Source of the DNA: Nitrosopumilus sp.
GTDB lineage: Archaea; Thermoproteota; Nitrososphaeria; Nitrososphaerales; Nitrosopumilaceae
Length of the DNA stretch: 64,000 nt
NCBI GenBank assembly: GCA_965223425.1
Contig: OZ245003.1
Span: 1,600,001 to 1,664,000, forward strand
Direction: 5' to 3'
The position numbers were made by a program, and so were the translations under genes. This document shows positions 1 to 64,000 of the stretch, piece after piece (position 1 is the stretch's first letter; each line of letters opens with the position of its first letter). The notes below the pieces were generated by a model. That model was not told the origin of the DNA and made no database searches. It was given only the letters and a program-made list of their open reading frames with translations.

Positions 1-5
1 TTTCC

Positions 6-365
6 GTGGTGCCGGGCAGAATAAGAAAGATGGTGCCAAAACAGATATCAAGGCGCGACGCAATACGCATATGCCGGAAGGTTCCGTCAGAATCACGGGC
101 AGAGGAAATAATACAAAAGATAGCAAAGTATGACGTGGCAAAGAAAAGGAGATACATCGATGCGCTGGAACATCTGGGCGGAAGTGCCGAACTCTCAGAA
201 ATCTCAAAACAGGCAAACTTGTTCAGGGCAAGGCAGAACATACAGGTAAAAATATCAAAAAGACAGGCAATGGGACTGGCAAAAATATCAAAGGAACAGG
301 AGATGGAGCCGTCAGAGATGGCACACAAGATAGTATCTGACTACCTCCTGCGAAGAGGATACTGA
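6..365 (+). CDS. Hypothetical protein, possibly 5'-truncated by the window edge; C-terminus resembles a ribbon-helix-helix DNA-binding domain
   Basis: The frame is open from the window edge. C-terminal IQVKISKRQAMGLAKISKEQEMEPSEMAHKIVSDYL fits a strand-helix-helix pattern. Confidence 0.45.
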   Translation: MVPGRIRKMVPKQISRRDAIRICRKVPSESRAEEIIQKIAKYDVAKKRRYIDALEHLGGSAELSEISKQANLFRARQNIQVKISKRQAMGLAKISKEQEMEPSEMAHKIVSDYLLRRGY

Positions 366-424
366 CTTAAAAATTTGAAACCAGCCTCTGTCCTGACCGT
401 ACCGGGCCGTCTGAAAAAATAATC

Positions 425-1291
425 ATGCCGTACAAATGCCTGTGTCCGAGGCCGCACCTTTATGAGGACCGTCACAACGGGGAGATCTGCTGCTCTGTGT
501 GCGGAACGGTACTTGACTGCGGCACTCCATGTGCCACGGTGCATGCTGAAAAAAACAACCTTGGAATGGATAACTACGGGATAGGAACAAAGCCCGTAGG
601 CGTGAGAACCGGCCGCATTATCCCGACTGAAACTATGGCAAGCAAGATTTGCCGCAAACGCACGCCAGAGGCCGGGCTGTTTAAGGCGATGATGCCAATA
701 CTTGAGAAAATTTCGGCCCCGAGGCACATGATGGACGGGTCGTTTATGTTTGGCAGAAAGGTGATCGCCAGCGGGATTGCCAAGAACCGGATGACAGTCG
801 CAGTAGCTGCCGCCTGCATACTTGCAGTCAGCAGGACTTACAGAAAGGTGATATCTGAGAAGGAGATGGCCGCAATTGCAAACATAGAGAAGAAGAATAT
901 CGGCAGGGTATACAGGATTATCCAGAAGGAGTTTGGCATTCCTGCTGCGGACCTGTCCCACAGAACGCGGGCGATAATCTCAAAGTCGTGTGCCATGCTG
1001 GGAATTTCAATGCACCTGCAACGCGAATCACTTGAGCTCTTTTCCGTGCTTAACCACCGCGAGATGACTCACGGAAGGAATCCGTACGTCGTGGCAGGTG
1101 CAGTCATATACATGGCTGCAAAAAAACACGGCAATGGGGTGACATTTAAAAAAATGTCAAGCGTGTGCGACGTGACGGCAAATGGGATTATAAACGCCTA
1201 CGAAAAGTTTGCGTGCTGTGACGTGACAAGCGGTGGGGCCGCCGGCGGCCGGAAGAAAATGAGGCCGGCAGGCACTGGTCGACATGAATAG
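425..1291 (+). CDS. tfb: Transcription initiation factor B (TFB/TFIIB) homologue
   Basis: N-terminal Zn ribbon (CLC...GEICCSVCGTVL) and two cyclin-fold repeats (VAAACILAVSR; GRNPYVVAGAVIYMAAK). Confidence 0.85.
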   Translation: MPYKCLCPRPHLYEDRHNGEICCSVCGTVLDCGTPCATVHAEKNNLGMDNYGIGTKPVGVRTGRIIPTETMASKICRKRTPEAGLFKAMMPILEKISAPRHMMDGSFMFGRKVIASGIAKNRMTVAVAAACILAVSRTYRKVISEKEMAAIANIEKKNIGRVYRIIQKEFGIPAADLSHRTRAIISKSCAMLGISMHLQRESLELFSVLNHREMTHGRNPYVVAGAVIYMAAKKHGNGVTFKKMSSVCDVTANGIINAYEKFACCDVTSGGAAGGRKKMRPAGTGRHE

Positions 1292-2060
1292 CAGGGAGGA
1301 AAGCTCGATGCTGGAATGGTATCCGAAAGTAAAAAGTTTGGACATACCCCAGCCGCAGACGGAAATGGTGGAAATTCCAAACGAGGACTTTTTGGAACTC
1401 GTTGGGAGCGGCAATTGCACTCTCAGGCAATACCAGAAGCGGTTCTCGGACATACTTGACTCACTTGCGCCGTTTCCTGTTTTTTTGCGCAGTGACTGCT
1501 CAAGCCAGAAGCACTCGTTCAAAAGAACATGCAGGCTCCCGGACAAAAAATCGCTGCTGGGCCATATCCTTGAGCTTGTGGACTTGAATTTTGCATGTGG
1601 GCTGACTGACAACGCGCTGGTGTTCCGCAAGTGGCTTGATCTGGACGCGGGCTTTGCGGCATTTGACGGGCTGCCAATAAACACGGAAGCAAGGGTATTT
1701 CTCAATCGCGGTAAAGTACAGTGCATTCATCCGTACTGGCCCGAGGAGGTAATAGAATCATGGATCTGGCATAGGAGCAAGTTGGAGGCTCAATTTGGGG
1801 GAAAACTGCCAAACGCAATAAATCCGAGATGGAGGGAAATCCTAAAGTCACAAAACGACATGGTGACAAAATCAAGGCCCATCCTTGAGAAATACTCAAG
1901 GAAGATAATAGACAGGATCGGCGACGGGTACTGGAGTGCCGACTTTGCGTTTTGTCGGGACGGGCTGTGGTATATGATAGACATGGCCAAAGGCGATGTG
2001 TCATACCACCATCCCGCATGCAGGTTTGACAGTCGCGGAACGGGGGTGTCTCATGGTTAG
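1284..2060 (+). CDS. ATP-grasp protein, R2K/CDC123-like clade
   Basis: Motifs VFLRSDCSSQKH, EARVFLNRGKVQCIHPYW and WSADFAF...WYMIDM. Start overlaps the tfb stop. Confidence 0.65.
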   Translation: MNSREESSMLEWYPKVKSLDIPQPQTEMVEIPNEDFLELVGSGNCTLRQYQKRFSDILDSLAPFPVFLRSDCSSQKHSFKRTCRLPDKKSLLGHILELVDLNFACGLTDNALVFRKWLDLDAGFAAFDGLPINTEARVFLNRGKVQCIHPYWPEEVIESWIWHRSKLEAQFGGKLPNAINPRWREILKSQNDMVTKSRPILEKYSRKIIDRIGDGYWSADFAFCRDGLWYMIDMAKGDVSYHHPACRFDSRGTGVSHG

Positions 2061-2271
2061 AATGATAGGATACACGGACGTGAAGGTCATGGAAGTGCGT
2101 GACGGCAAAACGACACTGGAAGTTACAGTTGATGAGCGCGAATATATAGTCACAGTTGATGTCACATCTGACACAATTGTCGGCGGCGGGCCGTCATTGT
2201 CCAGAACAGACAGGACTCTCCTCTCAAACGGCATCATCCGCGCAATCAAGGAAGGCAGGGAACCGCAATGA
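2053..2271 (+). CDS. Small hypothetical protein (72 aa)
   Basis: ATG at 2053 overlaps the upstream gene end and is preceded by GGGGGTG. Same frame as track ORF 1996..2271. Confidence 0.5.
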   Translation: MVRMIGYTDVKVMEVRDGKTTLEVTVDEREYIVTVDVTSDTIVGGGPSLSRTDRTLLSNGIIRAIKEGREPQ

Positions 2272-2477
2272 TGAGCGGTCTCATGGCATCGCAATCGACC
2301 AGTCCCGCATGCAGGTTTGACAGGTAGGTAGGTTGCCAGTAAACGTATACACGTGCGACTGTGGCAAAATAATTACCGGAGAGGACAACTGGCTGAGGCA
2401 CAAAAGGCACTACAACATACATCCAGATGAAAGCTGCAAGTAGACATACAGAAGAAACAATGGGGCTGTGTCATTAA

Positions 2478-2645
2478 ATGGGTTATGTAGACTATTCCGT
2501 GTATAATTTCTGCAAAAAATGCGAACTGAAATTTTTGAAAACAAAGGGTGGAATATGTCCGGAGTGTCACAGGAGGGCGCGATTAGGCCCGTGCTTGCGC
2601 AGATACATTCCAAGAAATGGCGAGGTCCAAAAGAAAAGGTACTAG
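2478..2645 (+). CDS. Small Zn-ribbon protein (55 aa, below the ORF-track cutoff)
   Basis: Read by hand: MGYVDYSVYNFCKKCELKFLKTKGGICPECHRRARLGPCLRRYIPRNGEVQKKRY, with two CxxC motifs. Confidence 0.6.
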   Translation: MGYVDYSVYNFCKKCELKFLKTKGGICPECHRRARLGPCLRRYIPRNGEVQKKRY

Positions 2646-2679
2646 ACTTGCAAGACAATATTATCGGCGTGTAAAAAAT

Positions 2680-3876
2680 ATGGACAGGATAACAAAGTAC
2701 TCCAACCAAATAATGGGGGACTTTTCCTTTCTGACACGGAGTGATTCTGGTGAAATTCTTTACTATGAAAATGGAGTATACCGTCCAGGAGGCGGGGTGG
2801 TGATAGAGGTTGAGGCGTACAAACGCGTGAAGAACTGTAACATTAGAATCTGTCAGGAGATAACAAACAGGATTCGCCGCATCACCCAGACCGGCCCGAT
2901 GGCATTCAATTCCAATCACGACCTGATTAACGTGAAAAACGGACTGTTAAACGTAAAAACCGGACAGTTTCTGCCCCATTCCCCAGAGATTCCATTCACA
3001 AATCAGATGAGTGTCATTTATGACAGGACGGCAAAGGCAGAAAAGTTTGAGCAATTCATGAAACAGATACTTCCTGAGAAGGAGCAAACCACAGTATATG
3101 AGATGTTTGCAGCCCCACTCATCCATAATCTTGACTTGGGAAAAATAATGATTTGTGTCGGGGAGGACCCCGGAGGCAAGTCCACACTCTTTGGAGTGAT
3201 GGGGGAGATATATGGGGATGACTGTATCCATGTTCCGATAAATGAAATGATGGCGTTTCATTCCCTGCTGCTGCAAAAAAAACTCAACATCTCCGATGAC
3301 ATACACATCACAAAAAAGGATCTCAAACTACTCAGAAATCTAATCACAAAAAAAGACATGGGCGACACGTGCAAAATGGCGCGTCTGTTCTTCTCATGCA
3401 ACGTAATTGACTGGAAGGGCGGTGAGGAGGACATATTTCGCAGGATAGATTTTGACGTGTCATTCACATCAGGGACAGAAAACCCCAATCTCCTAGATGA
3501 GTTAACTGAAGAGAAAAGCGGCATACTCAACATACTGCTCTCCCATGCAAGGACCCTGCAAGAGAACGGCAGACTCACGCACAGCTATGGGAAAAAATCT
3601 GACAGGCAGATGGGGAATTCATCCAAAACAGATGTGGATGACGCGGTGGTTGACTTTGCGAATGCGTACATTATTCAGTCCGACGACGGCATGGAACCCA
3701 AGGACGGGATGTATGAAAAGTTTGCAATCTTTTGCAAACAGAACAATATACATCCCATGAGCCAATGGTATTTTTCAAAAAAACTGGCAAAACTTGGATA
3801 TAAGTGGAAGAAGAAAAGATTTGACGGACTGCCACAAAATGTCTGGTTGGATGTCAAATTGAAGAGCAGTCTCTAA
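2680..3876 (+). CDS. D5/P4-family SF3 helicase paralogue, divergent
   Basis: D5-N-like region (ILYYENGVY, LINVKNGLLN), Walker A-like GEDPGGKST, Walker B-like KLNISDD. ATG 2680 preferred over 2617 because it avoids overlap with the upstream Zn-ribbon gene. Confidence 0.75.
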   Translation: MDRITKYSNQIMGDFSFLTRSDSGEILYYENGVYRPGGGVVIEVEAYKRVKNCNIRICQEITNRIRRITQTGPMAFNSNHDLINVKNGLLNVKTGQFLPHSPEIPFTNQMSVIYDRTAKAEKFEQFMKQILPEKEQTTVYEMFAAPLIHNLDLGKIMICVGEDPGGKSTLFGVMGEIYGDDCIHVPINEMMAFHSLLLQKKLNISDDIHITKKDLKLLRNLITKKDMGDTCKMARLFFSCNVIDWKGGEEDIFRRIDFDVSFTSGTENPNLLDELTEEKSGILNILLSHARTLQENGRLTHSYGKKSDRQMGNSSKTDVDDAVVDFANAYIIQSDDGMEPKDGMYEKFAIFCKQNNIHPMSQWYFSKKLAKLGYKWKKKRFDGLPQNVWLDVKLKSSL

Positions 3877-3879
3877 TAG

Positions 3880-5955
3880 ATGGAAAAACCGGAAGTGGAG
3901 TCTGTGGATTCCCTAGTAAAGTTATTTTCAAAAAAGTTTGGATGCGATCCTGTCAGACTGTCGGCATTTGTCAAAGACCAGACTGCGGAAAATCCCGGAA
4001 AAGTGGTATGTGGGATGGGTGACCACAAGATCGAAAATGAGGAAACAATCCATACTTTTGATGGCGAATCATACAATCTGCAAAGCAATTTCTGCTCGAA
4101 CTTGGAGTGCTTTCTGAGTGGACTGGAGGAGGGAACAATTGATGTGCTTGATGGGAATGATCCAAATCTGAAAAAGCCTGCAAAGAAAAAGGCAAAAAAA
4201 CGCGTCAACACCCCAGATGGGGCCGATGAGGGGGACGAGATTACCCACATTGACTATGCCAGGGAGATTATGGGGGAACATTATTTCCTGACACTGAAGG
4301 ACACTGGTGAAATACTGTACTATGAGGACGGGAGGTACCGCTTTGGCGGAGAGGTCGTAATCACGGAAGAAGCATACAAGGTCGTGCCAGTCTGCAGAAT
4401 CAGCATACTGCGCGAGATCATCCAGTTTATCAAGGCAGACACGTTTGTGGAGCGGGAAATCTTTGATGCGGATCCCGACATCATTAACGTGAAAAACGGA
4501 CTGATCAACATACGCACAAACGAATTCATGGAGCACACCCCAAACATTCCCTCAAGGCAGCAGCTTGATGTGATTTATGACAAGAGTGCAAGGGCGGAAA
4601 AGTTTGAGCAATTCATGGAACAGGTGATGCCTGATTCACAGGAAAAGGCCACAATCTGTGAGATGTTTGCCGCCCCACTGCTACCGAAACTAAACCTCGA
4701 GCTGATAATGGTGTGTGCGGGAGAGGGCTCGAACGGAAAATCGACTTTGTTGAAAATTATGGACAATCTGTATGGCGATGATGCCTGCTCACACGTGTCA
4801 ATACACGATCTGATTGACAACCGGTTCTTCCGCGCGTATCTTGACGGGAAGAAACTCAACATCTGTGCCGATATCAGCAGTGACGAGATGAGTGATTTAA
4901 AAATCATAAAGAGTCTGGTCACGCGTGAGAAAATAACCGTAGAGAAGAAGAACCTGCCTCCGTTTGACATGATAAATACGGCAAGCATGTTCTTCTCGTG
5001 TAACAGACTGCCCGACGTAAAGGAGGATACCGATGCCGTGTTCCGTCGGTTTCGAATTCTGAATTTTGAACAGCAGTTTTCCGGCGATCAGATCAATCCA
5101 TATCTGTTTGATGAGTTGTTGGAGGAAAAAAGCGGCATACTCAACATACTGCTCTCCCATGCAAGGACCCTGCAAGAGAACGGCCGCCTGACATATGGCA
5201 TCAATATCCGCCAGACGCGGAAGGAGTGGAGGGAAGGCGTTGATACTGTTCAGAACTTTTTATCGGCATGTACGGAGGATGTTCAGGGGCAGAACGTTCC
5301 AAAGAACGAGCTGTATCAGAGATATACAAAATTCTGCAGGGGGCGTGGGGATTTGCCAAAGTCAAACAACGGATTCTCCCTGAAAATAACCAGCTTTGGC
5401 TACACGTGGAGGAAGATGTGGCATGAGGGGAAGGGTCAGAACGTGTGGATAGACCTGAAACTAAAGAAGGAGGGGAATAGTAGAGACAAAAATGGTCCAG
5501 GAGATGGGGATGAGATAAGGGCCGTCCCCCATTTGGAGACTGAGAATCCTGATGTAAAATCCAAAGATGGAGACTTTGTGGATGTGAAACCAAAAGATGC
5601 CACTGACTATGAGAATGTGACTTTGGGCGGAAAACCGGAATATGTGGAGGGAGACGAGCCCGGTGTTGGTGTCTTTGTGGATATTTTTACTAATTTGGCC
5701 AAATCCGGCGATGTGGATAGAAAGGAACTGGCCGAAGAGATGGTGAAGAGTGAAAAGTGGAATGAAATGGAGGCAGAAAAGTTGATAGACAATATAATCA
5801 AATCAGGGAGAATCAAGTCAGTCTCAGAAGGAAGGGGTGGGAAATTTTTCTGTGAAACATGCAATGCAGGTCCGTTCACCTCCGGTTCCATGGCCTTTGG
5901 AGGCAAAAAAATTGAGGAATACCATAAAAACCACAAAACAAGGGAGATAGAATGA
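3880..5955 (+). CDS. Phage/plasmid D5/P4-family SF3 replicative helicase with C-terminal extension
   Basis: Walker A GEGSNGKST, Walker B KLNICAD, motif C FFSCNRLP, AVFRRF, winged-helix-like tail and a C-terminal CxxC...H..H. No primase catalytic domain recognised. Confidence 0.85.
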   Translation: MEKPEVESVDSLVKLFSKKFGCDPVRLSAFVKDQTAENPGKVVCGMGDHKIENEETIHTFDGESYNLQSNFCSNLECFLSGLEEGTIDVLDGNDPNLKKPAKKKAKKRVNTPDGADEGDEITHIDYAREIMGEHYFLTLKDTGEILYYEDGRYRFGGEVVITEEAYKVVPVCRISILREIIQFIKADTFVEREIFDADPDIINVKNGLINIRTNEFMEHTPNIPSRQQLDVIYDKSARAEKFEQFMEQVMPDSQEKATICEMFAAPLLPKLNLELIMVCAGEGSNGKSTLLKIMDNLYGDDACSHVSIHDLIDNRFFRAYLDGKKLNICADISSDEMSDLKIIKSLVTREKITVEKKNLPPFDMINTASMFFSCNRLPDVKEDTDAVFRRFRILNFEQQFSGDQINPYLFDELLEEKSGILNILLSHARTLQENGRLTYGINIRQTRKEWREGVDTVQNFLSACTEDVQGQNVPKNELYQRYTKFCRGRGDLPKSNNGFSLKITSFGYTWRKMWHEGKGQNVWIDLKLKKEGNSRDKNGPGDGDEIRAVPHLETENPDVKSKDGDFVDVKPKDATDYENVTLGGKPEYVEGDEPGVGVFVDIFTNLAKSGDVDRKELAEEMVKSEKWNEMEAEKLIDNIIKSGRIKSVSEGRGGKFFCETCNAGPFTSGSMAFGGKKIEEYHKNHKTREIE

Positions 5956-5959
5956 GTTA

Positions 5960-6578
5960 TGGAAGCGATCGGAAAAAAAATTCATTCCAGTTGTGATTTT
6001 GATATTTTGGAAAAATTGGTTTTGAAAAGTTGTAAAAAATTGAATATCATATATGAAAACGGTAAAAATAGAGTGGTAATAGTTATGATGATCGCTAACC
6101 TTCCAACTTCTTCCAGACTACCTTCATTTCCACTCTCTAGATTTTCGCCTTTTTTGGTAAAAAATGCGATCTTTTTTAGATTTTCTGATCGCAAAATTTT
6201 GTTTTTTGGTGAAAATGACGAAATTCGTTAAAATCCTAAAATTTGAACGGTTAATAATGGCAAATTCCAGTCATTTTTGGAAATTTTAGCGAATTCCGAA
6301 GTTCTATAGGCAGACATCACAAATTAGACAAAAACAAAAAATTTTGATCGCAAAAATTTCGTGCCTAGAATTTGGTGAAAATCGGCCAAAAAACCAATTC
6401 CTTCCAGTCATTCCAGTCATTCCAGTCTTATATTTAGCCCATATAATTGATAAAAATGCGATCCATTTGCCTAAAAAGTGCAGTTATACGGGCTAAATAG
6501 AAAAAGACTGGAATGGCTGGAATGTGGAACATAATTTACAGACCCAGTTCCAACTGGTGCATATCCATCTAATTGGTC
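5960..6578. promoter_or_regulatory. AT-rich origin-like region with a long inverted repeat and recurrent GCGATC/GATCGC motifs
   Basis: Markedly AT-rich. Imperfect inverted repeat 6402-6449 / 6481-6529. Six GCGATC/GATCGC hexamers. Lies between the helicase and polymerase genes. Confidence 0.55.
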
Positions 6579-7078
6579 ATGGAACGTCATTTTTGTAAAA
6601 ACGGACTCCAAATTGACAGATAACTGGAATGAATGGAACGTCATTTTTGTAAAAACGGACTCCAAATTGACAGATAACTGGAATGAATGGAACGTCATTT
6701 TTGTAAAAACGGACTCCAAATTGACAGATAACTGGAATGAATGGAACGTCATTTTTGTAAAAACGGACTCCAAATTGACAGATAACTGGAATGAATGGAA
6801 CGTCATTTTTGTAAAAACGGACTCCAAATTGACAGATAACTGGAATGAATGGAACGTCATTTTTGTAAAAACGGACTCCAAATTGACAGATAACTGGAAT
6901 GAATGGAACGTCATTTTTGTAAAAACGGACTCCAAATTGACAGATAACTGGAATGAATGGAACGTCATTTTTGTAAAAACGGACTCCAAATTGACAGATA
7001 ACTGGAATGAATGGAACGTCATTTTTGTAAAAACGGACTCCAAATTGACAGATAACTGGAATGAATGGAACGTCATTT
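6579..7078 (+). repeat. Perfect tandem repeat, 54-bp unit x9 plus a 14-bp partial copy (iteron-like)
   Basis: Unit ATGGAACGTCATTTTTGTAAAAACGGACTCCAAATTGACAGATAACTGGAATGA starts at 6579, 6633, ... 7011, with a partial copy at 7065. No spacers. Confidence 0.97.
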
Positions 7079-7147
7079 GATGGTACACAAACTCTCGTTT
7101 TTCAATTTTGATGTAACTTTGTCCAAACTTTTGGTCAAAGTATCTAT

Positions 7148-9586
7148 TTGACTGACAAGAATCTACTCTTTCTCTCCTCAATAATTCAGGATGGAAATAT
7201 GACTTTGAAATTCTATGATGAATCAGAGAGAAAAATAGTGACAGTAAATGCAGGAAAGTACGATCATTATTCTCTGGTCAGAGACGACACAGGAGACATA
7301 ACAAAGCACGACCTAATCACAGACAGGCCGGCCAGGTTTAGGATTTCAACTGACTTGTCGCAGGAAAAAACAAATGAGAAGGAGGTCAGTGACATATCCT
7401 CTTACATATATGACAATAATCTCAACCCCGGCAGGTTCTATACAATTTCCAACGGAAAGATACTTCTCAAAGAAATGGAGATATCAACAGAAATGGAGGA
7501 TGCACTGACTGAAATTATAGACCAGGGCATTGGTTTTGGAATGCCAGATAAGCACAGCTACCACAAACAGATGATAGAGACGGCAAGAATTCTATCTGAA
7601 CCAATCCCCGACATTTCCCGCCTTGCATTTGACATAGAGATCGAGCCGGCCGGAGACGGTGGAATTGATGTAAATCACGCAAGCAAAAAGATAACGGCAG
7701 TCTCCTTTTCATCCAATGACGGTCTTGCCGCATGTCTTGTGCTCGGAGATGAAAACGATACCAGAAAAATATCACTAAAATCCACCGATTTGACAGTACG
7801 GATATTCGATTCGGAATCGGCGATGCTAAAGGAGTCATTTACAATTATGAAGGGATTTCCATGCTGGCTGACTTTTTTTGGCAGACGCTTTGACCTGCCA
7901 TACATGTATAATCGCGCAAATCAGCTTGGGCTGTCCGTCCACAGGGACATGATGACTATGCGCCTAAAGGGCGGGCAGACGATGGCAGCCCCGATAAAAT
8001 CAATACATTTGGACTTGCATGACATCTTTTCCAATCCAGCACTGTACACGTATGCATTTTCTGAGAAATACGGATCATACTCACTTGATGACGTTGCAAC
8101 TGCGATGCTGGGGGAGGGCAAGACCTCGTCAGGCTCCGAGGTGGGAACGATGTCAATGATGGAACTGGCAAAGTACTGCTATCAGGACTCCAAACTCACC
8201 ATGAACCTGACAAAATATGCAAACAATGCCGTGATGAACATGATGGTGATACTGTCGAGAATCTCCGTGATGGGAATTGACGATGTCTCCCAAACCAGGG
8301 TCTCAACCTGGATCTGCTCGATGCTCTGGAACAATCACAGGAAGACAAACGCGATAATACCGCGAAGGGATGAGCTTGACTCCAAGACCACATCACACCT
8401 GAGAATGAGCGAGTCCTCAATAATTAGCGGAAAAAAGTATCGCGGCGGAATGGTTCTGGAGCCAAAGATGGGAGTCCACTGGGGGATGACTGTTCTTGAC
8501 TTTGCCTCGATGTATCCGCACCTGATGCAGATTCACAACCTCTCCTATGAGACTGTGATGTGTCCGCACGAGGAGTGCAAGTCAAACTCCATACCATCCA
8601 CCGAATATCACACGTGCACAAAAAGAAACGGCATGCTTGCAGAGATGATCGGAACGCTGCGTGAGCTGCGCGTGCACGTCTTCAAGCGATTCTCACAGAA
8701 CAGAGAGGTCCCAAAGGAGCAGAGGGAACTCTACAAGATAATTGCCGGGGCAATCAAGGTCTTCATGAACGCAAGCTACGGCGTCATGGGGTCTGACCTG
8801 TTCTCAATATATTACCTCCCAGTAGCAGAGTCAGTCACCGCATCGGGCAGAAAAATAATTGCAGATACGATGGAGCGGTGCAAAGACATGGGGGTGGAAG
8901 TGCTGTATGGCGACACTGACTCGCTGTTTGCTGCTGGAATCACAAAATCCCAACGTGAGAAGATAATATCTGAAACTGCAAAAATTCACGGCACCGAGCT
9001 TGAGGTGGACAAGGAATACAGGTTTGCAATACTTACCGAGCTGAAAAAGAACTATCTGGGAATAATGGAGGACGGATCAAGTGAAATCAAGGGACTGACA
9101 GGCAAAAAGTCACACACTCCAAAATTTATAAGAAAATCATTCCGCGACGTTGTGAAAATTCTCTCCGACGTAAAGTCCGAGGAGGAGATGGGGCCGGCAA
9201 TCAGGCAGATCATCTCGCACATACAGCGGGACATAGAGAGAATCAACACCCATGACATATCACTGGAGGATCTCACATTTAGGATGAAGATAACAAAGCC
9301 GATCTCAGAGTACACAAAGAGCCAGCCGCAGCATGTCACGGCAGCAAAGATACTTGGGGAGAAGTGCGGTGTGGAGGTGCAGCAGGGAAGCGTAATCCAG
9401 TACATCAAGACTGCAACTGCGCCGTATGTCACTCCCATGGAGCTTGCAAACATCGACTCCATCTCCACAAAAAAATACACAGAGTCACTCTCATCTGTCA
9501 TGGGGCAGATACTTCCCGCGCTTGGCACCTCGATGGAGGTGATAATTACCGGCTCCAAGCAGGACTCCATTGAGAGCTTTACATAA
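7148..9586 (+). CDS. polB: Family B DNA polymerase with 3'-5' exonuclease domain
   Basis: Exonuclease motifs FDIE, FDLPY and YCYQD; polymerase motifs DFASMYP, KVFMNASYG, YGDTDS and KKNY. Start is TTG 7148 or ATG 7199. Confidence 0.95.
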   Translation: MTDKNLLFLSSIIQDGNMTLKFYDESERKIVTVNAGKYDHYSLVRDDTGDITKHDLITDRPARFRISTDLSQEKTNEKEVSDISSYIYDNNLNPGRFYTISNGKILLKEMEISTEMEDALTEIIDQGIGFGMPDKHSYHKQMIETARILSEPIPDISRLAFDIEIEPAGDGGIDVNHASKKITAVSFSSNDGLAACLVLGDENDTRKISLKSTDLTVRIFDSESAMLKESFTIMKGFPCWLTFFGRRFDLPYMYNRANQLGLSVHRDMMTMRLKGGQTMAAPIKSIHLDLHDIFSNPALYTYAFSEKYGSYSLDDVATAMLGEGKTSSGSEVGTMSMMELAKYCYQDSKLTMNLTKYANNAVMNMMVILSRISVMGIDDVSQTRVSTWICSMLWNNHRKTNAIIPRRDELDSKTTSHLRMSESSIISGKKYRGGMVLEPKMGVHWGMTVLDFASMYPHLMQIHNLSYETVMCPHEECKSNSIPSTEYHTCTKRNGMLAEMIGTLRELRVHVFKRFSQNREVPKEQRELYKIIAGAIKVFMNASYGVMGSDLFSIYYLPVAESVTASGRKIIADTMERCKDMGVEVLYGDTDSLFAAGITKSQREKIISETAKIHGTELEVDKEYRFAILTELKKNYLGIMEDGSSEIKGLTGKKSHTPKFIRKSFRDVVKILSDVKSEEEMGPAIRQIISHIQRDIERINTHDISLEDLTFRMKITKPISEYTKSQPQHVTAAKILGEKCGVEVQQGSVIQYIKTATAPYVTPMELANIDSISTKKYTESLSSVMGQILPALGTSMEVIITGSKQDSIESFT

Positions 9587-11167
9587 ATGTCGATGATTGA
9601 ATCGTTCCCCCCGCAATATACTATGCGAAGCGCGCAGAAAAGCATAATCGGAAGGATAGAGGAGGCAACAAAGTCCGGATATCCAAACATCGTGGTGTGC
9701 GCTCCTGTGGGTGTCGGCAAGAGCCACATTGCAGTCACATTTGCCAGGCACTTTGGGGGCTCCTCCATAATTACGCACCAAAAGGTACTGCAGGACCAGT
9801 ATGCCGATAACTTTCGGTTTTTGGCATCGGCAAAGGGCAGGCAGAACTATCCCTGCATAATGATCTGCAATGACGTTGATCCTCACGGGAAGAACCGGAC
9901 GGGGCCTGAGACCACCTGTGCAAACGGAAAATGCTCGTATAGATACGGCGGAAAGACACGCTGGTGCGAATACAAGCCGAAGATTGAGGACTTTGAGACA
10001 ATGCCGGCAGGCGCAGTAGTCGGGCCGTCAGGGGCGTGCCACTACTACAACGCAAAATACATTGCCATGCTCTCAAAGCACTCGCTGTACAACTATGCGG
10101 CATACTATCACTTTAAGCGGTTTGGAAATACGAGGATGGACAGCGAATGCGTCGTAGCCGATGAGGCACACGAGATAGAGGAGACGCTGGTTAACCATGC
10201 CTCCATCACCATTCCAAGGGACGACTTTCGGATGTGCGGGCTTGACATGCCAAAGGGGAACATAGACGACATCCTGGACGGACTGGGGGAGATTGTCAAG
10301 ACATGCTACGGGGAAATCCGCTCTGCAGGGATTGATGCAGACACGCAGAGGTGGAAGAGGCTGGAGGAAAAGTGCTCTACCATATCATTTGAGGGACGAA
10401 AAGACCCGGAGAACATAGTTTTTGAGATAAAAAACGGCGAGATTGCGCTAAAGCCGGTAAGCGTGAAGGGAATGGCCAGAAGGATGTTTGATGGGAAGCG
10501 AAACCTGTTTCTCTCTGGGACAATACACGGAGAGATGTTCTGCGGAATGATGGGGATAGACTCCCGAGATTGCCGGTACATCGAGGTGAAGGACCATCCA
10601 TTTGAGCTAAAAAACAGGACCATGCATTTTTTAAACTCGGCAAGGCTGACAGAAAAATCAAGGGAGACAGACTTTGATGCGGCATATACTTCCGTAGTCA
10701 GAATTCTAGCGAAACATCATGATGAAAAGGGAATCATACTTACCACGTCAAAAAAGCAGTGCATGCAGCTGTCGGGAAAAATAAAAAACCGCGAGGTCAT
10801 CATGGCCTTTGGACCAAAGAGGGACGAGGCAGTAAAGAGGCACGTGGAGTCACCCAGACCGTCCGTGCTTCTTGCTCCAGGGATGTGGAGTGGGGCGGAT
10901 CTGTCAGGGGAAAGGTCGAGGTTTCAGATAATTTTGAAGGTTCCATATCTGTCCATGGCAGACATCCGAATAAGTCACAAGACACACCTCTGGTACAAAT
11001 ATCAGGCATTGGTCAAGTTTCTGCAGGGGTGCGGGAGGTCTGTCAGACATGAGACGGACTATTCTGTTACATATGTCATCGATTCGGGGATAGCTGATCT
11101 TGTCAGGAGCATGCGAAAGTACATTCCTGCGGCGTATCTTGATGCGATAGACATGGCGATGCAATGA
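9587..11167 (+). CDS. XPD/Rad3/DinG-family SF2 DNA helicase
   Basis: Q motif (RSAQ), APVGVGKS, KGRQNYPC with a Cys-rich Fe-S-like region, DEAH, LSGT and QGCGRSVRH. Confidence 0.88.
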   Translation: MSMIESFPPQYTMRSAQKSIIGRIEEATKSGYPNIVVCAPVGVGKSHIAVTFARHFGGSSIITHQKVLQDQYADNFRFLASAKGRQNYPCIMICNDVDPHGKNRTGPETTCANGKCSYRYGGKTRWCEYKPKIEDFETMPAGAVVGPSGACHYYNAKYIAMLSKHSLYNYAAYYHFKRFGNTRMDSECVVADEAHEIEETLVNHASITIPRDDFRMCGLDMPKGNIDDILDGLGEIVKTCYGEIRSAGIDADTQRWKRLEEKCSTISFEGRKDPENIVFEIKNGEIALKPVSVKGMARRMFDGKRNLFLSGTIHGEMFCGMMGIDSRDCRYIEVKDHPFELKNRTMHFLNSARLTEKSRETDFDAAYTSVVRILAKHHDEKGIILTTSKKQCMQLSGKIKNREVIMAFGPKRDEAVKRHVESPRPSVLLAPGMWSGADLSGERSRFQIILKVPYLSMADIRISHKTHLWYKYQALVKFLQGCGRSVRHETDYSVTYVIDSGIADLVRSMRKYIPAAYLDAIDMAMQ

Positions 11168-12132
11168 CGGGTCACGCGATAGAAAAGTATGTGTTCGAGG
11201 GCGGCATGGAGGCACTAAAGGAACTGAAATTTCCAATCGGGGATGTCCTGGAGGGAAGAACAGACTGCGACAAATCAGTACTAAGGGAGGCAATGGCGGG
11301 GATAATATCGGCGGCAACAGGAAAAAGGATTGATGCCGGCGGCACTCCGGCACTAGTCCATGGCAGGCCGTATCCAAAAAATGCCGTGATGTTTTCCCTC
11401 TCTGCAATAATGCTAAAGGCAGTCGACAGGGAAACTGTCACAAAAAAGTACGCGCTGGCCCACTCCATTAGGGCCGAAAAGAGGATAGAGTCTGAGATTT
11501 TAAGAGGCGGGTTTGGTGGAATTGTGCGCAAACTGGTTCTGGGAGTAAGGATAGATGAGCCGTGCATGATGCCGGTATCCGAGTATCTGAGGCGTGCCGT
11601 ACACATCGGCGAGTCAAAGTGGAGTCTTGTAAACAGAAGGGTGGAGGAGGGGATGGTATTGCTTGCAGTTCATGAGATGGTCCGGCTCCTGCGGTGGGAC
11701 ATCACCAGCACTATAGAGGCGGCAATCAATGAAATTAACGTTACGGAGAGAACGGCAAAGCTGGTAGAAGATTATACAAGAAAGATAATGGAGGCCGTTC
11801 CAAAACAGATATCCACAAATGTCGGCGAGTCTGGATGGCCGCCATGCATACGGCACGCAATAAAGTATCTGTACGGCGGCGGGAACCTGAATCATACTGG
11901 GAGATTCATGCTTGCATCATATTTAGTAAAGGCAGGTGTCAGCAAGGAGGTGATATGCGGGCACTTTGTTCCGGCACCGGACTATAACGAGAGGGTGACA
12001 AGCCAGCAGGTCGAGCACATAAGGCGCGGAAAATACATCCCGCCGTCATGTGCAAAGCTGGAGACTTTGGGACTCTGCCACAGGAACCGGAAATGTGGAA
12101 GCATACGCAATCCGATACAGTACCGCCAATGA
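11164..12132 (+). CDS. priL: Archaeal primase large (regulatory) subunit
   Basis: WSLVNR, WPPCI, NLNHTGRFMLASYL and YIPPSCAKL...LC...C...NPIQY, the PriL Fe-S C-terminal domain pattern. Confidence 0.88.
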   Translation: MTGHAIEKYVFEGGMEALKELKFPIGDVLEGRTDCDKSVLREAMAGIISAATGKRIDAGGTPALVHGRPYPKNAVMFSLSAIMLKAVDRETVTKKYALAHSIRAEKRIESEILRGGFGGIVRKLVLGVRIDEPCMMPVSEYLRRAVHIGESKWSLVNRRVEEGMVLLAVHEMVRLLRWDITSTIEAAINEINVTERTAKLVEDYTRKIMEAVPKQISTNVGESGWPPCIRHAIKYLYGGGNLNHTGRFMLASYLVKAGVSKEVICGHFVPAPDYNERVTSQQVEHIRRGKYIPPSCAKLETLGLCHRNRKCGSIRNPIQYRQ

Positions 12133-13286
12133 ACCGCATACTCCACGGCGACTGTACGGAGAGGCTGGCGGAAATAGAGTCAGAAACCGTGGATCTCCTT
12201 GCAACTGATCCGCCGTACGGATACGGATTCCTGGGAAACTCCTGGGACTCTGATGTGCCGACATCCCAGGCATGGAGTGAGTGCCTCAGATGTCTCAAGC
12301 CCGGGGCCTTCGCTTTTGTTTTCTCTTCACCGAGGGCAGACCTCATGTCAAGGATGATAACGAGACTTGGCGATGCGGGGTTTGTCACCGGGTTTACGCC
12401 GATATTTCGGGCCTTTGCGGGGGGATTCTCAAAGGGGAGAAACGTTGCAGATGTGCTGGGGCCGGACCACGAGCTGTATCAACGGCTGAGGGGCTCATAC
12501 ACCGGGTATCACCCAAAGGCTGCCGTGGACGTGGTGATTGTCGCAATGAAGCCGCTCTCAGAGTCCACGTTTACTGCGCAGTCCTGCAGGAACGGCAAGG
12601 GGGTCACGTGGCTTGATGATGTCAGAATTCCGGCAGATCCGGCAGATGGTGACGGTAATAGCAGTGGCGGAAGGTTTCCTGCAAACCTGGTGGTCTCTGA
12701 TGACTCGCTCAATGACGGCAGGGAGCACAAGAGCGGGGTGGTTTTCCCACACCACAATATCACAGGAAAGAAATACCTGTACGACAAGTACGGACACAGG
12801 ACGGCATCGGACACTGTCTGCTATGGCGACTCTGGATCTTTTTCCAGGTTCTTTGACATTGACAAATGGGAGGCGCAGTTCATTGTTGACAGCCGTCCAA
12901 CGCGGGCCGAGATGGATGCCGGAGTGACTCCGCAGAGCGGGCCTCTTGCGGAACTCTGTTCGAATGAAAAACCGGACGGCAGTGGAGTGAGAAACAACAC
13001 ACACCACACCGTAAAGTCGATTGTGTTCATGTCTTATTTGGTAATGATGGGGACAAGGCGCGGCGATACCGTCCTTGATCCGTTTGCCGGATCTGGTACT
13101 ACGGCAATTGCCGCAACGCTCCTTGGAAGGGACTCCATATCGATTGAAATTGAGCACAAGAACTACATGATGATCAGGGAGAGGGCGGAATACTGGAAGA
13201 ACAGGCAGTACGGGAACATCTCGAAGATAAAGAAACAGGATGAGGCAGAATCGCAGACAGACATTACGGAATGGGTAGAGGACTGA
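12129..13286 (+). CDS. N6-adenine/N4-cytosine DNA methyltransferase (beta class, phage-like)
   Basis: TDPPY catalytic motif precedes DPFAGSGTT; also GRFPAN and HHTVK. ATG 12129 overlaps the priL stop. Confidence 0.88.
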   Translation: MNRILHGDCTERLAEIESETVDLLATDPPYGYGFLGNSWDSDVPTSQAWSECLRCLKPGAFAFVFSSPRADLMSRMITRLGDAGFVTGFTPIFRAFAGGFSKGRNVADVLGPDHELYQRLRGSYTGYHPKAAVDVVIVAMKPLSESTFTAQSCRNGKGVTWLDDVRIPADPADGDGNSSGGRFPANLVVSDDSLNDGREHKSGVVFPHHNITGKKYLYDKYGHRTASDTVCYGDSGSFSRFFDIDKWEAQFIVDSRPTRAEMDAGVTPQSGPLAELCSNEKPDGSGVRNNTHHTVKSIVFMSYLVMMGTRRGDTVLDPFAGSGTTAIAATLLGRDSISIEIEHKNYMMIRERAEYWKNRQYGNISKIKKQDEAESQTDITEWVED

Positions 13287-13297
13287 CCGTGAGGGGG

Positions 13298-13660
13298 ATG
13301 CCGCAGTGGCCGTGCGCATATGATGACTGTACCGTGATGCTCAATGACGTTGATAATTTTATAACACGAAAATACTGCGACAGTCACCGAAAGATAAGGC
13401 AAAAGGAGCAGAACAGGACAAAAAACTTGAAACGCCCGAGGAAGTGGAAGGGAAAGAAACGGAACTGCGTCGTGTGCGGGGCGGCACTGAAGAATGCGAC
13501 GAGATACTGCGGGAAGGCATGTCACAGATGGCAGGCCAACCGAAACAGGCAGGCAAGAAAAACAGTCGGCCTGTGCCATTTGTGCTACTCTAGCAACAGG
13601 GAGCTGAAAATTGTCGCCGGAATTCCGATGTGTGTGGAATGTGCCGAGAAGAAGGAATGA
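13298..13660 (+). CDS. Cys-rich multi-Zn-finger protein
   Basis: Several CxxC pairs (CVVC..YCGKAC; CHLC..CVEC). GAGGGGG precedes ATG 13298. Confidence 0.6.
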   Translation: MPQWPCAYDDCTVMLNDVDNFITRKYCDSHRKIRQKEQNRTKNLKRPRKWKGKKRNCVVCGAALKNATRYCGKACHRWQANRNRQARKTVGLCHLCYSSNRELKIVAGIPMCVECAEKKE

Positions 13661-13881
13661 CGGCAGAGCAGATATTGTGTATTTTGATCAGGGAAATTTC
13701 TTTTTGTGGTATTATCATCTGCAGATCCGCACAAATTACGGCATCGACTGATATGAATATCTGAAATGACCGTCCGGCCGCTTGACTATGAAAAGGAACC
13801 TGCTGTTGATTTGAATGCCCCGTGTCCTGAGCTGGACGAATCAATATCGTTGCAGAGAAACTATCTTTTTGGAAAGGAAGT

Positions 13882-14064
13882 ATGAATTTCAACATTAATG
13901 TAAAATGCAGAATATGCGGAAGGCTGTTTTCGAAAAAAACAAACGACAAAAGGACAGTGACATGTTCACGGGAATGCAGCATGGAGAACGCCAAAAGAAC
14001 GTCAAGGGAATGGCATGCCAGCCGCCATAGAAAGAGGGCTGGCACCAGTAAAAATGAACTTTGA
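13882..14064 (+). CDS. Small Zn-finger protein
   Basis: CRICGRLF...TCSREC treble-clef-like pattern. Confidence 0.55.
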   Translation: MNFNINVKCRICGRLFSKKTNDKRTVTCSRECSMENAKRTSREWHASRHRKRAGTSKNEL

Positions 14065-14259
14065 GACTGGGACAAGACGTGCGGCCCATGACAGGGACTG
14101 GCGCGGCAAAAATAGCATGCACGTTCCCATGAAAAAGGAACGGGAAATGGACAGCAAATGCAAACACAGGGCGTTCATACGCATGTCTGACGGCAGAAAA
14201 ATCTGCAGTCACTGCTTCAGTCAGGTCGGTGCCGCCGCCAAAAACCACTGCCGTGGAAG

Positions 14260-14697
14260 GTGAAGAATAAATTGCCTAAAACGTTCAGCTTCGCGCAAGC
14301 TTTGCTGTCTGACCCGCTTCATGTCCATCTGCTTAAAATATGTGTGGATGAAAAAATATTTGATTCTCATGACGACGGCACATATTCGTTCAACAGCAGT
14401 TTCATCCACATATTCAGGTCAGTCACGATAGACCAGGAAATGCACAGGTCCTCTCACATACCCGTGACGGTCAGGGTTTTGGAAAGTATGATGCGTACAT
14501 ACTGTTCATCAGAATTTGACGACATTACCAGGAACTTTTTGTCAGCCATGATTCTGCGCGTACTTGTGACGGATCCCGCCTATCCGGAAACGGAGAAGGA
14601 CAGAATATCGCACTACATGAAAAATATGAATTCCATGAATGACGCCAAATATGACAAACAGAAAAGGGAACTCCTTGAGAGGGAAAAATTACGGTGA
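14260..14697 (+). CDS. Hypothetical protein
   Basis: 145-aa ORF with GTGA overlaps to both neighbours. Confidence 0.5.
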   Translation: MKNKLPKTFSFAQALLSDPLHVHLLKICVDEKIFDSHDDGTYSFNSSFIHIFRSVTIDQEMHRSSHIPVTVRVLESMMRTYCSSEFDDITRNFLSAMILRVLVTDPAYPETEKDRISHYMKNMNSMNDAKYDKQKRELLEREKLR

Positions 14698-14897
14698 CAC
14701 AAATGAAACCACAACACAACGATCCAATGTCTGGCGTATTGGACATGGGCCTGTCCTGCGGCAGGGCAAATCCGTCGGACGTCTTTGTCAAAAAATGTGT
14801 CAGATGCAGTATGATTTTTGAATCGTCATTTGATTCCAAACGTCCCACATGCTCGGACTGCAGCCCAATTTCAAAGAGGAAGAGGAAAAATCACTGA
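14694..14897 (+). CDS. Small Zn-finger protein
   Basis: CVRC...CSDC with a basic tail. Translationally coupled to the upstream gene. Confidence 0.45.
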   Translation: MTQMKPQHNDPMSGVLDMGLSCGRANPSDVFVKKCVRCSMIFESSFDSKRPTCSDCSPISKRKRKNH

Positions 14898-15001
14898 GCC
14901 GGATTTTTTTCAACGGAGTGACACGCCCGAAACCGGGCATGCCTGCCTTTGTTCGTGCGCGACGCCAAGCCATGCAGTATCGTGATCGTCCCAACTCAAA
15001 A

Positions 15002-15388
15002 ATGAGGCTCTTCAACAAAATACTGAACATACTGGATTCAATCCGGCTGGACGAGCCGTTTGAGTACGAGTCGGAACTGGAAGAAAGGGTGGCAAGGCTG
15101 CTAAGGTCAGAAAACATAAAGTCAAAGACACAGCAAAAATCAAAGGATCTGAGATATGACGTGATCTGCAATGAGGGTTCTACTGTAGTATGCATCGAGC
15201 TGAAAGTGATTGCAGACACCTCAAATGTGAAACAGTTTGACGAGTATCATCAGAATTTTCCAAACGGCTTTATAATTCTGTGCTGGCGGGCGACAGGGCC
15301 GCTAAGGGACATATTTGAAAGCGTGAAGAGGCAGAGCCCGACATCAATTGCACTGGTAGAGATATCACAGAGGAGCAGCATGATATGA
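15002..15388 (+). CDS. PD-(D/E)xK restriction-endonuclease-like protein
   Basis: E...RYDVIC...CIELK catalytic pattern. Overlaps the SNF2 start. Start uncertain (track ORF begins at 14849). Confidence 0.55.
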   Translation: MRLFNKILNILDSIRLDEPFEYESELEERVARLLRSENIKSKTQQKSKDLRYDVICNEGSTVVCIELKVIADTSNVKQFDEYHQNFPNGFIILCWRATGPLRDIFESVKRQSPTSIALVEISQRSSMI

Positions 15389-17154
15389 ACTACGGCACGC
15401 TGACTGTAAAAAGAGAGGAGAACGAGGAAATAATTCAGATTGATGTGGAAGACAACGAGGTGGGACTGTTCTTCTCAAGGCTGATTCCATCACACGATAT
15501 TTTTCCATTCACCGTCAAGGCCCACACGGATAACGTGCGGCTGATCAGAATGGTGATGAGGGAGTACCCGCTTGAAATCAAGACAAGGGATGCATGGAAG
15601 TCACTATTGAACGGAATAAGAGAGCAGAAAAAACAGGAAAAAAAACTGGAGACACTGGTGCCAATAGAGCCGAGCAGGCAGAAATTCATCGGGGAATTGT
15701 TCCCGTTTCAGAAACTGGGCCTGGACTTTATGCTAAAGGCAAAGGGAATGGCGCTTCTGGCCGACGAGATGGGCCTTGGAAAAACCATTCAGACTCTGGC
15801 GTTCATATCAAAAAGACCTGACAGCGTTCCCGCAATAATTGTGGCGCCGCTAGTTACGCTATACAACTGGAAGCGGGAGATTGAGAAATTCCTGAGACTG
15901 GAATGTAAAAACACGCTGTGTGGAGACTCGCTACAGACGCCACGGGTGGAAGTAATAAGGTCCGGGAAAAAGAAGCCGGGGCCCGCCGAGTTTTACATCA
16001 TAAACTATGAGATGCTCATGAAACAGGTCCCACACCTCAAGCAAACAAATCCGAAAATGATCGTATACGATGAGATACAAAACCTGAGAAATACGGACAC
16101 TTACAAGTTCAAGTCATGCAGGGCCCTGGCACAGCTGGACTCGGTACGGTACCGGCTGGGGCTGTCCGGGACGCCCGTCTATAACCGTGGAACAGAGATG
16201 TACGGCATTGCAAACATTATACGGCCCGGAGTACTTGGTGACTATGAGGAGTTCAAAAGAAGGTACTGCACTCCATATGTGCCAAACCGCACGGAGGATG
16301 ACAAAAGGACGGCACTCTCAAAAGTACTGAGGAAAAGCATAATGATACGCAGAAAAAAGACGGACGTGCTGCGGGATCTGCCGGAAAAAATACGCATGCA
16401 GCAGAGAATCCAGATTGATACAGAGTTCTACGAGGAGGAACTCGGGAAATTATACGAGAGGATAGAGGAGATAAAGGATTGTATGGGTGAGTTGGAAACG
16501 GAGGACGGGAAAAAGGAGGGACTCTTCTCGCTGAACAAGAAGATAAGGGAGATGCGGGTTGCAGAGCGCCAGATTGCAGGAATTGCAAAGGCGCCACACA
16601 TCATAAACTATGTCACGTCGTTATTGGATGACTATGAGGAGGAGAAATTCGTGATTTTCGCCCATCACAGGATGGTACATCAGATACTGTTGGAGGGGCT
16701 GCGGATGTACAATCCCCTTCAGATCATAGGGGGGCAGAGCGACAAAAAAAGACAGGAGGCAATCGACAGGTTTCAAACCGAGAAGGAATGTCGCGTGATA
16801 ATATGCGGCCTGCGTGCCGGAAATGTCGGAATCAACCTGACCAGTGCGGCATATGTCATCTTTGCGGAACTTGACTGGAGTCCGTCAATTCACAGGCAGG
16901 CAGAGGACAGGCTGCACAGAATAGGACAGAAGAAGAGCGTGTTTTCGCACTATCTGGTGGGTACTGGGACCTTTGATGAGATGTTGGCGGACGTTCTTGC
17001 AGACAAGACGCTGGAGATTGGCAACGTGCTTGGGGACAAGCTGGAAGGCCTGGACAACACAAAGGCGCTAAAGTTCCTTGAAGACAAATTCAAGATACGG
17101 CCGGGGTTCATTGCCGATGACATGACATCAGAAAAGAACGGGAAAAATAAGTAA
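15385..17154 (+). CDS. SNF2-family helicase/ATPase (HARP/SMARCAL1-like)
   Basis: LADEMGLGKT, INYE, YDEIQ, LSGTP, GINL and QAEDRLHRIGQ. Confidence 0.92.
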   Translation: MNYGTLTVKREENEEIIQIDVEDNEVGLFFSRLIPSHDIFPFTVKAHTDNVRLIRMVMREYPLEIKTRDAWKSLLNGIREQKKQEKKLETLVPIEPSRQKFIGELFPFQKLGLDFMLKAKGMALLADEMGLGKTIQTLAFISKRPDSVPAIIVAPLVTLYNWKREIEKFLRLECKNTLCGDSLQTPRVEVIRSGKKKPGPAEFYIINYEMLMKQVPHLKQTNPKMIVYDEIQNLRNTDTYKFKSCRALAQLDSVRYRLGLSGTPVYNRGTEMYGIANIIRPGVLGDYEEFKRRYCTPYVPNRTEDDKRTALSKVLRKSIMIRRKKTDVLRDLPEKIRMQQRIQIDTEFYEEELGKLYERIEEIKDCMGELETEDGKKEGLFSLNKKIREMRVAERQIAGIAKAPHIINYVTSLLDDYEEEKFVIFAHHRMVHQILLEGLRMYNPLQIIGGQSDKKRQEAIDRFQTEKECRVIICGLRAGNVGINLTSAAYVIFAELDWSPSIHRQAEDRLHRIGQKKSVFSHYLVGTGTFDEMLADVLADKTLEIGNVLGDKLEGLDNTKALKFLEDKFKIRPGFIADDMTSEKNGKNK

Positions 17155-17226
17155 CGGGGTTCTTGAGAACGCGGAAAAAACAAAAGATTGCATAGTTCTT
17201 TTATCTGCTCGTTACGGCGGCTCTAT

Positions 17227-17988
17227 ATGTCCGACATCCCAAACATAATAGTGATTGCCATTCCGATAATTACGCTGTTTGTGGCCTCTGAGAATCTTGC
17301 TGGGGAGTTTCTTGCAAATCCAGTAATTGACATGCGTCGGGACATCGCGATGGTATACAACGACGGACTGATCCAGGCAACTGACGTACACGTCCACTTT
17401 GAGTCTTCAAAGGAGATTAGTCTTGAAAAATGTGTGGAAGGTCGCATTACATCACCGAATACAGTAGAGTTTGAGAGGATGTCAGTTGGGATTACGTGCA
17501 AAGTATATGTTGATTTGCCTGATTTGAATGCCATAATCACGGCAGACAACATGGCTGCCGTAACATACACTTACGGCCTGGCAAGCACTAACCCTTCAAG
17601 TGCGACAATATCTGCTGTGGTTTTGATATTGTCCACACTGCTTGCGGTGTTATGGTTTCTGTTGGTTCGAAAGGCATGGTATTTTCCAAGTTCTGCGGTT
17701 CTGAAACACTCTTACGACGGACACAATCCAGACTGGAAAGAATTCTGTAGACGGGTCAACCGGAAATACCATGTGAAGATAAATGATTTTGATGCCTTGA
17801 TTCTACACAGGATTATTCATGCAAACTTGCATGACATACTTTTGATATGTGGTGCTACCGGAATGTCCCAGCAGTTTGTGAGCAGGAGAATATCAAACAT
17901 GCAGAGAATAGACATGTTGGATGAGAATGTCAGGATAGTTGAGGCGATTGCAGATCCACTCAAGGAGTGCTTTGAAGAGTCAAGATAG
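17227..17988 (+). CDS. Membrane protein with two hydrophobic segments and a C-terminal HTH-like region
   Basis: Hydrophobic IIVIAIPIITLFV and AVVLILSTLLAVLWFLLV; C-terminal ATGMSQQFVSRRISNM. Confidence 0.55.
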   Translation: MSDIPNIIVIAIPIITLFVASENLAGEFLANPVIDMRRDIAMVYNDGLIQATDVHVHFESSKEISLEKCVEGRITSPNTVEFERMSVGITCKVYVDLPDLNAIITADNMAAVTYTYGLASTNPSSATISAVVLILSTLLAVLWFLLVRKAWYFPSSAVLKHSYDGHNPDWKEFCRRVNRKYHVKINDFDALILHRIIHANLHDILLICGATGMSQQFVSRRISNMQRIDMLDENVRIVEAIADPLKECFEESR

Positions 17989-18038
17989 GACACTGACTGC
18001 AATGTCTGCAAAGACATGCACTGAGAAGAGGGAATGTC

Positions 18039-19046
18039 TTGAATGAAATGGAAGGATATGCCAACATCAAGAAGGGTTCAGAAACATACATGATGTTGAA
18101 ATACGGCCCGCAGCCAAAGGGAAATCATTCCTACCTTGTCAGGGACGGCAAAGTAACAAGAGAGGCAAAGTGGCTGCTGTTTGCATGTGATCTGCGGATT
18201 TCATTTTTGGAGCTGTGCATTCTCTCGTTTGTGATACTGCACCACATGAAACGGGAAAAGAGGGGGATGAATACGTCGTTGGAACGCAAGATGCTGTATC
18301 ATCTGTTTGGTGGAATCCTGAGTCGTCAAAGTATAGTAGATGTTCTAACAAAGCTAAGAAAACGGGGATTCATCAAACATTCAGGCAAAAAATCAGTAGA
18401 TGTCGACGACAAGGCGGCAAAGCTGATAAAATCCAACAAGGCAGAGATATATGAAATAAGGGAATACATCGAGAAGAATCTTGACGTAAAATTAAGCAGT
18501 TTATCAACAGTTGATCCAAAATTAAGAAAAAAATTTGAGAACGCCACACCGTTGGGGTCCAGACCCGTGAAAGAGTTTGAGGGAATCAACCATTCAAAAA
18601 TAGTAAAAAATTCCAAAGTGTACAAGATGCTGAAAAACGGGCCATTGCCGAAAGGCGATTATTCCTACCTTGTGAAAAATGGCAAAATAACGAAGGAGGC
18701 AAGGTGGCTGATGCTTGCATCTGATCTCGGCCTGTCGTTTGGCGGTATGTGTATCCTGTCCTATTTGATCTATCTGCACGGCAAATTCATAGATACGGAC
18801 ATGCTGCACATGGGATTGCACAGGCCGTGGATCCGTGAGGCGTTTACTGGACACTTGAGGCATCAAACTGTCGTGAGAACCATGACACAGCTAAAACAGC
18901 TGGGATTCATTGATACTGCGCGGCCCGGATATCATTCCGTATTTTTCAAAAAGGAGACTCTGGACAGGTTTATGAAATTACACAAAACAGAAATATTTGA
19001 AATCGTAGAATACGTTGAAAATGATCTTGGAATAGGCGCGTATTGA
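18039..19046 (+). CDS. Protein with an internally duplicated winged-helix-like domain
   Basis: Two roughly 150-aa repeats: MLKYGPQPKGNHSYLVRDGKVTREAKWL / MLKNGPLPKGDYSYLVKNGKITKEARWL, and LRKRGFI / LKQLGFI. Confidence 0.65.
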   Translation: MNEMEGYANIKKGSETYMMLKYGPQPKGNHSYLVRDGKVTREAKWLLFACDLRISFLELCILSFVILHHMKREKRGMNTSLERKMLYHLFGGILSRQSIVDVLTKLRKRGFIKHSGKKSVDVDDKAAKLIKSNKAEIYEIREYIEKNLDVKLSSLSTVDPKLRKKFENATPLGSRPVKEFEGINHSKIVKNSKVYKMLKNGPLPKGDYSYLVKNGKITKEARWLMLASDLGLSFGGMCILSYLIYLHGKFIDTDMLHMGLHRPWIREAFTGHLRHQTVVRTMTQLKQLGFIDTARPGYHSVFFKKETLDRFMKLHKTEIFEIVEYVENDLGIGAY

Positions 19047-19083
19047 AAAATCAGGCATTAAATAGAATCCATTAGCATAAAGT

Positions 19084-19959
19084 ATGAAGCAGGAATTTAT
19101 CTGGTACAGGATACGACAGTTCCCCTCCACTACGTCTGAAAAGTACGACGACACAATGGACAGGGATCTTCGCATGCTGTGCGACTCAATACCGGACTTT
19201 ATGATTGCCATCTTCAAGCTCGAAAAATCCGGAACGTCAATGTATATTCGCGTTCCGCTGGAATCGGCAAGGCAGGTAGAGTCGGTTCCATCATTTGGCA
19301 AGGAGGAGCAGGAGTACCCAATCACCACAAAGATCTCCGCACTTGCACACATGAAACTGCGAAAAAAGTCCGTGTATCCGCTTGTTACAGACGTTAAGGA
19401 CATGCACCAGGACATCTTTTCGCTGCTTGCGACTGCACCGTATGGCGCGTTTTACATCCGGCTCTTGCACGCAAATTCCAGCAACATAAAAAAACAGTTT
19501 GATTCACTCAAGAAAAAGCACGAGAGGCAGAAGGAAAAACAGAACAAAAATACAAACTGGTATGAATCCCCCATGAAGTCAAAGGCAGAATGCAGCCTGT
19601 TCTTTTATGCCGAAGTTTTCTATGCGACAAAATTATCTTCGGACATTGATCTTTTCGAGTCTGTCATTCCATATACTGATCCCAACCAGGAGCCAAACGG
19701 ACTGGTACGCAGCAAGCTGATCCTCTCAAACAAAAAGCACCCGGAAAAGGCCACGGCAAGTCTCAAAAAGCTGCTGCTGGCACCTGCAAAAAAGACACAG
19801 ATGACTCTCTCACAGAATGACATTGTGCCCTTTGTCAGGTTTCCGCACGACGCAGATCACCTGCAGATGGATTCGGCCACAACTGACACGTTCACAAACT
19901 TTGCCCCCGAGGGGCAAATAACTGACCCGCAAAGGCAGTTTGAGGAGGACACAAAATAA
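19084..19959 (+). CDS. Hypothetical protein
   Basis: 291-aa ORF with TATA-like TTAAATA at 19058. Coupled (TAATG) to the next gene. Confidence 0.6.
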   Translation: MKQEFIWYRIRQFPSTTSEKYDDTMDRDLRMLCDSIPDFMIAIFKLEKSGTSMYIRVPLESARQVESVPSFGKEEQEYPITTKISALAHMKLRKKSVYPLVTDVKDMHQDIFSLLATAPYGAFYIRLLHANSSNIKKQFDSLKKKHERQKEKQNKNTNWYESPMKSKAECSLFFYAEVFYATKLSSDIDLFESVIPYTDPNQEPNGLVRSKLILSNKKHPEKATASLKKLLLAPAKKTQMTLSQNDIVPFVRFPHDADHLQMDSATTDTFTNFAPEGQITDPQRQFEEDTK

Positions 19960-21347
19960 TGATTGCATCACTTATGCTGGCACTGCTGGCAGTGGCCGGC
20001 GCAAATGGCGCCGGAAATTATTTTGAGATAGACGACCAGGTACTGAAAAAATCAGGCTCTGACAATTACGTGAATGTTTCAGGGGAGATTTTATACCCCA
20101 ACGTCAACATGACCCTCACATATCCTGACGGCACCACCTCACATTCTGCATCAATCATACCAAAAAACACGTTTTCAAGTTTCATATATATCGACGATGA
20201 TACGTTTCAGTCCGGCCTGTACAGGATAGACGTGGTTCCGTACAACAGTACGGAGGCCGGAAAACAGATTACGGACTATTTTGTCCTGCTTGACTATGAC
20301 GGAACGGTAAACATCAGGATAGAGCCAAACGCGTCAGTTGAATGTGCGCCGACAACTGATGCCCACGGAAACCCGCTGCGCATCGAGGAGCACTGCATCA
20401 TTCCTGCCGTATCGCACATACCGCTTTCATTCGGAGTGAAATTCACCAATGCGGACTACAAGACCCACAATCTGCAGTTTGGGGGACATGAGACCGGCCC
20501 AATCATACCAGAGGGGGAACAGGCGATATTTTTTGAGAAAAAGTCGCTGAAGGTTTTTAATTATTACTGCAGTTATCACCCGTGGGTAAAGGGCGAGCTG
20601 CGCGTATCGGATGTGGATTCCCTGCGGTATGTTGCGCCGCCGCCGCTAATCATTCCGAATGCGACCGATCACGATCCTACAAACCCCGGCGTATCGGGAC
20701 TGGATGCGGCAGATTATGATCTTGACGGCTGTGAAAAGTGTCACGTGGGCGCCGTAACTGAGATAGAAGACGGGGATACCATATTTGTGAATGGCAAGCC
20801 GCTGCGTCTTGCCCTTGCCAATGCGCCGGAGAAACATGAAGATGGATTTAATGAGGCCAACACGTTTGTCGCAAAAACATGTCCTGTGGGGATGTCGGTG
20901 CTGGTGGACATTGACGACGAACGCCCGACTGACTCGTACGGCAAGGCCATAGCCAAAATAACGTGCGGAAAAACAAACCTCAATGCGGCATTGCTGGAAA
21001 AGGGACACGCCGTGCCGTATAGTGCATTCTGTTCTGCCAGCGAGTTTCTTGACGAGCAGTGGGGGGCAGACGCATGCGGCGTGGAATTACATGTGGAGCA
21101 GGCAGAGGAATTTGGACCGGAGCAGGAGGACGTGATTGTTATCATACCGCCGATTCAAGACTTCCAAAACAACACGTCTGAGATAATTGATTCCATCCAA
21201 GACGTGGAGATAGATTACGGGCTGGTGGCGCTTGGAATAATGATACCCATGGCCGTGGCGGTCCTGTGGCTGCTTTCCAAGAGGAATGGAAGACCGGACT
21301 ATCAGGCAGATGAAGAGCCCGGCGACAATTTCAAATATTTGGAATAG
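19959..21347 (+). CDS. Secreted membrane-anchored cupredoxin + thermonuclease (SNase) fusion protein
   Basis: Signal peptide; cupredoxin NAD..THN...YYCSYHPW; SNase EDGDT..LRLALANAPE..DSYGK..NLNAALLEKGHA; C-terminal transmembrane helix. Confidence 0.75.
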   Translation: MIASLMLALLAVAGANGAGNYFEIDDQVLKKSGSDNYVNVSGEILYPNVNMTLTYPDGTTSHSASIIPKNTFSSFIYIDDDTFQSGLYRIDVVPYNSTEAGKQITDYFVLLDYDGTVNIRIEPNASVECAPTTDAHGNPLRIEEHCIIPAVSHIPLSFGVKFTNADYKTHNLQFGGHETGPIIPEGEQAIFFEKKSLKVFNYYCSYHPWVKGELRVSDVDSLRYVAPPPLIIPNATDHDPTNPGVSGLDAADYDLDGCEKCHVGAVTEIEDGDTIFVNGKPLRLALANAPEKHEDGFNEANTFVAKTCPVGMSVLVDIDDERPTDSYGKAIAKITCGKTNLNAALLEKGHAVPYSAFCSASEFLDEQWGADACGVELHVEQAEEFGPEQEDVIVIIPPIQDFQNNTSEIIDSIQDVEIDYGLVALGIMIPMAVAVLWLLSKRNGRPDYQADEEPGDNFKYLE

Positions 21348-21428
21348 GAATGGATTCCATTTGGCAGCTGTGATTTGTTTTAATGCCGGACGATTTGTTT
21401 ATTAAGAAACTCATGGATTCAATACTCT

Positions 21429-21623
21429 GTGCCGCTAAAATCAAAGATCATTCTCGTATCCAGTATGATGATTCTACTTTTGACTGTAAAGCTATCTGAT
21501 GATGGCAGACATTCGACGATCTGCAGAGTACCAAAGCCAATCTTAGAATTATTAAATTATCCTACATCAATTAAATTTGAAATCAACGCCAAAATTTCCA
21601 GAGTTCGTTTATCACGGCAATAG
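21429..21623 (+). CDS. Small AbrB/SpoVT-like DNA-binding protein
   Basis: CRVPKPILELLNYPTSIKFEI fits a swapped-hairpin pattern. Confidence 0.45.
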   Translation: MPLKSKIILVSSMMILLLTVKLSDDGRHSTICRVPKPILELLNYPTSIKFEINAKISRVRLSRQ

Positions 21624-21713
21624 ACCACTACGATCGATAATGGAGGCTGGGAGCCTTGATGCTTTTCTTGATGCGTCAGAAGAGGGGGAAGATGTCCCAT
21701 GTAACACGGGGTA

Positions 21714-21962
21714 TTGTCACAGCTAATGCACTGCAAGAATCATTGTGAATTTTTCGAGTTTGTCAGCCGTACCAGATTTTACGATCCCGACACCCGTCAG
21801 TGCAGCGGATGCACGCCCTACAGGTTTTTCATATCCACTGCAACACACTGCCCATGCTGCGGCAATGGCCTAAAGTACAAGCCACATGCATGTCAAGTGC
21901 GGGCAAATAAAATGTATCGCGACAAGACAAAAAAGGAGAAGATGCAGCAAAGTGCACTGTAA
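21714..21962 (+). CDS. Small Cys-rich Zn-binding protein of a type common in Nitrososphaeria
   Basis: CKNHC...QCSGC...HCPCCGNGLKYKP. A partial duplicate follows at about 21954-22029. Confidence 0.6.
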   Translation: MSQLMHCKNHCEFFEFVSRTRFYDPDTRQCSGCTPYRFFISTATHCPCCGNGLKYKPHACQVRANKMYRDKTKKEKMQQSAL

Positions 21963-22231
21963 GAATCATTGTGAATTTTTTCAGTTTGTCGGCAGAGAAA
22001 GAAATGACGATCCTGACACGCGTCAGTGCGTTACCTGCACGGCTGCCGAGAATACTGTGAGATCAAGATCCGTATTCATGTCCCCAATTTGTTACAGAAC
22101 CGCCGGACGATTTGTTTATTAAGAAACTCATGGATTCAATACTCTGTGCCGCTAAAATCAAAGATAATTCTCGTATCCGATATGTCCAAATGCAAAACAT
22201 TTGACCGGAACCGGAAGAAAAAAGTGAGATC

Positions 22232-23365
22232 ATGAGACGGTCCGAAGATACAGTAAGTTACGAGATGGCGGACATACTCGACGAAATGAGGGCAAACTGG
22301 AAAGTCTTCAGCCAACCTCTGAATGTTTTCAAAGGCAGTAGAAAAAAACCCGATATTTTGATTCGTGAGGGAGGCCTGACAAACGTAATAATAGAAAATG
22401 AGATCGAACCTGCCAACCCCAATGATGACGCCATAAACAAACTGGAAGAAAAATACAAGGAAGGAGACGGCGTATCAGCAGTAATCGCAGTACAGATTCC
22501 CAAGCGTTTCAGGAATCTGGGGAATAAACTCAAAGACGAGCTAAAATCCGCAGTCGATCTAAAGTATGCAGTCTACAATCCCGTTCGATTCCCAAAAAGC
22601 GACTGGTTAACAGGCAGCCTGCACGATATTTCTACAGCGGCGCAGATAACATCCGTTCCAGAGGAAGTAGTCAAGGACTGCGTGGACAGCATGAGCGATT
22701 CCATAGACTCGATTGCAGATCTTATAGATAAAGCAGGTAGTAGTACCAAAAAGAATATTGCAAAGCTGTTGTTTCAAAAACCAAACAAACAGACATGGAA
22801 AATGGCAGGACTTATCCTATCCAACGCATTTGTCTTTCATAACAACATTGCCGGTGAATTCGGAATAAGAACACTCCGTGAGATCACCCGCCTAGGACTG
22901 ATAAATTTAACCGAACTGAGCACGGAATGGGAAAAGATACTGGACGTCAATTATTTTGCCATATTCGACATTGCCAAAACGATTTTGAATTATATCGACG
23001 AGACGACTGCAAATGAGATATCGACCAAACTTGATGTGACATCTAGGGAGATAACCGCTAGGGGCCTTGCACGTTCAACTGACATGTACGGTTCCCTCAT
23101 ACAGAGGATGATCACGGACAGAAAGACACTTGCCTCGTTTTACACGCTTCCGGAATCCGCGGCATTGCTGGCAGGACTGGTCATGCCACCTCCAAATTCA
23201 GGAATGTTCAACTCGCCAAAAAACATGAAAAATATACGGGTGGCAGATTTTGCGTGCGGAACGGGGACATTGCTGACTATGGCATACAAACAGATGATAA
23301 TGAATTATGAGTCGGGGGGGGGGACATGCGAAAAATCCACGACTCGATGCTCGGTCAATCAATAA
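22232..23365 (+). CDS. Type IIG-like RM enzyme copy 1, N-terminal part (nuclease + MTase motif I), frameshifted at a G10 tract
   Basis: KPDILI...IIENE nuclease-like motif, ASFYT and ADFACGTGTLL. The frame is lost at G10 (23314-23323). Confidence 0.8.
   Translation: MRRSEDTVSYEMADILDEMRANWKVFSQPLNVFKGSRKKPDILIREGGLTNVIIENEIEPANPNDDAINKLEEKYKEGDGVSAVIAVQIPKRFRNLGNKLKDELKSAVDLKYAVYNPVRFPKSDWLTGSLHDISTAAQITSVPEEVVKDCVDSMSDSIDSIADLIDKAGSSTKKNIAKLLFQKPNKQTWKMAGLILSNAFVFHNNIAGEFGIRTLREITRLGLINLTELSTEWEKILDVNYFAIFDIAKTILNYIDETTANEISTKLDVTSREITARGLARSTDMYGSLIQRMITDRKTLASFYTLPESAALLAGLVMPPPNSGMFNSPKNMKNIRVADFACGTGTLLTMAYKQMIMNYESGGGTCEKSTTRCSVNQ
23314..23323 (+). repeat. Poly-G tract (G10) at the frameshift
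   Basis: GAGTC-G10-ACATG. G11 would fuse 22232..25245 into one ORF. Confidence 0.9.
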
Positions 23366-25245
23366 TAGGGTTTGACGTGCTGCCAAGTGCAGTGCATTTG
23401 ACCGTATCCTCACTTGCGGGAATCTTTCCAAAAAAGACCATCAAGACCACAAACATCGGAACGGCGATATTAGGAAAGAAAAATGATATGTATCATCTCG
23501 GCTCATTGGATTTTATACTAGACGACAGTACGTTGGGAAACAAGGGCGTATTCATCGTAGGAAATAAAACAGAAACATACACAGATCACGGCATAAGAAA
23601 CAATTCCATTGATTACATAATTATGAACCCGCCGTTCACAAGCAACACAAAGGGAGGAATGGCAGGCCACGCGATGTTTGCGTCATTCGATACGAGTGAG
23701 AAAGACCAGAAACAAATGTCAACCATTGAAAAAACACGATTTCAAGACACATGCGCCGATGGAAATGCGGGCCAAGCCACCCATTTTGTAGCCGTAGCTG
23801 ACAAAAAATTAAAGCCCGGTGGAACCATGGGGCTGGTGCTACCATTGACATCGGCACGGGGCGCTTCTTGGGAAAAATTCAGAGAGTTGTTGCGCACAAA
23901 ATACAAAGACATCATCGTGGTCAGTATAGCTGGTTCGACAACGGCGGATGGATCATTTTCATTTGATACCAACATGAACGAAATACTGGTTATTGCCAAA
24001 AAAGAATCAGCAGAAAAAATAAAGATGATGGGTGCCAAACAGGCAAAAATTGACGAATTGGAAGATACGATCAAAAAATACAAAACAATATTAAAAAAAT
24101 CATCCAAAAAGAACCATGACAAAGGCAGCAATACGCCCGAAATAAAGGAAAAACAGCAAGAAATCAAGGCAATTAAAAACCAGATATCCGACATGCATTC
24201 ATCCAAACGTGGCAAATTCACAACTCTCAAACATAGACCGCGGTCAATTTTAAACGCAATGGAGATAGTAAAACAAATTCGAAACAATGAAAGATTAATC
24301 AAATTAGACGGTGCGACAAAGGGCACTACACAGATTATTGTAGGCAGTGACAGTGTAGGAAGTATGATGGACTGTCCGATAAGTTTTGACTGGTGGTTTG
24401 TAGGGGTCAATGACGCATATTTGTTGCAGATTGGGTATAATTTGATTAATGGAATATTCTCATATTTGGACGGAGCCGAATACAAAGTTCCCATGACTGT
24501 TTTAGGAAACAATTTTGGGCCGTTATCTAGAGATACGGCAGATAATTCACCAGACGGAACAAGAGCCCCATTTACCACATCTAGTTTGAACGGCACCGCA
24601 ATTTATTTCGGACTCGATAAAAATAACTCCAAAACTCAAAAATCTATAAAAGTGAAACCGGATTCCATGGCCATACCAAAAGCCAATGCGACTCCTGCCA
24701 ATGTGGAGAAGATAGCAAATACTGCAACACATCTACATATCAACAAACAGGGAAGATATACCAGTCAGCGTATGCTTGTATTGTATACAGATCGCAGGAC
24801 AATCGGAACCGGAGAACTTCCAAGCTATAACATAGATGAAAAATACGAAAAGGCGTTTGCCATATGGGGAAACTCCACATTAGGAATATTTTGTTTTTGG
24901 CTTGGCAGTTCAAAACAGCAATTTGGACGCGTAAAAACATCTCACACCGGCTGGGAAAAAATGAACGTGTTGGATTTCTCTAAATTAGCCGATGATCAAC
25001 TAGAACAATTCAACGAATTATTTGAGGATTATGCAGACAAGGATCTAAAACCCATGAAAAACATGAATGTTGATAAAATACGAAAAGAAATCGACCAAAA
25101 AATCCTCAAAATCCTCAAAATCGACCAGTCAATAGACGACCTAAGAGATAGACTGTGCCGGGAACCATCGATTAATGGAGGTCGGCAAACTGCACATCAC
25201 CACATCCAATCTTCAACGACAGGCAAGACATTAACAAAAAAGTAA
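23326..25245 (+). CDS. Type IIG-like RM enzyme copy 1, C-terminal part (N6-MTase catalytic domain + target recognition domain)
   Basis: IIGFDV, IMNPPF, LKPGGTMGLVLP, coiled-coil insertion and a TRD region containing WGNSTLG. Confidence 0.8.
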   Translation: MRKIHDSMLGQSIIGFDVLPSAVHLTVSSLAGIFPKKTIKTTNIGTAILGKKNDMYHLGSLDFILDDSTLGNKGVFIVGNKTETYTDHGIRNNSIDYIIMNPPFTSNTKGGMAGHAMFASFDTSEKDQKQMSTIEKTRFQDTCADGNAGQATHFVAVADKKLKPGGTMGLVLPLTSARGASWEKFRELLRTKYKDIIVVSIAGSTTADGSFSFDTNMNEILVIAKKESAEKIKMMGAKQAKIDELEDTIKKYKTILKKSSKKNHDKGSNTPEIKEKQQEIKAIKNQISDMHSSKRGKFTTLKHRPRSILNAMEIVKQIRNNERLIKLDGATKGTTQIIVGSDSVGSMMDCPISFDWWFVGVNDAYLLQIGYNLINGIFSYLDGAEYKVPMTVLGNNFGPLSRDTADNSPDGTRAPFTTSSLNGTAIYFGLDKNNSKTQKSIKVKPDSMAIPKANATPANVEKIANTATHLHINKQGRYTSQRMLVLYTDRRTIGTGELPSYNIDEKYEKAFAIWGNSTLGIFCFWLGSSKQQFGRVKTSHTGWEKMNVLDFSKLADDQLEQFNELFEDYADKDLKPMKNMNVDKIRKEIDQKILKILKIDQSIDDLRDRLCREPSINGGRQTAHHHIQSSTTGKTLTKK

Positions 25246-25429
25246 GTGGCATCCTTGAATCAAATCATACGATTTTTTTGAATTGTGAGAAAATTGCATG
25301 CCTATATCACGACAACTTCACAGAACCCGGCAAAACAGGGTTTAAATAGAATACGTCTGTAGTAATATTGAGATGTTCGGCACTTTCACCGCAAGACAAA
25401 TCATTGAAAGATTCTACTAGTTTTTATCA

Positions 25430-25487
25430 ATTAGTTACGTTATACGACTGGAATTACCAGTAATTCCAGTGATATAACGTAACTAAT
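25430..25487. repeat. 58-bp near-perfect palindrome
   Basis: ATTAGTTACGTTATACGACTGGAATTAC-CA-GTAATTCCAGTGATATAACGTAACTAAT; the arms pair at 26 of 28 positions. Confidence 0.92.
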
Positions 25488-25525
25488 CAACACGCAAAAA
25501 AACCGCTTTAAATAGAAATTTTTTT

Positions 25526-26215
25526 ATGACATTTCGACTGTATTTGAATAGATGTGTGGTTTGTAATGATAATAATTATGTCAAGGTGGATACTGAAACC
25601 GTATGTGGCACATGCGGCGTAGTTGCTGATCAAGAAATCCTAGACAATTCATGCGCTGCAAGCAAGTCACAAGTTCTAGTCCACGAGGAGGAAAGACTTG
25701 GCTCACGAAAGATAATTGTAGACGGCATCGGCCTGGAGCACATCAATTCCAAACGCGTCGAGCAGATGATCACGAAAAATGACAGGTATCTCGACGACTT
25801 TTCAAAAATTTGCGGGGACATGCGTCTGCCACACCATATTAATAGGACGGCATTTAGCATGTTCAAGAAACTGCGCCATTCCGGATGTGGATACGGAAAG
25901 ATGGCAGTGTTTGCGATACATCAGACATGTGTGGAGTCGGGGATTATCTATGACGAAAAAAGACTTCTTGACATAACGAGGGCAAGATTCGGGCTGAAAC
26001 GACCGCTATCAATAAACAGATCACTCTATCGTGTCAAGCCAGTCGCAATTGAAATGGGATTGGTAAAAAAAGACGAGTCCAAAACAAAATATCTTTTTAG
26101 AAAGTTCGTCAGTCCGAAAAATTCCAACAATGCAGCCAAAACTATTGAGGTGTTTTTGGGATCCGAGGCAAAAAAGATAAGGGACGCAGAGGAGATGCTC
26201 AATGCCTACAAATAG
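25526..26215 (+). CDS. Divergent, shortened TFB-like protein
   Basis: Zn ribbon CVVC...ETVCGTCGVV and one cyclin-like repeat (ICGDMRLPHHINRTAFSMF...AVFAIHQTC). Confidence 0.6.
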   Translation: MTFRLYLNRCVVCNDNNYVKVDTETVCGTCGVVADQEILDNSCAASKSQVLVHEEERLGSRKIIVDGIGLEHINSKRVEQMITKNDRYLDDFSKICGDMRLPHHINRTAFSMFKKLRHSGCGYGKMAVFAIHQTCVESGIIYDEKRLLDITRARFGLKRPLSINRSLYRVKPVAIEMGLVKKDESKTKYLFRKFVSPKNSNNAAKTIEVFLGSEAKKIRDAEEMLNAYK

Positions 26216-27176
26216 AATGACGGACATTCCAATCGGCAAGATTGTACTGCCGGATGTCATACAGTCACCGTCCGTGTATAGCATTAAACAGATAATGAAA
26301 TCACTTGAACCGAACCCGCTAACAGATGAGATATTTGTCACGGTAACCGAGGTAAAGAAGGGCTATATGCTTGTAGACAAGTATGATGTGTATTATGCGG
26401 CAAAGAGACTGAAGCTAAAACAGATCAAGGCATGTGTGATTAATGATCCAAAAGATCCACTTGCTACATATGTAAAACTGACAAAAAAAGACTATCAGAA
26501 TCCTGTAAAGGTCATAAGACTGATGAGGAGATACGTGGATCAATTCGGGATGGAAAAGACGTTGCAGACGTTGCATCTTGAAAATGCATTTGCAAAAATG
26601 TACAAACTTGAATTCAGTGAAAATGTATTGGATACACTGGATTCAATGTTTGATGCCGCATATGAGGAAGGTGCGAGAACCACTGGACCGTTTGCGATGT
26701 TGAGGTTTATTTCCGAACTCGAAGAGAAGGCCCAGCTTGATCTCATAGAGCGCATCAACAAACTTAAAGATCCACTGAAATCAAACTTCCGATGGCCACA
26801 CAACGAATACCTGAAAAAAATGATTCCAGAGTCGGACAAAAAATCAGAGAAAGATAAGAATACAAAAAACGAAGTCGGCAGCGCCGGCAGTGCCAGCACC
26901 GGCATCAACAAGTTCCAGTGCGATCACTGCAATTCACAGTATCTGGTGGAGGACAACCGCGTCACGCCGTACACGGAAAAGTCAGGAGTGATAGTGATGG
27001 AAGGCAACAAGGGCAAGCCGGTGTTCGGACTGGGGAAAAAACACTCCAAATATCTTAACATGCAGCCCGGAGAGAACCCCGAGGTGATCACTTCAGATTC
27101 AGGCGACATCAAATCAATAATGAAAAAGATGCAGGGCAGAAAGTTCGTCATTATTTTGGGTTCAAAAACAGCTTAA
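26202..27176 (+). CDS. ParB/Srx-like domain protein with a C-terminal Zn ribbon
   Basis: IPIGKI...IMKSL...IFV...YMLVD..DVYYAAKRLKLKQIKACV resembles a ParB N domain lacking the GHRR motif; CDHC near the C-terminus. Confidence 0.5.
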   Translation: MPTNRMTDIPIGKIVLPDVIQSPSVYSIKQIMKSLEPNPLTDEIFVTVTEVKKGYMLVDKYDVYYAAKRLKLKQIKACVINDPKDPLATYVKLTKKDYQNPVKVIRLMRRYVDQFGMEKTLQTLHLENAFAKMYKLEFSENVLDTLDSMFDAAYEEGARTTGPFAMLRFISELEEKAQLDLIERINKLKDPLKSNFRWPHNEYLKKMIPESDKKSEKDKNTKNEVGSAGSASTGINKFQCDHCNSQYLVEDNRVTPYTEKSGVIVMEGNKGKPVFGLGKKHSKYLNMQPGENPEVITSDSGDIKSIMKKMQGRKFVIILGSKTA

Positions 27177-27197
27177 TACAACTGGTATGGTGTAAAT

Positions 27198-27686
27198 ATG
27201 ATAAAGCAAATACAGTCAGTAAACGCCCGATGGCCGCACATCCCACCGGGTGCTTTATCCATTTCTACCAACCTATCGGCGATGTCCTATATGAATGAAA
27301 TTCTTCTGGTGTCCGCAGGATTATTGCTGATGGGCGGGATTGCAATATTCGTCTTTGGGTCTGAGATGCAGTCAACTGCGATGATGCTCACTGACATCAA
27401 CAGGATAAACCGCGAGATAATGGAGGAGAAGATAGACTTTACATCAGTGGATGAGAATGGGCCGGAAGTGATATTTACTCTCACCAACTTTGGCAGCAAG
27501 GATACCGAAATAATTGCAATACTGTCCGAAGAGGGCACAAAGTGCGAGTGTACCACCAATAATTCTGATTCAAAAGATAAGATGATTCTAATCAACAAGC
27601 AGACAGAGTTTACATGCAAGAAGGAGACAGGCAAAAAATATTACGCCGTAACTGATACAAAGCAGGTCCTGGTGCTGGAACTTTGA
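27198..27686 (+). CDS. Pilin/archaellin-like protein
   Basis: Hydrophobic helix (EILLVSAGLLLMGGIAIFVF) followed by EKIDF...FTLTNFGSKDTEI, as in archaeal pilin-like folds. Alternative start at 27282. Confidence 0.45.
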   Translation: MIKQIQSVNARWPHIPPGALSISTNLSAMSYMNEILLVSAGLLLMGGIAIFVFGSEMQSTAMMLTDINRINREIMEEKIDFTSVDENGPEVIFTLTNFGSKDTEIIAILSEEGTKCECTTNNSDSKDKMILINKQTEFTCKKETGKKYYAVTDTKQVLVLEL

Positions 27687-27715
27687 GACAGGATTCGCAT
27701 TCAGACGGCCCAATA

Positions 27716-29245
27716 ATGCGGCGTAAAAGTATGTTTTTAATTCTTATAATCCTGTCTGCGGGAATTCTTGCCTGTCTGGTGACATCGCAAGAAAGCATGG
27801 CAGATACGTGGCAGTTTGGCCAGCTGAGGCACGGTGAGACGTTTGAATACTATATCTGTGACAATGTGACACTTGATCGTAGAACTGGGCTGTCGTCAAA
27901 ATGCTATGAGATGGAGATGTGGGTGGTTGATCGGGTTCCGACTGATACCGGTCCGGTGTGGATATTACACGTGACAATATTGGGTGGTGAGGAGAAGCAT
28001 GATCTGATACTACTAAATGAAAGATTTCAGCCACAGTCGATTTACCACCAGTATGTGGAGGACTCGCTTGCATCTACCATATTCTGGGGCCCAAAATATT
28101 TCACGGAATTTGAGACGGTTATCGGAAACAGCATAGCCACCGTACCGTCAAAGTATAATGACGTGGATATCATCGTGTCTGATTTTGTTGACTTTCAGGG
28201 AGACAGGGAATATTTGTTGCAGTGGAGCAACGACTATGAGAATCAGATGTGGATACGCAACACATCGCCACTGCCGTCAAAGGCGACAGTCTACTCTGAG
28301 ATCCATTCCGGGTTCAAGTCCCACATTGCATACGAGTACGAGCTAAAATCACATTCCTCAAATTTCGACACAACGCTTGGAGCAGACGAGGGTTTTCCTG
28401 ACGGCTTTTTTCCAGGTAATGTGGGCGGTGACATTTCGATATTAGATGATCCATTTGATGAGATGTCAGAAAATGACATCACAAACGATATTGATGTTTT
28501 CATTCCAGAGGAAATCACTCCATCTGACATTCAGGAGAATGGCACAGGAGCCTCAATTCCTGACTTTGTGCCAGAGGAAATCACTCCATCTGATCAGGCA
28601 AACGATACGGACATTACAATTCCTGACTTTGTGCCAGAGGAAATCACTCCATCTGACATTCAGGAGAATGGCACAGGAGCCTCAATTCCTGACTTTGTGC
28701 CAGAGGAAATCACTCCATCTGATCAGGCAAACGATACGGACATTACAATTCCTGACTTTGTGCCAGAGGAAATCACTCCATCTGATCAGGCAAACGATAC
28801 GGACATTACAATTCCTGACTTTGTGCCAGAGGAAATCACTCCATCTGATCAGGCAAACGATACGGACATTACAATTCCTGACTTTGTGCCAGAAGAGATC
28901 ACTCCATCTGACATTCAGGAGAATGGCACAGGTAATGATATTACAAACGATACGTCAAATGACTTGTTAATTGTTAATGATGATGTGCCAGGTGATATAG
29001 TTACAGCTGATAACGCGACTATAGGTATTTCGCAAGATGAAATTGATGAGATAATTACGAATCTCATTGACGGAATTTCAGAAGATCAAGATGAGATTCC
29101 AGCTGATATCCCAGCCGATACGCCAGATGAGATTCCGGAACCGCAGGCCACAACGGAGGATGTGCAATCAGACAACAGTGATATGCAACAAGATGATTTC
29201 CTTGCAGGCATTGTGTCGTTTTTTAAGTCGCTGTTTGGCCTTTAA
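27716..29245 (+). CDS. Secreted surface protein with an acidic tandem-repeat stalk
   Basis: Signal peptide, seven PEEITPSD repeats and a C-terminal amphipathic FLAGIVSFFKSLFGL. Confidence 0.75.
   Translation: MRRKSMFLILIILSAGILACLVTSQESMADTWQFGQLRHGETFEYYICDNVTLDRRTGLSSKCYEMEMWVVDRVPTDTGPVWILHVTILGGEEKHDLILLNERFQPQSIYHQYVEDSLASTIFWGPKYFTEFETVIGNSIATVPSKYNDVDIIVSDFVDFQGDREYLLQWSNDYENQMWIRNTSPLPSKATVYSEIHSGFKSHIAYEYELKSHSSNFDTTLGADEGFPDGFFPGNVGGDISILDDPFDEMSENDITNDIDVFIPEEITPSDIQENGTGASIPDFVPEEITPSDQANDTDITIPDFVPEEITPSDIQENGTGASIPDFVPEEITPSDQANDTDITIPDFVPEEITPSDQANDTDITIPDFVPEEITPSDQANDTDITIPDFVPEEITPSDIQENGTGNDITNDTSNDLLIVNDDVPGDIVTADNATIGISQDEIDEIITNLIDGISEDQDEIPADIPADTPDEIPEPQATTEDVQSDNSDMQQDDFLAGIVSFFKSLFGL
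28490..28933 (+). repeat. Intragenic tandem repeats, 66-bp (A) and 63-bp (B) units in the order A-B-A-B-B-B-A
   Basis: A = IPDFVPEEITPSDIQENGTGAS and B = IPDFVPEEITPSDQANDTDIT; nearly identical at DNA level. Confidence 0.92.
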
Positions 29246-29702
29246 CTCAATTTCAAGCGCGGATGCGTCGATCCAAATTTCCGTAACGCAAGTTACGGCC
29301 CCATTGAAGCAAACTAAAAACATTACCATGTTACAGTTCTGTACGTTTCAAACAATGACATCATGGAGGGTGTTGCAACACCTGGCGAATTTGCGCGAGT
29401 GATAAGCAAGGAAATCCTCACACCGAGACGGACATGAATAAATCTTTGAAAACTCAAAGTTTTCGGAATAGATCCAAGCGCGGACACGTCGGGAGCCGGA
29501 CCCGAATCTCCCAGTTCTTACGTAGGTGCATGGCCGTCATGCTACGTGCCCACAAAGATTTATTAAATAATCCATGCCAACAATCCCAGTTCTTACGTAG
29601 GTTAGGCCAGCGTGCTAATCTCTTTTTCTGTTTTGGAATGAAGGTTTGTGTTATCGTAAATGCAGGTTTCATAAAGTTGATGACCCGCGCTTGTATGAAT
29701 AG

Positions 29703-30113
29703 ATGAACGGGGAGGACCAGCTACAGATTGCAGCACTTGCAGGATACATCGAGCATACATGCGGCATACACAAATCCCTGATCAGGGCAGAACATCGCAT
29801 ACTATTATACGACAACAAAGTGATAGGGATATTTTCAAAAATCACCGACAACATATGCAGAAGAACCACAACGCTAAACCCCGACATCATAATCCTGAAC
29901 AAGTCCAGAAGGAAGATACGGCTGGTAATAGAGCTTGACGGCTCGGCGCACGACCGGCCACACATTGACCGTGGCAGAACCAGGAGGCGGAACATGTTGT
30001 ACAAAATGGCAAGGATTCCGTTCGTGGTGATCAACATCAGGGAGTTCAGGCGGCATCGAAAGTCATGGTTTGATTTTATTGACAGGAAGCTGGTGTCTAA
30101 CAACACGCATTGA
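29703..30113 (+). CDS. Vsr/DUF559-like PD-(D/E)xK endonuclease
   Basis: NPDIII...LVIELDGSAHD...RRRNMLY...IPFVVIN. Confidence 0.65.
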   Translation: MNGEDQLQIAALAGYIEHTCGIHKSLIRAEHRILLYDNKVIGIFSKITDNICRRTTTLNPDIIILNKSRRKIRLVIELDGSAHDRPHIDRGRTRRRNMLYKMARIPFVVINIREFRRHRKSWFDFIDRKLVSNNTH

Positions 30114-30313
30114 AAAATGTGGAAATTAATATCTGAGTGGAATATATTTCTGTCACGAATCTGCGGTTCTGAAAATTTGCAAGATCATAAATCCGAACTG
30201 TTACCGATCACATCCCACATGGACACAGATTGTTTGTGGCAAAGAAGATTGAAGAAGAGCGCAGGCAAAATCCATAAAAACCAACTTTAAAAACAAACGG
30301 CCGGTTCAGTTTT

Positions 30314-30664
30314 ATGGATGAATCACCCGAACACAATCCTCCCGCCCCCTCAAAATGGTGGTACATCGGACATGCGTTTTTAGGGGTGATAACAGGTCTG
30401 GCATGCTACGTCCTGTACAAGGACAAGAACCCGCAGATGGCAAGAAGGCACCTGATCACCTCGATATGGTTCCCAATTGCAGTATGGGTCGGCCTCAGTC
30501 TGGTTTTGGCACTTGCATTTCCTTCCGATTACATGCTGGAAGATATGGCGCCGCTTGGGCATGATCTCATGGCGCTCAATGCAGGTGCAGAGTCTGATGG
30601 ACCATCATTCCCAGATCATAGGCAATTGGCATATACGGAGCCGATGATTGAATTTTTTATATAA
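30314..30664 (+). CDS. Small membrane protein
   Basis: Two transmembrane segments; SKWWY...LGVITGLACYVLYKDKNPQMARRHL. Confidence 0.6.
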   Translation: MDESPEHNPPAPSKWWYIGHAFLGVITGLACYVLYKDKNPQMARRHLITSIWFPIAVWVGLSLVLALAFPSDYMLEDMAPLGHDLMALNAGAESDGPSFPDHRQLAYTEPMIEFFI

Positions 30665-30745
30665 TACCATATTTATTTAATTGTAGAAATGTACGTGTTT
30701 ACTTTGAAAAATATACTTCCAAATTAGCCTCAAAATGGAGAAAAA

Positions 30746-31771
30746 ATGGCAACCAACACACATACGTTTGAGGCAATACGTGGAATGCAGGCAGGCAGTA
30801 ATTTCTACATTGCCATGTGTACGCTAAAGTCAGTGGCCAAGCTGTTCACATATACTGATGCTGACATCCCGGCAGAACAGAGAGCGCAGCGAACCCTTCG
30901 AAAGTCCAGAATCCCAAAGATACGCGATTACATCCTGCAAAATTCAGATGACTATATTTTTTCATCAATTACAGTATCAGTTGACGGCAGGATAGCGTTC
31001 ACTCCGATTTCGGCAACCAGGAAGGATATCGGAATGATTTCATTCTCCCAGGATGCCTCTATCTTAATCAATGACGGCCAGCACCGCGCAGCTGCGATAA
31101 AAAATGCAATCGAGGAGAACCCACAGCTTGGCCAAGACAAAATCTCAGTTGTCTTCTTTGAGGACCTAAAGCTCGAAAAAAGCCAGCAGATGTTTGCGGA
31201 TCTTAACAAACATGCAGTAAAGCCGACAAGGTCGCTTGGAATATTATATGACAGGCGCAATGACTTTGCAATTTTCCTGGTCGAAATGATCAAAAGTATC
31301 AAGGTGTTCCATAACAGAATAGAGATGGAAAAGACCAGCATATCCAACCGCTCTACAAAGTTCTTTACGCTAAACGGCCTGGAGCTTGCGACCAAAAATC
31401 TCCTTGGAAAGGACAAAAACCTAAAAGAGGGCGAGAAAAAGACCGTAATTGATTTCTGGAACACCGTTGCAAAAAATATTCCAGAATGGTCGCTGTTGAT
31501 GGACAGGAAAGTGACTCCCACGGAACTGAGAAAGGACTGCGTTCACGCAAATACAAACATGCTGGAGGCCATCGCAATTGCGGGCAACAGGCTGATAAAA
31601 AACCATCCAAATGAATGGAAACAAAAACTGTCAGGCCTGCAAAAGATAGACTGGAGCAGGACAAACCGGGAATGGGACGACAAGATAATAATTAGAGGCA
31701 AGATGACAAAGACAAGGGCTGGAATGAACAGCGCCGCAAAAATTCTGATAAGGTACTGCGGGGGTAAATAA
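30746..31771 (+). CDS. dndB: DNA sulfur modification protein DndB (DGQHR domain)
   Basis: AIRGMQAG, RAQRTL, INDGQHR and QQMFADLN. First gene of the dnd cluster. Confidence 0.9.
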   Translation: MATNTHTFEAIRGMQAGSNFYIAMCTLKSVAKLFTYTDADIPAEQRAQRTLRKSRIPKIRDYILQNSDDYIFSSITVSVDGRIAFTPISATRKDIGMISFSQDASILINDGQHRAAAIKNAIEENPQLGQDKISVVFFEDLKLEKSQQMFADLNKHAVKPTRSLGILYDRRNDFAIFLVEMIKSIKVFHNRIEMEKTSISNRSTKFFTLNGLELATKNLLGKDKNLKEGEKKTVIDFWNTVAKNIPEWSLLMDRKVTPTELRKDCVHANTNMLEAIAIAGNRLIKNHPNEWKQKLSGLQKIDWSRTNREWDDKIIIRGKMTKTRAGMNSAAKILIRYCGGK

Positions 31772-33186
31772 TGGAATCAGTTTTCAAGTCAAGAACCCTC
31801 GGTGATATACATGCGGAAATTCAGCAAGTCTATCTTGGGGACAAAAGGCCGTGGATTCTCGGATTTAGCGGAGGCAAGGACTCTACCTGCATGATACAGA
31901 TAGTGTGGACTGCACTGTCAAAACTGCCAAAATCCAAGCTCACAAAAAAGATCTATGTGATATCTTCTGACACCCTGGTCGAATCGCCAAAAATAGTGGA
32001 GACAGTTACCGGCTCCCTTGAGAGCATGGAGAAGGCAGCAAAGGAATCGTCAATACCACTTGAGACCAACCTCGTCAGGCCCGTACTCCATGACACCTTC
32101 TGGGTCTGCATGATAGGCAAGGGATATCCCGCACCCTCAAACACGTTCCGGTGGTGTACTGACAGGCTGAAGATAAAGAGCGCAAACAGGTTCATAGAAG
32201 AGAGGGTGTCTGAACACGGCGAGGTTGTGATGGTCCTTGGCAGCAGAAAGGCAGAAAGCAGCACCAGGGCACATGTGATGGACAACCACAAAATCAGTGG
32301 GAGCCACCTCTCACACCACAACATGCTTCCACAGGCGTTCATCTATGCCCCCCTGCAGGACTTTACCACAGAAGACGTATGGAACTATCTCTTGCAAAAT
32401 TCCGCCAACCAGTGGGGCGGAAACAACCGCGATCTTTTATCCATGTATCAGGATGCAAATGCCGCCGAATGCCCGCTAGTGATTGACACCAGCACGTCCT
32501 CATGCGGCAACAGCAGGTTCGGATGCTGGGTGTGTACGGTGGTCGAGCGCGACAAATCCATGGAGAGCATGATTGATAACGGCCAGGACTGGATGGAGCC
32601 GTTGCTTGAGCTCAGGCAGATGCTAAAGGACACGCAGGTCCCAGAAAGGAAGAACGAGTTTCGCGAGCTCAAACACAGGAACGGCCGCGTCATATTTTGG
32701 AACGACAGGATAGCCTACGGCCCGTACAAGTTTGAATTCTGCAAGAGGATATTTGAAAATCTTATACGTGCCCAGATGGCAGTACGCAAAAACGGCCCTG
32801 ATCCGGACATCGCATTAATACATGATGACGAGATTCATGAGATCCAGCGCATATGGAGAACAGAGCACGGGGACTGGAAGAATTCCGCATACGGCACATA
32901 CAAGGGCATTACAGGGGATGAAATTGCCCCGATTGAGGAGGACCTGGGGGCCTTTGGACTGGTGGAGCAGTCAGAACTAGAGAAATCCTGCAAGGAGCAC
33001 GACATCCCATACGAGCTCATGGCAAGATCCCTCCAGGTGGAGTTTGACATGCAGTCAATTACAAGCAGGCAAAAGGTGCACACGGCGCTCTCAAAAATAC
33101 TGACAGAGGAGTGGCGCCAGGACATGGATGAGGCAGTAAGGGACGTGGCAGAAAGAAAGAGCAAGATAAAGGAGATTTATGAGTAG
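31771..33186 (+). CDS. dndC: DNA phosphorothioation sulfurtransferase DndC
   Basis: PWILGFSGGKDS, SDTLVE, FRWCTDRLKI, ECPLVID and CGNSRFGCWVCT. Confidence 0.96.
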   Translation: MESVFKSRTLGDIHAEIQQVYLGDKRPWILGFSGGKDSTCMIQIVWTALSKLPKSKLTKKIYVISSDTLVESPKIVETVTGSLESMEKAAKESSIPLETNLVRPVLHDTFWVCMIGKGYPAPSNTFRWCTDRLKIKSANRFIEERVSEHGEVVMVLGSRKAESSTRAHVMDNHKISGSHLSHHNMLPQAFIYAPLQDFTTEDVWNYLLQNSANQWGGNNRDLLSMYQDANAAECPLVIDTSTSSCGNSRFGCWVCTVVERDKSMESMIDNGQDWMEPLLELRQMLKDTQVPERKNEFRELKHRNGRVIFWNDRIAYGPYKFEFCKRIFENLIRAQMAVRKNGPDPDIALIHDDEIHEIQRIWRTEHGDWKNSAYGTYKGITGDEIAPIEEDLGAFGLVEQSELEKSCKEHDIPYELMARSLQVEFDMQSITSRQKVHTALSKILTEEWRQDMDEAVRDVAERKSKIKEIYE

Positions 33187-33188
33187 AT

Positions 33189-35207
33189 ATGCTGCTTGAA
33201 AGACTGGTCCTTGAGAACTATGGGGTCTATGCAGGCAGATCAGAGTTTGACCTGTCATGTACGGAGGAAAAGCCGATTGTCCTCATAGGCGGACTTAATG
33301 GCGCGGGGAAGACTACCGTCTTTGAGTCGCTGATGATCGCACTGTACGGCAGGACATACCTTGGAAGGCGCGCAACAAAAAAGGAATACATGAAGTTTGT
33401 CGGAGACAGAATTCACAGACACGGGGATGTACATGCGGACTTCGCCTCAGTCGAGGTGGCCTTTCGGTTCTACCACAACGGATGCGACGACAGGTACGAG
33501 GTGGAACGAAGCTGGACAAGGGAGGGCGCCTCTGTTTCCGAATCGCTCCTGGTACGAAAGAACGGCAGGTCGCTAAACGATGTGGATGAGTCCCAGTGGC
33601 AGTCGTTTATAGAGGGACTCCTGCCTCTCGGAATAGCAAAGCTGTTCTTTTTTGACGGTGAGAAGATAGTGCGGATTACAGAATGGGGGAACAGCGGCAA
33701 TGATGAGATAAGGTTCTCACTTGACATTTTGCTTGGGGCAGAACTGATCAACAGGCTTCATTCAGACCTGGAGCTTTACATGGTAAGAAGATCCGGCAGG
33801 GAAGGCGGCGGCAATGACTGCGCAATACAGGAAAAATACGACAATATGAGACGGGAAAAAGAGGAGCTGGTCTCAGAGATTGTGTCCCTGTCAGCAGAGA
33901 ACGAGAGAAAAAACGCAGAGATTCAGCAGGTCACATCGAAAATTAACATGAAGGAGTCCGGGATAGCCGGAGTCGGCGGCGGATATGCGAACATACGTGA
34001 AGGCCTCCTCACACAAAAGGCGACACTCCAGGAAAAGATCAGACATCAGGGGGGGACAATCCAGGAGGAGCTGGGAGGGGATGCGCCGCTATACATGATG
34101 TACTCGATGATGAGAGGCATCAAGGATCAGATAGAGTGCGACATGTCAATCATTAATCAAAAGGCGACTGCACGCATGATACGTGAAAAGTCAGAAAAGC
34201 TCAAGGAGGAGATCTCTTCTGATGAAAAATTATGGCCCGACAATACAGATTCAGAACAAATCTCAGGGAAGATATTGGAAAAACTGCACAATATGTTTGC
34301 AGAGCCAAAAGATGATGTCTTTTTTGAGATTGGCACATCTGATGCCTCGTGGTTACGGCAGAAGATATCCGGAATTGGCAATGAATCCAAATCACTCCAG
34401 GTGAAAATAAGCGAATATGGAATGACTGTAAAGGACCTTGAAAAGATTGAATCGGAGCTGCTAAAAGTTCCAAGGGACGACGAGATAGGTCCCAAAATAT
34501 CCGAGATTAACGCGCTGCATCAGGAGATTGGAATATTAAAGTCCGAGGTGGCACATATTGACCGGCAGATATCATCAAAGCGCGCATACCAGAGGATACT
34601 TCAAGGCAAGCTAAAGGTACTGGTGGACTCTATCCACAAGGACAAGATGACAGATGCCGGAATGCAGCTTGCCTCCGGAATGCAGAAGGCCCTGGACACA
34701 TACTCGACTAACCTAAGGGAGCAAAAGATACGTGAGCTCGAATCCAACCTGCTTGACGCAGTGGGGCTGCTGCTCCACAAAAAACACATACACAAAATAA
34801 GGATAGACGGCCGGACATTTGAGATAAACGCGTACGGGAAGGAGGAGGATGACGGCCGCGACGTGGAAAACCCGGTCGAACTAAAGTCGATGGGTGAGAG
34901 GCAGATGATTGGAACGGCGCTGCTTTGGGCCATTGCACGAACAAGCGGAAGGTCACTTCCGTTTGTCATTGATACGCCGCTTGGACGGCTTGACGGCATG
35001 CACCTCTCAAACCTGATGAACAGGTTCTATCCGTTTGCCTCACACCAGATTGTTTTGCTGTCGACAGACAGGGAGATTGGCGCCAAGGAATACGCGGAGC
35101 TGGAGCAGTACACGTCAAGATCATACAGGATAACATGCGATGAAGGCATATCAACTAGCACGGTGACGGAGGGATACTTTGTGGGGGAGACAGTTGCACA
35201 GGCTTGA
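33189..35207 (+). CDS. dndD: DNA sulfur modification SMC-like ATPase DndD
   Basis: GLNGAGKTT, LFFFDGEKI, coiled coil, SMGERQ, IDTPLGRLD and HQIVLLSTDREI. Confidence 0.95.
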   Translation: MLLERLVLENYGVYAGRSEFDLSCTEEKPIVLIGGLNGAGKTTVFESLMIALYGRTYLGRRATKKEYMKFVGDRIHRHGDVHADFASVEVAFRFYHNGCDDRYEVERSWTREGASVSESLLVRKNGRSLNDVDESQWQSFIEGLLPLGIAKLFFFDGEKIVRITEWGNSGNDEIRFSLDILLGAELINRLHSDLELYMVRRSGREGGGNDCAIQEKYDNMRREKEELVSEIVSLSAENERKNAEIQQVTSKINMKESGIAGVGGGYANIREGLLTQKATLQEKIRHQGGTIQEELGGDAPLYMMYSMMRGIKDQIECDMSIINQKATARMIREKSEKLKEEISSDEKLWPDNTDSEQISGKILEKLHNMFAEPKDDVFFEIGTSDASWLRQKISGIGNESKSLQVKISEYGMTVKDLEKIESELLKVPRDDEIGPKISEINALHQEIGILKSEVAHIDRQISSKRAYQRILQGKLKVLVDSIHKDKMTDAGMQLASGMQKALDTYSTNLREQKIRELESNLLDAVGLLLHKKHIHKIRIDGRTFEINAYGKEEDDGRDVENPVELKSMGERQMIGTALLWAIARTSGRSLPFVIDTPLGRLDGMHLSNLMNRFYPFASHQIVLLSTDREIGAKEYAELEQYTSRSYRITCDEGISTSTVTEGYFVGETVAQA

Positions 35208-35565
35208 GAAGGTAAGACTGTCAATAAGGTCGCAAAACCATCTGGGACAGCTCAAACACAAGACAGGCCTGTCAATCAACGTTCTTGCCAGATTCGGAAT
35301 CTGCCTCTCCTTGAAGGATTCCAGTCTGCCAAATCCGGACATGTATGACGAGAAGGGAATGGAGCTGCTTCCACACGTACTGTTTGGGAAAAACGAGCTG
35401 ATATATGCCGCAATGTTTCAGAAGAGGCTTTATGACGACGGGCTTGACTATCAGAAATATGCCGGCCGCATGATACGGGCGCACATAAACCGCGGTGCCG
35501 GGATTCTGTTTCCAAGAATTGACAGACTGGAAGGCTTTGGAGTCCTGCTGGAGAAAAACGCATAG
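35194..35565 (+). CDS. dndE: DNA sulfur modification protein DndE
   Basis: LKHKTGLSINVLARFGICLSL...RAHINRG. TTG 35194 follows GGGGAGA (track start 35179). Confidence 0.9.
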   Translation: MHRLEKVRLSIRSQNHLGQLKHKTGLSINVLARFGICLSLKDSSLPNPDMYDEKGMELLPHVLFGKNELIYAAMFQKRLYDDGLDYQKYAGRMIRAHINRGAGILFPRIDRLEGFGVLLEKNA

Positions 35566-35568
35566 GAT

Positions 35569-36744
35569 ATGACCGGGACAGGTTTTCCCATTTATCTTGA
35601 CAATCATGCCACCACAAAGCTTGACCCGCGAGTATTGGAGGAGATGATGCCGTACCTTACCGAAAAATTCGGCAACGCATCCAGCATGGATCACGCGTAC
35701 GGACATGACGCATCAGTTGCCGTGGAATCCGCACGTGAAGGGATTGCCGGCATAATCAATGCAAGGCACGATGAGATAGTCTTTACGTCCGGGGCCACAG
35801 AGTCAGACAACATTGCGCTGATTGGAACGATGGAAAGGTACGGGGACCGGGGAAATCACCTGATCACGTGCGTCACAGAACACAGGGCAGTCCTTGACAC
35901 TGCAAGGCATCTGGAGAATTTCGGCAAAAAGGTGACGTATCTTCCAGTTGATCAGTACGGTCAGGTCAGTCTTGATGACATACAAAATGCAATCACAGAC
36001 AAAACGGTAATGATATCAGTCATGATGGCAAACAACGAGATTGGGACAGTTGCCGACGTTGCCAAAATCGGAAGGCTTGCCCATGACAGGGGAGTAATAT
36101 TTCACACAGATGCCGCACAGACTGTCGGACACATCCCAGTGGATGTGCAGCAGATGAACATTGATCTGATGTCATTTTCTGCACACAAGATGTACGGGCC
36201 CAAGGGCGTCGGTGCGCTGTATATTCGCGGAATAAGCCCCAGGATAAAACCTGCCCCCATTATTCATGGCGGCGGACAGGAGAGAAACATACGTTCAGGG
36301 ACCATAAACGTCCCGGGGGTGGTAGGCTTTGGCAAGGCAGCAGAGATTGCCGCAAGGGAGATGGAGTCAGAGAACAAAAGATTCAGGAAATGGAATGACT
36401 CTATGCTGTCGGACTTTGAGAAGGTCGGGGGACTGCTCAACGGGCATCAGACAGAGAGGCTCTCACACAATCTCAACGTCTGCTTTCCAAAAACTGAGGG
36501 CAAGGCAATAATTAATTCCATATCCAAGGAAATTGCAATATCTGCCGGTTCTGCATGCACGGCACAGACTGTGGAGCCGTCCCATGTCATTCTTGCGCTG
36601 GGTTACGGCGAGGGGCGCGCACACTCGTCTGTACGGATTGGATTCGGCAGGTTCAACGAGGAGGGGGAGACGGAGTATTGCGCAAAGGCAGTATCAAAGT
36701 CAGTGGAGTCCCTCAGGGGAATTACCCTGAATAACAAAAGCTAG
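35569..36744 (+). CDS. dndA: Cysteine desulfurase DndA/IscS
   Basis: YLDNHATT, TSGATES, HTDAAQ, SAHKMYGPKG (PLP lysine) and SAGSAC (catalytic Cys). Directly follows dndE. Confidence 0.93.
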   Translation: MTGTGFPIYLDNHATTKLDPRVLEEMMPYLTEKFGNASSMDHAYGHDASVAVESAREGIAGIINARHDEIVFTSGATESDNIALIGTMERYGDRGNHLITCVTEHRAVLDTARHLENFGKKVTYLPVDQYGQVSLDDIQNAITDKTVMISVMMANNEIGTVADVAKIGRLAHDRGVIFHTDAAQTVGHIPVDVQQMNIDLMSFSAHKMYGPKGVGALYIRGISPRIKPAPIIHGGGQERNIRSGTINVPGVVGFGKAAEIAAREMESENKRFRKWNDSMLSDFEKVGGLLNGHQTERLSHNLNVCFPKTEGKAIINSISKEIAISAGSACTAQTVEPSHVILALGYGEGRAHSSVRIGFGRFNEEGETEYCAKAVSKSVESLRGITLNNKS

Positions 36745-36836
36745 CGCGTCATACTGCTGCTGATGCCGGCACATGAAACTGCACTGGGCCGGCAAAATCC
36801 AAACTGTAAATAGCATAAAGCGCACAGTATTGTATC

Positions 36837-37694
36837 ATGTGCGCATATGGAATAATCATTCATGGCGGGGCAGGCGATTCGGACACTGATGATCCGCATG
36901 CAAAGGGGACAATGCAAAAAATTATCGACTCGTCATGTAAGATGCTGAGGGATGGCTGTTCTGCCGTCGATGTTGCAGAACATGCAGTATCAGAAATGGA
37001 GAACTCTGGAAAGTTCAACGCAGGAGCAGGGTCATGTCTCACAGAAAAGGGCACAATAGAGATGGATGCAGGTATTATGAACGGGGAGACCATGCAGTGC
37101 GGTGCAGTCGCAATAATCAACGGCGTGAAAAATCCAGTAATGGTGGCAAGGCAGGTAATGTCCGAATCCGAACACTCTCTAATTGCAGGAAATGGCGCAC
37201 TTGAATTTGCGCTGGCACACGGATTCTCAAAGTTTGAGATCGTGCCGAAAAAAACACAGATGGAAAAACTGGAAAAAATACTGATGCACAAATATGGAAC
37301 AGTCGGGGCAGTGGTGATTGATGCAAAATCAAACATAGTGTCAGCAGTATCTACTGGGGGGATATGGTCCAAGACCTGCGGCAGAATAGGGGATTCGGCA
37401 ATTGCAGGCTCTGGGTTTTATGCAAACAACAGTGCGGGAGGCGCCGTGGCAACAGGCGAGGGCGATGTAATAATAAAGTCATGTCTTACAAAAAACGTAT
37501 GCGACATGATGTATTCGGGGATATCCGTCCAGGAGGCCGCAGACATTGCAATCCATGATCTTGGGCGGCTTGGAGGAAAGGGCGGCGTCATTGCAGTGGG
37601 CAGAGATGGGAAAATTGGCGCCTCGTTTAACACAAAGACGATGCTTTTTGCACATGTGAGCGATGATGGCGCAGAAGAACCACCATCATTCTGA
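36837..37694 (+). CDS. Isoaspartyl peptidase/L-asparaginase (Ntn hydrolase)
   Basis: IIHGGAG, FNAGAGS, EMDAGIM, GTVGAV (nucleophile Thr), STGG, GRIGDS and TGEG. Confidence 0.92.
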   Translation: MCAYGIIIHGGAGDSDTDDPHAKGTMQKIIDSSCKMLRDGCSAVDVAEHAVSEMENSGKFNAGAGSCLTEKGTIEMDAGIMNGETMQCGAVAIINGVKNPVMVARQVMSESEHSLIAGNGALEFALAHGFSKFEIVPKKTQMEKLEKILMHKYGTVGAVVIDAKSNIVSAVSTGGIWSKTCGRIGDSAIAGSGFYANNSAGGAVATGEGDVIIKSCLTKNVCDMMYSGISVQEAADIAIHDLGRLGGKGGVIAVGRDGKIGASFNTKTMLFAHVSDDGAEEPPSF

Positions 37695-37743
37695 AGGGCC
37701 GACTATTAGAAATTTATTTAAAGTCAAGCATCAAACATACTCC

Positions 37744-38568
37744 ATGTTAGAAATTCCTTCCAAATCGATTGATATTCCGCTTGAAGAGATAACGCTGGGC
37801 AAAAGTCAGGCAAGACAGAGAGACACAAAGGTTGACGAAGATGATGATTTGGTTCACAGCATCCGTAAAAATGGACTGATCACCCCGATAATTGTAAAAA
37901 AAATTGAAGATAGAAAATATGAGCTGCTGGTGGGACAGCGCAGATTCCGGGCTCACGAAATTCTAAAAAAATCCACAATTAGGGCCCAGGTTATGGAAAG
38001 GGACATCGATGAGTTTGAAGCCAAAAAGATTTCCCTGATTGAAAATGCGGCACGCAAAGACATGAAGCATGCAGATTATATGGACACCATTCAAATGTTT
38101 ATGGAAAAGTATAACGGAAGAGTGGCAACTGTTGCAGAAGAACTTGGACTGTCAACTGGTACTGTGAGCAAATATTTTTCAGTTAGCAATCTGCCAGAAA
38201 ATGTCAAGAGTAAGGTAAGAGAGAAAAAGATCAGTCCTGCAAACGCTATAAAGGCCCTCAATGCGCTGGGTGGCGAAGTTTCAGAAGTGAATGAAGATGA
38301 CCTGCTGGAAACTGCCGAAGAAATGCAAAAGCTATCTCCACAGTCCAGGAAAAAATTCGTAGAGATAAAGAAACATGAGGAGGGAATTTCCACAAGCAAA
38401 GCAGTGGAACAGGCAAAAAAACGAGTCGAATTACATCATGTTAGTTTAGATGCAACAGACGACCAGCTAATCAGAATAGAAAAATTCAAGGAGAAGGAAA
38501 GCATTGAAGAAACAGGTGACGCAGTGAGTGAATTAGTGGATCTTGGTTTGGATGCATCTGATGTCTGA
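37744..38568 (+). CDS. ParB/RepB/Spo0J-family protein
   Basis: LVHSIRKNGLITPIIV, YELLVGQRRFRA, SLIENAARKDM and an HTH (VAEELGLSTGTVSKY). TATA-like TTTATTTAAA at about 37713 supports ATG 37744. Confidence 0.88.
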   Translation: MLEIPSKSIDIPLEEITLGKSQARQRDTKVDEDDDLVHSIRKNGLITPIIVKKIEDRKYELLVGQRRFRAHEILKKSTIRAQVMERDIDEFEAKKISLIENAARKDMKHADYMDTIQMFMEKYNGRVATVAEELGLSTGTVSKYFSVSNLPENVKSKVREKKISPANAIKALNALGGEVSEVNEDDLLETAEEMQKLSPQSRKKFVEIKKHEEGISTSKAVEQAKKRVELHHVSLDATDDQLIRIEKFKEKESIEETGDAVSELVDLGLDASDV

Positions 38569-39305
38569 TGTCACTGTTAAAAGATCCAAAACGTCTTGCC
38601 GAATTGTTATGCAGCATTAAGGTGTCACATACTGACAGACCCCTGACTCCCATGGAGACTGCCGAGAGAATAAAACTGCTGGAAAAGGAGGGTTATGACA
38701 AAAACACACTCTCAAAGAGACTGTCACTTTCCACAGATATGATTGATTTGTTTTTACAACTCTTGAGGCTCCCTCAGAAAATCCAGGACATCGTAAATTG
38801 GGGGGCATCAAAAAAAGATACCGGTGAAATCTCCTTTACGTCGGCAGCCGAACTAGTCAAGCTGGACAACCCTGATGACATGTTAAAACTGGCAGGAGCC
38901 ATCACAGGCATGCCCAGACCTGTAAACAAAAACGAGGTAAAGGGGATAGTCAGCCTCAAAAAGAACAACCCAGGAAAACCCATTGAGGAGTGCATAACAG
39001 AGGTGCTCAACGTCACGCGGCCCGTAATAATCAATCACTTTCTGTTCATCAGTGGCATAAAACCTGCCACCGTCCAGTCACTCAGAAAGGCATCAGAGAA
39101 AAACAACACGGACTTGAACACGTTTTCATCAGAGATAATCTCCAAAAAGCTTCCAAACGATTCTGTAAAGGACGTGAATATGCATGATGACTATGTCCGC
39201 ATCGCCTTTACAGAAGAGGGAAGGAACCATTTTCACAAATATGCCGATTCTGAAGGCATATCGATCAAGGACGTGGTTAACCATATCTTTGAAGAAGTGA
39301 TGTGA
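38568..39305 (+). CDS. ParB/KorB-like HTH protein lacking the N-terminal CTP-binding domain
   Basis: LTPMETAERI...LSKRLSLSTDMI...LLRLPQKIQ...ISFTSAAEL. TGATG coupling with the upstream ParB gene. Confidence 0.65.
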   Translation: MSLLKDPKRLAELLCSIKVSHTDRPLTPMETAERIKLLEKEGYDKNTLSKRLSLSTDMIDLFLQLLRLPQKIQDIVNWGASKKDTGEISFTSAAELVKLDNPDDMLKLAGAITGMPRPVNKNEVKGIVSLKKNNPGKPIEECITEVLNVTRPVIINHFLFISGIKPATVQSLRKASEKNNTDLNTFSSEIISKKLPNDSVKDVNMHDDYVRIAFTEEGRNHFHKYADSEGISIKDVVNHIFEEVM

Positions 39306-40346
39306 ATGAATGAAGACGAGCTTTTCTCCAAGGTAAAAATTACAAATGACGGTGCGATATGTTTGGGTGACTCTGTTGTCTGTGACGGGTTTGAGCGCGG
39401 CTATCACGCTGCCGTGTTTACACACATTCATTCAGACCACATATCTTCCAGCTTTGAGACATGCATGCACCAGTATGACGTGTATTCCTCAAAAATTACG
39501 GGGGACCTGCTTGAAGCCATGACTGAGGACACGTATCTCAAAAGAACGCAGTTTCATAGAATGGACTATGAAGAGGCCGAAATGATCAAGTGCAATGACA
39601 GGGGCGATTTTCTGACACTGATACAGTCAAGGCATATGCTGGGTTCAAGTCAGGTTTTTCTGGAAACACATGACAGATTAAAAATTATGTACTCTGGTGA
39701 CATTTCACCAGAAGACAGGCCGCGCAAATGTGACATTCTTGTCATTGATTCGACGCACGGCAATCCGCTTTTTGACAAAGTTATCAGCAGTGAAAGCCTG
39801 GAGCGAAGGCTCAATGATGTGGTAATCGAGGCAATAGACAAGAAAAGGCCAGTATGCATTCATGCGCACAGGGGAAAACTTCAGCACATCATGCACATGC
39901 TTTCAAAGGATGGTAACATTCCAAAAACCGTTCCATTTCTGTCCGAACACGTCGAAAACAAGATTGCATCCGTTTATGACAAAAACGAATGTAAAATTTC
40001 CAGGAAACTGTATGATATCAGTTCCTATGAGGGAAGCAAGATTATCGGCGATACGTACCCGTGGATAGAGTTCAGCTCGACCCCGCGCGAAAGCGAGAGG
40101 GAGAAGCGGGGCCAGATGCTGACTATCAGCATGATGGGAAGGTATGGTCAGGACACAATATCTCACAATGGCGCAAAGTGGTGGATTGCCTCAAACGAGC
40201 ATGCTGAATTTTCTGAGCTATTAGAGTATGTAAGGAATGCCGACCCGCACATTGTAGTCACTGACAACATGCGAACCAGAAACGGGGTTACACTGGCAAA
40301 GGAAATAAACAGCAAGTTGGGAATACCTGCAAGACCGATGCCGTAA
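39306..40346 (+). CDS. MBL-fold/beta-CASP nuclease
   Basis: THIHSDH, HMLGS, YSGD, IDSTHG and C-terminal NEHA. Confidence 0.8.
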   Translation: MNEDELFSKVKITNDGAICLGDSVVCDGFERGYHAAVFTHIHSDHISSSFETCMHQYDVYSSKITGDLLEAMTEDTYLKRTQFHRMDYEEAEMIKCNDRGDFLTLIQSRHMLGSSQVFLETHDRLKIMYSGDISPEDRPRKCDILVIDSTHGNPLFDKVISSESLERRLNDVVIEAIDKKRPVCIHAHRGKLQHIMHMLSKDGNIPKTVPFLSEHVENKIASVYDKNECKISRKLYDISSYEGSKIIGDTYPWIEFSSTPRESEREKRGQMLTISMMGRYGQDTISHNGAKWWIASNEHAEFSELLEYVRNADPHIVVTDNMRTRNGVTLAKEINSKLGIPARPMP

Positions 40347-40350
40347 CAAA

Positions 40351-41718
40351 ATGACCCTGACAAAATCAAATTTTAAAAACCATCTGAAAATATTCTTGAA
40401 GAGTGCCCTAATTATATGCAGAAAGGAGATTTCAGAAAATCCGGACATCTATGCAAAGGAGGTAAGAAGGCCGGCATTTAGTGGCGATACATTCACGGAT
40501 GTCAAAATTGAAGAAGGGATGGATTTTGAGAAGCTGCTATACACACTGCATGACAAAACAAGGAACCATCCAAACTTTGGCTCTTTGCAGGTGACGGTAA
40601 TGGATGTTTTGGAAGGCAGGGCCCGGCTGCTGGAAAAGAAAACAAAGTGTATGTTGGACGTTGATCTCAAACAGACAGACGATAGTCCGCTTTTTGATTT
40701 TGTGAGGATATATCTGGAGCGGTACGGATTGGACTTTGAGACGGAATCTTTTAAAAAGACATCACAAAATTTTCACCAGTACTTGGATGGGGACTATTTT
40801 TCATACCACTATCTTACTCCATTATACAACCTGCATGGCGGTTTTGAAAAAATTCACCTGTCTGAGGATCTGTGGATTAGAAGAATAACCGAGGATGAAT
40901 TCTCCAAAATTCTGAATATAAAAAATATGCCGGAAAAAGAAATTCCGACATACCAGAGAAGATTGAAATTTGTCATAGTTTGCAGGATGATTCGCAAGAA
41001 GGGGTCTGATTTCCCACAGACTGCCTTGGAAAATTTTGAAAACGTGGCAAACGCGCTAAAGGTCTTCGGGGACGACAACTCTGAATTTGGAAGCATATAC
41101 TGGATCTCATCGGAGAACTGGGATGTTGAGGGCCTGAAGTTAATAGAACAGGGCCACGAAAGAATTATTTCGTCGTCTGTCTATTCACTGGATGAGAGGG
41201 AGGCAGTAAGGTTTTCCAGATTTTATGAGGACCTGAGCTGCAAACTTTACAATTCAAAGAATTCCGAATTTTTAAAATCGGCCATCCGCAGATATGGAAT
41301 GGGTTTTCACCACAGGAGTCACGTTGACAAAATAGTTGACTGTGTGATTTCGTTGGAATCCCTCATTGTGGAGGGAGCGGGGGAATCAACGCTTAAACTG
41401 GCCCACAGAATGTCCTCACTGCTTGGAGAGTCTGATGTGGAGAGACTGGAAATTTGGAAGTTTATGAAGGAGGCATACAAGTTTAGAAGTGGAATACTGC
41501 ATGAATCAAAAAGCAGAAGGTTCAAAATCAATTCACATGCGTTGGATTTGAAGGTAGTGTCTGACAAGCTGGGGCGTTATACCAGGCAGTCCATACAAAG
41601 GATGATTCTGCTGCTAAACAGATACGAAACCCAGAAAGAGATTATCGATGAACTGGACAAGTCCATGTATGACAGGGGAAACTTGAAAAAACTACAGCAG
41701 TGTTGGAAGAATCTCTGA
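40351..41718 (+). CDS. HEPN-domain protein (ApeA/Cthe_2314-like)
   Basis: C-terminal ISLESL...KLAHRMSSLL...AYKFRSGILH (RxxxxH). Confidence 0.75.
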   Translation: MTLTKSNFKNHLKIFLKSALIICRKEISENPDIYAKEVRRPAFSGDTFTDVKIEEGMDFEKLLYTLHDKTRNHPNFGSLQVTVMDVLEGRARLLEKKTKCMLDVDLKQTDDSPLFDFVRIYLERYGLDFETESFKKTSQNFHQYLDGDYFSYHYLTPLYNLHGGFEKIHLSEDLWIRRITEDEFSKILNIKNMPEKEIPTYQRRLKFVIVCRMIRKKGSDFPQTALENFENVANALKVFGDDNSEFGSIYWISSENWDVEGLKLIEQGHERIISSSVYSLDEREAVRFSRFYEDLSCKLYNSKNSEFLKSAIRRYGMGFHHRSHVDKIVDCVISLESLIVEGAGESTLKLAHRMSSLLGESDVERLEIWKFMKEAYKFRSGILHESKSRRFKINSHALDLKVVSDKLGRYTRQSIQRMILLLNRYETQKEIIDELDKSMYDRGNLKKLQQCWKNL

Positions 41719-41847
41719 ACTGCATGTGTGGTGTGTATTTTAAAGTGTCAATGACGTGGAAGTTATTTCTACAAAGTTTGCAGAGAGCGTTCCAAGTGAG
41801 CATATTCTGCTTAATAAGATAAATTTCCATCATTAGAGTGAGATAAG

Positions 41848-42081
41848 ATGTCAGAATGTGAATTTTCTGTAATAAAATATGTGCCAGACATAGTACGATT
41901 TGAACCGGTGAATATAGGAATCATCCTACTTGACAAGCAAAATAAAAAAATACACGTCAAGTACGTCACAAATTTTAACGAGTTATTTACGAGGTTGGGA
42001 GTCGAAAAAATTCACGGACTGGAAAAATCCTTTGGGAATTTCTCCCATTTCTACAGGAATTTATCCAAATCCGTGATCTGA
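41848..42081 (+). pseudogene. DUF3037-like protein, N-terminal fragment
   Basis: FSVIKYVPDIVRFEPVNIGIIL. The ORF ends after 77 aa, running into the 3' end of the convergent RM gene. Confidence 0.6.
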
Positions 42082-43964
42082 AAGCTGTCAAATGGTTTTG
42101 TGGTGGCATTTTTACTACCTCCACTGATGGAAGGTTCCCTGCACAATCTTTCCCTCAAATCATCAATATCTAATTCAAAATTTAGAATTTCTAGTATCTC
42201 CCGATCAATCTTTTTCCTTACATCATCTTTATACATGTCCTTGATAGGCAACAACTCGCTTTTTTTATACTCATCAAATAACCCGTCAAACTTAGTTATC
42301 TGCCCATTAGTTAATTTTGAAAAGTCCAACACGAACATTTTTTCCATTGATGTTTTGGAAGATATCCCACGTCCAAACTGCTGCTTTCCACTGTTGAGCC
42401 AGAAACAAAATATTCCTAATGTGGAATTTCCCCATATAGCAAACGCCTTTTCGTGCTCTTTTGGCATGTAATAGTTTGGAAGCGAAGCGCCTGTTCCAAG
42501 CGTCTCTTTGTCACTATAGAGAACAAGAAGGCATTGGCTGGTATATCTGGCCAGTATGTTGATGTGCAAATGGGATGCCGTTTTTGATTTTTCTGTCACA
42601 TGAACATTGGCGGCGTTTGGTTTAGGTATTGCCATACAATCCGGTTTTACAATTATGCTTTTTTGATCTTTACTGTTATTGTTGGAAAGTCCGCAATAAA
42701 TTGCCGTACCATCCGGAGGGGAAATGGTAAATGGAGCCCTGTTATCATTGGGCTTGTTGTCTGCCACATCTCTTGATAATGGGCCAAACTTGCCTCCAAG
42801 TACAGTCATGGGAATCCTGCATCCCTTCACGAACAATTCATACCCAATCTGCAACAAATATGCGTCATAGACGCCTACAAACCACCAGTCAAAATTCAGA
42901 CTGCAGTCCATGATGCCTCCTATTTTTTTCTTGCCAATGAGAATTGGAATTGAACCTTTTTTGTTATTCTCCAATGCAATTGCACTGGCATTCCTAACAA
43001 TCTGTTTTGCGGTTTCTATTGCACTAAGGATTGATTTTGGCCTTTCCTTAATGGTTACAAATTTTCCCCGTTTGTCAGAGCCGAGTTTATGCAGTTCTTC
43101 TTTTAGTTTCGTTATCTTAAAATTATTTTCTGTTATTTCCTTCTGTAACTCACTTTCACTTGTTGGAATCTTTTTCCTCCTTTTGGGTTTTTTTAACCTG
43201 TTTTTACAGTCTGAAACATTCTTTTCCAGTGTACTGATTTTTTTCAACTTTTCTTCCAATATTTTGATTTTTTCAGTAGATTCTTTTCTTGCTACAACAA
43301 GCAGTTCGTTCATAGATGTATCAAATGAAAACGCACCGTCGGTTGTCGATGGCCCAGCTATGCTGACAACAGTTATGGAATCATATCTCAAACGCAACAA
43401 TTCTCTGCATTTTTCCCATGCAGCCCCATTGGAAATAGTTGACGGCAAAACCATTCCCATTGTCCCACCATGTTTCAATTTTTTGTCGGCCACTGCTATG
43501 AAATTTGTAGCATATCCTGCATTTCCGTCGGCACATGTACCATCAAACCATTTCTTCTCAAGATTTGACATTTTTTTCTGAGTTTCCTTATCCATGTCAA
43601 AAGGCGCAAACATCGCGCGGCCTTCCTTTCCACCTTCCCTAGTGTTACTAGTAAATGGCGGATTCATTATTACATAATCAACCGATTCATCCCTTACCCC
43701 GTGGTCTGCATACACTTCTTCTCTGTTGCCTATGATGAATGTTCCCTTGGTTTCAAGAGTGGCTTCGGGGAGAATCAGATCCATGGAGCCAAGATGATAA
43801 AATCCATCCTTTTTACCAAACATGGCAGTTCCAATATTTGTTGATTTTATTGTTTTTTTGGGAAATATGCCAGCTAGTGATGATACTGTCAAATGAACAG
43901 CACTTGGAAGGACATCAAACCCAATTATGGATTTGGCAAGCATTTCGTCGTGGATTTTTCGCAT
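42051..43964 (-). CDS. Type IIG-like RM enzyme copy 2, C-terminal part (N6-MTase + TRD)
   Basis: MRKIHD...IIGFDVLPSAVHLT, IMNPPF and WGNSTLG; clear paralogue of 23326..25245. Track ORF is 42051..43994. Confidence 0.8.
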   Translation of the reverse strand: MRKIHDEMLAKSIIGFDVLPSAVHLTVSSLAGIFPKKTIKSTNIGTAMFGKKDGFYHLGSMDLILPEATLETKGTFIIGNREEVYADHGVRDESVDYVIMNPPFTSNTREGGKEGRAMFAPFDMDKETQKKMSNLEKKWFDGTCADGNAGYATNFIAVADKKLKHGGTMGMVLPSTISNGAAWEKCRELLRLRYDSITVVSIAGPSTTDGAFSFDTSMNELLVVARKESTEKIKILEEKLKKISTLEKNVSDCKNRLKKPKRRKKIPTSESELQKEITENNFKITKLKEELHKLGSDKRGKFVTIKERPKSILSAIETAKQIVRNASAIALENNKKGSIPILIGKKKIGGIMDCSLNFDWWFVGVYDAYLLQIGYELFVKGCRIPMTVLGGKFGPLSRDVADNKPNDNRAPFTISPPDGTAIYCGLSNNNSKDQKSIIVKPDCMAIPKPNAANVHVTEKSKTASHLHINILARYTSQCLLVLYSDKETLGTGASLPNYYMPKEHEKAFAIWGNSTLGIFCFWLNSGKQQFGRGISSKTSMEKMFVLDFSKLTNGQITKFDGLFDEYKKSELLPIKDMYKDDVRKKIDREILEILNFELDIDDLRERLCREPSISGGSKNATTKPFDSFQITDLDKFL

Positions 43965-45069
43965 CTCCCCCCCCCCCCGCCGCCGCGGCTTCATAATACA
44001 TGATCAGGTGTTTGTAGAAGACAGTGAGCAGCGTTCCTGTCCCGCATGCAAAATCGGCCACACGTATATCCCTCATAGTTTCTTCTGATTCAAATAATTT
44101 CGAACTTGGCTGTGGAACAACCAAACCGGCCAGCAGGTGTGCAGATTCCGGAAGCGTGTAAAATGAGGCCAGTGTCTTTCTGTCCGTGATCATCCTCTGT
44201 ATGAGGGAACCGTACATGTCAGTTGATCTAACAAGACCCATCGAGGTTATTTGATTTGAAGTGTTTACCAATTTTGCGACTATTTCCTGAGCAGTAGTAT
44301 CGTCAAGATAGTTCAGGACGGTCTTTGCTATGTCGAATATAGGAAAATAGTTGATCTCCAATATTTTGTCCCACACCCTGCTCAATTCGGCCAGATTTAT
44401 CCATCCCGCAGAAGTGATTTCCCGTATAGTTTCTATCCCATGTTCTCCAGCTATGTTGTTATGAAATACAAAGGCGTTGGACAGGATCAGGCCGGCCATC
44501 TTCCATGTCTGCTCATTTTCCTTCTGAAACAACAGCTTTGCAATATTTTTCTTGGTTGTACTTCCAGATTGTTCTATCACGTCTGAGATAAATTCTATCG
44601 AATCACTCATGTCTCTGACACATTTTTGAACGACGGATTCCCGTACAGATGTTATCTGAGCCGCTATTGCAATATCATGTAGATTTCCAGTCAACCAGTC
44701 CGATTCAGGAAATCTATTCGGGTTATAGACTGCATATTTTAGACTGTTTGTTGTTTTGAGTTCTTTTATAATGTCCTTTTTAATCCTGAAATCTTTTGGT
44801 ATTTGTACTGCTATGACTGTTGACACTTTTTGACCGTTCTTGTATTCTTGTTGAAGTTTGTCTTCTGCATCCCTGTCTGGGTTTGCAGGCTCAATCTCAT
44901 TTTCTATTATTACGTTTGTCAGGCCGGTTTCAGTAATCAGGATGTCCGGTCTCTTGTTATTGTTTTTGAATACTTTGAGAGGTTGTGGTTCAGATTTCCA
45001 ATTTCTTCTCATCTTATCCAAAAGCTCGGACATTGTATGGGTTATGGTATCTTCATAGTGAACTGCCAT
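43915..45069 (-). CDS. Type IIG-like RM enzyme copy 2, N-terminal part, frameshifted at a G12 tract
   Basis: RPDILI...IIENE, ASFYT and ADFACGTGTLL; paralogue of 22232..23365. Confidence 0.8.
   Translation of the reverse strand: MAVHYEDTITHTMSELLDKMRRNWKSEPQPLKVFKNNNKRPDILITETGLTNVIIENEIEPANPDRDAEDKLQQEYKNGQKVSTVIAVQIPKDFRIKKDIIKELKTTNSLKYAVYNPNRFPESDWLTGNLHDIAIAAQITSVRESVVQKCVRDMSDSIEFISDVIEQSGSTTKKNIAKLLFQKENEQTWKMAGLILSNAFVFHNNIAGEHGIETIREITSAGWINLAELSRVWDKILEINYFPIFDIAKTVLNYLDDTTAQEIVAKLVNTSNQITSMGLVRSTDMYGSLIQRMITDRKTLASFYTLPESAHLLAGLVVPQPSSKLFESEETMRDIRVADFACGTGTLLTVFYKHLIMYYEAAAAGGGGDAKNPRRNACQIHNWV
43967..43978 (-). repeat. Poly-G tract (G12 on the minus strand) at the frameshift
   Basis: C12 on the plus strand. 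G11 would fuse 45069..42051 into one ORF. Confidence 0.9.
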
Positions 45070-45268
45070 GTCTCATCTTATCAGACTGCAAGAATATCAA
45101 GATTGTCTTGGACGTGATGCGCAGGAATGGCGGGAGAACCATTCAGGATCTAATATCAACAATACTTGTTGGAACAAAAAACGAGTTATCAAAAATGGGA
45201 AAAATAATCTTACAGATCATACGATACGCAAGAGATCAAAAGAAACAAGCATGATTCTATTTTTCCAA

Positions 45269-46435
45269 TTACAAGGATGTACTCATGTGCCTGAGCATTG
45301 ATTTTGCCACCACAACTGCCAGATTTACCGGAACGGCATCGGAGACCTGCTGCTGCATTGAAGACAATGTTCCATAAAATTCAAACGTGTCGGGAAATGT
45401 CTGCAATCTTGCAGCCTCACGTACGGACAGCAACCTGTCCTGAACCGGATGGATCAGCATCGACTTTCTAAAGTTGGCTATTGTTACTGACGGTTGTCCG
45501 GCAACAAGTCTTCTGTATATGCCACTGTGTGTATTTCCAATGTTTTGATACTGTCCATGCAGTGTCATAATGCGCACCGGGATGTCCTGCCAATTACCTC
45601 CGGGCGGAACGTTTTGGATTTTCTCGAGTGCGTTTTTGCCATTTATCGTGACTATGTGGTTTTTCACATTTTTTGATCCGTTGCGAAGTTTCTTTTGGGT
45701 ATTGTTCCTGGATGCAGATCTGTATTTGTCGGATCCGGAAGCCTTTTTTCCGGGTCTGATGGAGGGAAGATCAGAGAGCACGTCCCATACGGTTATGTGG
45801 TTTTTGGAATCATGATTGTTCTTGGCTGTACGGACAGTTGACTTGTGTGTCTTTTTTGGACGCATAATCTTCATTTGACTCTTACTGCCTACTACAAATA
45901 CGCGTCTTCTTGTTTGTGGCACGCCATAATCTACGGCATTGAGAACCCAGTACTCTGTGTTTTCATATCCCTGTGACTTGAATTTTTGTATGATTCCTGA
46001 TATTGTTTTACCGTCTTGCATTGACAATATTCCTGGAACATTCTCTAGCACAAATGCAAATGGCTTGACGCGTTTTATCATCTCAAGGAAATCCCGTTCA
46101 AGTTGGTTCAGAGGATTTGATGACGCTCTTGTCTTTCTGTTGGCACATGAAAATCCCTGGCACGGCAGTCCTCCAATTACAATGTCAGCCTTTGTAGTTC
46201 CAGTGGCCTTTTTAAGATTATTCTGTATCTTTTTTTTCACACTTTCAGAAGTAATGCTTCCAAGAACGAATTCTGTATCAGGATGATTGCTGGTGTATGT
46301 CTTGGCGACGTTTTTGTCTGCGTCATTTGCCACTGCAATGAAAAACTTTGAATTCCCGTGCCTGGCATCCATGAATCCTTGTGACATGCCTCCGGGACCC
46401 GAGCATAGTTCAACCCCGTTGAATATTTTGGACAT
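45269..46435 (-). CDS. dcm: DNA (cytosine-5)-methyltransferase
   Basis: ELCSGPGG, GGLPCQGFS, ENV, YGVPQTRRRVF, LSVREAARLQTFPD and AVP. Confidence 0.93.
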   Translation of the reverse strand: MSKIFNGVELCSGPGGMSQGFMDARHGNSKFFIAVANDADKNVAKTYTSNHPDTEFVLGSITSESVKKKIQNNLKKATGTTKADIVIGGLPCQGFSCANRKTRASSNPLNQLERDFLEMIKRVKPFAFVLENVPGILSMQDGKTISGIIQKFKSQGYENTEYWVLNAVDYGVPQTRRRVFVVGSKSQMKIMRPKKTHKSTVRTAKNNHDSKNHITVWDVLSDLPSIRPGKKASGSDKYRSASRNNTQKKLRNGSKNVKNHIVTINGKNALEKIQNVPPGGNWQDIPVRIMTLHGQYQNIGNTHSGIYRRLVAGQPSVTIANFRKSMLIHPVQDRLLSVREAARLQTFPDTFEFYGTLSSMQQQVSDAVPVNLAVVVAKSMLRHMSTSL

Positions 46436-46593
46436 ATGTCAACCTTTGCATGGTTCTAATAAAAATCTGCTGCAAACTTGGCCGACTCGATACAAACATG
46501 CCAAACACCGGTCACAACCTGGCGTCCATACGCCATTTTCCCAAGTTGACTGGGCAAAAAACCGCCTTTAATACAACGCCAAAGGATAATACC

Positions 46594-47220
46594 ATGAGGA
46601 TTTATTCCGTACCGTCCAGGAATCTGGCATACGTCAAGTTCCTGGATCTGAAGATGGTCAAGATCTCGCCCCGCCAGCTCATGTATATGGTAATGGGGGT
46701 GCTGATGCTCTATGACGCATCCCAGGGAAATGCCGTCGCGCTGTTTGTGCCGCTGGGGATTGCAGTCATTGCGCTTGCCTTTGTGCCGTTCCGGTTTCTG
46801 CCGCCGGAATACCAGATGTACCATTTCCTGCTGTTCCGCCTGAAAAAACATGACGGGCAGAAATCACGAAAAACGGTGGTTCCAGAAATGGCAGGAGCGG
46901 GCAAAACCATAGCGGAGGAGGAGGCAGACGATGAGGCCAAACCGCAGCAGGAAAAACTGCACATAGATGACCTGGAGAGGCCGTACACCCTGTCGCTGAA
47001 GACAAGCGAGAAGAGACAGTTTATTCCAGTAACGGTGCTAATTGACGGCAGGAAAATCGCCAACACCGTCACTGACAGGAGGGGGAACGTGTCATGCACA
47101 ATTATGATTGACGACTATTCCACAAAGAGGATACGGGTGGTGCGGTCTGACCTGCGGAATTCCGACAGTGGCGGGGACAACGTGCTGTATGACAGGAGTG
47201 TCGTGTTTGCAAAGGGATAG
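46594..47220 (+). CDS. PrgI/VirB3-like membrane protein
   Basis: ISPRQL followed by two transmembrane helices; lies upstream of a VirB6-like gene. TATA-like TTTAATA at 46567. Confidence 0.45.
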   Translation: MRIYSVPSRNLAYVKFLDLKMVKISPRQLMYMVMGVLMLYDASQGNAVALFVPLGIAVIALAFVPFRFLPPEYQMYHFLLFRLKKHDGQKSRKTVVPEMAGAGKTIAEEEADDEAKPQQEKLHIDDLERPYTLSLKTSEKRQFIPVTVLIDGRKIANTVTDRRGNVSCTIMIDDYSTKRIRVVRSDLRNSDSGGDNVLYDRSVVFAKG

Positions 47221-47371
47221 GACTGGTACAAGGCCGTACGGCATTCTTGACAGATGCCTCCTGTTTTTTATTTCCATGACAACGAGGCTGCAATTGTCAC
47301 TGCAGTGTCCTGCCCTGAAGAGTGTCACATATCATCTTGACAGGTTATGGCATCTCTCCCCGGTGTACCGT

Positions 47372-49213
47372 ATGCGCAAAGTGTTGGGCAGAAGGGTCCT
47401 CGCAGTTATTCCGGGTGCTGACGCCGCAATAATGATTGTATCGATGCTCGTGGCAATTGCGGCCTTTATGACCGCGATGGGATACATGACGGGAAACGTC
47501 GAGGGGGTTTTCGTGAAATTAATCACCGATATGCCGGGATTTGACTTTCAGATTGTGGACGGTGAGGAGCACGGCAACCCGTCGTTCCTGGTGTATTCGC
47601 TTCTGAGGGACATTGCATACGTCTGGTTTGTAATGGTGTTTTTACTGGTTGGAATTCTGATTATGTTCAAGCAGGCAAACCTGGTTACAAACGAGACGAT
47701 AAAGAAGATGTTTCTCGGGGCGGCGGGGGGGATCATACTGCTTTTGGTGTTCCCGTACATTTGGGACCCGATATCCGAGGGCGTTGAGATGTTCTCGCTG
47801 TCCCTGCTGAATCCGATGTACTCGTTTGACGATTCTGCCCCGTGCATCGCTACAAATGGCACGCGCGGCCTGATGTTTATGGAACAGAACCAGAAGATTG
47901 GCAGATTCTCGCTTCCACTGGGGCTTGAACCGTCAGTAGGAGATCTGTGTAAGCCGGACCTGCGCGTATCCTATCTGTTTGCAAAGGCCAGATACGGCGC
48001 CGAACTGGGATTTGATTGGGATGACGGCCTGTTGGCGATCCCCAACATTTTATCACAGTTAAGAGAGTCCATATATTCGTCAATATTCACCGGACTGTCA
48101 AAGACAGTCATGATATTTTTCATGGCGACGATGACAGCCGTTATCGGCAACATGAGGTTTCTGCTTGTTGATGTCATTGCAATTTCACTGCCGCTGCTGC
48201 TGGTGTTTCGCTCCCTGCCGTTTTTCTACATTGACAAGATTTCAAACACCCTGCTGTCCGCGTGGGTGCCGCTGGTTCTTGTTCCGATATTCTCCTCGCT
48301 CATAATTTTGGCAGGCACGACAAACCTCCTTCAGGCAGAAGAGAAGGTGGAGACAGGCGTTGACAGGTATGATTTCTGGCTGCACGCAATGTCGACCATG
48401 GCACTGGCAGTGATGATACCGGTAATGCTGGCACCGGTGCTGGGCTCGGTATCCAGCATGATAGGGATGATGGTCATGACCGGAACAATGTCCGGGGTTA
48501 TGGGTACGATGGGCGCAGCACAGGGGGCGTCAGCGGGCGTAATGAGGGGGATGGCAGGACGGTTCTCTGCAGGCAAAAACATGATGATCCCCAGCGGCGG
48601 GACGGGCGCGTTCCCCAGATTCGCCTCCGGGACAGGCGGGATAATAGGCGGACTCAAGAGCGTCTTTGGGAAAAGCGGGATCAAGGCAATGGCAGGCGGT
48701 GCAGGCAAGGGGCTTGCAGACGGCGGGGCCGGGATGTTTGCAACTGACATGGCATTTGCAGCAAGGGCGGCCCCCGGGGGCGGCACCGGCGGTGTCGACA
48801 TGTACGGACATCCGCGGGGGATAGGGCTGGTCGACGGGGGGATACGTCCGGGACTGACGCCGCCTGCCCCCGCAGCGGCCGCTGTCATGCAGCCGGCCAG
48901 CATTCTTGTCCCTCCGCCAAACGTTATTGGGCATACGGGCGCGGTGCCACTCGGCGGGCCGCAGGGAACCTCGCCACTGTTCCATTCAGACGGCACGACG
49001 GGAACGATGTCTACAATGACGGCACAGCAGCCCGCACCGATGGGAACATCGCACGTTACTTCGGGTGGCGGAAGCGGCGCGCCCGGAATTGGGCCCGGGA
49101 GAGCGATGCCGATGGATGGGAGCTTTGAAGCTCCGACAGAACCTGTCAGGAGTGTTCCTAAGGTTGGGGGTTCAGATAAAAAGATTTATCATGGAGAAGA
49201 TGGTTCAAGATGA
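47372..49213 (+). CDS. Polytopic membrane protein, VirB6/TrbL-like, with a Gly/Pro-rich tail
   Basis: About 7-8 hydrophobic segments followed by a long low-complexity G/A/M/P-rich C-terminus. Start uncertain (track start 47108). Confidence 0.55.
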   Translation: MRKVLGRRVLAVIPGADAAIMIVSMLVAIAAFMTAMGYMTGNVEGVFVKLITDMPGFDFQIVDGEEHGNPSFLVYSLLRDIAYVWFVMVFLLVGILIMFKQANLVTNETIKKMFLGAAGGIILLLVFPYIWDPISEGVEMFSLSLLNPMYSFDDSAPCIATNGTRGLMFMEQNQKIGRFSLPLGLEPSVGDLCKPDLRVSYLFAKARYGAELGFDWDDGLLAIPNILSQLRESIYSSIFTGLSKTVMIFFMATMTAVIGNMRFLLVDVIAISLPLLLVFRSLPFFYIDKISNTLLSAWVPLVLVPIFSSLIILAGTTNLLQAEEKVETGVDRYDFWLHAMSTMALAVMIPVMLAPVLGSVSSMIGMMVMTGTMSGVMGTMGAAQGASAGVMRGMAGRFSAGKNMMIPSGGTGAFPRFASGTGGIIGGLKSVFGKSGIKAMAGGAGKGLADGGAGMFATDMAFAARAAPGGGTGGVDMYGHPRGIGLVDGGIRPGLTPPAPAAAAVMQPASILVPPPNVIGHTGAVPLGGPQGTSPLFHSDGTTGTMSTMTAQQPAPMGTSHVTSGGGSGAPGIGPGRAMPMDGSFEAPTEPVRSVPKVGGSDKKIYHGEDGSR

Positions 49214-49256
49214 TTCATCTGTAATTATGTAGGAATAAAAAATAGTTGGCAGATTG

Positions 49257-49490
49257 CTATCTTGCCAACTCTGACCTGTACTTTTTTATTTCCTGTTCGA
49301 TTTTTTCTATTTCCTTTTTATGGTTTGACTTTTTTTCTTTGAGATACTCCAATTCCAGGGATACTGCCTTTTGGTATGATTCTGGATTATTGACATTGCC
49401 ACAACCAACATCTGTTCTTTCACTATTTTTGAACCATCTCTGGTAATAGTAATCATGACCTTTTACTGTTCTAATAACGATTGCCACCAC
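49257..49490 (-). CDS. Small protein with a beta-hairpin and a coiled coil
   Basis: IRTVKGHDYYY...C-terminal heptads. Degenerate copies at about 52760-52897 and around the IS at 56832-58310. Confidence 0.6.
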   Translation of the reverse strand: MVAIVIRTVKGHDYYYQRWFKNSERTDVGCGNVNNPESYQKAVSLELEYLKEKKSNHKKEIEKIEQEIKKYRSELAR

Positions 49491-49498
49491 ACATCACC

Positions 49499-51514
49499 TC
49501 AAGAATTGTCTGGTGGGTGATAGAGACCTTCTTCGGTCTCTTCGGCCTCTAGTATGACGCCAGACAGTGTTGCAAATATACCACGTCTCACCCTTTCTGC
49601 CAAAGGTATCTTTTTGAGACCGAATTTTTTGCAGTACAAATCATATACCTTTGGAGAGATATTATCTGTAGTGCCAGAGGATTTTGTGACATATCTAAAT
49701 TCCTTTACCTCATAAGATATGTCTCCAAACTTTTCCACAAATTCCTCTGTCAAATCCTCCTCCTTAAGGATTGGAAGAATGTATGATTTTATTTCCTTTT
49801 CAACATACAATAAATCAAGGCCCGTCTTTCTGCTAGTTTTGATTCTATTACCCCAATCCCTCTCGTATATCTTCACCATGACTGATGGAAATCCACATGC
49901 CATTTGTACGACATCCTCTCCAAAGCCCCATGCGCGTCTGCCACATGTTCCCTGTGAGTGGTCAGGATCAGATATTGCTATTTGACGTAGCAATTCGTTC
50001 AAGTTATCATCCTGCACGTACCATATCTTTGCGTTTTTGTCATGCCAGCAGTTGTTGTAAATGTCCTCTTCAGGAATTCCTTCTGGCTTTACAAACATGT
50101 CAAGTGTTGACGTGTTTCTGTCACGCTTCTTGATGTGTGCTTGTATATCATCAAATGACGCATTTGTTTCTCGCAGTGGATTCTTTCCCCTGAAATTATT
50201 CAGCTTTTCAATCAGGTACTCCACCCATGCACTGCCGTACTCGTCTTCAAACTCTGGAAGCGGGTTGCTCTTTTTCCATTCCTCGTATAGTATGTTGACT
50301 TGCCTGTCATATGCCCTCATGGACTGTGCAACTGTCATGTTGTAAGCATCAGTGGGGTCTTTGAACTCTGGATTTGCCTCTATCAGCTTTGTTATTGTTT
50401 CAACTGTCCTTTTGTACTCGTCTGACTTTTGCAGCTTTTTTAGATCGTCGGCCGAACCGCACTCCTTTTCCAGCCTGTCAAGCTCGTCCTTGTGAATTTT
50501 TATCTCGGCCATGTGCTTGTTTTTTCGTGTCGCAAAGTCATATGCCGTCTTTCTCTGCTCCAGCTCCTCTGGTGGAATCTCCGATATCAGATCAATCGGA
50601 AATCCCAACAGCTTGCAGGCCCGTATCACTAAAATGTCGCCATCAAAGAATATTGGAGCTCCAAACCCAAACGTGGTGGTCGCGTGCAGTCTCAGGTATT
50701 CCTGATATTCGGGATTTTCAGCCTTTGCCAAAGCATACACATCATCAGGTGTCATTTGCGAGTATTTCTGCTCGTACTGCATAAAGCTGTAGCCTGTATC
50801 ACGCCTATAGTCTGCAAGTGCGCCCTGCATCATTGACATTATGGCGTCCCTGTCCAGCTTGTCGTTTTTTATCTCAAACTCAAACTTGAAATCGGTGTTC
50901 TTGCCCGCCTCGTTCCATATGATTCGTATCTTGTTTCTTTTAATCGAGGTGATCAGCTTGAAGCAGTAGAACGGAACATCATATATGATTCCCTCCTCCT
51001 CTGTCTCCAATGCTATTCCAAGATTTGTCAGGTAGAACAGGCCCGTTCCCTTGTTTGTCTTTATTTTTTGAAATACACTGATGACATGCTCGTGCGGCTG
51101 CAGGATAAGCATCCCGTGCCTGTTCTCTGAGAACGTTGAGAGTTTCTCATGTTCGCGAATTATTCTGTGGCATATCTGGTTTGCAGAAAACTCCGAGCCG
51201 TCAAGATCAAAGTCCTTGTATTCCCTTTTCACGCTGCCGTCATCCTTTGCAACATAAAGCTGTATTCTTATCTTGTCCTTTTTTATCGGTGTGATGGAGC
51301 GGACATTCTGTACTGGTGCGGCAAATTTGACGTGGTCAGAGTCGTACTCTACAACCCTGAGATTTGTCACTGCCAATGTCCTGTTCTTCCTTACCCGAAA
51401 CTCGAGTATCGGTCTTTCATTTTCTAGCATTGCTAACATTTTATCAACCTCCTCTGGTGATTTGTGGAATCCGTTCCACTGCCTTCCGTGTCGTATGATG
51501 TTTTCATCATGCAA
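49499..51514 (-). CDS. Hypothetical protein with two PH-like domains
   Basis: LAVTNLRVV and GLFYLTNLGIALE resemble bacterial-PH core strands; central coiled coil. Confidence 0.6.
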   Translation of the reverse strand: MHDENIIRHGRQWNGFHKSPEEVDKMLAMLENERPILEFRVRKNRTLAVTNLRVVEYDSDHVKFAAPVQNVRSITPIKKDKIRIQLYVAKDDGSVKREYKDFDLDGSEFSANQICHRIIREHEKLSTFSENRHGMLILQPHEHVISVFQKIKTNKGTGLFYLTNLGIALETEEEGIIYDVPFYCFKLITSIKRNKIRIIWNEAGKNTDFKFEFEIKNDKLDRDAIMSMMQGALADYRRDTGYSFMQYEQKYSQMTPDDVYALAKAENPEYQEYLRLHATTTFGFGAPIFFDGDILVIRACKLLGFPIDLISEIPPEELEQRKTAYDFATRKNKHMAEIKIHKDELDRLEKECGSADDLKKLQKSDEYKRTVETITKLIEANPEFKDPTDAYNMTVAQSMRAYDRQVNILYEEWKKSNPLPEFEDEYGSAWVEYLIEKLNNFRGKNPLRETNASFDDIQAHIKKRDRNTSTLDMFVKPEGIPEEDIYNNCWHDKNAKIWYVQDDNLNELLRQIAISDPDHSQGTCGRRAWGFGEDVVQMACGFPSVMVKIYERDWGNRIKTSRKTGLDLLYVEKEIKSYILPILKEEDLTEEFVEKFGDISYEVKEFRYVTKSSGTTDNISPKVYDLYCKKFGLKKIPLAERVRRGIFATLSGVILEAEETEEGLYHPPDNS

Positions 51515-51580
51515 TATGTTACGTTAGCATGGTATATAAGAGTTAAACCATTATAAGGGCAATTCACGCACACCATACAC

Positions 51581-51715
51581 TAGAGTCACTGCGGGTTCTA
51601 TTGAGGCGTCATTATCAAGATATGTATCGGCGATGGCAGCAAAGCGGAAGAATATGATCCACGAGATCATGCTAAAGGTTGCCACGTACAACATGGTGAC
51701 AGCAAGGAGAGTGTG
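51581..51715 (+). pseudogene. IS5-like transposase C-terminal remnant
   Basis: Reads ...YVSAMAAKRKNMIHEIMLKVATYNM. The 29-bp stretch 51581-51609 is repeated at 52926-52954. Confidence 0.4.
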
Positions 51716-52045
51716 GAACGAATGTAGTGCGCTATTGGGCTGCAAGGAAGATGTCATCGGGACTGGGGTGGGAGGCTATGAAGCAAACTACAAATGAAGA
51801 CATGTTCCAATCATGTTAACACTAGTCATTTGCATACATGCCACATTTGGAACACTGTGGGTATTTCATCCTGGTGGCCATTACATAGTTGCATCCCTTA
51901 CATTTAACAAGTCTTTTCTCACCTGTCTTCTCCCTGTATTTTTCAGGCAGTCCGGGATTCATAAAATCGTCAAACATGTACCATATTTTAATGTATAAAA
52001 AATTATCTTATACATTAATATAGAAGATAAGTAATTATCTTATAC

Positions 52046-52747
52046 ATGCAACAAGTAAAAACTTTGAGCATACCAGATCTAAGAAACATCACGCTAGAGA
52101 CTCTAATAAAGTCGGTGAAAGATGCTTTTCTGAACAGACCAGATAAGAAAAAATCCGCGTCCCATTCACCGGGTACGGGCCAAGAGTTGTACGACCCTAA
52201 GAAGCATCATGGTCCCTGCCCTGTTTCAATAAAACTACAAGATTTGATGAAAAAACAAAAACCGAAAAAACCGCTGTACCTGCTGGACGTGCACATTCCG
52301 ATATCGTACAGGGAGAGAAGATCCGGGCTGTTCCTGCATCATAACGACATTGCGTGGAAGGGATGCAAGGACAGCGTGCTGCTGAAAATCGCGATAAAGG
52401 AGCAGCTGACAATAATTACAAATGACAAGGGACTTGTCATACGGGCCTGCAAAAAGGGCGTGAACGTCATCCATCAGGATCAGAAAAAGAACAGGTATCA
52501 CATCTACGGTTCAATGACCAGACCGCTGGGAAAACGCCTGACACCGGACAAAACCGGCAAAATGGCCGGCAACAGCTCGCAAAGCATGGTAAAAAAACCG
52601 CTGTCGGTTTTGCCAAATTGTTTAGGAGTGAAGTCAAAAGGGCATTTGTTTAGTGCCCTTGTGAAGGGGATGAAAATGATGGGAGGCGCATTTTTGCACC
52701 CTCCCGTCATGGTCGTCTATCTTTACAGGTACAAAAAATGCCAATGA
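52046..52747 (+). CDS. PIN-like (Mut7-C/DUF5615) domain protein
   Basis: YLLDVHIP...DSVLLKIAIKEQLTIITNDKGL. Confidence 0.6.
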   Translation: MQQVKTLSIPDLRNITLETLIKSVKDAFLNRPDKKKSASHSPGTGQELYDPKKHHGPCPVSIKLQDLMKKQKPKKPLYLLDVHIPISYRERRSGLFLHHNDIAWKGCKDSVLLKIAIKEQLTIITNDKGLVIRACKKGVNVIHQDQKKNRYHIYGSMTRPLGKRLTPDKTGKMAGNSSQSMVKKPLSVLPNCLGVKSKGHLFSALVKGMKMMGGAFLHPPVMVVYLYRYKKCQ

Positions 52748-53190
52748 TATGGCAAGTTAAAATGAGAAAAGCCCGTTAGAGTTGTGGTTCTTCAAATGTT
52801 ATTTACATCACTCAATACCGCAGGGTGTCACTTGCTCTAACGAAAAAAATCAAAGGTTGAAAGTGAAATAAAAAGATACGAGTCGGAACTAAGGTAGGTC
52901 TGACACAATACCTTTCTTAGGGGTGTAGAGTCACTGCGGGTTCTATTGAGGCGTGATTGGTGTGTCAAAATGAACTGCCAGAAGCTGCGGATTCGTGGCA
53001 TGGTATCACTGCGCTTTGGATAGATTTTATTCTGATGCGTAGGCATATTTGATACACTTTGAAAATTAGGAACTGGTAAGTTAACGAGACATCACTACAA
53101 ATTTTCTTTCTGGTAAGTGTCGAGGCTTTTTGATATATTGGTTCTGTTAGCGTCGTGAGATGTGCGTTCTGGATAATATGCCTTTGACGT

Positions 53191-53466
53191 CTAGTCATAC
53201 GGCCTTGTGTCAGGTGCATCTAAAACATACTCTCTTTTCTCATTCTTGGTGACTGTTATCCTGTCACCCTCCAGAAACCTGTATTTGTTATACAGCTTGC
53301 CAGTCATTATGTCGTCTTTGTGGTTTACCTTCATCTGATACTGTACATTATGAAAACTTAGGACAAATATCTCTCCAGATTTTGGAAAAAAATCTCTTTC
53401 AGCCTTATAGATATGCCAGTATCTATGCCTTGCCTCAGATCTGCTAAGCGTCTTGTTATATTCCAT
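53191..53466 (-). CDS. Small B3/pseudobarrel-like DNA-binding protein
   Basis: KTLSRSEA..YWHI...FFP...LEGDRITV. Divergent from the REase gene. Confidence 0.45.
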   Translation of the reverse strand: MEYNKTLSRSEARHRYWHIYKAERDFFPKSGEIFVLSFHNVQYQMKVNHKDDIMTGKLYNKYRFLEGDRITVTKNEKREYVLDAPDTRPYD

Positions 53467-53533
53467 TGTTGTGAATGCTTATGACTGTTCAATAAATGAT
53501 CTGGTTTATAGACCCATCTGTCAAAGAAAATTT

Positions 53534-54253
53534 GTGAAACCAAAACTTGACATTCCACAGTCAAAGGAGATTCTTTCAGAGGCGATAGAACACATAACAA
53601 ATGACACTCCAGAAAAGATGAAGCCAGAGTTTATCCGAGTCAACTTTTCAGACATGACGGAGCTTCTCTTTGATGAATCATACAGGATATATCTGGATTA
53701 TGAAAACAAAACAATCCAAAAACTGACCGATGATACGCTAAACAAGATAGACAAAGACACCCTCACAAAATCAGAGGTAAAAGCCATCATATCAAAGATA
53801 TCAAAAGATGTAATTTTACTTCAAAAAAGTCTCCAACAGTCAAGATTTGCAAGGGCAGGAAAGGCCTTTGAAATCATAGTGGAAGAATTGCTGTCAATTA
53901 TAGGAATAACTGGAGAGCATATCACAAGAGAGGACAAGAAAAGCGGATTAAGACCGATAGACTTTGTGATCCCAGACAGAGAGACTGCCATATCAAGACC
54001 AGACAAGGCACATTTTCTTTCATTAAAGACATCACTAAAGGATCGTTGGAAGCTTGTTGTAGAAGACCAGACACACGGACAACGGACACACCTAATCACA
54101 TTGCTACAGGGCGAGAAGCTTACAAATGCAGTTGCAGAGAAGATAATAAACCGAGGAATATTCATCTACATACCAGACAAGATCAAGGAGGACTGTTTTC
54201 CAGACAACAATCGTGTAAGGAAATTATCAAGTCTGCCATCAAATGTAAGCTAG
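53534..54253 (+). CDS. Type II restriction endonuclease, EcoRII C-terminal-like
   Basis: SRFARAGKAFE, IDFVIP and LSLKTSLKDRW. GTG 53534 avoids overlap with the divergent gene. Confidence 0.75.
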   Translation: MKPKLDIPQSKEILSEAIEHITNDTPEKMKPEFIRVNFSDMTELLFDESYRIYLDYENKTIQKLTDDTLNKIDKDTLTKSEVKAIISKISKDVILLQKSLQQSRFARAGKAFEIIVEELLSIIGITGEHITREDKKSGLRPIDFVIPDRETAISRPDKAHFLSLKTSLKDRWKLVVEDQTHGQRTHLITLLQGEKLTNAVAEKIINRGIFIYIPDKIKEDCFPDNNRVRKLSSLPSNVS

Positions 54254-54309
54254 AGAGCAACCAAAGGCTTTTTTAATTTTTATATAATCGTAATTTTGTA
54301 TGATGTGTA

Positions 54310-54891
54310 ATGAAGGTCCTTGTAGCCTGTGAGTTTTCTGGCATAGTCAGAGAGGCCTTTCGAAAAAAGGGACATGACGTGACAAGCTGTGACATGCTTG
54401 ATTCTGAAATTCCTGGCAAACACTACAAGGGTGATGTTCGGGATCTGCTTGACAAAAAATGGGATCTAATGATTGCCCATCCGCCATGCACACATCTGGC
54501 CGTATCAGGTGCAAAATGGTTCAAGGACAAAAAGAAGGAACAAAAGGAAGCCCTCGATTTTGTTTCCGAACTGATGAATTGCGACATACCACGAATTGCA
54601 ATAGAGAATCCAATATCTGTAATCTCTACAAAAATAAGAAAGCCTGATCAGATTATCCAGCCTTGGCAGTTCGGGCATGGTGAGACAAAGGCCACCTGTT
54701 TTTGGCTGAAGAACCTACCAAAGCTAAAGCCTACAAAAATAGTAGAGGGAAGGGAACAGCGTGTGTTCCGTACCCCACCCTCACCTGACAGATGGAAGAT
54801 TCGAAGTAGGACGTTTGAAGGAATAGCCAAAGCCATGTCTAGGCAGTGGGGCAAAGAAAACATCCCACTCCAGACGGTGCTTCATTCTTAA
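54310..54891 (+). CDS. Short phage-type DNA cytosine methyltransferase-like protein
   Basis: VLVACEFSG, HPPCTHL, IENP, QPWQFGH and RSRTFEGIAKAM. Confidence 0.75.
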   Translation: MKVLVACEFSGIVREAFRKKGHDVTSCDMLDSEIPGKHYKGDVRDLLDKKWDLMIAHPPCTHLAVSGAKWFKDKKKEQKEALDFVSELMNCDIPRIAIENPISVISTKIRKPDQIIQPWQFGHGETKATCFWLKNLPKLKPTKIVEGREQRVFRTPPSPDRWKIRSRTFEGIAKAMSRQWGKENIPLQTVLHS

Positions 54892-54997
54892 CTGTAAATG
54901 CTTTTTCCAGAGATTTTTTGTTTGGCATTACTTTACAAGCTCCAAAATTATCTGACCTGTCTTAACGTCTAATGTCCATCTTATTTTATGTTCAGTT

Positions 54998-55606
54998 GTG
55001 ATTTCTAGCATTTCAGCTATGTCTTTTGGAATTGCGCATCTTGCAATAGGATTGATCGAGTACCGCATGAAAGAAGCGTTTGGCGTAAGGCCGGAGGTAA
55101 AAGGAGTGCCAACAACATTGGAATCTGCAAAAAAACTTGCCTATTTGGACAAGTACCAGTTTGAAGCATGGGCTGTCACAAGGATAGACGGAATAATGCC
55201 AAATCAGAAAAAGGGAAAGGACAGGGGAATTGACGGCAGGGGATACATACATGTTGGTTCAGACTCAAAAGGCAACCCCAAATACGAAAGGATAATTGTT
55301 TCAGTAAAGGGCGGTCAGCATATAGGGCCTGCAATGATACGTGACTTGGAGGGTACAGTTGAAAGGGAGAAGGCGGGATTTGGAATATTCATTTGCATCA
55401 AAGAACCCACATCTGAAATGAAGAAGGAGGCCGCATCAGGTGAAATGTTTGAGACGCCTATTGGCACAAAGCATCCGAGAATCCAGATATACACAATCAA
55501 GGATTACTTTGATGGTAAGATGCCAGATCTTCCACAGATAAGCAATATAATGCAAGTTCCAAAACCTGAGCAGAAAAAGAAGGCGGGAACACAAACCACG
55601 CTTTAG
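54998..55606 (+). pseudogene. C-terminal Mrr-like nuclease portion of an MTase-nuclease fusion, 5'-truncated
   Basis: HLAIGLIE (end of an MTase domain), YQFEAWAV, DRGIDG, VSVKGG and MIRDLEGTV. No upstream MTase motifs. Confidence 0.6.
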
Positions 55607-55753
55607 ATAAATTTTGAATCTGGAGAAGATCGATATTTCATACCTATATTACTACAACTTGACAGAACCCCTGGCAGAACTATTTTTAAACAAGTTATTA
55701 AAAATAGATAATGCAGTGAAAATTAATCTCATTTTAATCAGGAGAATTTCTCT

Positions 55754-56833
55754 TTGAACATTATGATTATCGCAGGGGGCGGTGCCGCCGTAGCCGTGGC
55801 AATTATCGCAGCCGTACTGCTCGGTGGCGGGATAGGGCCCGATCTGGATAGAATCATAGAGACAAACGACTGCGATGCCGCCCTGGCACTCGTCGAGAGT
55901 GATTTAGAATCTGCCACTGCTGGACAGCAGCTATCACTGGGTGCATTGATTGTATCCTGCTCTTTTTTTGGGACACCGGATGACGATAAAAAAGACGTGG
56001 AATCGTAAATACGGAAAGAGGACGAAATCAAACAGGAGGAGGCAAGGATTGCAGATGTGGCAGATATCAAGACCCGGCAATGCAGCGAACTGCACGTCCG
56101 TGGATTATCAACCCATAATGAACCTGCACTAGAAAGATCTGCCATGTGGCTTGATTATGACAAAAACCTTGACATGATTAAAGAAGAAGATCCGTTTGAG
56201 TTTAAGGAACATTACAAGGCAATAGATGATGCATTATGTACCGATGATGATTTAGATCAGGAGGCATACAACAGACTAGAGAATTTTAGGAAAGGACTGA
56301 AAGAACTGCGCATGACTTCATGCAATACCCTGACTAGTGAATATGTTGTGTTGAAGGAATCCGTACTGATGGATTCAGATACATATAGAAAATATGTCTC
56401 TGGGATCAATAAGGCAAAGGACGGCAACGTACTGCTGATTGAAAATTTGAAGAAGACTTGTGACATTTCATTGGAAAAAATTAAAGACAGCAGGTATCTT
56501 ACAAAGGAAACATACAACACATACCATGCCAACTCAAATGCCATAGAAGACAGAAGAGTTGACGATTGTAATCGCTATGCCAATGAATATGGCGATATTT
56601 GGCTGTTCATAATAGAAAACTCATCCACCAAAAAAGAATGGAGTGAACATAACAAAATGACGCGGGAAGATCGAATGAAGTTAATCGATGATGCTGATTA
56701 TGCATGTGATTTAAATTCCAACCCATTCAGAACTGGGATCTGGAAAGATAATGACTATACTGATGAAACCGCAGAAAAAATGCATCAAATTAATGTAGAT
56801 CGTTCTATATATGACAATCTGCCAAATGAATGA
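55754..56833 (+). pseudogene. Secreted/membrane-anchored Cys-containing protein split by one in-frame stop
   Basis: ORFs 55754..56008 and 56057..56833 are in the same frame, separated only by TAA at 56006-56008; the intervening codons are open. Confidence 0.65.
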
Positions 56834-56870
56834 AAAATAGTGAGATGATAGATTCCAGTTGTGGCAATGT

Positions 56871-58239
56871 CAGTAGTTCCCAGATGTAGATTTGTGCCCA
56901 GATGTAGGTTTATGCCCAGATGCCGGTGCGTTACCGCATAACTGCAATGCAAAGATCCAGATTAGGCTACGGCGTGCAATATGTCATGAAAGTCGAATTA
57001 CATGACGAACTGATCGCACGCCAGTACAATATAACATCAAACCGGTTTAAAATCCTGCGCTCGTCGTTTCAAAAGCTTGGCATGCCAATGTCTGAGAGGC
57101 ACAACGCCGTATACGGATGCAATGACATACTGGACGTGCTAATCAAGGCGTCTGAGAGAAACACGTTTGTAGAATCCCTCGTACGGCACAACAGGCTTCA
57201 AGACACGGGTGCACGTACGCCTGATGCAGACCTGGTCATGTCTGCAGTCCGTGGCGTCAAACCGGCAGACGTGCAGGCCTGGTGTGCAAGGACGCTGGCA
57301 CGCACGGTGCGGCACGCCCGCCATGCAGGAATGCTGCAGGACATCGACGCCATTGCAATAGACGTTACGGACATACCATACCATGGGGAGCAGCTGCAGG
57401 AGCATACAAGAAAGTCGCGTCCAAGGGCAGGAACATCCACGTTTCTCTCGTATGTCGCAGTGCACGGAGTCGGCAGGGACTCCTCGCAGATTGTCCTGGA
57501 ATCGAAGCTACTACCGGCAAAGGAAAAACTGGCCGATTTTATAGCCAAAACACGCACGAAAATCCTCAGAGGGGGCGCACACTCAAAGACTGTGTTCCTG
57601 TACGACCGCGCCTTTTACAACGTTGACTGCATGACAGAGGCAGGAAAGGGCGGGTGCCGCTACATTATGCCTGTCATCATGAACTCCAAGATCAAGAGGA
57701 TAGTCAAGATGTACAAGGACGGAAAGGCAAGCCAGGTATCGCAGCAGTCAATGACCAACAAAGACGGCGTAACTGTGACCTACAACCTTGTAATTGTCAA
57801 AAGAGACAGGAAGAAGAAGAAAAAGGGGGAGGGGGAAGAGGAGGGGGAGGAGCAATACATTGCGTTTGCAACAAACATTCCCATCAGGAGCGCCAGAGCC
57901 ATGACAGGCATCATACCGGAGCAGTACCGCAAGAGATGGGGCATCGAGACGGGGTTTCGCGTCATAAAGGAGATCATGGGCAGGACATGCAGCAACTCCC
58001 TGTCTGTGAGGCTGCTGATGTTTTACCTGCCGCTGCTGCTGTACAACCTGTGGAGGATTGCCAGGTTCTGCCTTGATGCGGGAAAGAGGCACGGAAGAGC
58101 GTCTTCTGCGGGAAAAAAACTCACCATGGCGTTGTTTATCGTGTACATTACAAGCAGAAACGAGTTGTTTGTCAATGATCGAGGCAAGTAGAACCGATGC
58201 CAGTTGCGGTTGCGGTAAATCTACATCTGGGAACTACTG
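56871..58239 (+). mobile_element. ISH3-like insertion sequence, 1369 bp, intact
   Basis: Perfect 23-bp terminal inverted repeats CAGTAGTTCCCAGATGTAGATTT (56871-56893 and 58217-58239). 4-bp target duplication ATGT (56867-56870 and 58240-58243). Confidence 0.92.
56920..58191 (+). CDS. DDE transposase (ISH3/IS4-like)
   Basis: IAIDVT, LYDRAFY and YRKRWGIETGFR. Confidence 0.92.
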   Translation: MPVRYRITAMQRSRLGYGVQYVMKVELHDELIARQYNITSNRFKILRSSFQKLGMPMSERHNAVYGCNDILDVLIKASERNTFVESLVRHNRLQDTGARTPDADLVMSAVRGVKPADVQAWCARTLARTVRHARHAGMLQDIDAIAIDVTDIPYHGEQLQEHTRKSRPRAGTSTFLSYVAVHGVGRDSSQIVLESKLLPAKEKLADFIAKTRTKILRGGAHSKTVFLYDRAFYNVDCMTEAGKGGCRYIMPVIMNSKIKRIVKMYKDGKASQVSQQSMTNKDGVTVTYNLVIVKRDRKKKKKGEGEEEGEEQYIAFATNIPIRSARAMTGIIPEQYRKRWGIETGFRVIKEIMGRTCSNSLSVRLLMFYLPLLLYNLWRIARFCLDAGKRHGRASSAGKKLTMALFIVYITSRNELFVNDRGK

Positions 58240-58306
58240 ATGTCAATAATCCTGAATCATACCAAAAGGCAATATCCTTGGAACTAGAGTATTTCAAACG
58301 AAAAAA

Positions 58307-58768
58307 TCAGTACATAATCTGGACAAAGTCAAACCCCTCATCCCTGTTTGGCGGTTCGAGTTTTGCGTGGTGTGTGTCCAGGACCTTCCTGTCGAGCCTC
58401 CTGTGGCGTTTTTCATTTCTGGCGTAGGCCAGGGCCATGTTCTGGAAGAATATGCAGGATATTGCCGCCCCGTATCTTCTGCCGGTCTCAATGTGCCTTT
58501 TGCGTATGGGGCCGGTCAGATTGGTATCGTCGACTAGCACGTTCCGGTCCCTTGAGAGGGCGTCACATATGAGGACATTCTCCATCATTCTCTCCTCGCT
58601 CTCCCTTGTGCCGCATGGGACATACCTGTCCAGTATTGCTTTTCTGGCATTTTTTGGGATGTTTCTTATCCTGTCCAGTGAGACATGCACGTGATCGGGA
58701 AATGCGGTCCCTGCAAGCGTGGTTTTTCCGCTTCCTGCAATTCCAATCATGAGAATCAGCTCCATCAT
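58307..58768 (-). CDS. P-loop kinase (AAA_33/polynucleotide-kinase-like)
   Basis: GIAGSGKTT, SLD, VDDTN, RNEKR and LEPP..DEGF. Confidence 0.8.
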   Translation of the reverse strand: MMELILMIGIAGSGKTTLAGTAFPDHVHVSLDRIRNIPKNARKAILDRYVPCGTRESEERMMENVLICDALSRDRNVLVDDTNLTGPIRKRHIETGRRYGAAISCIFFQNMALAYARNEKRHRRLDRKVLDTHHAKLEPPNRDEGFDFVQIMY

Positions 58769-58869
58769 TTTGGAATGTTAGAATGGACAATATCAAGGAT
58801 GGGGCATTTTAATTCTGACTGGATGCCGTTCCCTCATATCTGTCTCAATACAACGCCTAAAGATACTCT

Positions 58870-61623
58870 GTGTTACAAATAATAATATTGGCAACGCTGA
58901 TAATTTCCGGACTGATCGCCACGGGCGTGGTTGTAAGCCACTCCATCACCACGTCATCTGATGCTGCGGAAATTTCGGCAGTTATTGACAACAAAAAGAC
59001 CTCGGAGAATATCGTTGCCAAGTTTGAGGGCGGTATCATCACCATGGAGAACCGGGGGCGGGACACCTCGGAGGTTGTGATGATGCGGTTCTATGACAAG
59101 GAGGGAACGGAGGTAAACAGGATGATTGTCCCTGACGGTTCCGGCCGCACTTTTGGAGCACACGTCGATGATAAAGAATCCCCAATTCCTCAGGAGAAGT
59201 CGGTACTGCGCCCACGTGTGCCACTTGAATTGCCTGATAACAAAGAATGGGATTCGGCGGAGGTTGTCACAAAGTACGGCAACGTGTTTCCGATTCAAAA
59301 AATTCAACATGATGATGATGGAGACGGAAAGGGTGGTGACGGAGATGGAGGTGGCGACGGAGACGGAGATGGTGACGGTGAGGGAGACAGCCCGGCCATG
59401 ATTGGCGGCATGTGGAATAACTCCAGGATAATCAATACAGAGTTTACAGATGCGTCCATAATTCACGGCACCGGCACAAGGGGAGCAGAGGAGTCGGCAA
59501 AGCCGTACATTCCAGTAGACGGCTCGACTGACTTTGCATCTCTGATAAAGTCATCTGACGGCAAGCAGACGTACAGCATCCCGGAGTTTTACAAAAAATA
59601 CAAGTTAGAGGGGGGGGATTTAATTGAAGAGACATCAAATTCGAACATCATTGTATACACAGACACTTTCAGCAACAGTGGCGTAAACGATATTAAGCAT
59701 ACTCTAAAGGATGGAATCACAGTATCGGGAACGGGAATGAGAACAATTAAAATAAATCACGTGGATGAAGCTGATTTTGTCTATAATGTAATGATGCCGG
59801 CCGGCGCATCCGTTGAACTTGTCGATTCACCAAACAATCTGGTCGAAAAAAGACATGACGGAACAGATTTCATCTTGTTTGAGGGTTCTGCGACGGGATC
59901 ACGGACAGATGAGAAAGTACATTATGAAGGATTTGTGGTTAACACCTGCGTTGAACGTTTGCCAGACGGTCGCTATCTCCATCCCCCCTTTGGTAATCTA
60001 ATAACACACGCTTGGATTCATCCATTAGTTTATTATAAAGTATATGAGTGTGGTGCGCACTATTTTCTCTTTTATGTTCATAAGGCACTTACTCCAATAA
60101 TACGGATAGATGATGTCTATGTGAAGGATTGGTACAGTGCCATACATGGAAATTTTTCAAGCACTGTAACGACTCCCAAGAGTACTGGCATAGGTAATTT
60201 TAGTAGTAGTGATTCTTGGACTGATATGATTTTCCAAGATGTTGGGACATATCCATATCCACCTCCATCAAAAAAATTATGGCCACCAGATATAGGAAGA
60301 GAAGCTCATGGTGAATATGATAAAATCACTAGTTTCTCACATGAATATATATTATACTTCCCTGAGCTGGACCCGTACGGCCAAGGGATTTTTGGTCATA
60401 CTGGTCATAAAGCTGTGGTCGCATTTGATATCATCATCAAAGAGGCAGAACCGTACAACTCCCTATTGAAACATACTGCATCCCAAGAAATGCGCTATAC
60501 AATGCCGGAAGGTGACTTGTACCTGATTGTGCAACCAAATGGCGGAGATGTCACAATCAAAGGTGCGATCAATCCATCCAACAATTTTATAGAAATCGCC
60601 GGACTGCCGCAAGACACACCATACAGGATAGTAAATGACGACAGGACAATAGCTGTAGGTATGACAAGCAGTTCAGGTAAGATTGCCGTCGAAGGCACAA
60701 TACCGGACCACTCATCCCTTGAAGGCGTGACACAGCTGCACCTGTACACGGACTCTTTGGTGTACAGTGGAGGGTTCGGCACAGTAATATTGGATGACCT
60801 GAATCACAACACACTCCGCATCGGCACGGAAGAGGATATCATATATACCGTGCACACGTACGCCCCTGTTCAGGTTGTCGGAAACGTGACAGTGTCAAAC
60901 CTGAAACTCGATGAAACCTTGCCAATCCCGTATCTTGACGGCGACTATTCCACGGGGGACGTGATCAACGTTCCGATAATTCCAGGATATGACGCGGTCC
61001 GTCTGGAAATTAACGGCAATCAGACACTGTGGCAATACTCCCACATATCAGGCGGGACGGGAATAAAAATAGCAGATTCATCCAGGTCCACAATCACCAA
61101 ATTAGACCTGTTTTCATCAATACATTCGGCCGAGGCAGTCACCGGTACAGTGGCGTATGCCATTGCCGCCGCAGATGGAACGCTAAAGGCGGAAATTACC
61201 GAGACAATTTCCGGCGACATTGAAATCAAAAACACATACAAATTGGAAAAGAACCCGCCACCTCCACCATCTCCAACAAAACGCGATCCGCTTGTGGGAT
61301 ACGTTGACATTTTTGTCAATCGCAAGAAAATAGATACAGAGAAACTTGGGACTAATCCAAATCCGGCATTTACTGCAACATCTACTAACAGTAGCCTGAC
61401 TGCCGTAAGGGGTGTGACATATACTTATCCCGATTACACATTGTCTGGTGCCGTCTCCGTTCCAGTCAAGGCCGGCGACCATGTAGAATTATACGTGTAT
61501 GCCAAGATTTACGGGGAAATTGACAGATATACAGTGCCTACAGGATACACGCTGCAGTCAAGTTATGGCGATTCGATAGCCACTGCCAAAATAACGTCCG
61601 CAAACATCACTACCGGAATGTAG
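58870..61623 (+). CDS. Large pilin-like/adhesin surface protein
   Basis: N-terminal hydrophobic helix, ITMENRG...VVTKYGNVF pilin-like domain, GD-rich linker and beta-rich body. Lies upstream of the prepilin peptidase. Confidence 0.6.
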   Translation: MLQIIILATLIISGLIATGVVVSHSITTSSDAAEISAVIDNKKTSENIVAKFEGGIITMENRGRDTSEVVMMRFYDKEGTEVNRMIVPDGSGRTFGAHVDDKESPIPQEKSVLRPRVPLELPDNKEWDSAEVVTKYGNVFPIQKIQHDDDGDGKGGDGDGGGDGDGDGDGEGDSPAMIGGMWNNSRIINTEFTDASIIHGTGTRGAEESAKPYIPVDGSTDFASLIKSSDGKQTYSIPEFYKKYKLEGGDLIEETSNSNIIVYTDTFSNSGVNDIKHTLKDGITVSGTGMRTIKINHVDEADFVYNVMMPAGASVELVDSPNNLVEKRHDGTDFILFEGSATGSRTDEKVHYEGFVVNTCVERLPDGRYLHPPFGNLITHAWIHPLVYYKVYECGAHYFLFYVHKALTPIIRIDDVYVKDWYSAIHGNFSSTVTTPKSTGIGNFSSSDSWTDMIFQDVGTYPYPPPSKKLWPPDIGREAHGEYDKITSFSHEYILYFPELDPYGQGIFGHTGHKAVVAFDIIIKEAEPYNSLLKHTASQEMRYTMPEGDLYLIVQPNGGDVTIKGAINPSNNFIEIAGLPQDTPYRIVNDDRTIAVGMTSSSGKIAVEGTIPDHSSLEGVTQLHLYTDSLVYSGGFGTVILDDLNHNTLRIGTEEDIIYTVHTYAPVQVVGNVTVSNLKLDETLPIPYLDGDYSTGDVINVPIIPGYDAVRLEINGNQTLWQYSHISGGTGIKIADSSRSTITKLDLFSSIHSAEAVTGTVAYAIAAADGTLKAEITETISGDIEIKNTYKLEKNPPPPPSPTKRDPLVGYVDIFVNRKKIDTEKLGTNPNPAFTATSTNSSLTAVRGVTYTYPDYTLSGAVSVPVKAGDHVELYVYAKIYGEIDRYTVPTGYTLQSSYGDSIATAKITSANITTGM

Positions 61624-61707
61624 ATACATATAGTCGCCATCCCATCACAAGATAACCCCCGCCAAATATGATTTCCCCCATTAAATACATCCCGCATACG
61701 AAATGGC

Positions 61708-62364
61708 ATGTATCTGGAACTGGCAATGCTTGCGCCGTTTGTCTTCTACTCCTGCCTTGACGTAAAAACCAGGAAGATAGGGCTCCACTGGTTTGTAATC
61801 CCATTCCTTGCAATTCTCATCTTCAAAATATTGACATCTGACATCACCATTACTGATGTAATGTTCTCAGCCATGCAGGCAGTGTTTGTTCTTGCGGCAT
61901 ATTTCACAAGGCTGTTCGGACCGGCAGACATGGCAGGAATGCTCCTGCTTTCCTTTGCAGTCCCGTTTGTAGGACCGTTCCCTGCGGCAGTCTCCGTGCT
62001 GGCACTCACCATAATTATCCAAAGTTTCGGAATAATCTCATCAAATATAATGTACAACCTGCAGGACATGTACCAGGACAGGACCCTATTCTACGACGTT
62101 CCACACCTCCAAAAGGCAAGGAGGATAAGGACCGTATACTGGTCTCTGATGGCCCGGCGCAGAAGGGAGAACGACAGATATGTGCTTTCGGCCCAAAGAA
62201 ATCAAAAGAACGGGGAGCTGCGCCTCGCACTCTCAAGAAAGAACACGGAGCTGTGTCACGATGACGACAAATACGTGTATTCGGCCCATCCGCAGTTTGT
62301 GTACATTACAGTGTCATATGCGCTCATCTTGTTTGTTGCGATGCAGTTCGGAGTCCTGATCTGA
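61708..62364 (+). CDS. A24-family prepilin/prearchaellin peptidase
   Basis: Multi-TM protein with SCLDVKTRKI and FGPAD (the two catalytic Asp), plus C-terminal PQFVYI. Confidence 0.78.
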   Translation: MYLELAMLAPFVFYSCLDVKTRKIGLHWFVIPFLAILIFKILTSDITITDVMFSAMQAVFVLAAYFTRLFGPADMAGMLLLSFAVPFVGPFPAAVSVLALTIIIQSFGIISSNIMYNLQDMYQDRTLFYDVPHLQKARRIRTVYWSLMARRRRENDRYVLSAQRNQKNGELRLALSRKNTELCHDDDKYVYSAHPQFVYITVSYALILFVAMQFGVLI

Positions 62365-63992
62365 TGTTTGGCAAGAAAAATCCAAAGAAGAAGGACGCAG
62401 GCGATGCCAAGGGAACAAAGAAAAAATTCTCCATAAGATCCATATTCCCCAAAAAGAAAAAGGACGCAAAGGATGCTGCTGACACGCAAAAAAAGAAGCA
62501 CGATGAAAAGAAAACAGGATCCGAGCCGGCAAAAAAGCTGTCACTCTCATCAGTCATGATAGACGACGGATACCTGCAGCAGTACAAGGTGGGCGAGGCG
62601 ACAGTCACAATATCCAAGGACCTAAAGTACTGCGTATTTGAGCCGCAGTTTATCGGCCAGGGAAAGTCCGCATACGAGCAGATAATGGCATACAAGAGAT
62701 TCACATCCTCATATGCCGACGAGGGCGGCAAGGCAAACAGCCTGGACTCGCTAATGAAATCGGCGGAGACAGCAGCTGCCGACCTCGGATTCACAAGGGA
62801 GTACATTGAGAACTATCGCACGTTCCAATACTACATCAGACGCAACGTCTTTGGGTTTGATCTGCTTGATGTCCTGATGCATGATCCAAAGCTGGAGGAC
62901 ATCACATGTTCCGACTATCGTGGGACAGTCGGCGTGATACACCAGGACTATCTGGACCGCCACGTCCTGCGGACCACGATCCAGTTTGACTCCAAGGAGC
63001 ACATGGAGTCATGGATGGAGAGGCAGGCAAACAGGGCGCAAAAGCACATCTCGACTGCGACCCCCACAGTAGACATGCAGATTGCAAACAAGTACCGCAT
63101 GTCACTGATAGCAAACGACATCATCTCGCCGAACTCTCCGGCAATCTCAGTCAGGATAAAGTCATCAACGCCGATAACCATAACGCATCTGCTAAACCAG
63201 AGGGCCATATCCCCGGAGACAGTCGCAGTAATCTGGGCGCTGCTGGATGTGAGGGGGACTGGGATGATAGTGGGCGGAACAGGCTCCGGCAAGACAAGCA
63301 CGATTGGCTCACTGCTTCCGCTTGTAAGAAAAAACGCAAAGATACTCACAATCGAGGACACCGCCGAGCTCCTGGTGCCGCATGAGGACTGGCTGCCACT
63401 GATAGTTGATGCCCCGATATCTTCAGAGAGATACTTTGTCAAATTCGAGGAGGTGCTCAATGCCGCACTGCGGCAGCGCCCCTACATGATCTCAGTGGGA
63501 GAGGTGCGCGGCAAGTCCACAAAGATGCTCTTTGATGCAATATCCACCGGACACTCCTCGCTCTCCTCGTTCCACGCGTATTCGGCGGCAGGTGCGGTGC
63601 AGCGAATCCAGGGGGAGATGGGTGTTCCTGCCGGGTCATTTACGGACTTGGGATTCATTCTGTCCATGGCAGAAGTCGTGACAAAAACCGGGTCCCTGGA
63701 ACGCCGCTGCGTCTCCTTTGACGAGGTCGGTTCGGACGGCAAAACAGTCTCGCTGATCAACCTTGGAAGGTATGACGCAGTAACTGACTCGTTTGCAGAC
63801 AATTCCATAGACTATATCATTAAACACAGCAGGCGGCTGAGGATGGCGTCCGCACGCGACGCGTCAACTGACATAAGGTCTGATCTGGAAATGAGAATCG
63901 ACCTTCTGTCCGAATGCCAGAAACAAAAGGCAGAGACGCCGCAGAAAGTCATGGAGATACTCTCACGGTACTATGAAAAAAAACGTCAGTAA
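62364..63992 (+). CDS. Type II/IV secretion system ATPase (VirB11/TadA/FlaI family)
   Basis: DPKLEDI, GGTGSGKTS, TIEDTAEL, LRQRP, GEVRG and STGH...SFHA. Confidence 0.92.
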   Translation: MFGKKNPKKKDAGDAKGTKKKFSIRSIFPKKKKDAKDAADTQKKKHDEKKTGSEPAKKLSLSSVMIDDGYLQQYKVGEATVTISKDLKYCVFEPQFIGQGKSAYEQIMAYKRFTSSYADEGGKANSLDSLMKSAETAAADLGFTREYIENYRTFQYYIRRNVFGFDLLDVLMHDPKLEDITCSDYRGTVGVIHQDYLDRHVLRTTIQFDSKEHMESWMERQANRAQKHISTATPTVDMQIANKYRMSLIANDIISPNSPAISVRIKSSTPITITHLLNQRAISPETVAVIWALLDVRGTGMIVGGTGSGKTSTIGSLLPLVRKNAKILTIEDTAELLVPHEDWLPLIVDAPISSERYFVKFEEVLNAALRQRPYMISVGEVRGKSTKMLFDAISTGHSSLSSFHAYSAAGAVQRIQGEMGVPAGSFTDLGFILSMAEVVTKTGSLERRCVSFDEVGSDGKTVSLINLGRYDAVTDSFADNSIDYIIKHSRRLRMASARDASTDIRSDLEMRIDLLSECQKQKAETPQKVMEILSRYYEKKRQ

Positions 63993-64000
63993 CAGGACGG

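What the first reader, a model, noticed from the sequence alone, without database searches (positions are those of the whole stretch)
2680..12132. Self-contained replication cassette (2x D5 helicase - origin-like repeats - PolB - XPD helicase - PriL) on a putative conjugative thaumarchaeal element
Seen: co-oriented, closely coupled replication genes around a repeat-rich non-coding kilobase, in a window that also has TFBs, ParB-like genes, T4SS/pilus genes and no recognisable capsid or ribosomal genes. Known: D5/P4 helicases are typical of phages and plasmids, whereas PriL and XPD are usually chromosomal. Inference: this is a large extrachromosomal or integrative element with a hybrid replisome. 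No PriS is seen, so the element PriL may recruit host PriS to a primase-less D5 helicase. Few such elements are described for ammonia-oxidising archaea.
Basis: partly seen in the sequence, partly recalled or inferred. Interest (0 to 1): 0.75.

Follow-up and report, generated by a model that had tools for sequence, protein, structure and literature searches.

The report
Replication module of an archaeal conjugative island
The gene cluster is the DNA-copying module of a 162-kb mobile island inserted in the chromosome of a Nitrosopumilaceae archaeon, and it combines a virus-type helicase and its repeat-built origin with polymerase, helicase and primase-helper genes of cellular type.

Summary
Window 2617-12132 holds two D5-type SF3 helicases, a 1.2-kb repeat-rich gap, PolB, an XPD-family helicase and PriL, all on the + strand.

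The window lies inside a 162,292-bp insertion in a 2.5-Mb chromosome. The insertion is bounded by an 11-bp direct repeat found nowhere else on that strand. A tyrosine integrase gene starts 50 bp inside the left end. Relatives of the same genus have an empty site there. The island also carries VirB4- and VirD4-like ATPases and a ParB-TFB pair, so it looks like a thaumarchaeal integrative-conjugative element.

PolB, XPD and PriL are extra copies; the host has its own. The only PriS gene found is the host's.

The module (long D5, repeats, PolB, XPD, PriL) recurs in four other Nitrosopumilaceae genomes, in the same gene order in three of them. The three cellular-type genes give largely congruent trees. 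All five D5/PolB gaps share GTTCCA-type hexamers. Here these form two opposed sets around an AT-rich spacer, plus a perfect 54-bp x 9.3 array, which matches the origins of SaPI self-loading helicases.

A complex model supports, but does not show, that the element's PriL binds host PriS.

"Self-contained" overstates the cassette. Verdict: a new variant of a known kind.

The parts
3..365 (+). 3' part of a ParB-like gene (whole ORF G000:C1:1599550-1600365), directly upstream of TFB
   Evidence: ParB_N 2.8e-12. The ParB/TFIIB pairing is the hallmark noted for thaumarchaeal ICEs (PMC6563490, section 12).
425..1291 (+). TFIIB-family transcription factor (TFB) of the element
   Evidence: PF00382 1.1e-19. 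It is 22-24% identical to two host TFBs elsewhere in C1.
1284..2060 (+). R2K-clade ATP-grasp-like protein, an accessory gene travelling with the module
   Evidence: R2K_3 is weak in Pfam (0.0099). Atlas feature hits score 0.97-0.98 to clusters where 24-39% of members carry R2K_3. A 48-49% identical homologue sits right after PriL in G148.
2617..3876 (+). D5a: short D5-type SF3 helicase paralogue, 45% identical to D5b. It lacks the N-terminal Cys/His domain and has a 9-residue gap in the helicase core.
   Evidence: Pfam, tblastn, alignment A1. G250 also has a short paralogue, with a degenerate Walker A.
3880..5955 (+). D5b: candidate initiator-helicase. Domains: N-terminal Cys/His domain (about 1-90), D5_N, SF3 ATPase, winged helix, linker, C-terminal CxxC...H..H. 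No AEP primase domain.
   Evidence: Pfam, alignment A1. AF2 model pLDDT 69.6, with a confident core at 120-530. Foldseek top hit is the SaPI5 primase-helicase 7ola, E 6.1e-21, followed by ASFV C962R, MPXV E5 and vaccinia D5.
5956..7198 (.). Origin-like non-coding region (34% GC over 5956-7147)
6401..6427 (+). Left iteron set: three TTCCAG sites spaced 9 bp apart
6428..6503 (.). 76-bp AT-rich spacer (30% GC) with an internal 22-nt inverted repeat; candidate unwinding element
   Evidence: (pair I3).
6508..6530 (-). Right iteron set: three inverted sites (CTGGAA, CTGGAA, GTGGAA)
6579..7078 (-). 54-bp x 9.3 perfect tandem array. Each unit carries two inverted sites 9 bp apart, all in one orientation.
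   Evidence: No other copy in the genome.
7148..9586 (+). Family-B DNA polymerase of cellular type (TTG at 7148; first ATG at 7199)
   Evidence: Pfam. Motifs A and C and Exo I-III are found in all five element PolBs, and motif B by my pattern in three of five, including this one; the tail is PIP-like (QDSIESFT). The element clade is sister to the Nitrosopumilaceae host PolB clade.
9587..11167 (+). XPD/Rad3-family Fe-S helicase
   Evidence: Pfam. Walker A, DEAH and five Cys conserved in at least 12 of 13 sequences. Element clade 99/99.
11164..12132 (+). PriL, the primase large (regulatory) subunit. Its start overlaps the XPD stop by 4 bp.
   Evidence: Pfam. Four invariant Fe-S Cys: C228, C296, C305, C311. 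Element clade 100/99. Complex model with host PriS.
12048..13286 (+). N6/N4 DNA methyltransferase directly downstream, overlapping the PriL 3' end
   Evidence: N6_N4_Mtase 3.9e-20.
62364..63992 (+). T2SSE/FlaI-type secretion ATPase, the first recognisable gene of the transfer region that continues beyond the window
   Evidence: T2SSE 7.8e-31. VirB4-like at C1:1676051-1677910 and VirD4/TraG-like at C1:1677907-1680627.

Best explanation
The cassette is the replication module of a 162.3-kb integrative-conjugative element (ICE) inserted site-specifically in the chromosome of a Nitrosopumilaceae archaeon.

Shown:
- The insertion, its 11-bp att repeats and its integrase.
- The conjugation-type ATPases.
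- The gene identities and intact catalytic motifs.
- That PolB, XPD and PriL are extra copies.
- That the module recurs in four other genomes (same gene order in three) and largely co-evolved.
- That GTTCCA-type hexamers are the one sequence feature shared by all five D5/PolB gaps.

Inferred mechanism:
- D5b is an SF3 helicase without a primase domain. It acts as a self-loading initiator-helicase.
- Its winged helix reads the hexamer iterons immediately downstream of its gene. Two opposed sets of three sites flank a 76-bp AT-rich spacer where melting starts.
- The 54-bp x 9 array adds about 19 more sites. It may act in copy control by titration or handcuffing, or as a loading platform.
- A captured cellular-type proofreading PolB with a PIP-like tail does the synthesis, using host PCNA or the element's divergent PCNA-like protein.
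- The XPD-family helicase and PriL, whose genes overlap by 4 bp (read here as translational coupling), serve priming and lagging-strand work.
- The element has no catalytic primase subunit, so its PriL pairs with host PriS and redirects it to the element's fork.
- The short paralogue D5a is an accessory or regulatory subunit.
For: Integration:
- The two flank genes lie 2.4-6.6 kb apart in 14 of the 17 same-genus genomes that have both on one contig (25 searched). They are 165.9 kb apart here.
- Homology to three empty sites breaks at C1:1579026-31 and resumes at 1741306-10.
- TAAACGATTAA sits at both junctions. These are its only two forward-strand copies in C1.
- The integrase ORF is C1:1579078-1580760.
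- The element is 162,292 bp at 45.3% GC; the rest of C1 is 40.9%.
- Contigs of two runs bridge attL with no differences; these may be the source sample.

ICE character:
- VirB4-like and VirD4-like genes, a T2SSE ATPase and an adjacent ParB-TFB pair.
- All ICEs described in PMC6563490 (section 12) encode TFIIB, in most next to a ParB-like gene.

Extra copies:
- The host has PolB at C1:1161514, XPD at 1261612 and PriL at 207457.
- Each of the 5 genomes with the module has exactly 2 PolB and 2 PriL matches.

Conserved module:
- Long D5 - gap - PolB - XPD - PriL lies in that order in G036, G148 and G110. In G250 the order is PolB - repeats - short D5 - long D5 - XPD - PriL. Amino-acid identity is 33-48%.
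- The element clades score 100/100 (PolB), 99/99 (XPD) and 100/99 (PriL). PolB and XPD give the same internal topology; in the PriL tree the places of G148 and G000 are unresolved.
- The XPD/PriL 4-bp overlap occurs in 4 of 5 (coordinates).

Origin:
- GTTCCA, CTGGAA and ATGGAA are the only 6-mers present at least 3 times in all 5 gaps. 0 of 200 shuffles gave such a 6-mer.
- The densest TTCCA window is the D5/PolB gap in all 5 loci.
- The opposed-sets architecture is seen here and in G036 and G110.
- The best structural match of D5b is the SaPI5 PriRep5 helicase.
- SaPI Reps bind penta- or hexanucleotide iterons just downstream of rep, on both sides of an AT-rich centre in opposite orientation (PMC9371898, introduction passages).

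PriL and host PriS:
- The only PF01896 match is the host gene next to host PriL. There is no PF09250 match.
- The four Fe-S Cys and the stretch 137-164 are conserved.
- Complex model of host PriS with element PriL 1-220: score 0.91, best of 3 controls 0.02. That mark was reached by 58 of 80 solved complexes and 2 of 110 mismatched pairs. These counts hold only roughly, because my own alignments were used. The runs agree in at least 98% of contacts, and the partner's pLDDT is at least 85.
Against: - Nothing was measured: no binding, no origin firing, no excision, no transfer.
- PriS-PriL complexes have been solved, so the pass may reflect likeness to known structures. It does not show that this copy binds.
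- Only 78 of the 201 ORFs of at least 70 aa in the element were scanned in Pfam. A cryptic primase among the rest is excluded only at the level of PF01896 and PF09250.
- The PolB tail in this element (QDSIESFT) departs from the PIP consensus kept by the other four. My motif B pattern matched only 3 of the 5 element PolBs.
- The iteron signal in G148 is weak: 3 GTTCCA in 2.7 kb.
- The role of XPD is pure inference.
- The trees have long element branches and flagged composition bias. The PriL and XPD donors are unresolved.
- The element carries a host IS copy, so it could be immobile now.
- The perfect 54-bp array could serve partition rather than replication.
Confidence: 0.65

Rival explanations
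1. The repeats, above all the 54-bp x 9 array, are a centromere-like partition site or a transcriptional operator bound by one of the element's ParB-like or HTH proteins. They are not a replication origin. Replication would then start elsewhere or rely on host initiators.
For: At least five ParB-like genes lie on the element. All sites in the array point one way. From my own knowledge, arrays of direct repeats next to operons are typical plasmid centromeres. No Orc1/Cdc6 search was run.
Against: The shared hexamer stays between the long D5 gene and PolB in all five elements, although gene order differs in G250 and the ParB genes lie elsewhere. Two opposed sets around an AT-rich spacer, directly after the helicase gene, is the SaPI Rep origin layout. 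D5b's nearest solved structure is such a Rep.
Confidence: 0.15
2. The island is a decayed, domesticated remnant. The cassette genes persist as spare repair or replication paralogues for the host, and the element no longer replicates or moves.
For: A host IS with at least 28 near-identical chromosomal copies sits inside the element. Contig-level data show only the integrated form and about equal depth on both sides of attL. The G000 PolB tail departs from the PIP consensus.
Against: All five cassette ORFs are open with catalytic motifs intact. Both att repeats are perfect and the integrase ORF is open. The 54-bp array is 100% identical across its copies. The same block is kept in five genomes at 33-48% identity, which argues for long selection as a unit.
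Confidence: 0.15
3. Element PriL does not use host PriS. It works with an unrecognised element-encoded primase, or has a role without a primase, for example as an Fe-S partner of XPD.
For: XPD and PriL overlap by 4 bp in 4 of 5 elements. All element PriLs share a 5-residue deletion and a divergent N-terminal domain. 123 of the 201 element ORFs were not profiled. The D5b N-terminus gave weak leads to primase-type zinc ribbons, at scores of 0.79-0.80, below the tool's level for more than a lead.
Against: Whole-genome six-frame searches with PF01896 and PF09250 find no AEP in the element. The PriS-contact stretch is the best-conserved part of the PriL N-terminal domain. The complex model passes its controls.
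Confidence: 0.25
4. The island is a provirus rather than a conjugative element.
For: D5-type helicases and R2K ATP-grasp proteins are common in viruses.
Against: No capsid, portal or terminase family appeared among the 78 element ORFs scanned in Pfam. None appeared among 10 large unknowns in PHROGs. VirB4- and VirD4-like genes are present.
Confidence: 0.04

Closest known systems
Thaumarchaeal integrative-conjugative elements (Krupovic et al. 2019, PMC6563490; section 12 and passages read)
   Same: Integrated with flanking direct repeats and a tyrosine integrase. VirB4- and VirD4-like ATPases, FlaI/PilT-type ATPase, TFIIB next to a ParB-like gene, and defence and modification cargo.
   Different: None of the ten ICEs in that paper has this replication module. 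Only NitEve-E6 has a PolB, and that one is casposon-like, with cellular polymerases not recovered. Here PolB is sister to the host family's replicative PolB. It comes with a D5 helicase, XPD and PriL. The element is 162 kb against a reported median of 64 kb.
SaPI Pri-Rep-ori replicons (PMC9371898; abstract and passages read)
   Same: An SF3-type self-loading helicase with a winged helix. Hexanucleotide iterons lie immediately downstream of its gene, in two opposed sets around an AT-rich centre. It is the nearest solved structure to D5b (7ola).
   Different: SaPIs are bacterial, about 15 kb (recalled), and carry their own primase, fused in SaPI5. They use host polymerase. Here the primase domain is missing, a PriL is supplied instead, the element brings its own PolB, and an extra 54-bp array is present.
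D5/P4-type primase-helicases (vaccinia D5, MPXV E5, ASFV C962R)
   Same: The D5_N, SF3 ATPase and winged-helix core.
   Different: The N-terminal AEP primase domain is replaced by a Cys/His domain of about 90 aa. A C-terminal CxxC...H..H module is added.
PolpTN2 of Thermococcus plasmid pTN2 (PMC3973330, abstract in the search listing; PMC5862659, passages)
   Same: A mobile element carrying a PriL-related Fe-S module for priming.
   Different: In PolpTN2 the PriL-like part is fused to its own PriS-like catalytic domain. Here a full, stand-alone cellular-type PriL has no PriS on the element. PMC5862659 states that PriL is nearly exclusively associated with primases for chromosomal replication.
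ThaMY3-E2 cryptic integrated element (PolB + MCM) and other archaeal elements with captured host replication genes (PMC6563490; PMC3914693, passages)
   Same: Recruitment of host replisome genes (PolB, MCM, PCNA, Orc1) by integrated elements.
   Different: The helicase here is MGE-type (D5), not MCM. The captured set (PolB + XPD + PriL) is not among those the passages I read describe.

Membership tests
Thaumarchaeal ICE | Site-specific integration: flanking direct repeats, an integrase, and an empty site in relatives | tested here: met
Thaumarchaeal ICE | VirB4/TrbE- and VirD4/TraG-like ATPases | tested here: met
   TraG P-loop 4.8e-15, DUF87 and AAA_10 on one ORF; TraG-D_C and T4SS-DNA_transf on the next ORF. 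PF03135 itself gave no match.
Thaumarchaeal ICE | TFIIB homologue adjacent to a ParB-like gene | tested here: met
   The order here is ParB then TFB; the paper describes TFIIB upstream of ParB.
Thaumarchaeal ICE | Actual excision and cell-to-cell transfer | not testable with these tools
   Only contigs were available.
D5-type primase-helicase | D5_N + SF3 ATPase + C-terminal winged helix | tested here: met
D5-type primase-helicase | N-terminal AEP primase domain | tested here: not met
   No AEP family in Pfam on D5a or D5b. The 90-aa Cys/His N-terminus of D5b looks too short to me for an AEP domain. No PF01896 or PF09250 match in the element.
SaPI-type self-loading initiator helicase with iteron origin | Short iterons just downstream of the helicase gene, at least two on each side of an AT-rich centre, in opposite orientation | tested here: met
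   also G036 and G110. Criterion taken from PMC9371898.
SaPI-type self-loading initiator helicase with iteron origin | Specific binding and melting of the origin by the helicase | not testable with these tools
   Needs EMSA or footprinting.
Cellular-type family-B DNA polymerase | Pol motifs A, B, C and Exo I-III, and placement with cellular PolBs | tested here: met
   My motif B pattern matched 3 of the 5 element PolBs, including this one. The motif patterns were recalled from memory.
XPD/Rad3 helicase | Walker A, DEAH box, Fe-S cysteines, Helicase_C_2 | tested here: met
PriL (primase large subunit) | PF04104 domain with four Fe-S cysteines | tested here: met
PriL (primase large subunit) | Cognate PriS encoded alongside | tested here: not met
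   The only PriS is the host gene at C1:208788-209309. The model supports binding to it but does not show it.
Provirus | Capsid, portal or terminase genes | tested here: inconclusive
   None in 78 ORFs (Pfam) or 10 ORFs (PHROGs). 123 of 201 ORFs were not scanned.
Casposon | Cas1 integrase and terminal inverted repeats | not tested
   No Cas1 search was run. No Cas1 family appeared among the scanned ORFs. The integrase is a tyrosine recombinase.

The most novel reading that the evidence does not exclude
This family of Nitrosopumilaceae ICEs runs a chimeric primosome. The element supplies only the regulatory Fe-S subunit PriL, made together with an XPD-family Fe-S helicase. With it the element captures the host's catalytic PriS and couples it to an SF3 initiator-helicase that has lost its own primase domain. 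As far as my searches show, no mobile element has been described that encodes PriL without PriS in order to use the host primase. It would also be an archaeal counterpart of the SaPI iteron origin.
Probability: 0.4. Interest if true: 0.75.

Novelty: new variant of a known kind. Interest (0 to 1): 0.6.

Why it matters
Mobile elements of ammonia-oxidising archaea are few and known only from sequence. No origin of replication has been pinned down for any of them in what I read.

This element offers several things:
- a precisely bounded 162-kb element;
- a short, testable origin candidate (a six-site core plus an array) with a conserved hexamer;
- a compact candidate replicon (D5b plus about 1.2 kb) that could seed genetic tools for Nitrosopumilaceae, which to my knowledge lack them.

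It also shows an element capturing three cellular-type replisome genes (PolB demonstrably from the host family) and keeping them as one co-evolving block. It raises a concrete question: can a stand-alone element PriL redirect the host's catalytic primase subunit?

Tried and rejected
- **att repeats from GC-defined borders.** The search found nothing, because the true right end lies 5 kb beyond the GC drop. Synteny with relatives solved it.
- **PF03135 VirB4.** No match, but other T4SS ATPase families hit.
- **Apparent 1230-aa PolB-XPD fusion in G148.** This was an open wrong frame in 67% GC DNA. PolB and XPD are separate and abutting.
- **Contig C2 (123 kb).** It shares no DNA with the island.
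- **The 46-kb insert at the same site in G105.** It is unrelated: 1 small protein hit.
- **Wider scans with the D5 alignment.** Genome contigs gave 10 loci, 4 of them with the full cassette. Viral contigs gave 4 loci and metagenome contigs 21 loci, with no PolB, XPD or PriL beside any of them. These scans use one or two peptide patterns, so they can miss relatives.
- **PriL against 5.8 billion proteins.** Only two entries (44% and 39% identity) ranked above the host-type PriLs.
- **Single-sequence AF2 of the PCNA-like ORF.** It failed (pLDDT 32.9), so no fold search was run on it.
- **Atlas search of D5b 1-100.** It gave only sub-threshold leads.
- **Read laying.** All runs are contigs. No loose end at attL appeared among those listed (37 were not shown). 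Depth is similar on both sides (1021 against 872). This says nothing firm about excision or copy number.
- **GC skew.** It rises steadily with the one-strand gene bias and shows no switch at the repeats.
- **Literature.** Searches found no description of this module. Supplements were closed.
- **Not run:** CRISPR spacer and Hi-C host links.

Full report
**What is there.** The window is G000:C1:1600001-1664000 of a 2.64-Mb genome in two contigs.
- two tandem D5-type SF3 helicases, D5a at 2617-3876 and D5b at 3880-5955;
- PolB at 7148-9586;
- an XPD-family helicase at 9587-11167;
- PriL at 11164-12132;
- a DNA methyltransferase after PriL.

All are on the + strand and tightly packed. Upstream lie a ParB-like gene, a TFIIB homologue and an R2K ATP-grasp-like gene.

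**The island.**
- The left-flank DEAD helicase and the right-flank 675-aa gene are 165.9 kb apart here.
- I searched 25 other genomes of the same genus. In 17 of them both genes lie on one contig. They are 2.4-6.6 kb apart in 14 of these and 17-46 kb apart in the other 3.
- Alignment of three empty sites shows homology ending at C1:1579026-31 and resuming at 1741306-10.
- The 11-mer TAAACGATTAA sits at both junctions. These are its only two forward-strand copies in the chromosome.
- A 560-aa tyrosine recombinase ORF starts 50 bp inside the left repeat.
- The insertion is 162,292 bp at 45.3% GC, against 40.9% for the rest of C1. 147 of its 201 ORFs of at least 70 aa are on one strand.
- It carries VirB4-like and VirD4/TraG-like ATPases, a FlaI-type ATPase, a Dnd cluster, and several restriction-modification systems.
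- No capsid or terminase family appeared among the 78 ORFs scanned in Pfam, or among 10 large unknowns in PHROGs.
- Record titles of sister genomes and of PriL hits name Nitrosopumilaceae. I did not check amoA, so "ammonia oxidiser" rests on family membership.

The gene set matches the thaumarchaeal ICEs of Krupovic et al. 2019. That paper reports TFIIB in all of them, in most next to a ParB-like gene (PMC6563490, section 12).

**Extra copies, not the host's own.**
- The chromosome has its own PolB (41% identical), XPD (34%) and PriL (34%) at distant loci.
- The only PriS gene sits next to the host PriL.
- No Prim-Pol family match exists anywhere in the genome.

**A conserved block.**
- Searching 300 other genomes of the class with the element PriL showed four genomes with a second, better-matching PriL.
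- In G036, G148 and G110 that PriL lies in the order long D5 - gap - PolB - XPD - PriL. In G250 the order is PolB - repeats - short D5 - long D5 - XPD - PriL. Identity is 33-48%.
- A pattern scan of one genome per species of GTDB found no further full cassette. Viral and metagenome scans found none either.
- All four genomes have VirB4 homologues. In G250 one is 51% identical and about 100 kb from the cassette.
- In maximum-likelihood trees the five element copies form one clade for PolB (100/100), XPD (99/99) and PriL (100/99). PolB and XPD give the same internal order; the PriL tree agrees on G250 outermost and on the G036+G110 pair but leaves G148 and G000 unresolved.
- The PolB clade is sister to the Nitrosopumilaceae host clade (100/99), nested inside the class. 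This points to a single old capture from the host lineage.
- The donors of PriL and XPD are unresolved. Branches are long and composition bias is flagged.

**Intact enzymes.**
- Element PolBs keep motifs A and C and Exo I-III in all five. My pattern for motif B matched three of the five, including this one. They also keep a PIP-like tail, although the tail in this element is atypical.
- XPD keeps Walker A, DEAH and the conserved cysteines.
- PriL keeps all four Fe-S cysteines, and the element copies share a 5-residue deletion.
- XPD and PriL overlap by 4 bp in 4 of 5 elements.

**The origin candidate.**
- The gap holds three TTCCAG sites 9 bp apart (6401-6427), a 76-bp spacer at 30% GC, and three inverted sites (6508-6530).
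- A perfect 54-bp x 9.3 array follows. Each unit carries two more inverted sites.
- This is the only such cluster in the genome.
- An unbiased 6-mer count shows GTTCCA, CTGGAA and ATGGAA are the only words present at least 3 times in all five D5/PolB gaps. 0 of 200 shuffles gave such a word.
- G036 and G110 show the same opposed sets. G250 has 39/84-bp arrays with the motif. G148 is weak.
- D5b has no primase domain. It has a Cys/His N-terminus, D5_N, the SF3 core, a winged helix and a C-terminal CxxC...H..H.
- Its model is nearest to the SaPI5 PriRep5 helicase.
- SaPI Reps are self-loading initiators. Their winged helix reads hexamer iterons placed just after the rep gene, on both sides of an AT-rich centre (PMC9371898). 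The layout here matches.

**Priming.**
- Kazlauskas et al. 2018 state that PriL is nearly exclusively tied to chromosomal primases (PMC5862659).
- Raymann et al. 2014 list PriS and PriL as essentially single-copy (PMC3914693).
- A stand-alone PriL on an element is therefore unusual.
- A complex model of host PriS with element PriL 1-220 scored 0.91, against 0.02 for the best of 3 controls. That mark was reached by 58 of 80 solved complexes and 2 of 110 mismatched pairs. The counts hold only roughly, because my own alignments were used. The runs agree in at least 98% of contacts, and the partner's pLDDT is at least 85.
- The interface (PriL 137-164) is the best-conserved part of its N-terminal domain.
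- PriS-PriL structures are solved, so this shows likeness, not binding.

**Not self-contained.**
- No catalytic primase was found on the element. Clamp loader, ligase, Fen1 and SSB were not searched for.
- A divergent PCNA-like ORF lies at C1:1708423-1709292. PCNA_N scores below the Pfam cut-off. All 25 PDB matches are sliding clamps, the best at 1e-4 over the full length. It matches host PCNAs at 22-26% identity.

**Verdict.** The kind of element is known, but this replication module is not described in the papers I searched or read. Mechanistic steps beyond gene identity, synteny and motif conservation are inferred.

Noticed in passing
window 56869-58243: A 1.37-kb IS with a DDE_Tnp_1 transposase has at least 28 copies elsewhere in C1 at 92-99.9% identity. 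The genome, the largest of its genus among those sampled, is IS-rich, and the IS has entered the element.
   Followed up: partly
window 30746-36744: A complete DndB-C-D-E plus cysteine desulfurase (DndA-like) cluster for DNA phosphorothioation is carried by the element. It is followed by an asparaginase, two ParB-like genes and a metallo-beta-lactamase-fold gene that might form its restriction part.
   Followed up: no
window 29480-29551 (-); G000:C1:1696868-1696955 and 1698002-1698091: The element carries tRNA genes: tRNA-Leu(aag) and two long tRNA-Ile(gat) calls. The long calls may have introns or be pseudo-tRNAs.
   Followed up: no
G000:C1:1708423-1709292 (L006:9423-10292): A divergent PCNA-like ORF lies on the element. 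It is an orphan in the 5.8-billion-protein search. No closer orthologue was found in the four sister genomes; only host PCNAs matched.
   Followed up: partly
window 28505-28932: Coding tandem repeats of 63/129/192 bp (90-92% matches) lie inside the 520-aa ORF 27683-29245, which gave a NACHT-helical-domain Pfam hit.
   Followed up: no
window 22232-25245 (+) and 42051-45069 (-): Two paralogous gene pairs with MmeI/Eco57I-type methylase hits lie in opposite orientation about 17 kb apart, flanking the Dnd region.
   Followed up: no
G000:C2 (123,097 bp): The second contig has 46.9% GC and four tyrosine-recombinase matches. It shares no DNA with the island and may be another mobile element or plasmid.
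   Followed up: partly
site between the flank genes in G076, G129, G105: The same intergenic site holds 17-46 kb of other DNA in three relatives. The G105 insert is unrelated to this element, so the site looks like an integration hotspot.
   Followed up: partly
G000:C1:89367-91023: A second host XPD-like gene appears split into two adjacent frames.
   Followed up: no
L043 (contig labelled Candidatus Poribacteria MAG): A 39% identical homologue of D5b lies on a 51-kb contig binned with a bacterial sponge symbiont. No PolB, XPD or PriL lies within the 17-kb stretch held, which reaches 5.7 kb past D5 to the contig end. The contig may be a mis-binned archaeal element.
   Followed up: no

Follow-up and report, generated by a model that had tools for sequence, protein, structure and literature searches.

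The window, a 64,000-nt stretch of the Nitrosopumilus sp. contig, carries a complete DndBCDEA modification system. All five proteins are encoded in a single cluster on the + strand (30746-36744) and were recognised by Pfam and PADLOC at values from 6.4e-19 to 6.1e-180, each gene lying where the earlier note had placed it. The first gene, dndB (30746..31771), encodes a Dnd regulator of the ParB/DGQHR superfamily (PF14072, 7.9e-119; PADLOC DndB, 1.2e-131) and is followed by dndC (31771..33186), which codes for a PAPS-reductase-like PP-loop enzyme (PADLOC DndC, 6.1e-180; PF01507, 7e-9) with a C-terminus weakly like Sp-DndD (PF20306, 7.7e-5, under the cut-off of that model). Further downstream are dndD (33189..35207) for an SMC/ABC-like ATPase (PADLOC DndD, 2.3e-159; AAA_23, 2.9e-16), dndE (35179..35565; PF08870, 6.4e-19; PADLOC DndE, 2.1e-31), and dndA (35569..36744) for a class-V aminotransferase/cysteine desulfurase (PF00266, 3.4e-84; PADLOC DndA, 2.2e-158).

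Between dndA and the next group of genes lies an Asparaginase_2-family gene (36837..37694, + strand), whose earlier assignment was confirmed by PF01112 (1.1e-75). Since tblastn detected its homologue in none of the related loci (0 of the other loci), the asparaginase gene is peculiar to the window locus and stays outside the conserved unit.

Four genes on the same strand follow, coding for a ParB-like protein (ParB1, 37663..38568), a second ParB-like protein without the N domain (ParB2, 38568..39305), a beta-CASP metallo-beta-lactamase (MBL)-fold nuclease (39306..40346), and a HEPN protein (40351..41718). Their order and tight packing had been described before, and the TGATG overlap, the 0-bp gap, and the 4-bp gap were verified directly in the sequence. 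None of the four proteins matched a PADLOC v2 model, and Pfam revealed in them no recognisable domain for reading phosphorothioation (PT). No ParA/MinD-type ATPase was detected by Pfam among the neighbouring ORFs, which, together with the presence of nucleases, led us to reject a partition function. The neighbourhood of the module in the window is rich in restriction-modification and mobile-element genes; a search for repeats of the nearby tRNA-Leu as attachment sites found none. A scan with bacterial-type promoter and terminator models, which are not suited to archaea, gave counts close to the shuffled expectation.

The claim that the window encodes neither Pbe nor DndFGH held for the 49 ORFs searched with PADLOC, except for a partial match to the helicase region of PbeA in an SNF2 protein (15385-17154). 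This SNF2 helicase was also considered as a counterpart of the SNF2 gene found inside the clade-B modules and was rejected at 26% identity. For DndFGH-type genes, searches with TIGR03236 and TIGR03238 gave no match in the genome, and likewise none in any control genome. The same genome has two more dnd clusters. The second, approximately 730 kb from the module, is accompanied by canonical pbeABCD (C1:868676-873612; PbeA, 2.1e-188; PbeC, 4e-81; 69- and 153-aa ORFs of PbeB/PbeD size), a pattern of each dnd with its own partner. The third lies beside DISARM.

ParB-Like Proteins

In ParB1, an N-domain of the ParB type carrying CTPase-type motifs is followed by a ParB HTH and, at the C-terminus, by an RHH-like segment (ParB_N, 1e-17, and HTH_ParB, 7e-6, in Pfam; TIGR00180, 1e-28, in NCBIfam). 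Because its homologues begin at M28, the true start is probably the ATG at 37744, which would lie about 49 nt past the asparaginase stop instead of in a 32-nt overlap. The PDB profile matches included Noc, ParB, Spo0J, and KorB (down to 3.2e-21), and in the alignment with Noc the motif GQRRfrA fell on GERRWRA and ENlar on ENLQR. Among 15 sequences, G91, Q92, R93, R94, R51, and E87 were invariant and E127 nearly so. The nucleotide-binding motifs of ParB are thus retained in ParB1, which has the sequence features of a ParB CTPase clamp, namely GxxRxxA and ENxxR in the N-domain plus the HTH.

For ParB2, the sole Pfam match was HTH_ParB (9.5e-8). In its AF2 model (pLDDT 90.5), residues 1-137 matched Spo0J (1vz0; Z 10.8, rmsd 2.3, 106 aligned) and ParB-parS (6s6h; Z 10.7), whereas residues 155-245, the C-terminal tandem ribbon-helix-helix (RHH) domain, matched AvtR (4hv0; Z 7.7) and single-chain Arc (1u9p; Z 7.4). 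The latter fold also bore a weak likeness to DndE (7x4e, Z 5.6; also Z 4.7). Prediction of a ParB1-ParB2-nuclease complex with the nuclease as the partner, run without controls, gave a median score of 0.25 versus the mark of 0.32 and spoke neither for nor against such an assembly.

Nuclease and HEPN Protein

The nuclease of about 346 aa was assigned through PDB profile and NCBIfam matches, Lactamase_B_2 being weak in Pfam. NCBIfam pointed to ligase-associated exonuclease (3.5e-11), Cas14 MBL-CASP, and aCPSF1; the PDB profile matches were aCPSF1 (3af5, 5.4e-21), FttA, Cas14 (8yhd, 6.4e-14), SNM1A (5nzw, 4.8e-12), and Apollo, and the beta-CASP ones among them took in the C-terminal motif region. 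Across 15 sequences, no variation was seen at H40, H42, D44, H45, H110, and H299 and almost none at D27, D132, and H151. The protein keeps its metal and catalytic histidines, having all the MBL motifs (D, HxHxDH, H, D) as well as the C-terminal histidine of beta-CASP enzymes. With both RNases (aCPSF1, FttA, Cas14) and DNases (SNM1A, Apollo) among the nearest solved relatives, DNA is regarded here as a putative target. The nuclease family forms 168 clusters of its own, and every organism name among the listed members was Nitrosopumilus. The protein found no match in plasmid records and its profile no relative in viral contigs.

The HEPN protein had no Pfam, NCBIfam, or PADLOC match, and Pfam applied to all 29 members of its alignment produced scattered single chance-level matches at most. 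Its AF2 model (pLDDT 88.4, pTM 0.87) has a three-domain layout with an N-terminal helical domain, an alpha/beta middle domain, and a C-terminal HEPN domain with RxxxxH. Residues 297-426 matched ten HEPN structures in VIA-align (Z 8.7 to 6.9), including 4nqf (Z 8.7, rmsd 3.3, 116 aligned), 2hsb (8.1), sacsin (7.9), and HepT 5yep (7.1), while Foldseek with the model against PDB returned nothing at E <= 0.001 and the family profile 0 matches at E <= 10 among PDB sequences. R379-x4-H384 was invariant in the 29 sequences and in 14 aligned relatives, which bears out the earlier reading of an intact RxxxxH; R353, E336, and R314 were invariant too. The wider HEPN family comprises 7962 representative clusters.

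Synteny and Linkage to dnd

The survey drew on the same archaeal class (401 genomes), from which 18 regions with relatives of the HEPN protein were fetched and 12 weaker matches left out. The complete four-gene module was present in 13 of the 18 regions and adjoined a dnd cluster in 13/13, all loci coming from a single class in which related genomes are non-independent samples. In one of them (G205), the contig end cuts the locus inside dndA. Solitary HEPN relatives occupied 5/18 regions, so a HEPN protein of this kind is clearly able to act in the absence of its three module partners. The metagenomes added one distinct locus with the module beside dnd, seen twice (L014, L015). Module and dnd were co-directional, convergent (L060, L070, L071), or divergent (L073), and in one genome (G169) two complete dnd-module systems stood in tandem. 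No complete module without dnd occurred in the regions examined. The HEPN gene was decayed in 2/13 loci, through 11 stops (G318) or a transposase-like insertion (G135), with the other three genes intact, which is typical of a costly toxin.

DndC was encoded in 50/401 genomes of the class, and 12/13 module-bearing genomes fell among these 50. Among dnd partners in the 401 genomes sampled, the module ranked second in frequency to Pbe. In G303, the module and a PbeA gene about 3.5 kb further on share one dnd cluster, so the dnd genes there could serve Pbe.

The proposal of an undescribed effector module next to dnd thus found support in the synteny of the four genes (13/13 complete modules of other genomes and the one metagenome locus), in the strict dnd linkage of the homologues, and in the lack of a match to any named system in PADLOC v2; pbeABCD lies off this element with its own dnd cluster, and the literature searches brought up no description of the module. 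It is probably an undescribed effector arm of a DNA-marking defence in marine ammonia-oxidising archaea. More specifically, we consider it likely that the four genes are the effector arm of a PT-based defence, with the adjacent dndBCDEA as the modification arm.

Co-Variation of the Module and dnd

Pairwise identities were correlated (Spearman) over 91 locus pairs. Within the module the coefficients ranged from 0.71 to 0.85 (ParB2-MBL, 0.85; ParB1-MBL, 0.73; MBL-HEPN, 0.71), and the four genes move and evolve together as a unit, whereas barely any correlation was seen between the module and DndC/DndD (0.14-0.20). The window dnd shared 65-72% identity with dnd of L064, L065, L071, and L073, the modules of these loci showing 28-35%; the closer modules, with 50-60% identity, were those of L014, L060, L061, L062, and L074. 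These correlations and identities show that modules have been re-paired repeatedly with different dnd lineages, still remaining adjacent to them.

These data could also be read as an independent defence, the alternative already raised in the earlier note. It would need no PT, and a ParB-guided nuclease and a HEPN abortive-infection toxin would be co-localised and co-transferred with dnd on shared defence islands and integrative elements. Such a view draws on the nearly uncorrelated identities of module and dnd, on the restriction-modification and mobile-element genes around the window module and several related loci, and on the occurrence of HEPN relatives as solitary genes elsewhere. Furthermore, 320/553 pbeAC pairs are without dnd (Xiong et al., PMC6459918), hence dnd partners can be free-standing. 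The low module-dnd correlation (0.17) fits free-standing and PT-sensing systems alike, and Xiong et al. obtained 0.107 for PbeAC versus DndCD (PMC6459918). Island neighbours normally vary, whereas 13/13 modules (14 with the metagenome locus) directly adjoin dnd in three orientations and with different dnd lineages, and the regions examined held no dnd-less complete module. We therefore disfavour an independent defence and find it improbable in comparison with a PT-linked effector arm.

Discussion

Among known systems, DndBCDEA-PbeABCD, the archaeal PT antiviral system (PMC6459918), resembles the module in being a four-gene cassette directly downstream of dnd in archaea, with a weak identity correlation with DndCD, and it is an alternative partner in the same class and even the same genome. 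It differs in composition, combining a PLD-helicase (PbeA) and an SMC-like ATPase (PbeC) with two small proteins; neither PbeA (PLD + ResIII + helicase C) nor PbeC (AAA_23/SMC-like ATPase) was found among the four genes by PADLOC or Pfam.

The best functional analogy is SspE, the PT-sensing effector of SspABCD, with related DUF262-DUF1524 proteins. Here a PT-based defence joins a nuclease to a nucleotide-hydrolysing domain of the ParB superfamily; in SspE, the N-terminal NTPase of the DUF262 fold is stimulated by PT-DNA (PMC9646914). SspE is, however, one polypeptide, in which the DUF262 fold (DGQQR motif) goes with an HNH-type nickase, and its modification arm is Ssp. The module instead combines a true ParB_N/HTH switch (GQRR, Noc/ParB-like) with separate nucleases of other folds and the Dnd modification arm; no DUF262 fused to DUF1524/HNH was found, ParB1 being ParB_N plus HTH_ParB with no HNH in Pfam. 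With the CTP-dependent clamps ParB, Noc, and KorB, the module shares the N-domain motifs and HTH of ParB1 and the ParB DNA-binding domain of ParB2. In ParB1, though, an RHH-like tail replaces the usual C-terminal dimerisation domain, no ParA is present, and its companions are an N-domain-less paralogue and nucleases, in a defence context and not in segregation.

The HEPN protein is built like ApeA, a single-gene HEPN abortive-infection tRNase, with approximately 450 aa divided among a helical N-terminal, a middle, and a C-terminal HEPN domain, the last with RxxxxH, but its gene is the last of a four-gene operon. In its nearest Pfam-annotated Atlas clusters (scores 0.86-0.89), 15-33% of members carried HEPN_Apea and ApeA_NTD1, and a solitary HEPN relative matched PF18739 at 5.6e-4, under the cut-off. 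The window protein itself matched no ApeA model (Pfam HEPN_Apea/ApeA_NTD1, PADLOC), nor, in PADLOC, did any of the 64 family members sampled (0/64), and no ApeA structure surfaced in the fold searches with the HEPN model. ApeA is described in a preprint (bioRxiv 10.64898/2026.01.26.701840) as a HEPN tRNase with three domains that is switched on by 5'-phosphorylated deoxydinucleotides. The module nuclease shares HxHxDH, further MBL/beta-CASP histidines, and its size with other small beta-CASP nucleases (SNM1A/Apollo, ligase-associated exonuclease, aCPSF1, Cas14), yet belongs to a family of its own.

We infer a mechanism in which a ParB switch licenses the nuclease and a ligand-gated HEPN protein acts as the backup. 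DndBCDEA would put PT marks on host DNA. ParB2, through its ParB HTH and tandem RHH, and ParB1 would load on DNA and scan it. ParB1 would act as a CTP-type switch dimerising via its RHH-like tail, and PT sites may tune its nucleotide cycle, similarly to the PT-DNA stimulation of the ParB-superfamily (DUF262) NTPase of SspE; marked and unmarked DNA would be distinguished in this way. On unmarked (foreign) DNA, the ParB assembly would recruit or license the beta-CASP nuclease for cutting or resection. The HEPN protein, with the layout of ligand-gated ApeA-type RNases, would add abortive infection as a second line, for which short deoxynucleotides released by the beta-CASP nuclease may be the trigger. 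The scheme in full is a rather unlikely one: a ParB-type CTP switch as the immune sensor of the PT mark, licensing the beta-CASP nuclease on unmarked DNA, with the short deoxynucleotide products as a second messenger for an ApeA-like HEPN RNase. Restriction followed by abortive infection would make this a self-contained system of two tiers, native to ammonia-oxidising archaea that are abundant in the sea.

It is highly unlikely that the module, instead of being a restriction arm, assists or regulates the modification machinery or the element that carries it, with the ParBs setting the place or amount of PT or repressing the operon, the nuclease processing Dnd-made nicks, and HEPN serving as an island-stabilising addiction toxin: DndB, also of the ParB superfamily, is described as a negative PT regulator (PMC10853773), the RHH fold of ParB2 weakly resembles DndE, and ParB genes are present on thaumarchaeal integrative-conjugative elements (PMC6563490), but every module locus already has its own dndB, no ParA gene stands beside the module, the nuclease (catalytically intact by its motifs) and the HEPN RNase together are an effector signature, and about 50 of approximately 64 dndC loci in the class are without the module, so modification does not need it.

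For an effector arm of PT-based defence, the context is as follows. The PT-based defences that we found named in print are DndFGH, PbeABCD, SspE, SspFGH, and DndI. Effectors whose reading of the PT mark is well worked out are few. In 2017, Ahlgren et al. reportedly described PT in a marine thaumarchaeon. If the proposed reading is true, the range of PT-based defences would grow by a new effector arm that joins a ParB switch and a beta-CASP nuclease to a HEPN RNase, ParB-type nucleotide switches would gain an immune role, and the module would provide a natural setting in which to test whether the products of a nuclease can gate an ApeA-like RNase. The hosts are ammonia-oxidising archaea, important to the marine nitrogen cycle, whose virus defence is little studied.

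Organization of the locus

The window is part of the chromosome (contig C1, positions 1,600,001-1,664,000; GC content 41%) of an archaeal genome of 2.64 Mb. The dndB, dndC, dndD, dndE and dndA genes (30746-36744), recognized by strong Pfam and PADLOC matches, are followed by an Asparaginase_2 gene (36837-37694) and then by four genes encoding ParB1 (37663-38568; ParB_N and HTH_ParB domains), ParB2 (38568-39305; HTH_ParB alone), a metallo-beta-lactamase-fold protein (39306-40346) and a 455-aa protein without a family match in Pfam, NCBIfam or PADLOC (40351-41718). The junctions within this four-gene module, read from the sequence, are TGATG, 0 bp and 4 bp, in that order. The arrangement of ORFs described in the earlier note was confirmed at these coordinates. 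ParB1 probably starts at 37744 (M28), since its homologues begin at this position. Among the loci compared by tblastn, the asparaginase gene was present solely at that of the window.

Linkage of the module to the dnd genes

A HEPN-family profile search of 401 genomes of the same archaeal class matched 28 genomes at 32 places. The 18 regions fetched, being all places with E ≤ 2e-21 except the window's own (12 weaker places lay outside the set), were compared by tblastn with the window's proteins. Genes for ParB1, ParB2, the nuclease and the HEPN protein, in the same order and equally tightly packed, were found in 13 of the 18 regions (12 genomes), and dnd genes adjoined every one of these 13 complete modules, although in one region the contig breaks off inside dndA. 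In the five remaining regions a HEPN relative was the sole counterpart of the module, and the neighbouring genes were unrelated. Most loci have module and dnd genes in the same direction; three are convergent and one is divergent. In one genome (L065/L066, G169:C1:1652008-1685232) two complete dnd-module systems of different clades stood back to back in tandem. The metagenome scan yielded one distinct complete module locus, which was encountered twice, together with a contig of 2.2 kb that carries the nuclease and HEPN genes. In a large protein collection, 14 of 31 HEPN-family matches have a longest contig of exactly the same length as that of a nuclease-family match, which agrees, indirectly, with the co-occurrence of the two proteins.

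DndC was detected in 50 of the 401 genomes, among them 12 of the 13 module-bearing ones, and PbeA in 28. An approximate hand tally put the number of dndC loci at about 64, with the module present at 12 (13 if the contig-end locus is counted), PbeA located no more than about 12 kb away at about 24, and both present at one. In locus L062 the PbeA gene (G303:C1:1374391-1376466) lies about 3.5 kb past the module, beside the same dnd cluster, so that one dnd cluster may serve two effector arms.

The Nitrosopumilus genome itself carries three full dnd clusters, including that of the window, so that as many as three PT motifs would be expected in its DNA. The second dndB-C-D-E-A cluster (C1:874468-880562, within L013, C1:864001-884000) is followed by canonical pbeABCD genes (PbeA, 2.1e-188; a 69-aa ORF; PbeC, 4e-81; a 153-aa ORF) and has an HNH gene upstream; this arrangement agrees with the published description of Pbe (PMC6459918). 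The third (C1:827466-833529, within L078, C1:815001-835000) lies beside the DISARM set drmMII-A-B-C, and a 255-aa gene without assigned function overlaps the end of its dndA. Searches of this genome with DndF and DndH models found none, and control genomes likewise gave none, so these searches say little. A role of the four genes as the partner of the window's dnd cluster would be in keeping with the second cluster, which has its own, different partner.

Co-variation and variants of the module

Pairwise identities were calculated for 14 loci (91 pairs, which are non-independent, so that the coefficients are descriptive). Identities correlated within the module (ParB2-nuclease 0.85, ParB1-nuclease 0.73, ParB1-ParB2 0.71, nuclease-HEPN 0.71) and within dnd (DndC-DndD 0.77), whereas between dnd and module the coefficients were 0.14 (DndC-nuclease), 0.20 (DndD-nuclease) and -0.08 (DndA-nuclease). 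The window's dnd genes are 65-72% identical to those of loci L064, L065, L071 and L073, whose modules are 28-35% identical to that of the window; the window's module is of a different clade, being 50-60% identical to those of L060, L061, L062, L074 and the metagenome locus L014. As the two parts of the window's locus are thus kin to different loci, modules and dnd clusters have recombined, yet they are always adjacent. Without some functional link, such persistent adjacency is difficult to account for. Altogether, the module is a co-evolving four-gene unit with intact active sites, obligately located beside dnd in the regions examined.

In four loci with second-clade modules (L064, L065, L067, L068), genes for an SNF2 helicase (about 585 aa) and a protein of about 260 aa, the latter without a Pfam family, are placed between dndA and ParB1. 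The Nitrosopumilus genome holds an SNF2 gene (C1:456964-459146) 48% identical to that of the second clade; the gene next to it is also weakly similar, and a distantly DndB-like gene is close by. The HEPN gene was broken in two loci with the other three module genes intact, by 11 in-frame stops in L068 (G318) and by insertion of a 312-aa transposase-like ORF in L074 (G135).

Properties of the module proteins

A ParB1 profile built from 15 orthologues matched the CTP-dependent clamps Noc, ParB, Spo0J and KorB (3.2e-21 to 1.7e-7), with GQRRfrA aligned to GERRWRA and ENlar to ENLQR. No variation was seen at G91-Q92-R93-R94, R51 or E87, and almost none at E127; judging by their sequence pattern, the last 50 or so residues would form a ribbon-helix-helix. 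The ParB2 model is confident (pLDDT 90.5) and has two domains. Residues 1-137 correspond to the ParB DNA-binding domain (Spo0J 1vz0, Z 10.8, rmsd 2.3, 106 aligned; ParB-parS 6s6h, Z 10.7; KorB 1r71, Z 8.4), and residues 155-245 to a tandem ribbon-helix-helix (AvtR, Z 7.7; single-chain Arc, Z 7.4; weakly DndE, Z 5.6).

By its sequence, the third protein is classed as a beta-CASP enzyme. Its profile matched aCPSF1 (5.4e-21) and SNM1A (4.8e-12) in the PDB, as well as FttA, Cas14, Apollo and Artemis, and residues H40, H42, D44, H45, H110 and H299 are invariant; these matches and residues are compatible with either DNA or RNA as the substrate.

The confident model of the fourth protein (pLDDT 88.4, pTM 0.87) is made up of three parts, with helices forming the N-terminal domain, an alpha/beta fold in the middle and a HEPN domain at the C-terminus. 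Of the 19 top VIA-align rows, all but one cover residues 295-430, the best matches of the HEPN domain being 4nqf (Z 8.7), 2hsb (8.1), sacsin (7.9) and HepT (7.1), and R379-x4-H384 is invariant in the aligned relatives. The wider family comprises 7962 representative clusters at E ≤ 0.001. The modelled three-part layout recalls that of ApeA, to which two weak leads also point, namely Atlas clusters at 0.86-0.89 and a match of a solitary HEPN relative to HEPN_Apea at 5.6e-4, below the cut-off. By sequence, the protein was not assigned to ApeA in Pfam or PADLOC, nor were 64 sampled family members in PADLOC.

Surroundings of the locus

The window resembles an integrated mobile element of archaea, with genes for TFIIB (425-1291), two D5-type primase-helicases (2617-5955), a family-B DNA polymerase (7148-9586), a DinG-like helicase (9587-11167), an SNF2 helicase (15385-17154), an SNase-domain protein (19959-21347) and a T2SSE/VirB11-type ATPase (62364-63992). 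Integrative-conjugative elements with TFIIB have been described in Thaumarchaea (PMC6563490). Some 1.2 kb before dndB there is a tRNA-Leu gene (anticodon aag; 29480-29551, minus strand), of which no downstream repeat was found. A 33-nt direct repeat (51581-51613 and 52926-52958; 97% identical, 1345 nt apart) flanks a 233-aa ORF (52046-52747).

Two paralogous Eco57I/MmeI-like methyltransferases (22232-25245, plus strand; 42051-45069, minus strand; 70% and 59% identity) each consist of two overlapping ORFs, with the same split point, FxGxG ending the first ORF and NPPF in the second. As the split is conserved in both copies, it would more probably reflect a genuine two-part gene or a programmed frameshift than decay. 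Defence-type genes are also present at 45269-46435 (-), 53453-54253 (+), 54998-55606 (+) and 27683-29245 (+); they encode a C5 cytosine methyltransferase, an EcoRII-C-like endonuclease, an Mrr/NA-iREase1 protein and a NACHT C-terminal helical domain protein.

Novelty and proposed mechanism

None of the four module proteins is represented by a model in PADLOC v2.0.0. The literature search returned no paper combining ParB, beta-CASP, HEPN and defense, and none combining dndBCDE with Nitrosopumilus. The main text of a re-analysis of Dnd neighbourhoods (PMC10853773) lists HKD, HNH, REase, URI, HEPN and PIN nucleases; it contains no MBL, metallo, CASP or Thaumarch, and ParB for DndB only, while its supplementary dataset could list the arrangement. 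The thaumarchaeal genome papers found record no more than the presence or absence of dnd.

The mechanism that we propose draws on two published precedents, SspE and ApeA. The DUF262-fold NTPase of SspE is stimulated by phosphorothioate (PT) DNA only (PMC9646914), and DUF262 is counted as ParB-like (PMC3710099); ApeA is activated by deoxydinucleotides from DNA degradation (bioRxiv 10.64898/2026.01.26.701840). ParB1 and ParB2 would accordingly act as a DNA-scanning sensor, with PT influencing the nucleotide cycle of ParB1. The beta-CASP enzyme would be licensed on unmarked DNA, and the HEPN RNase would serve as a backup, perhaps controlled by a small ligand.

The interpretation in the earlier note, of an undescribed ParB/beta-CASP/HEPN effector module next to dnd that would sense DNA and license nucleases, is supported for linkage, by the 13 of 13 complete modules beside dnd, and for novelty, by the lack of a PADLOC model and of a description in the literature found. 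At the level of linkage and novelty, these results support a modification system based on PT whose effector arm is new and may operate by the mechanism proposed here.
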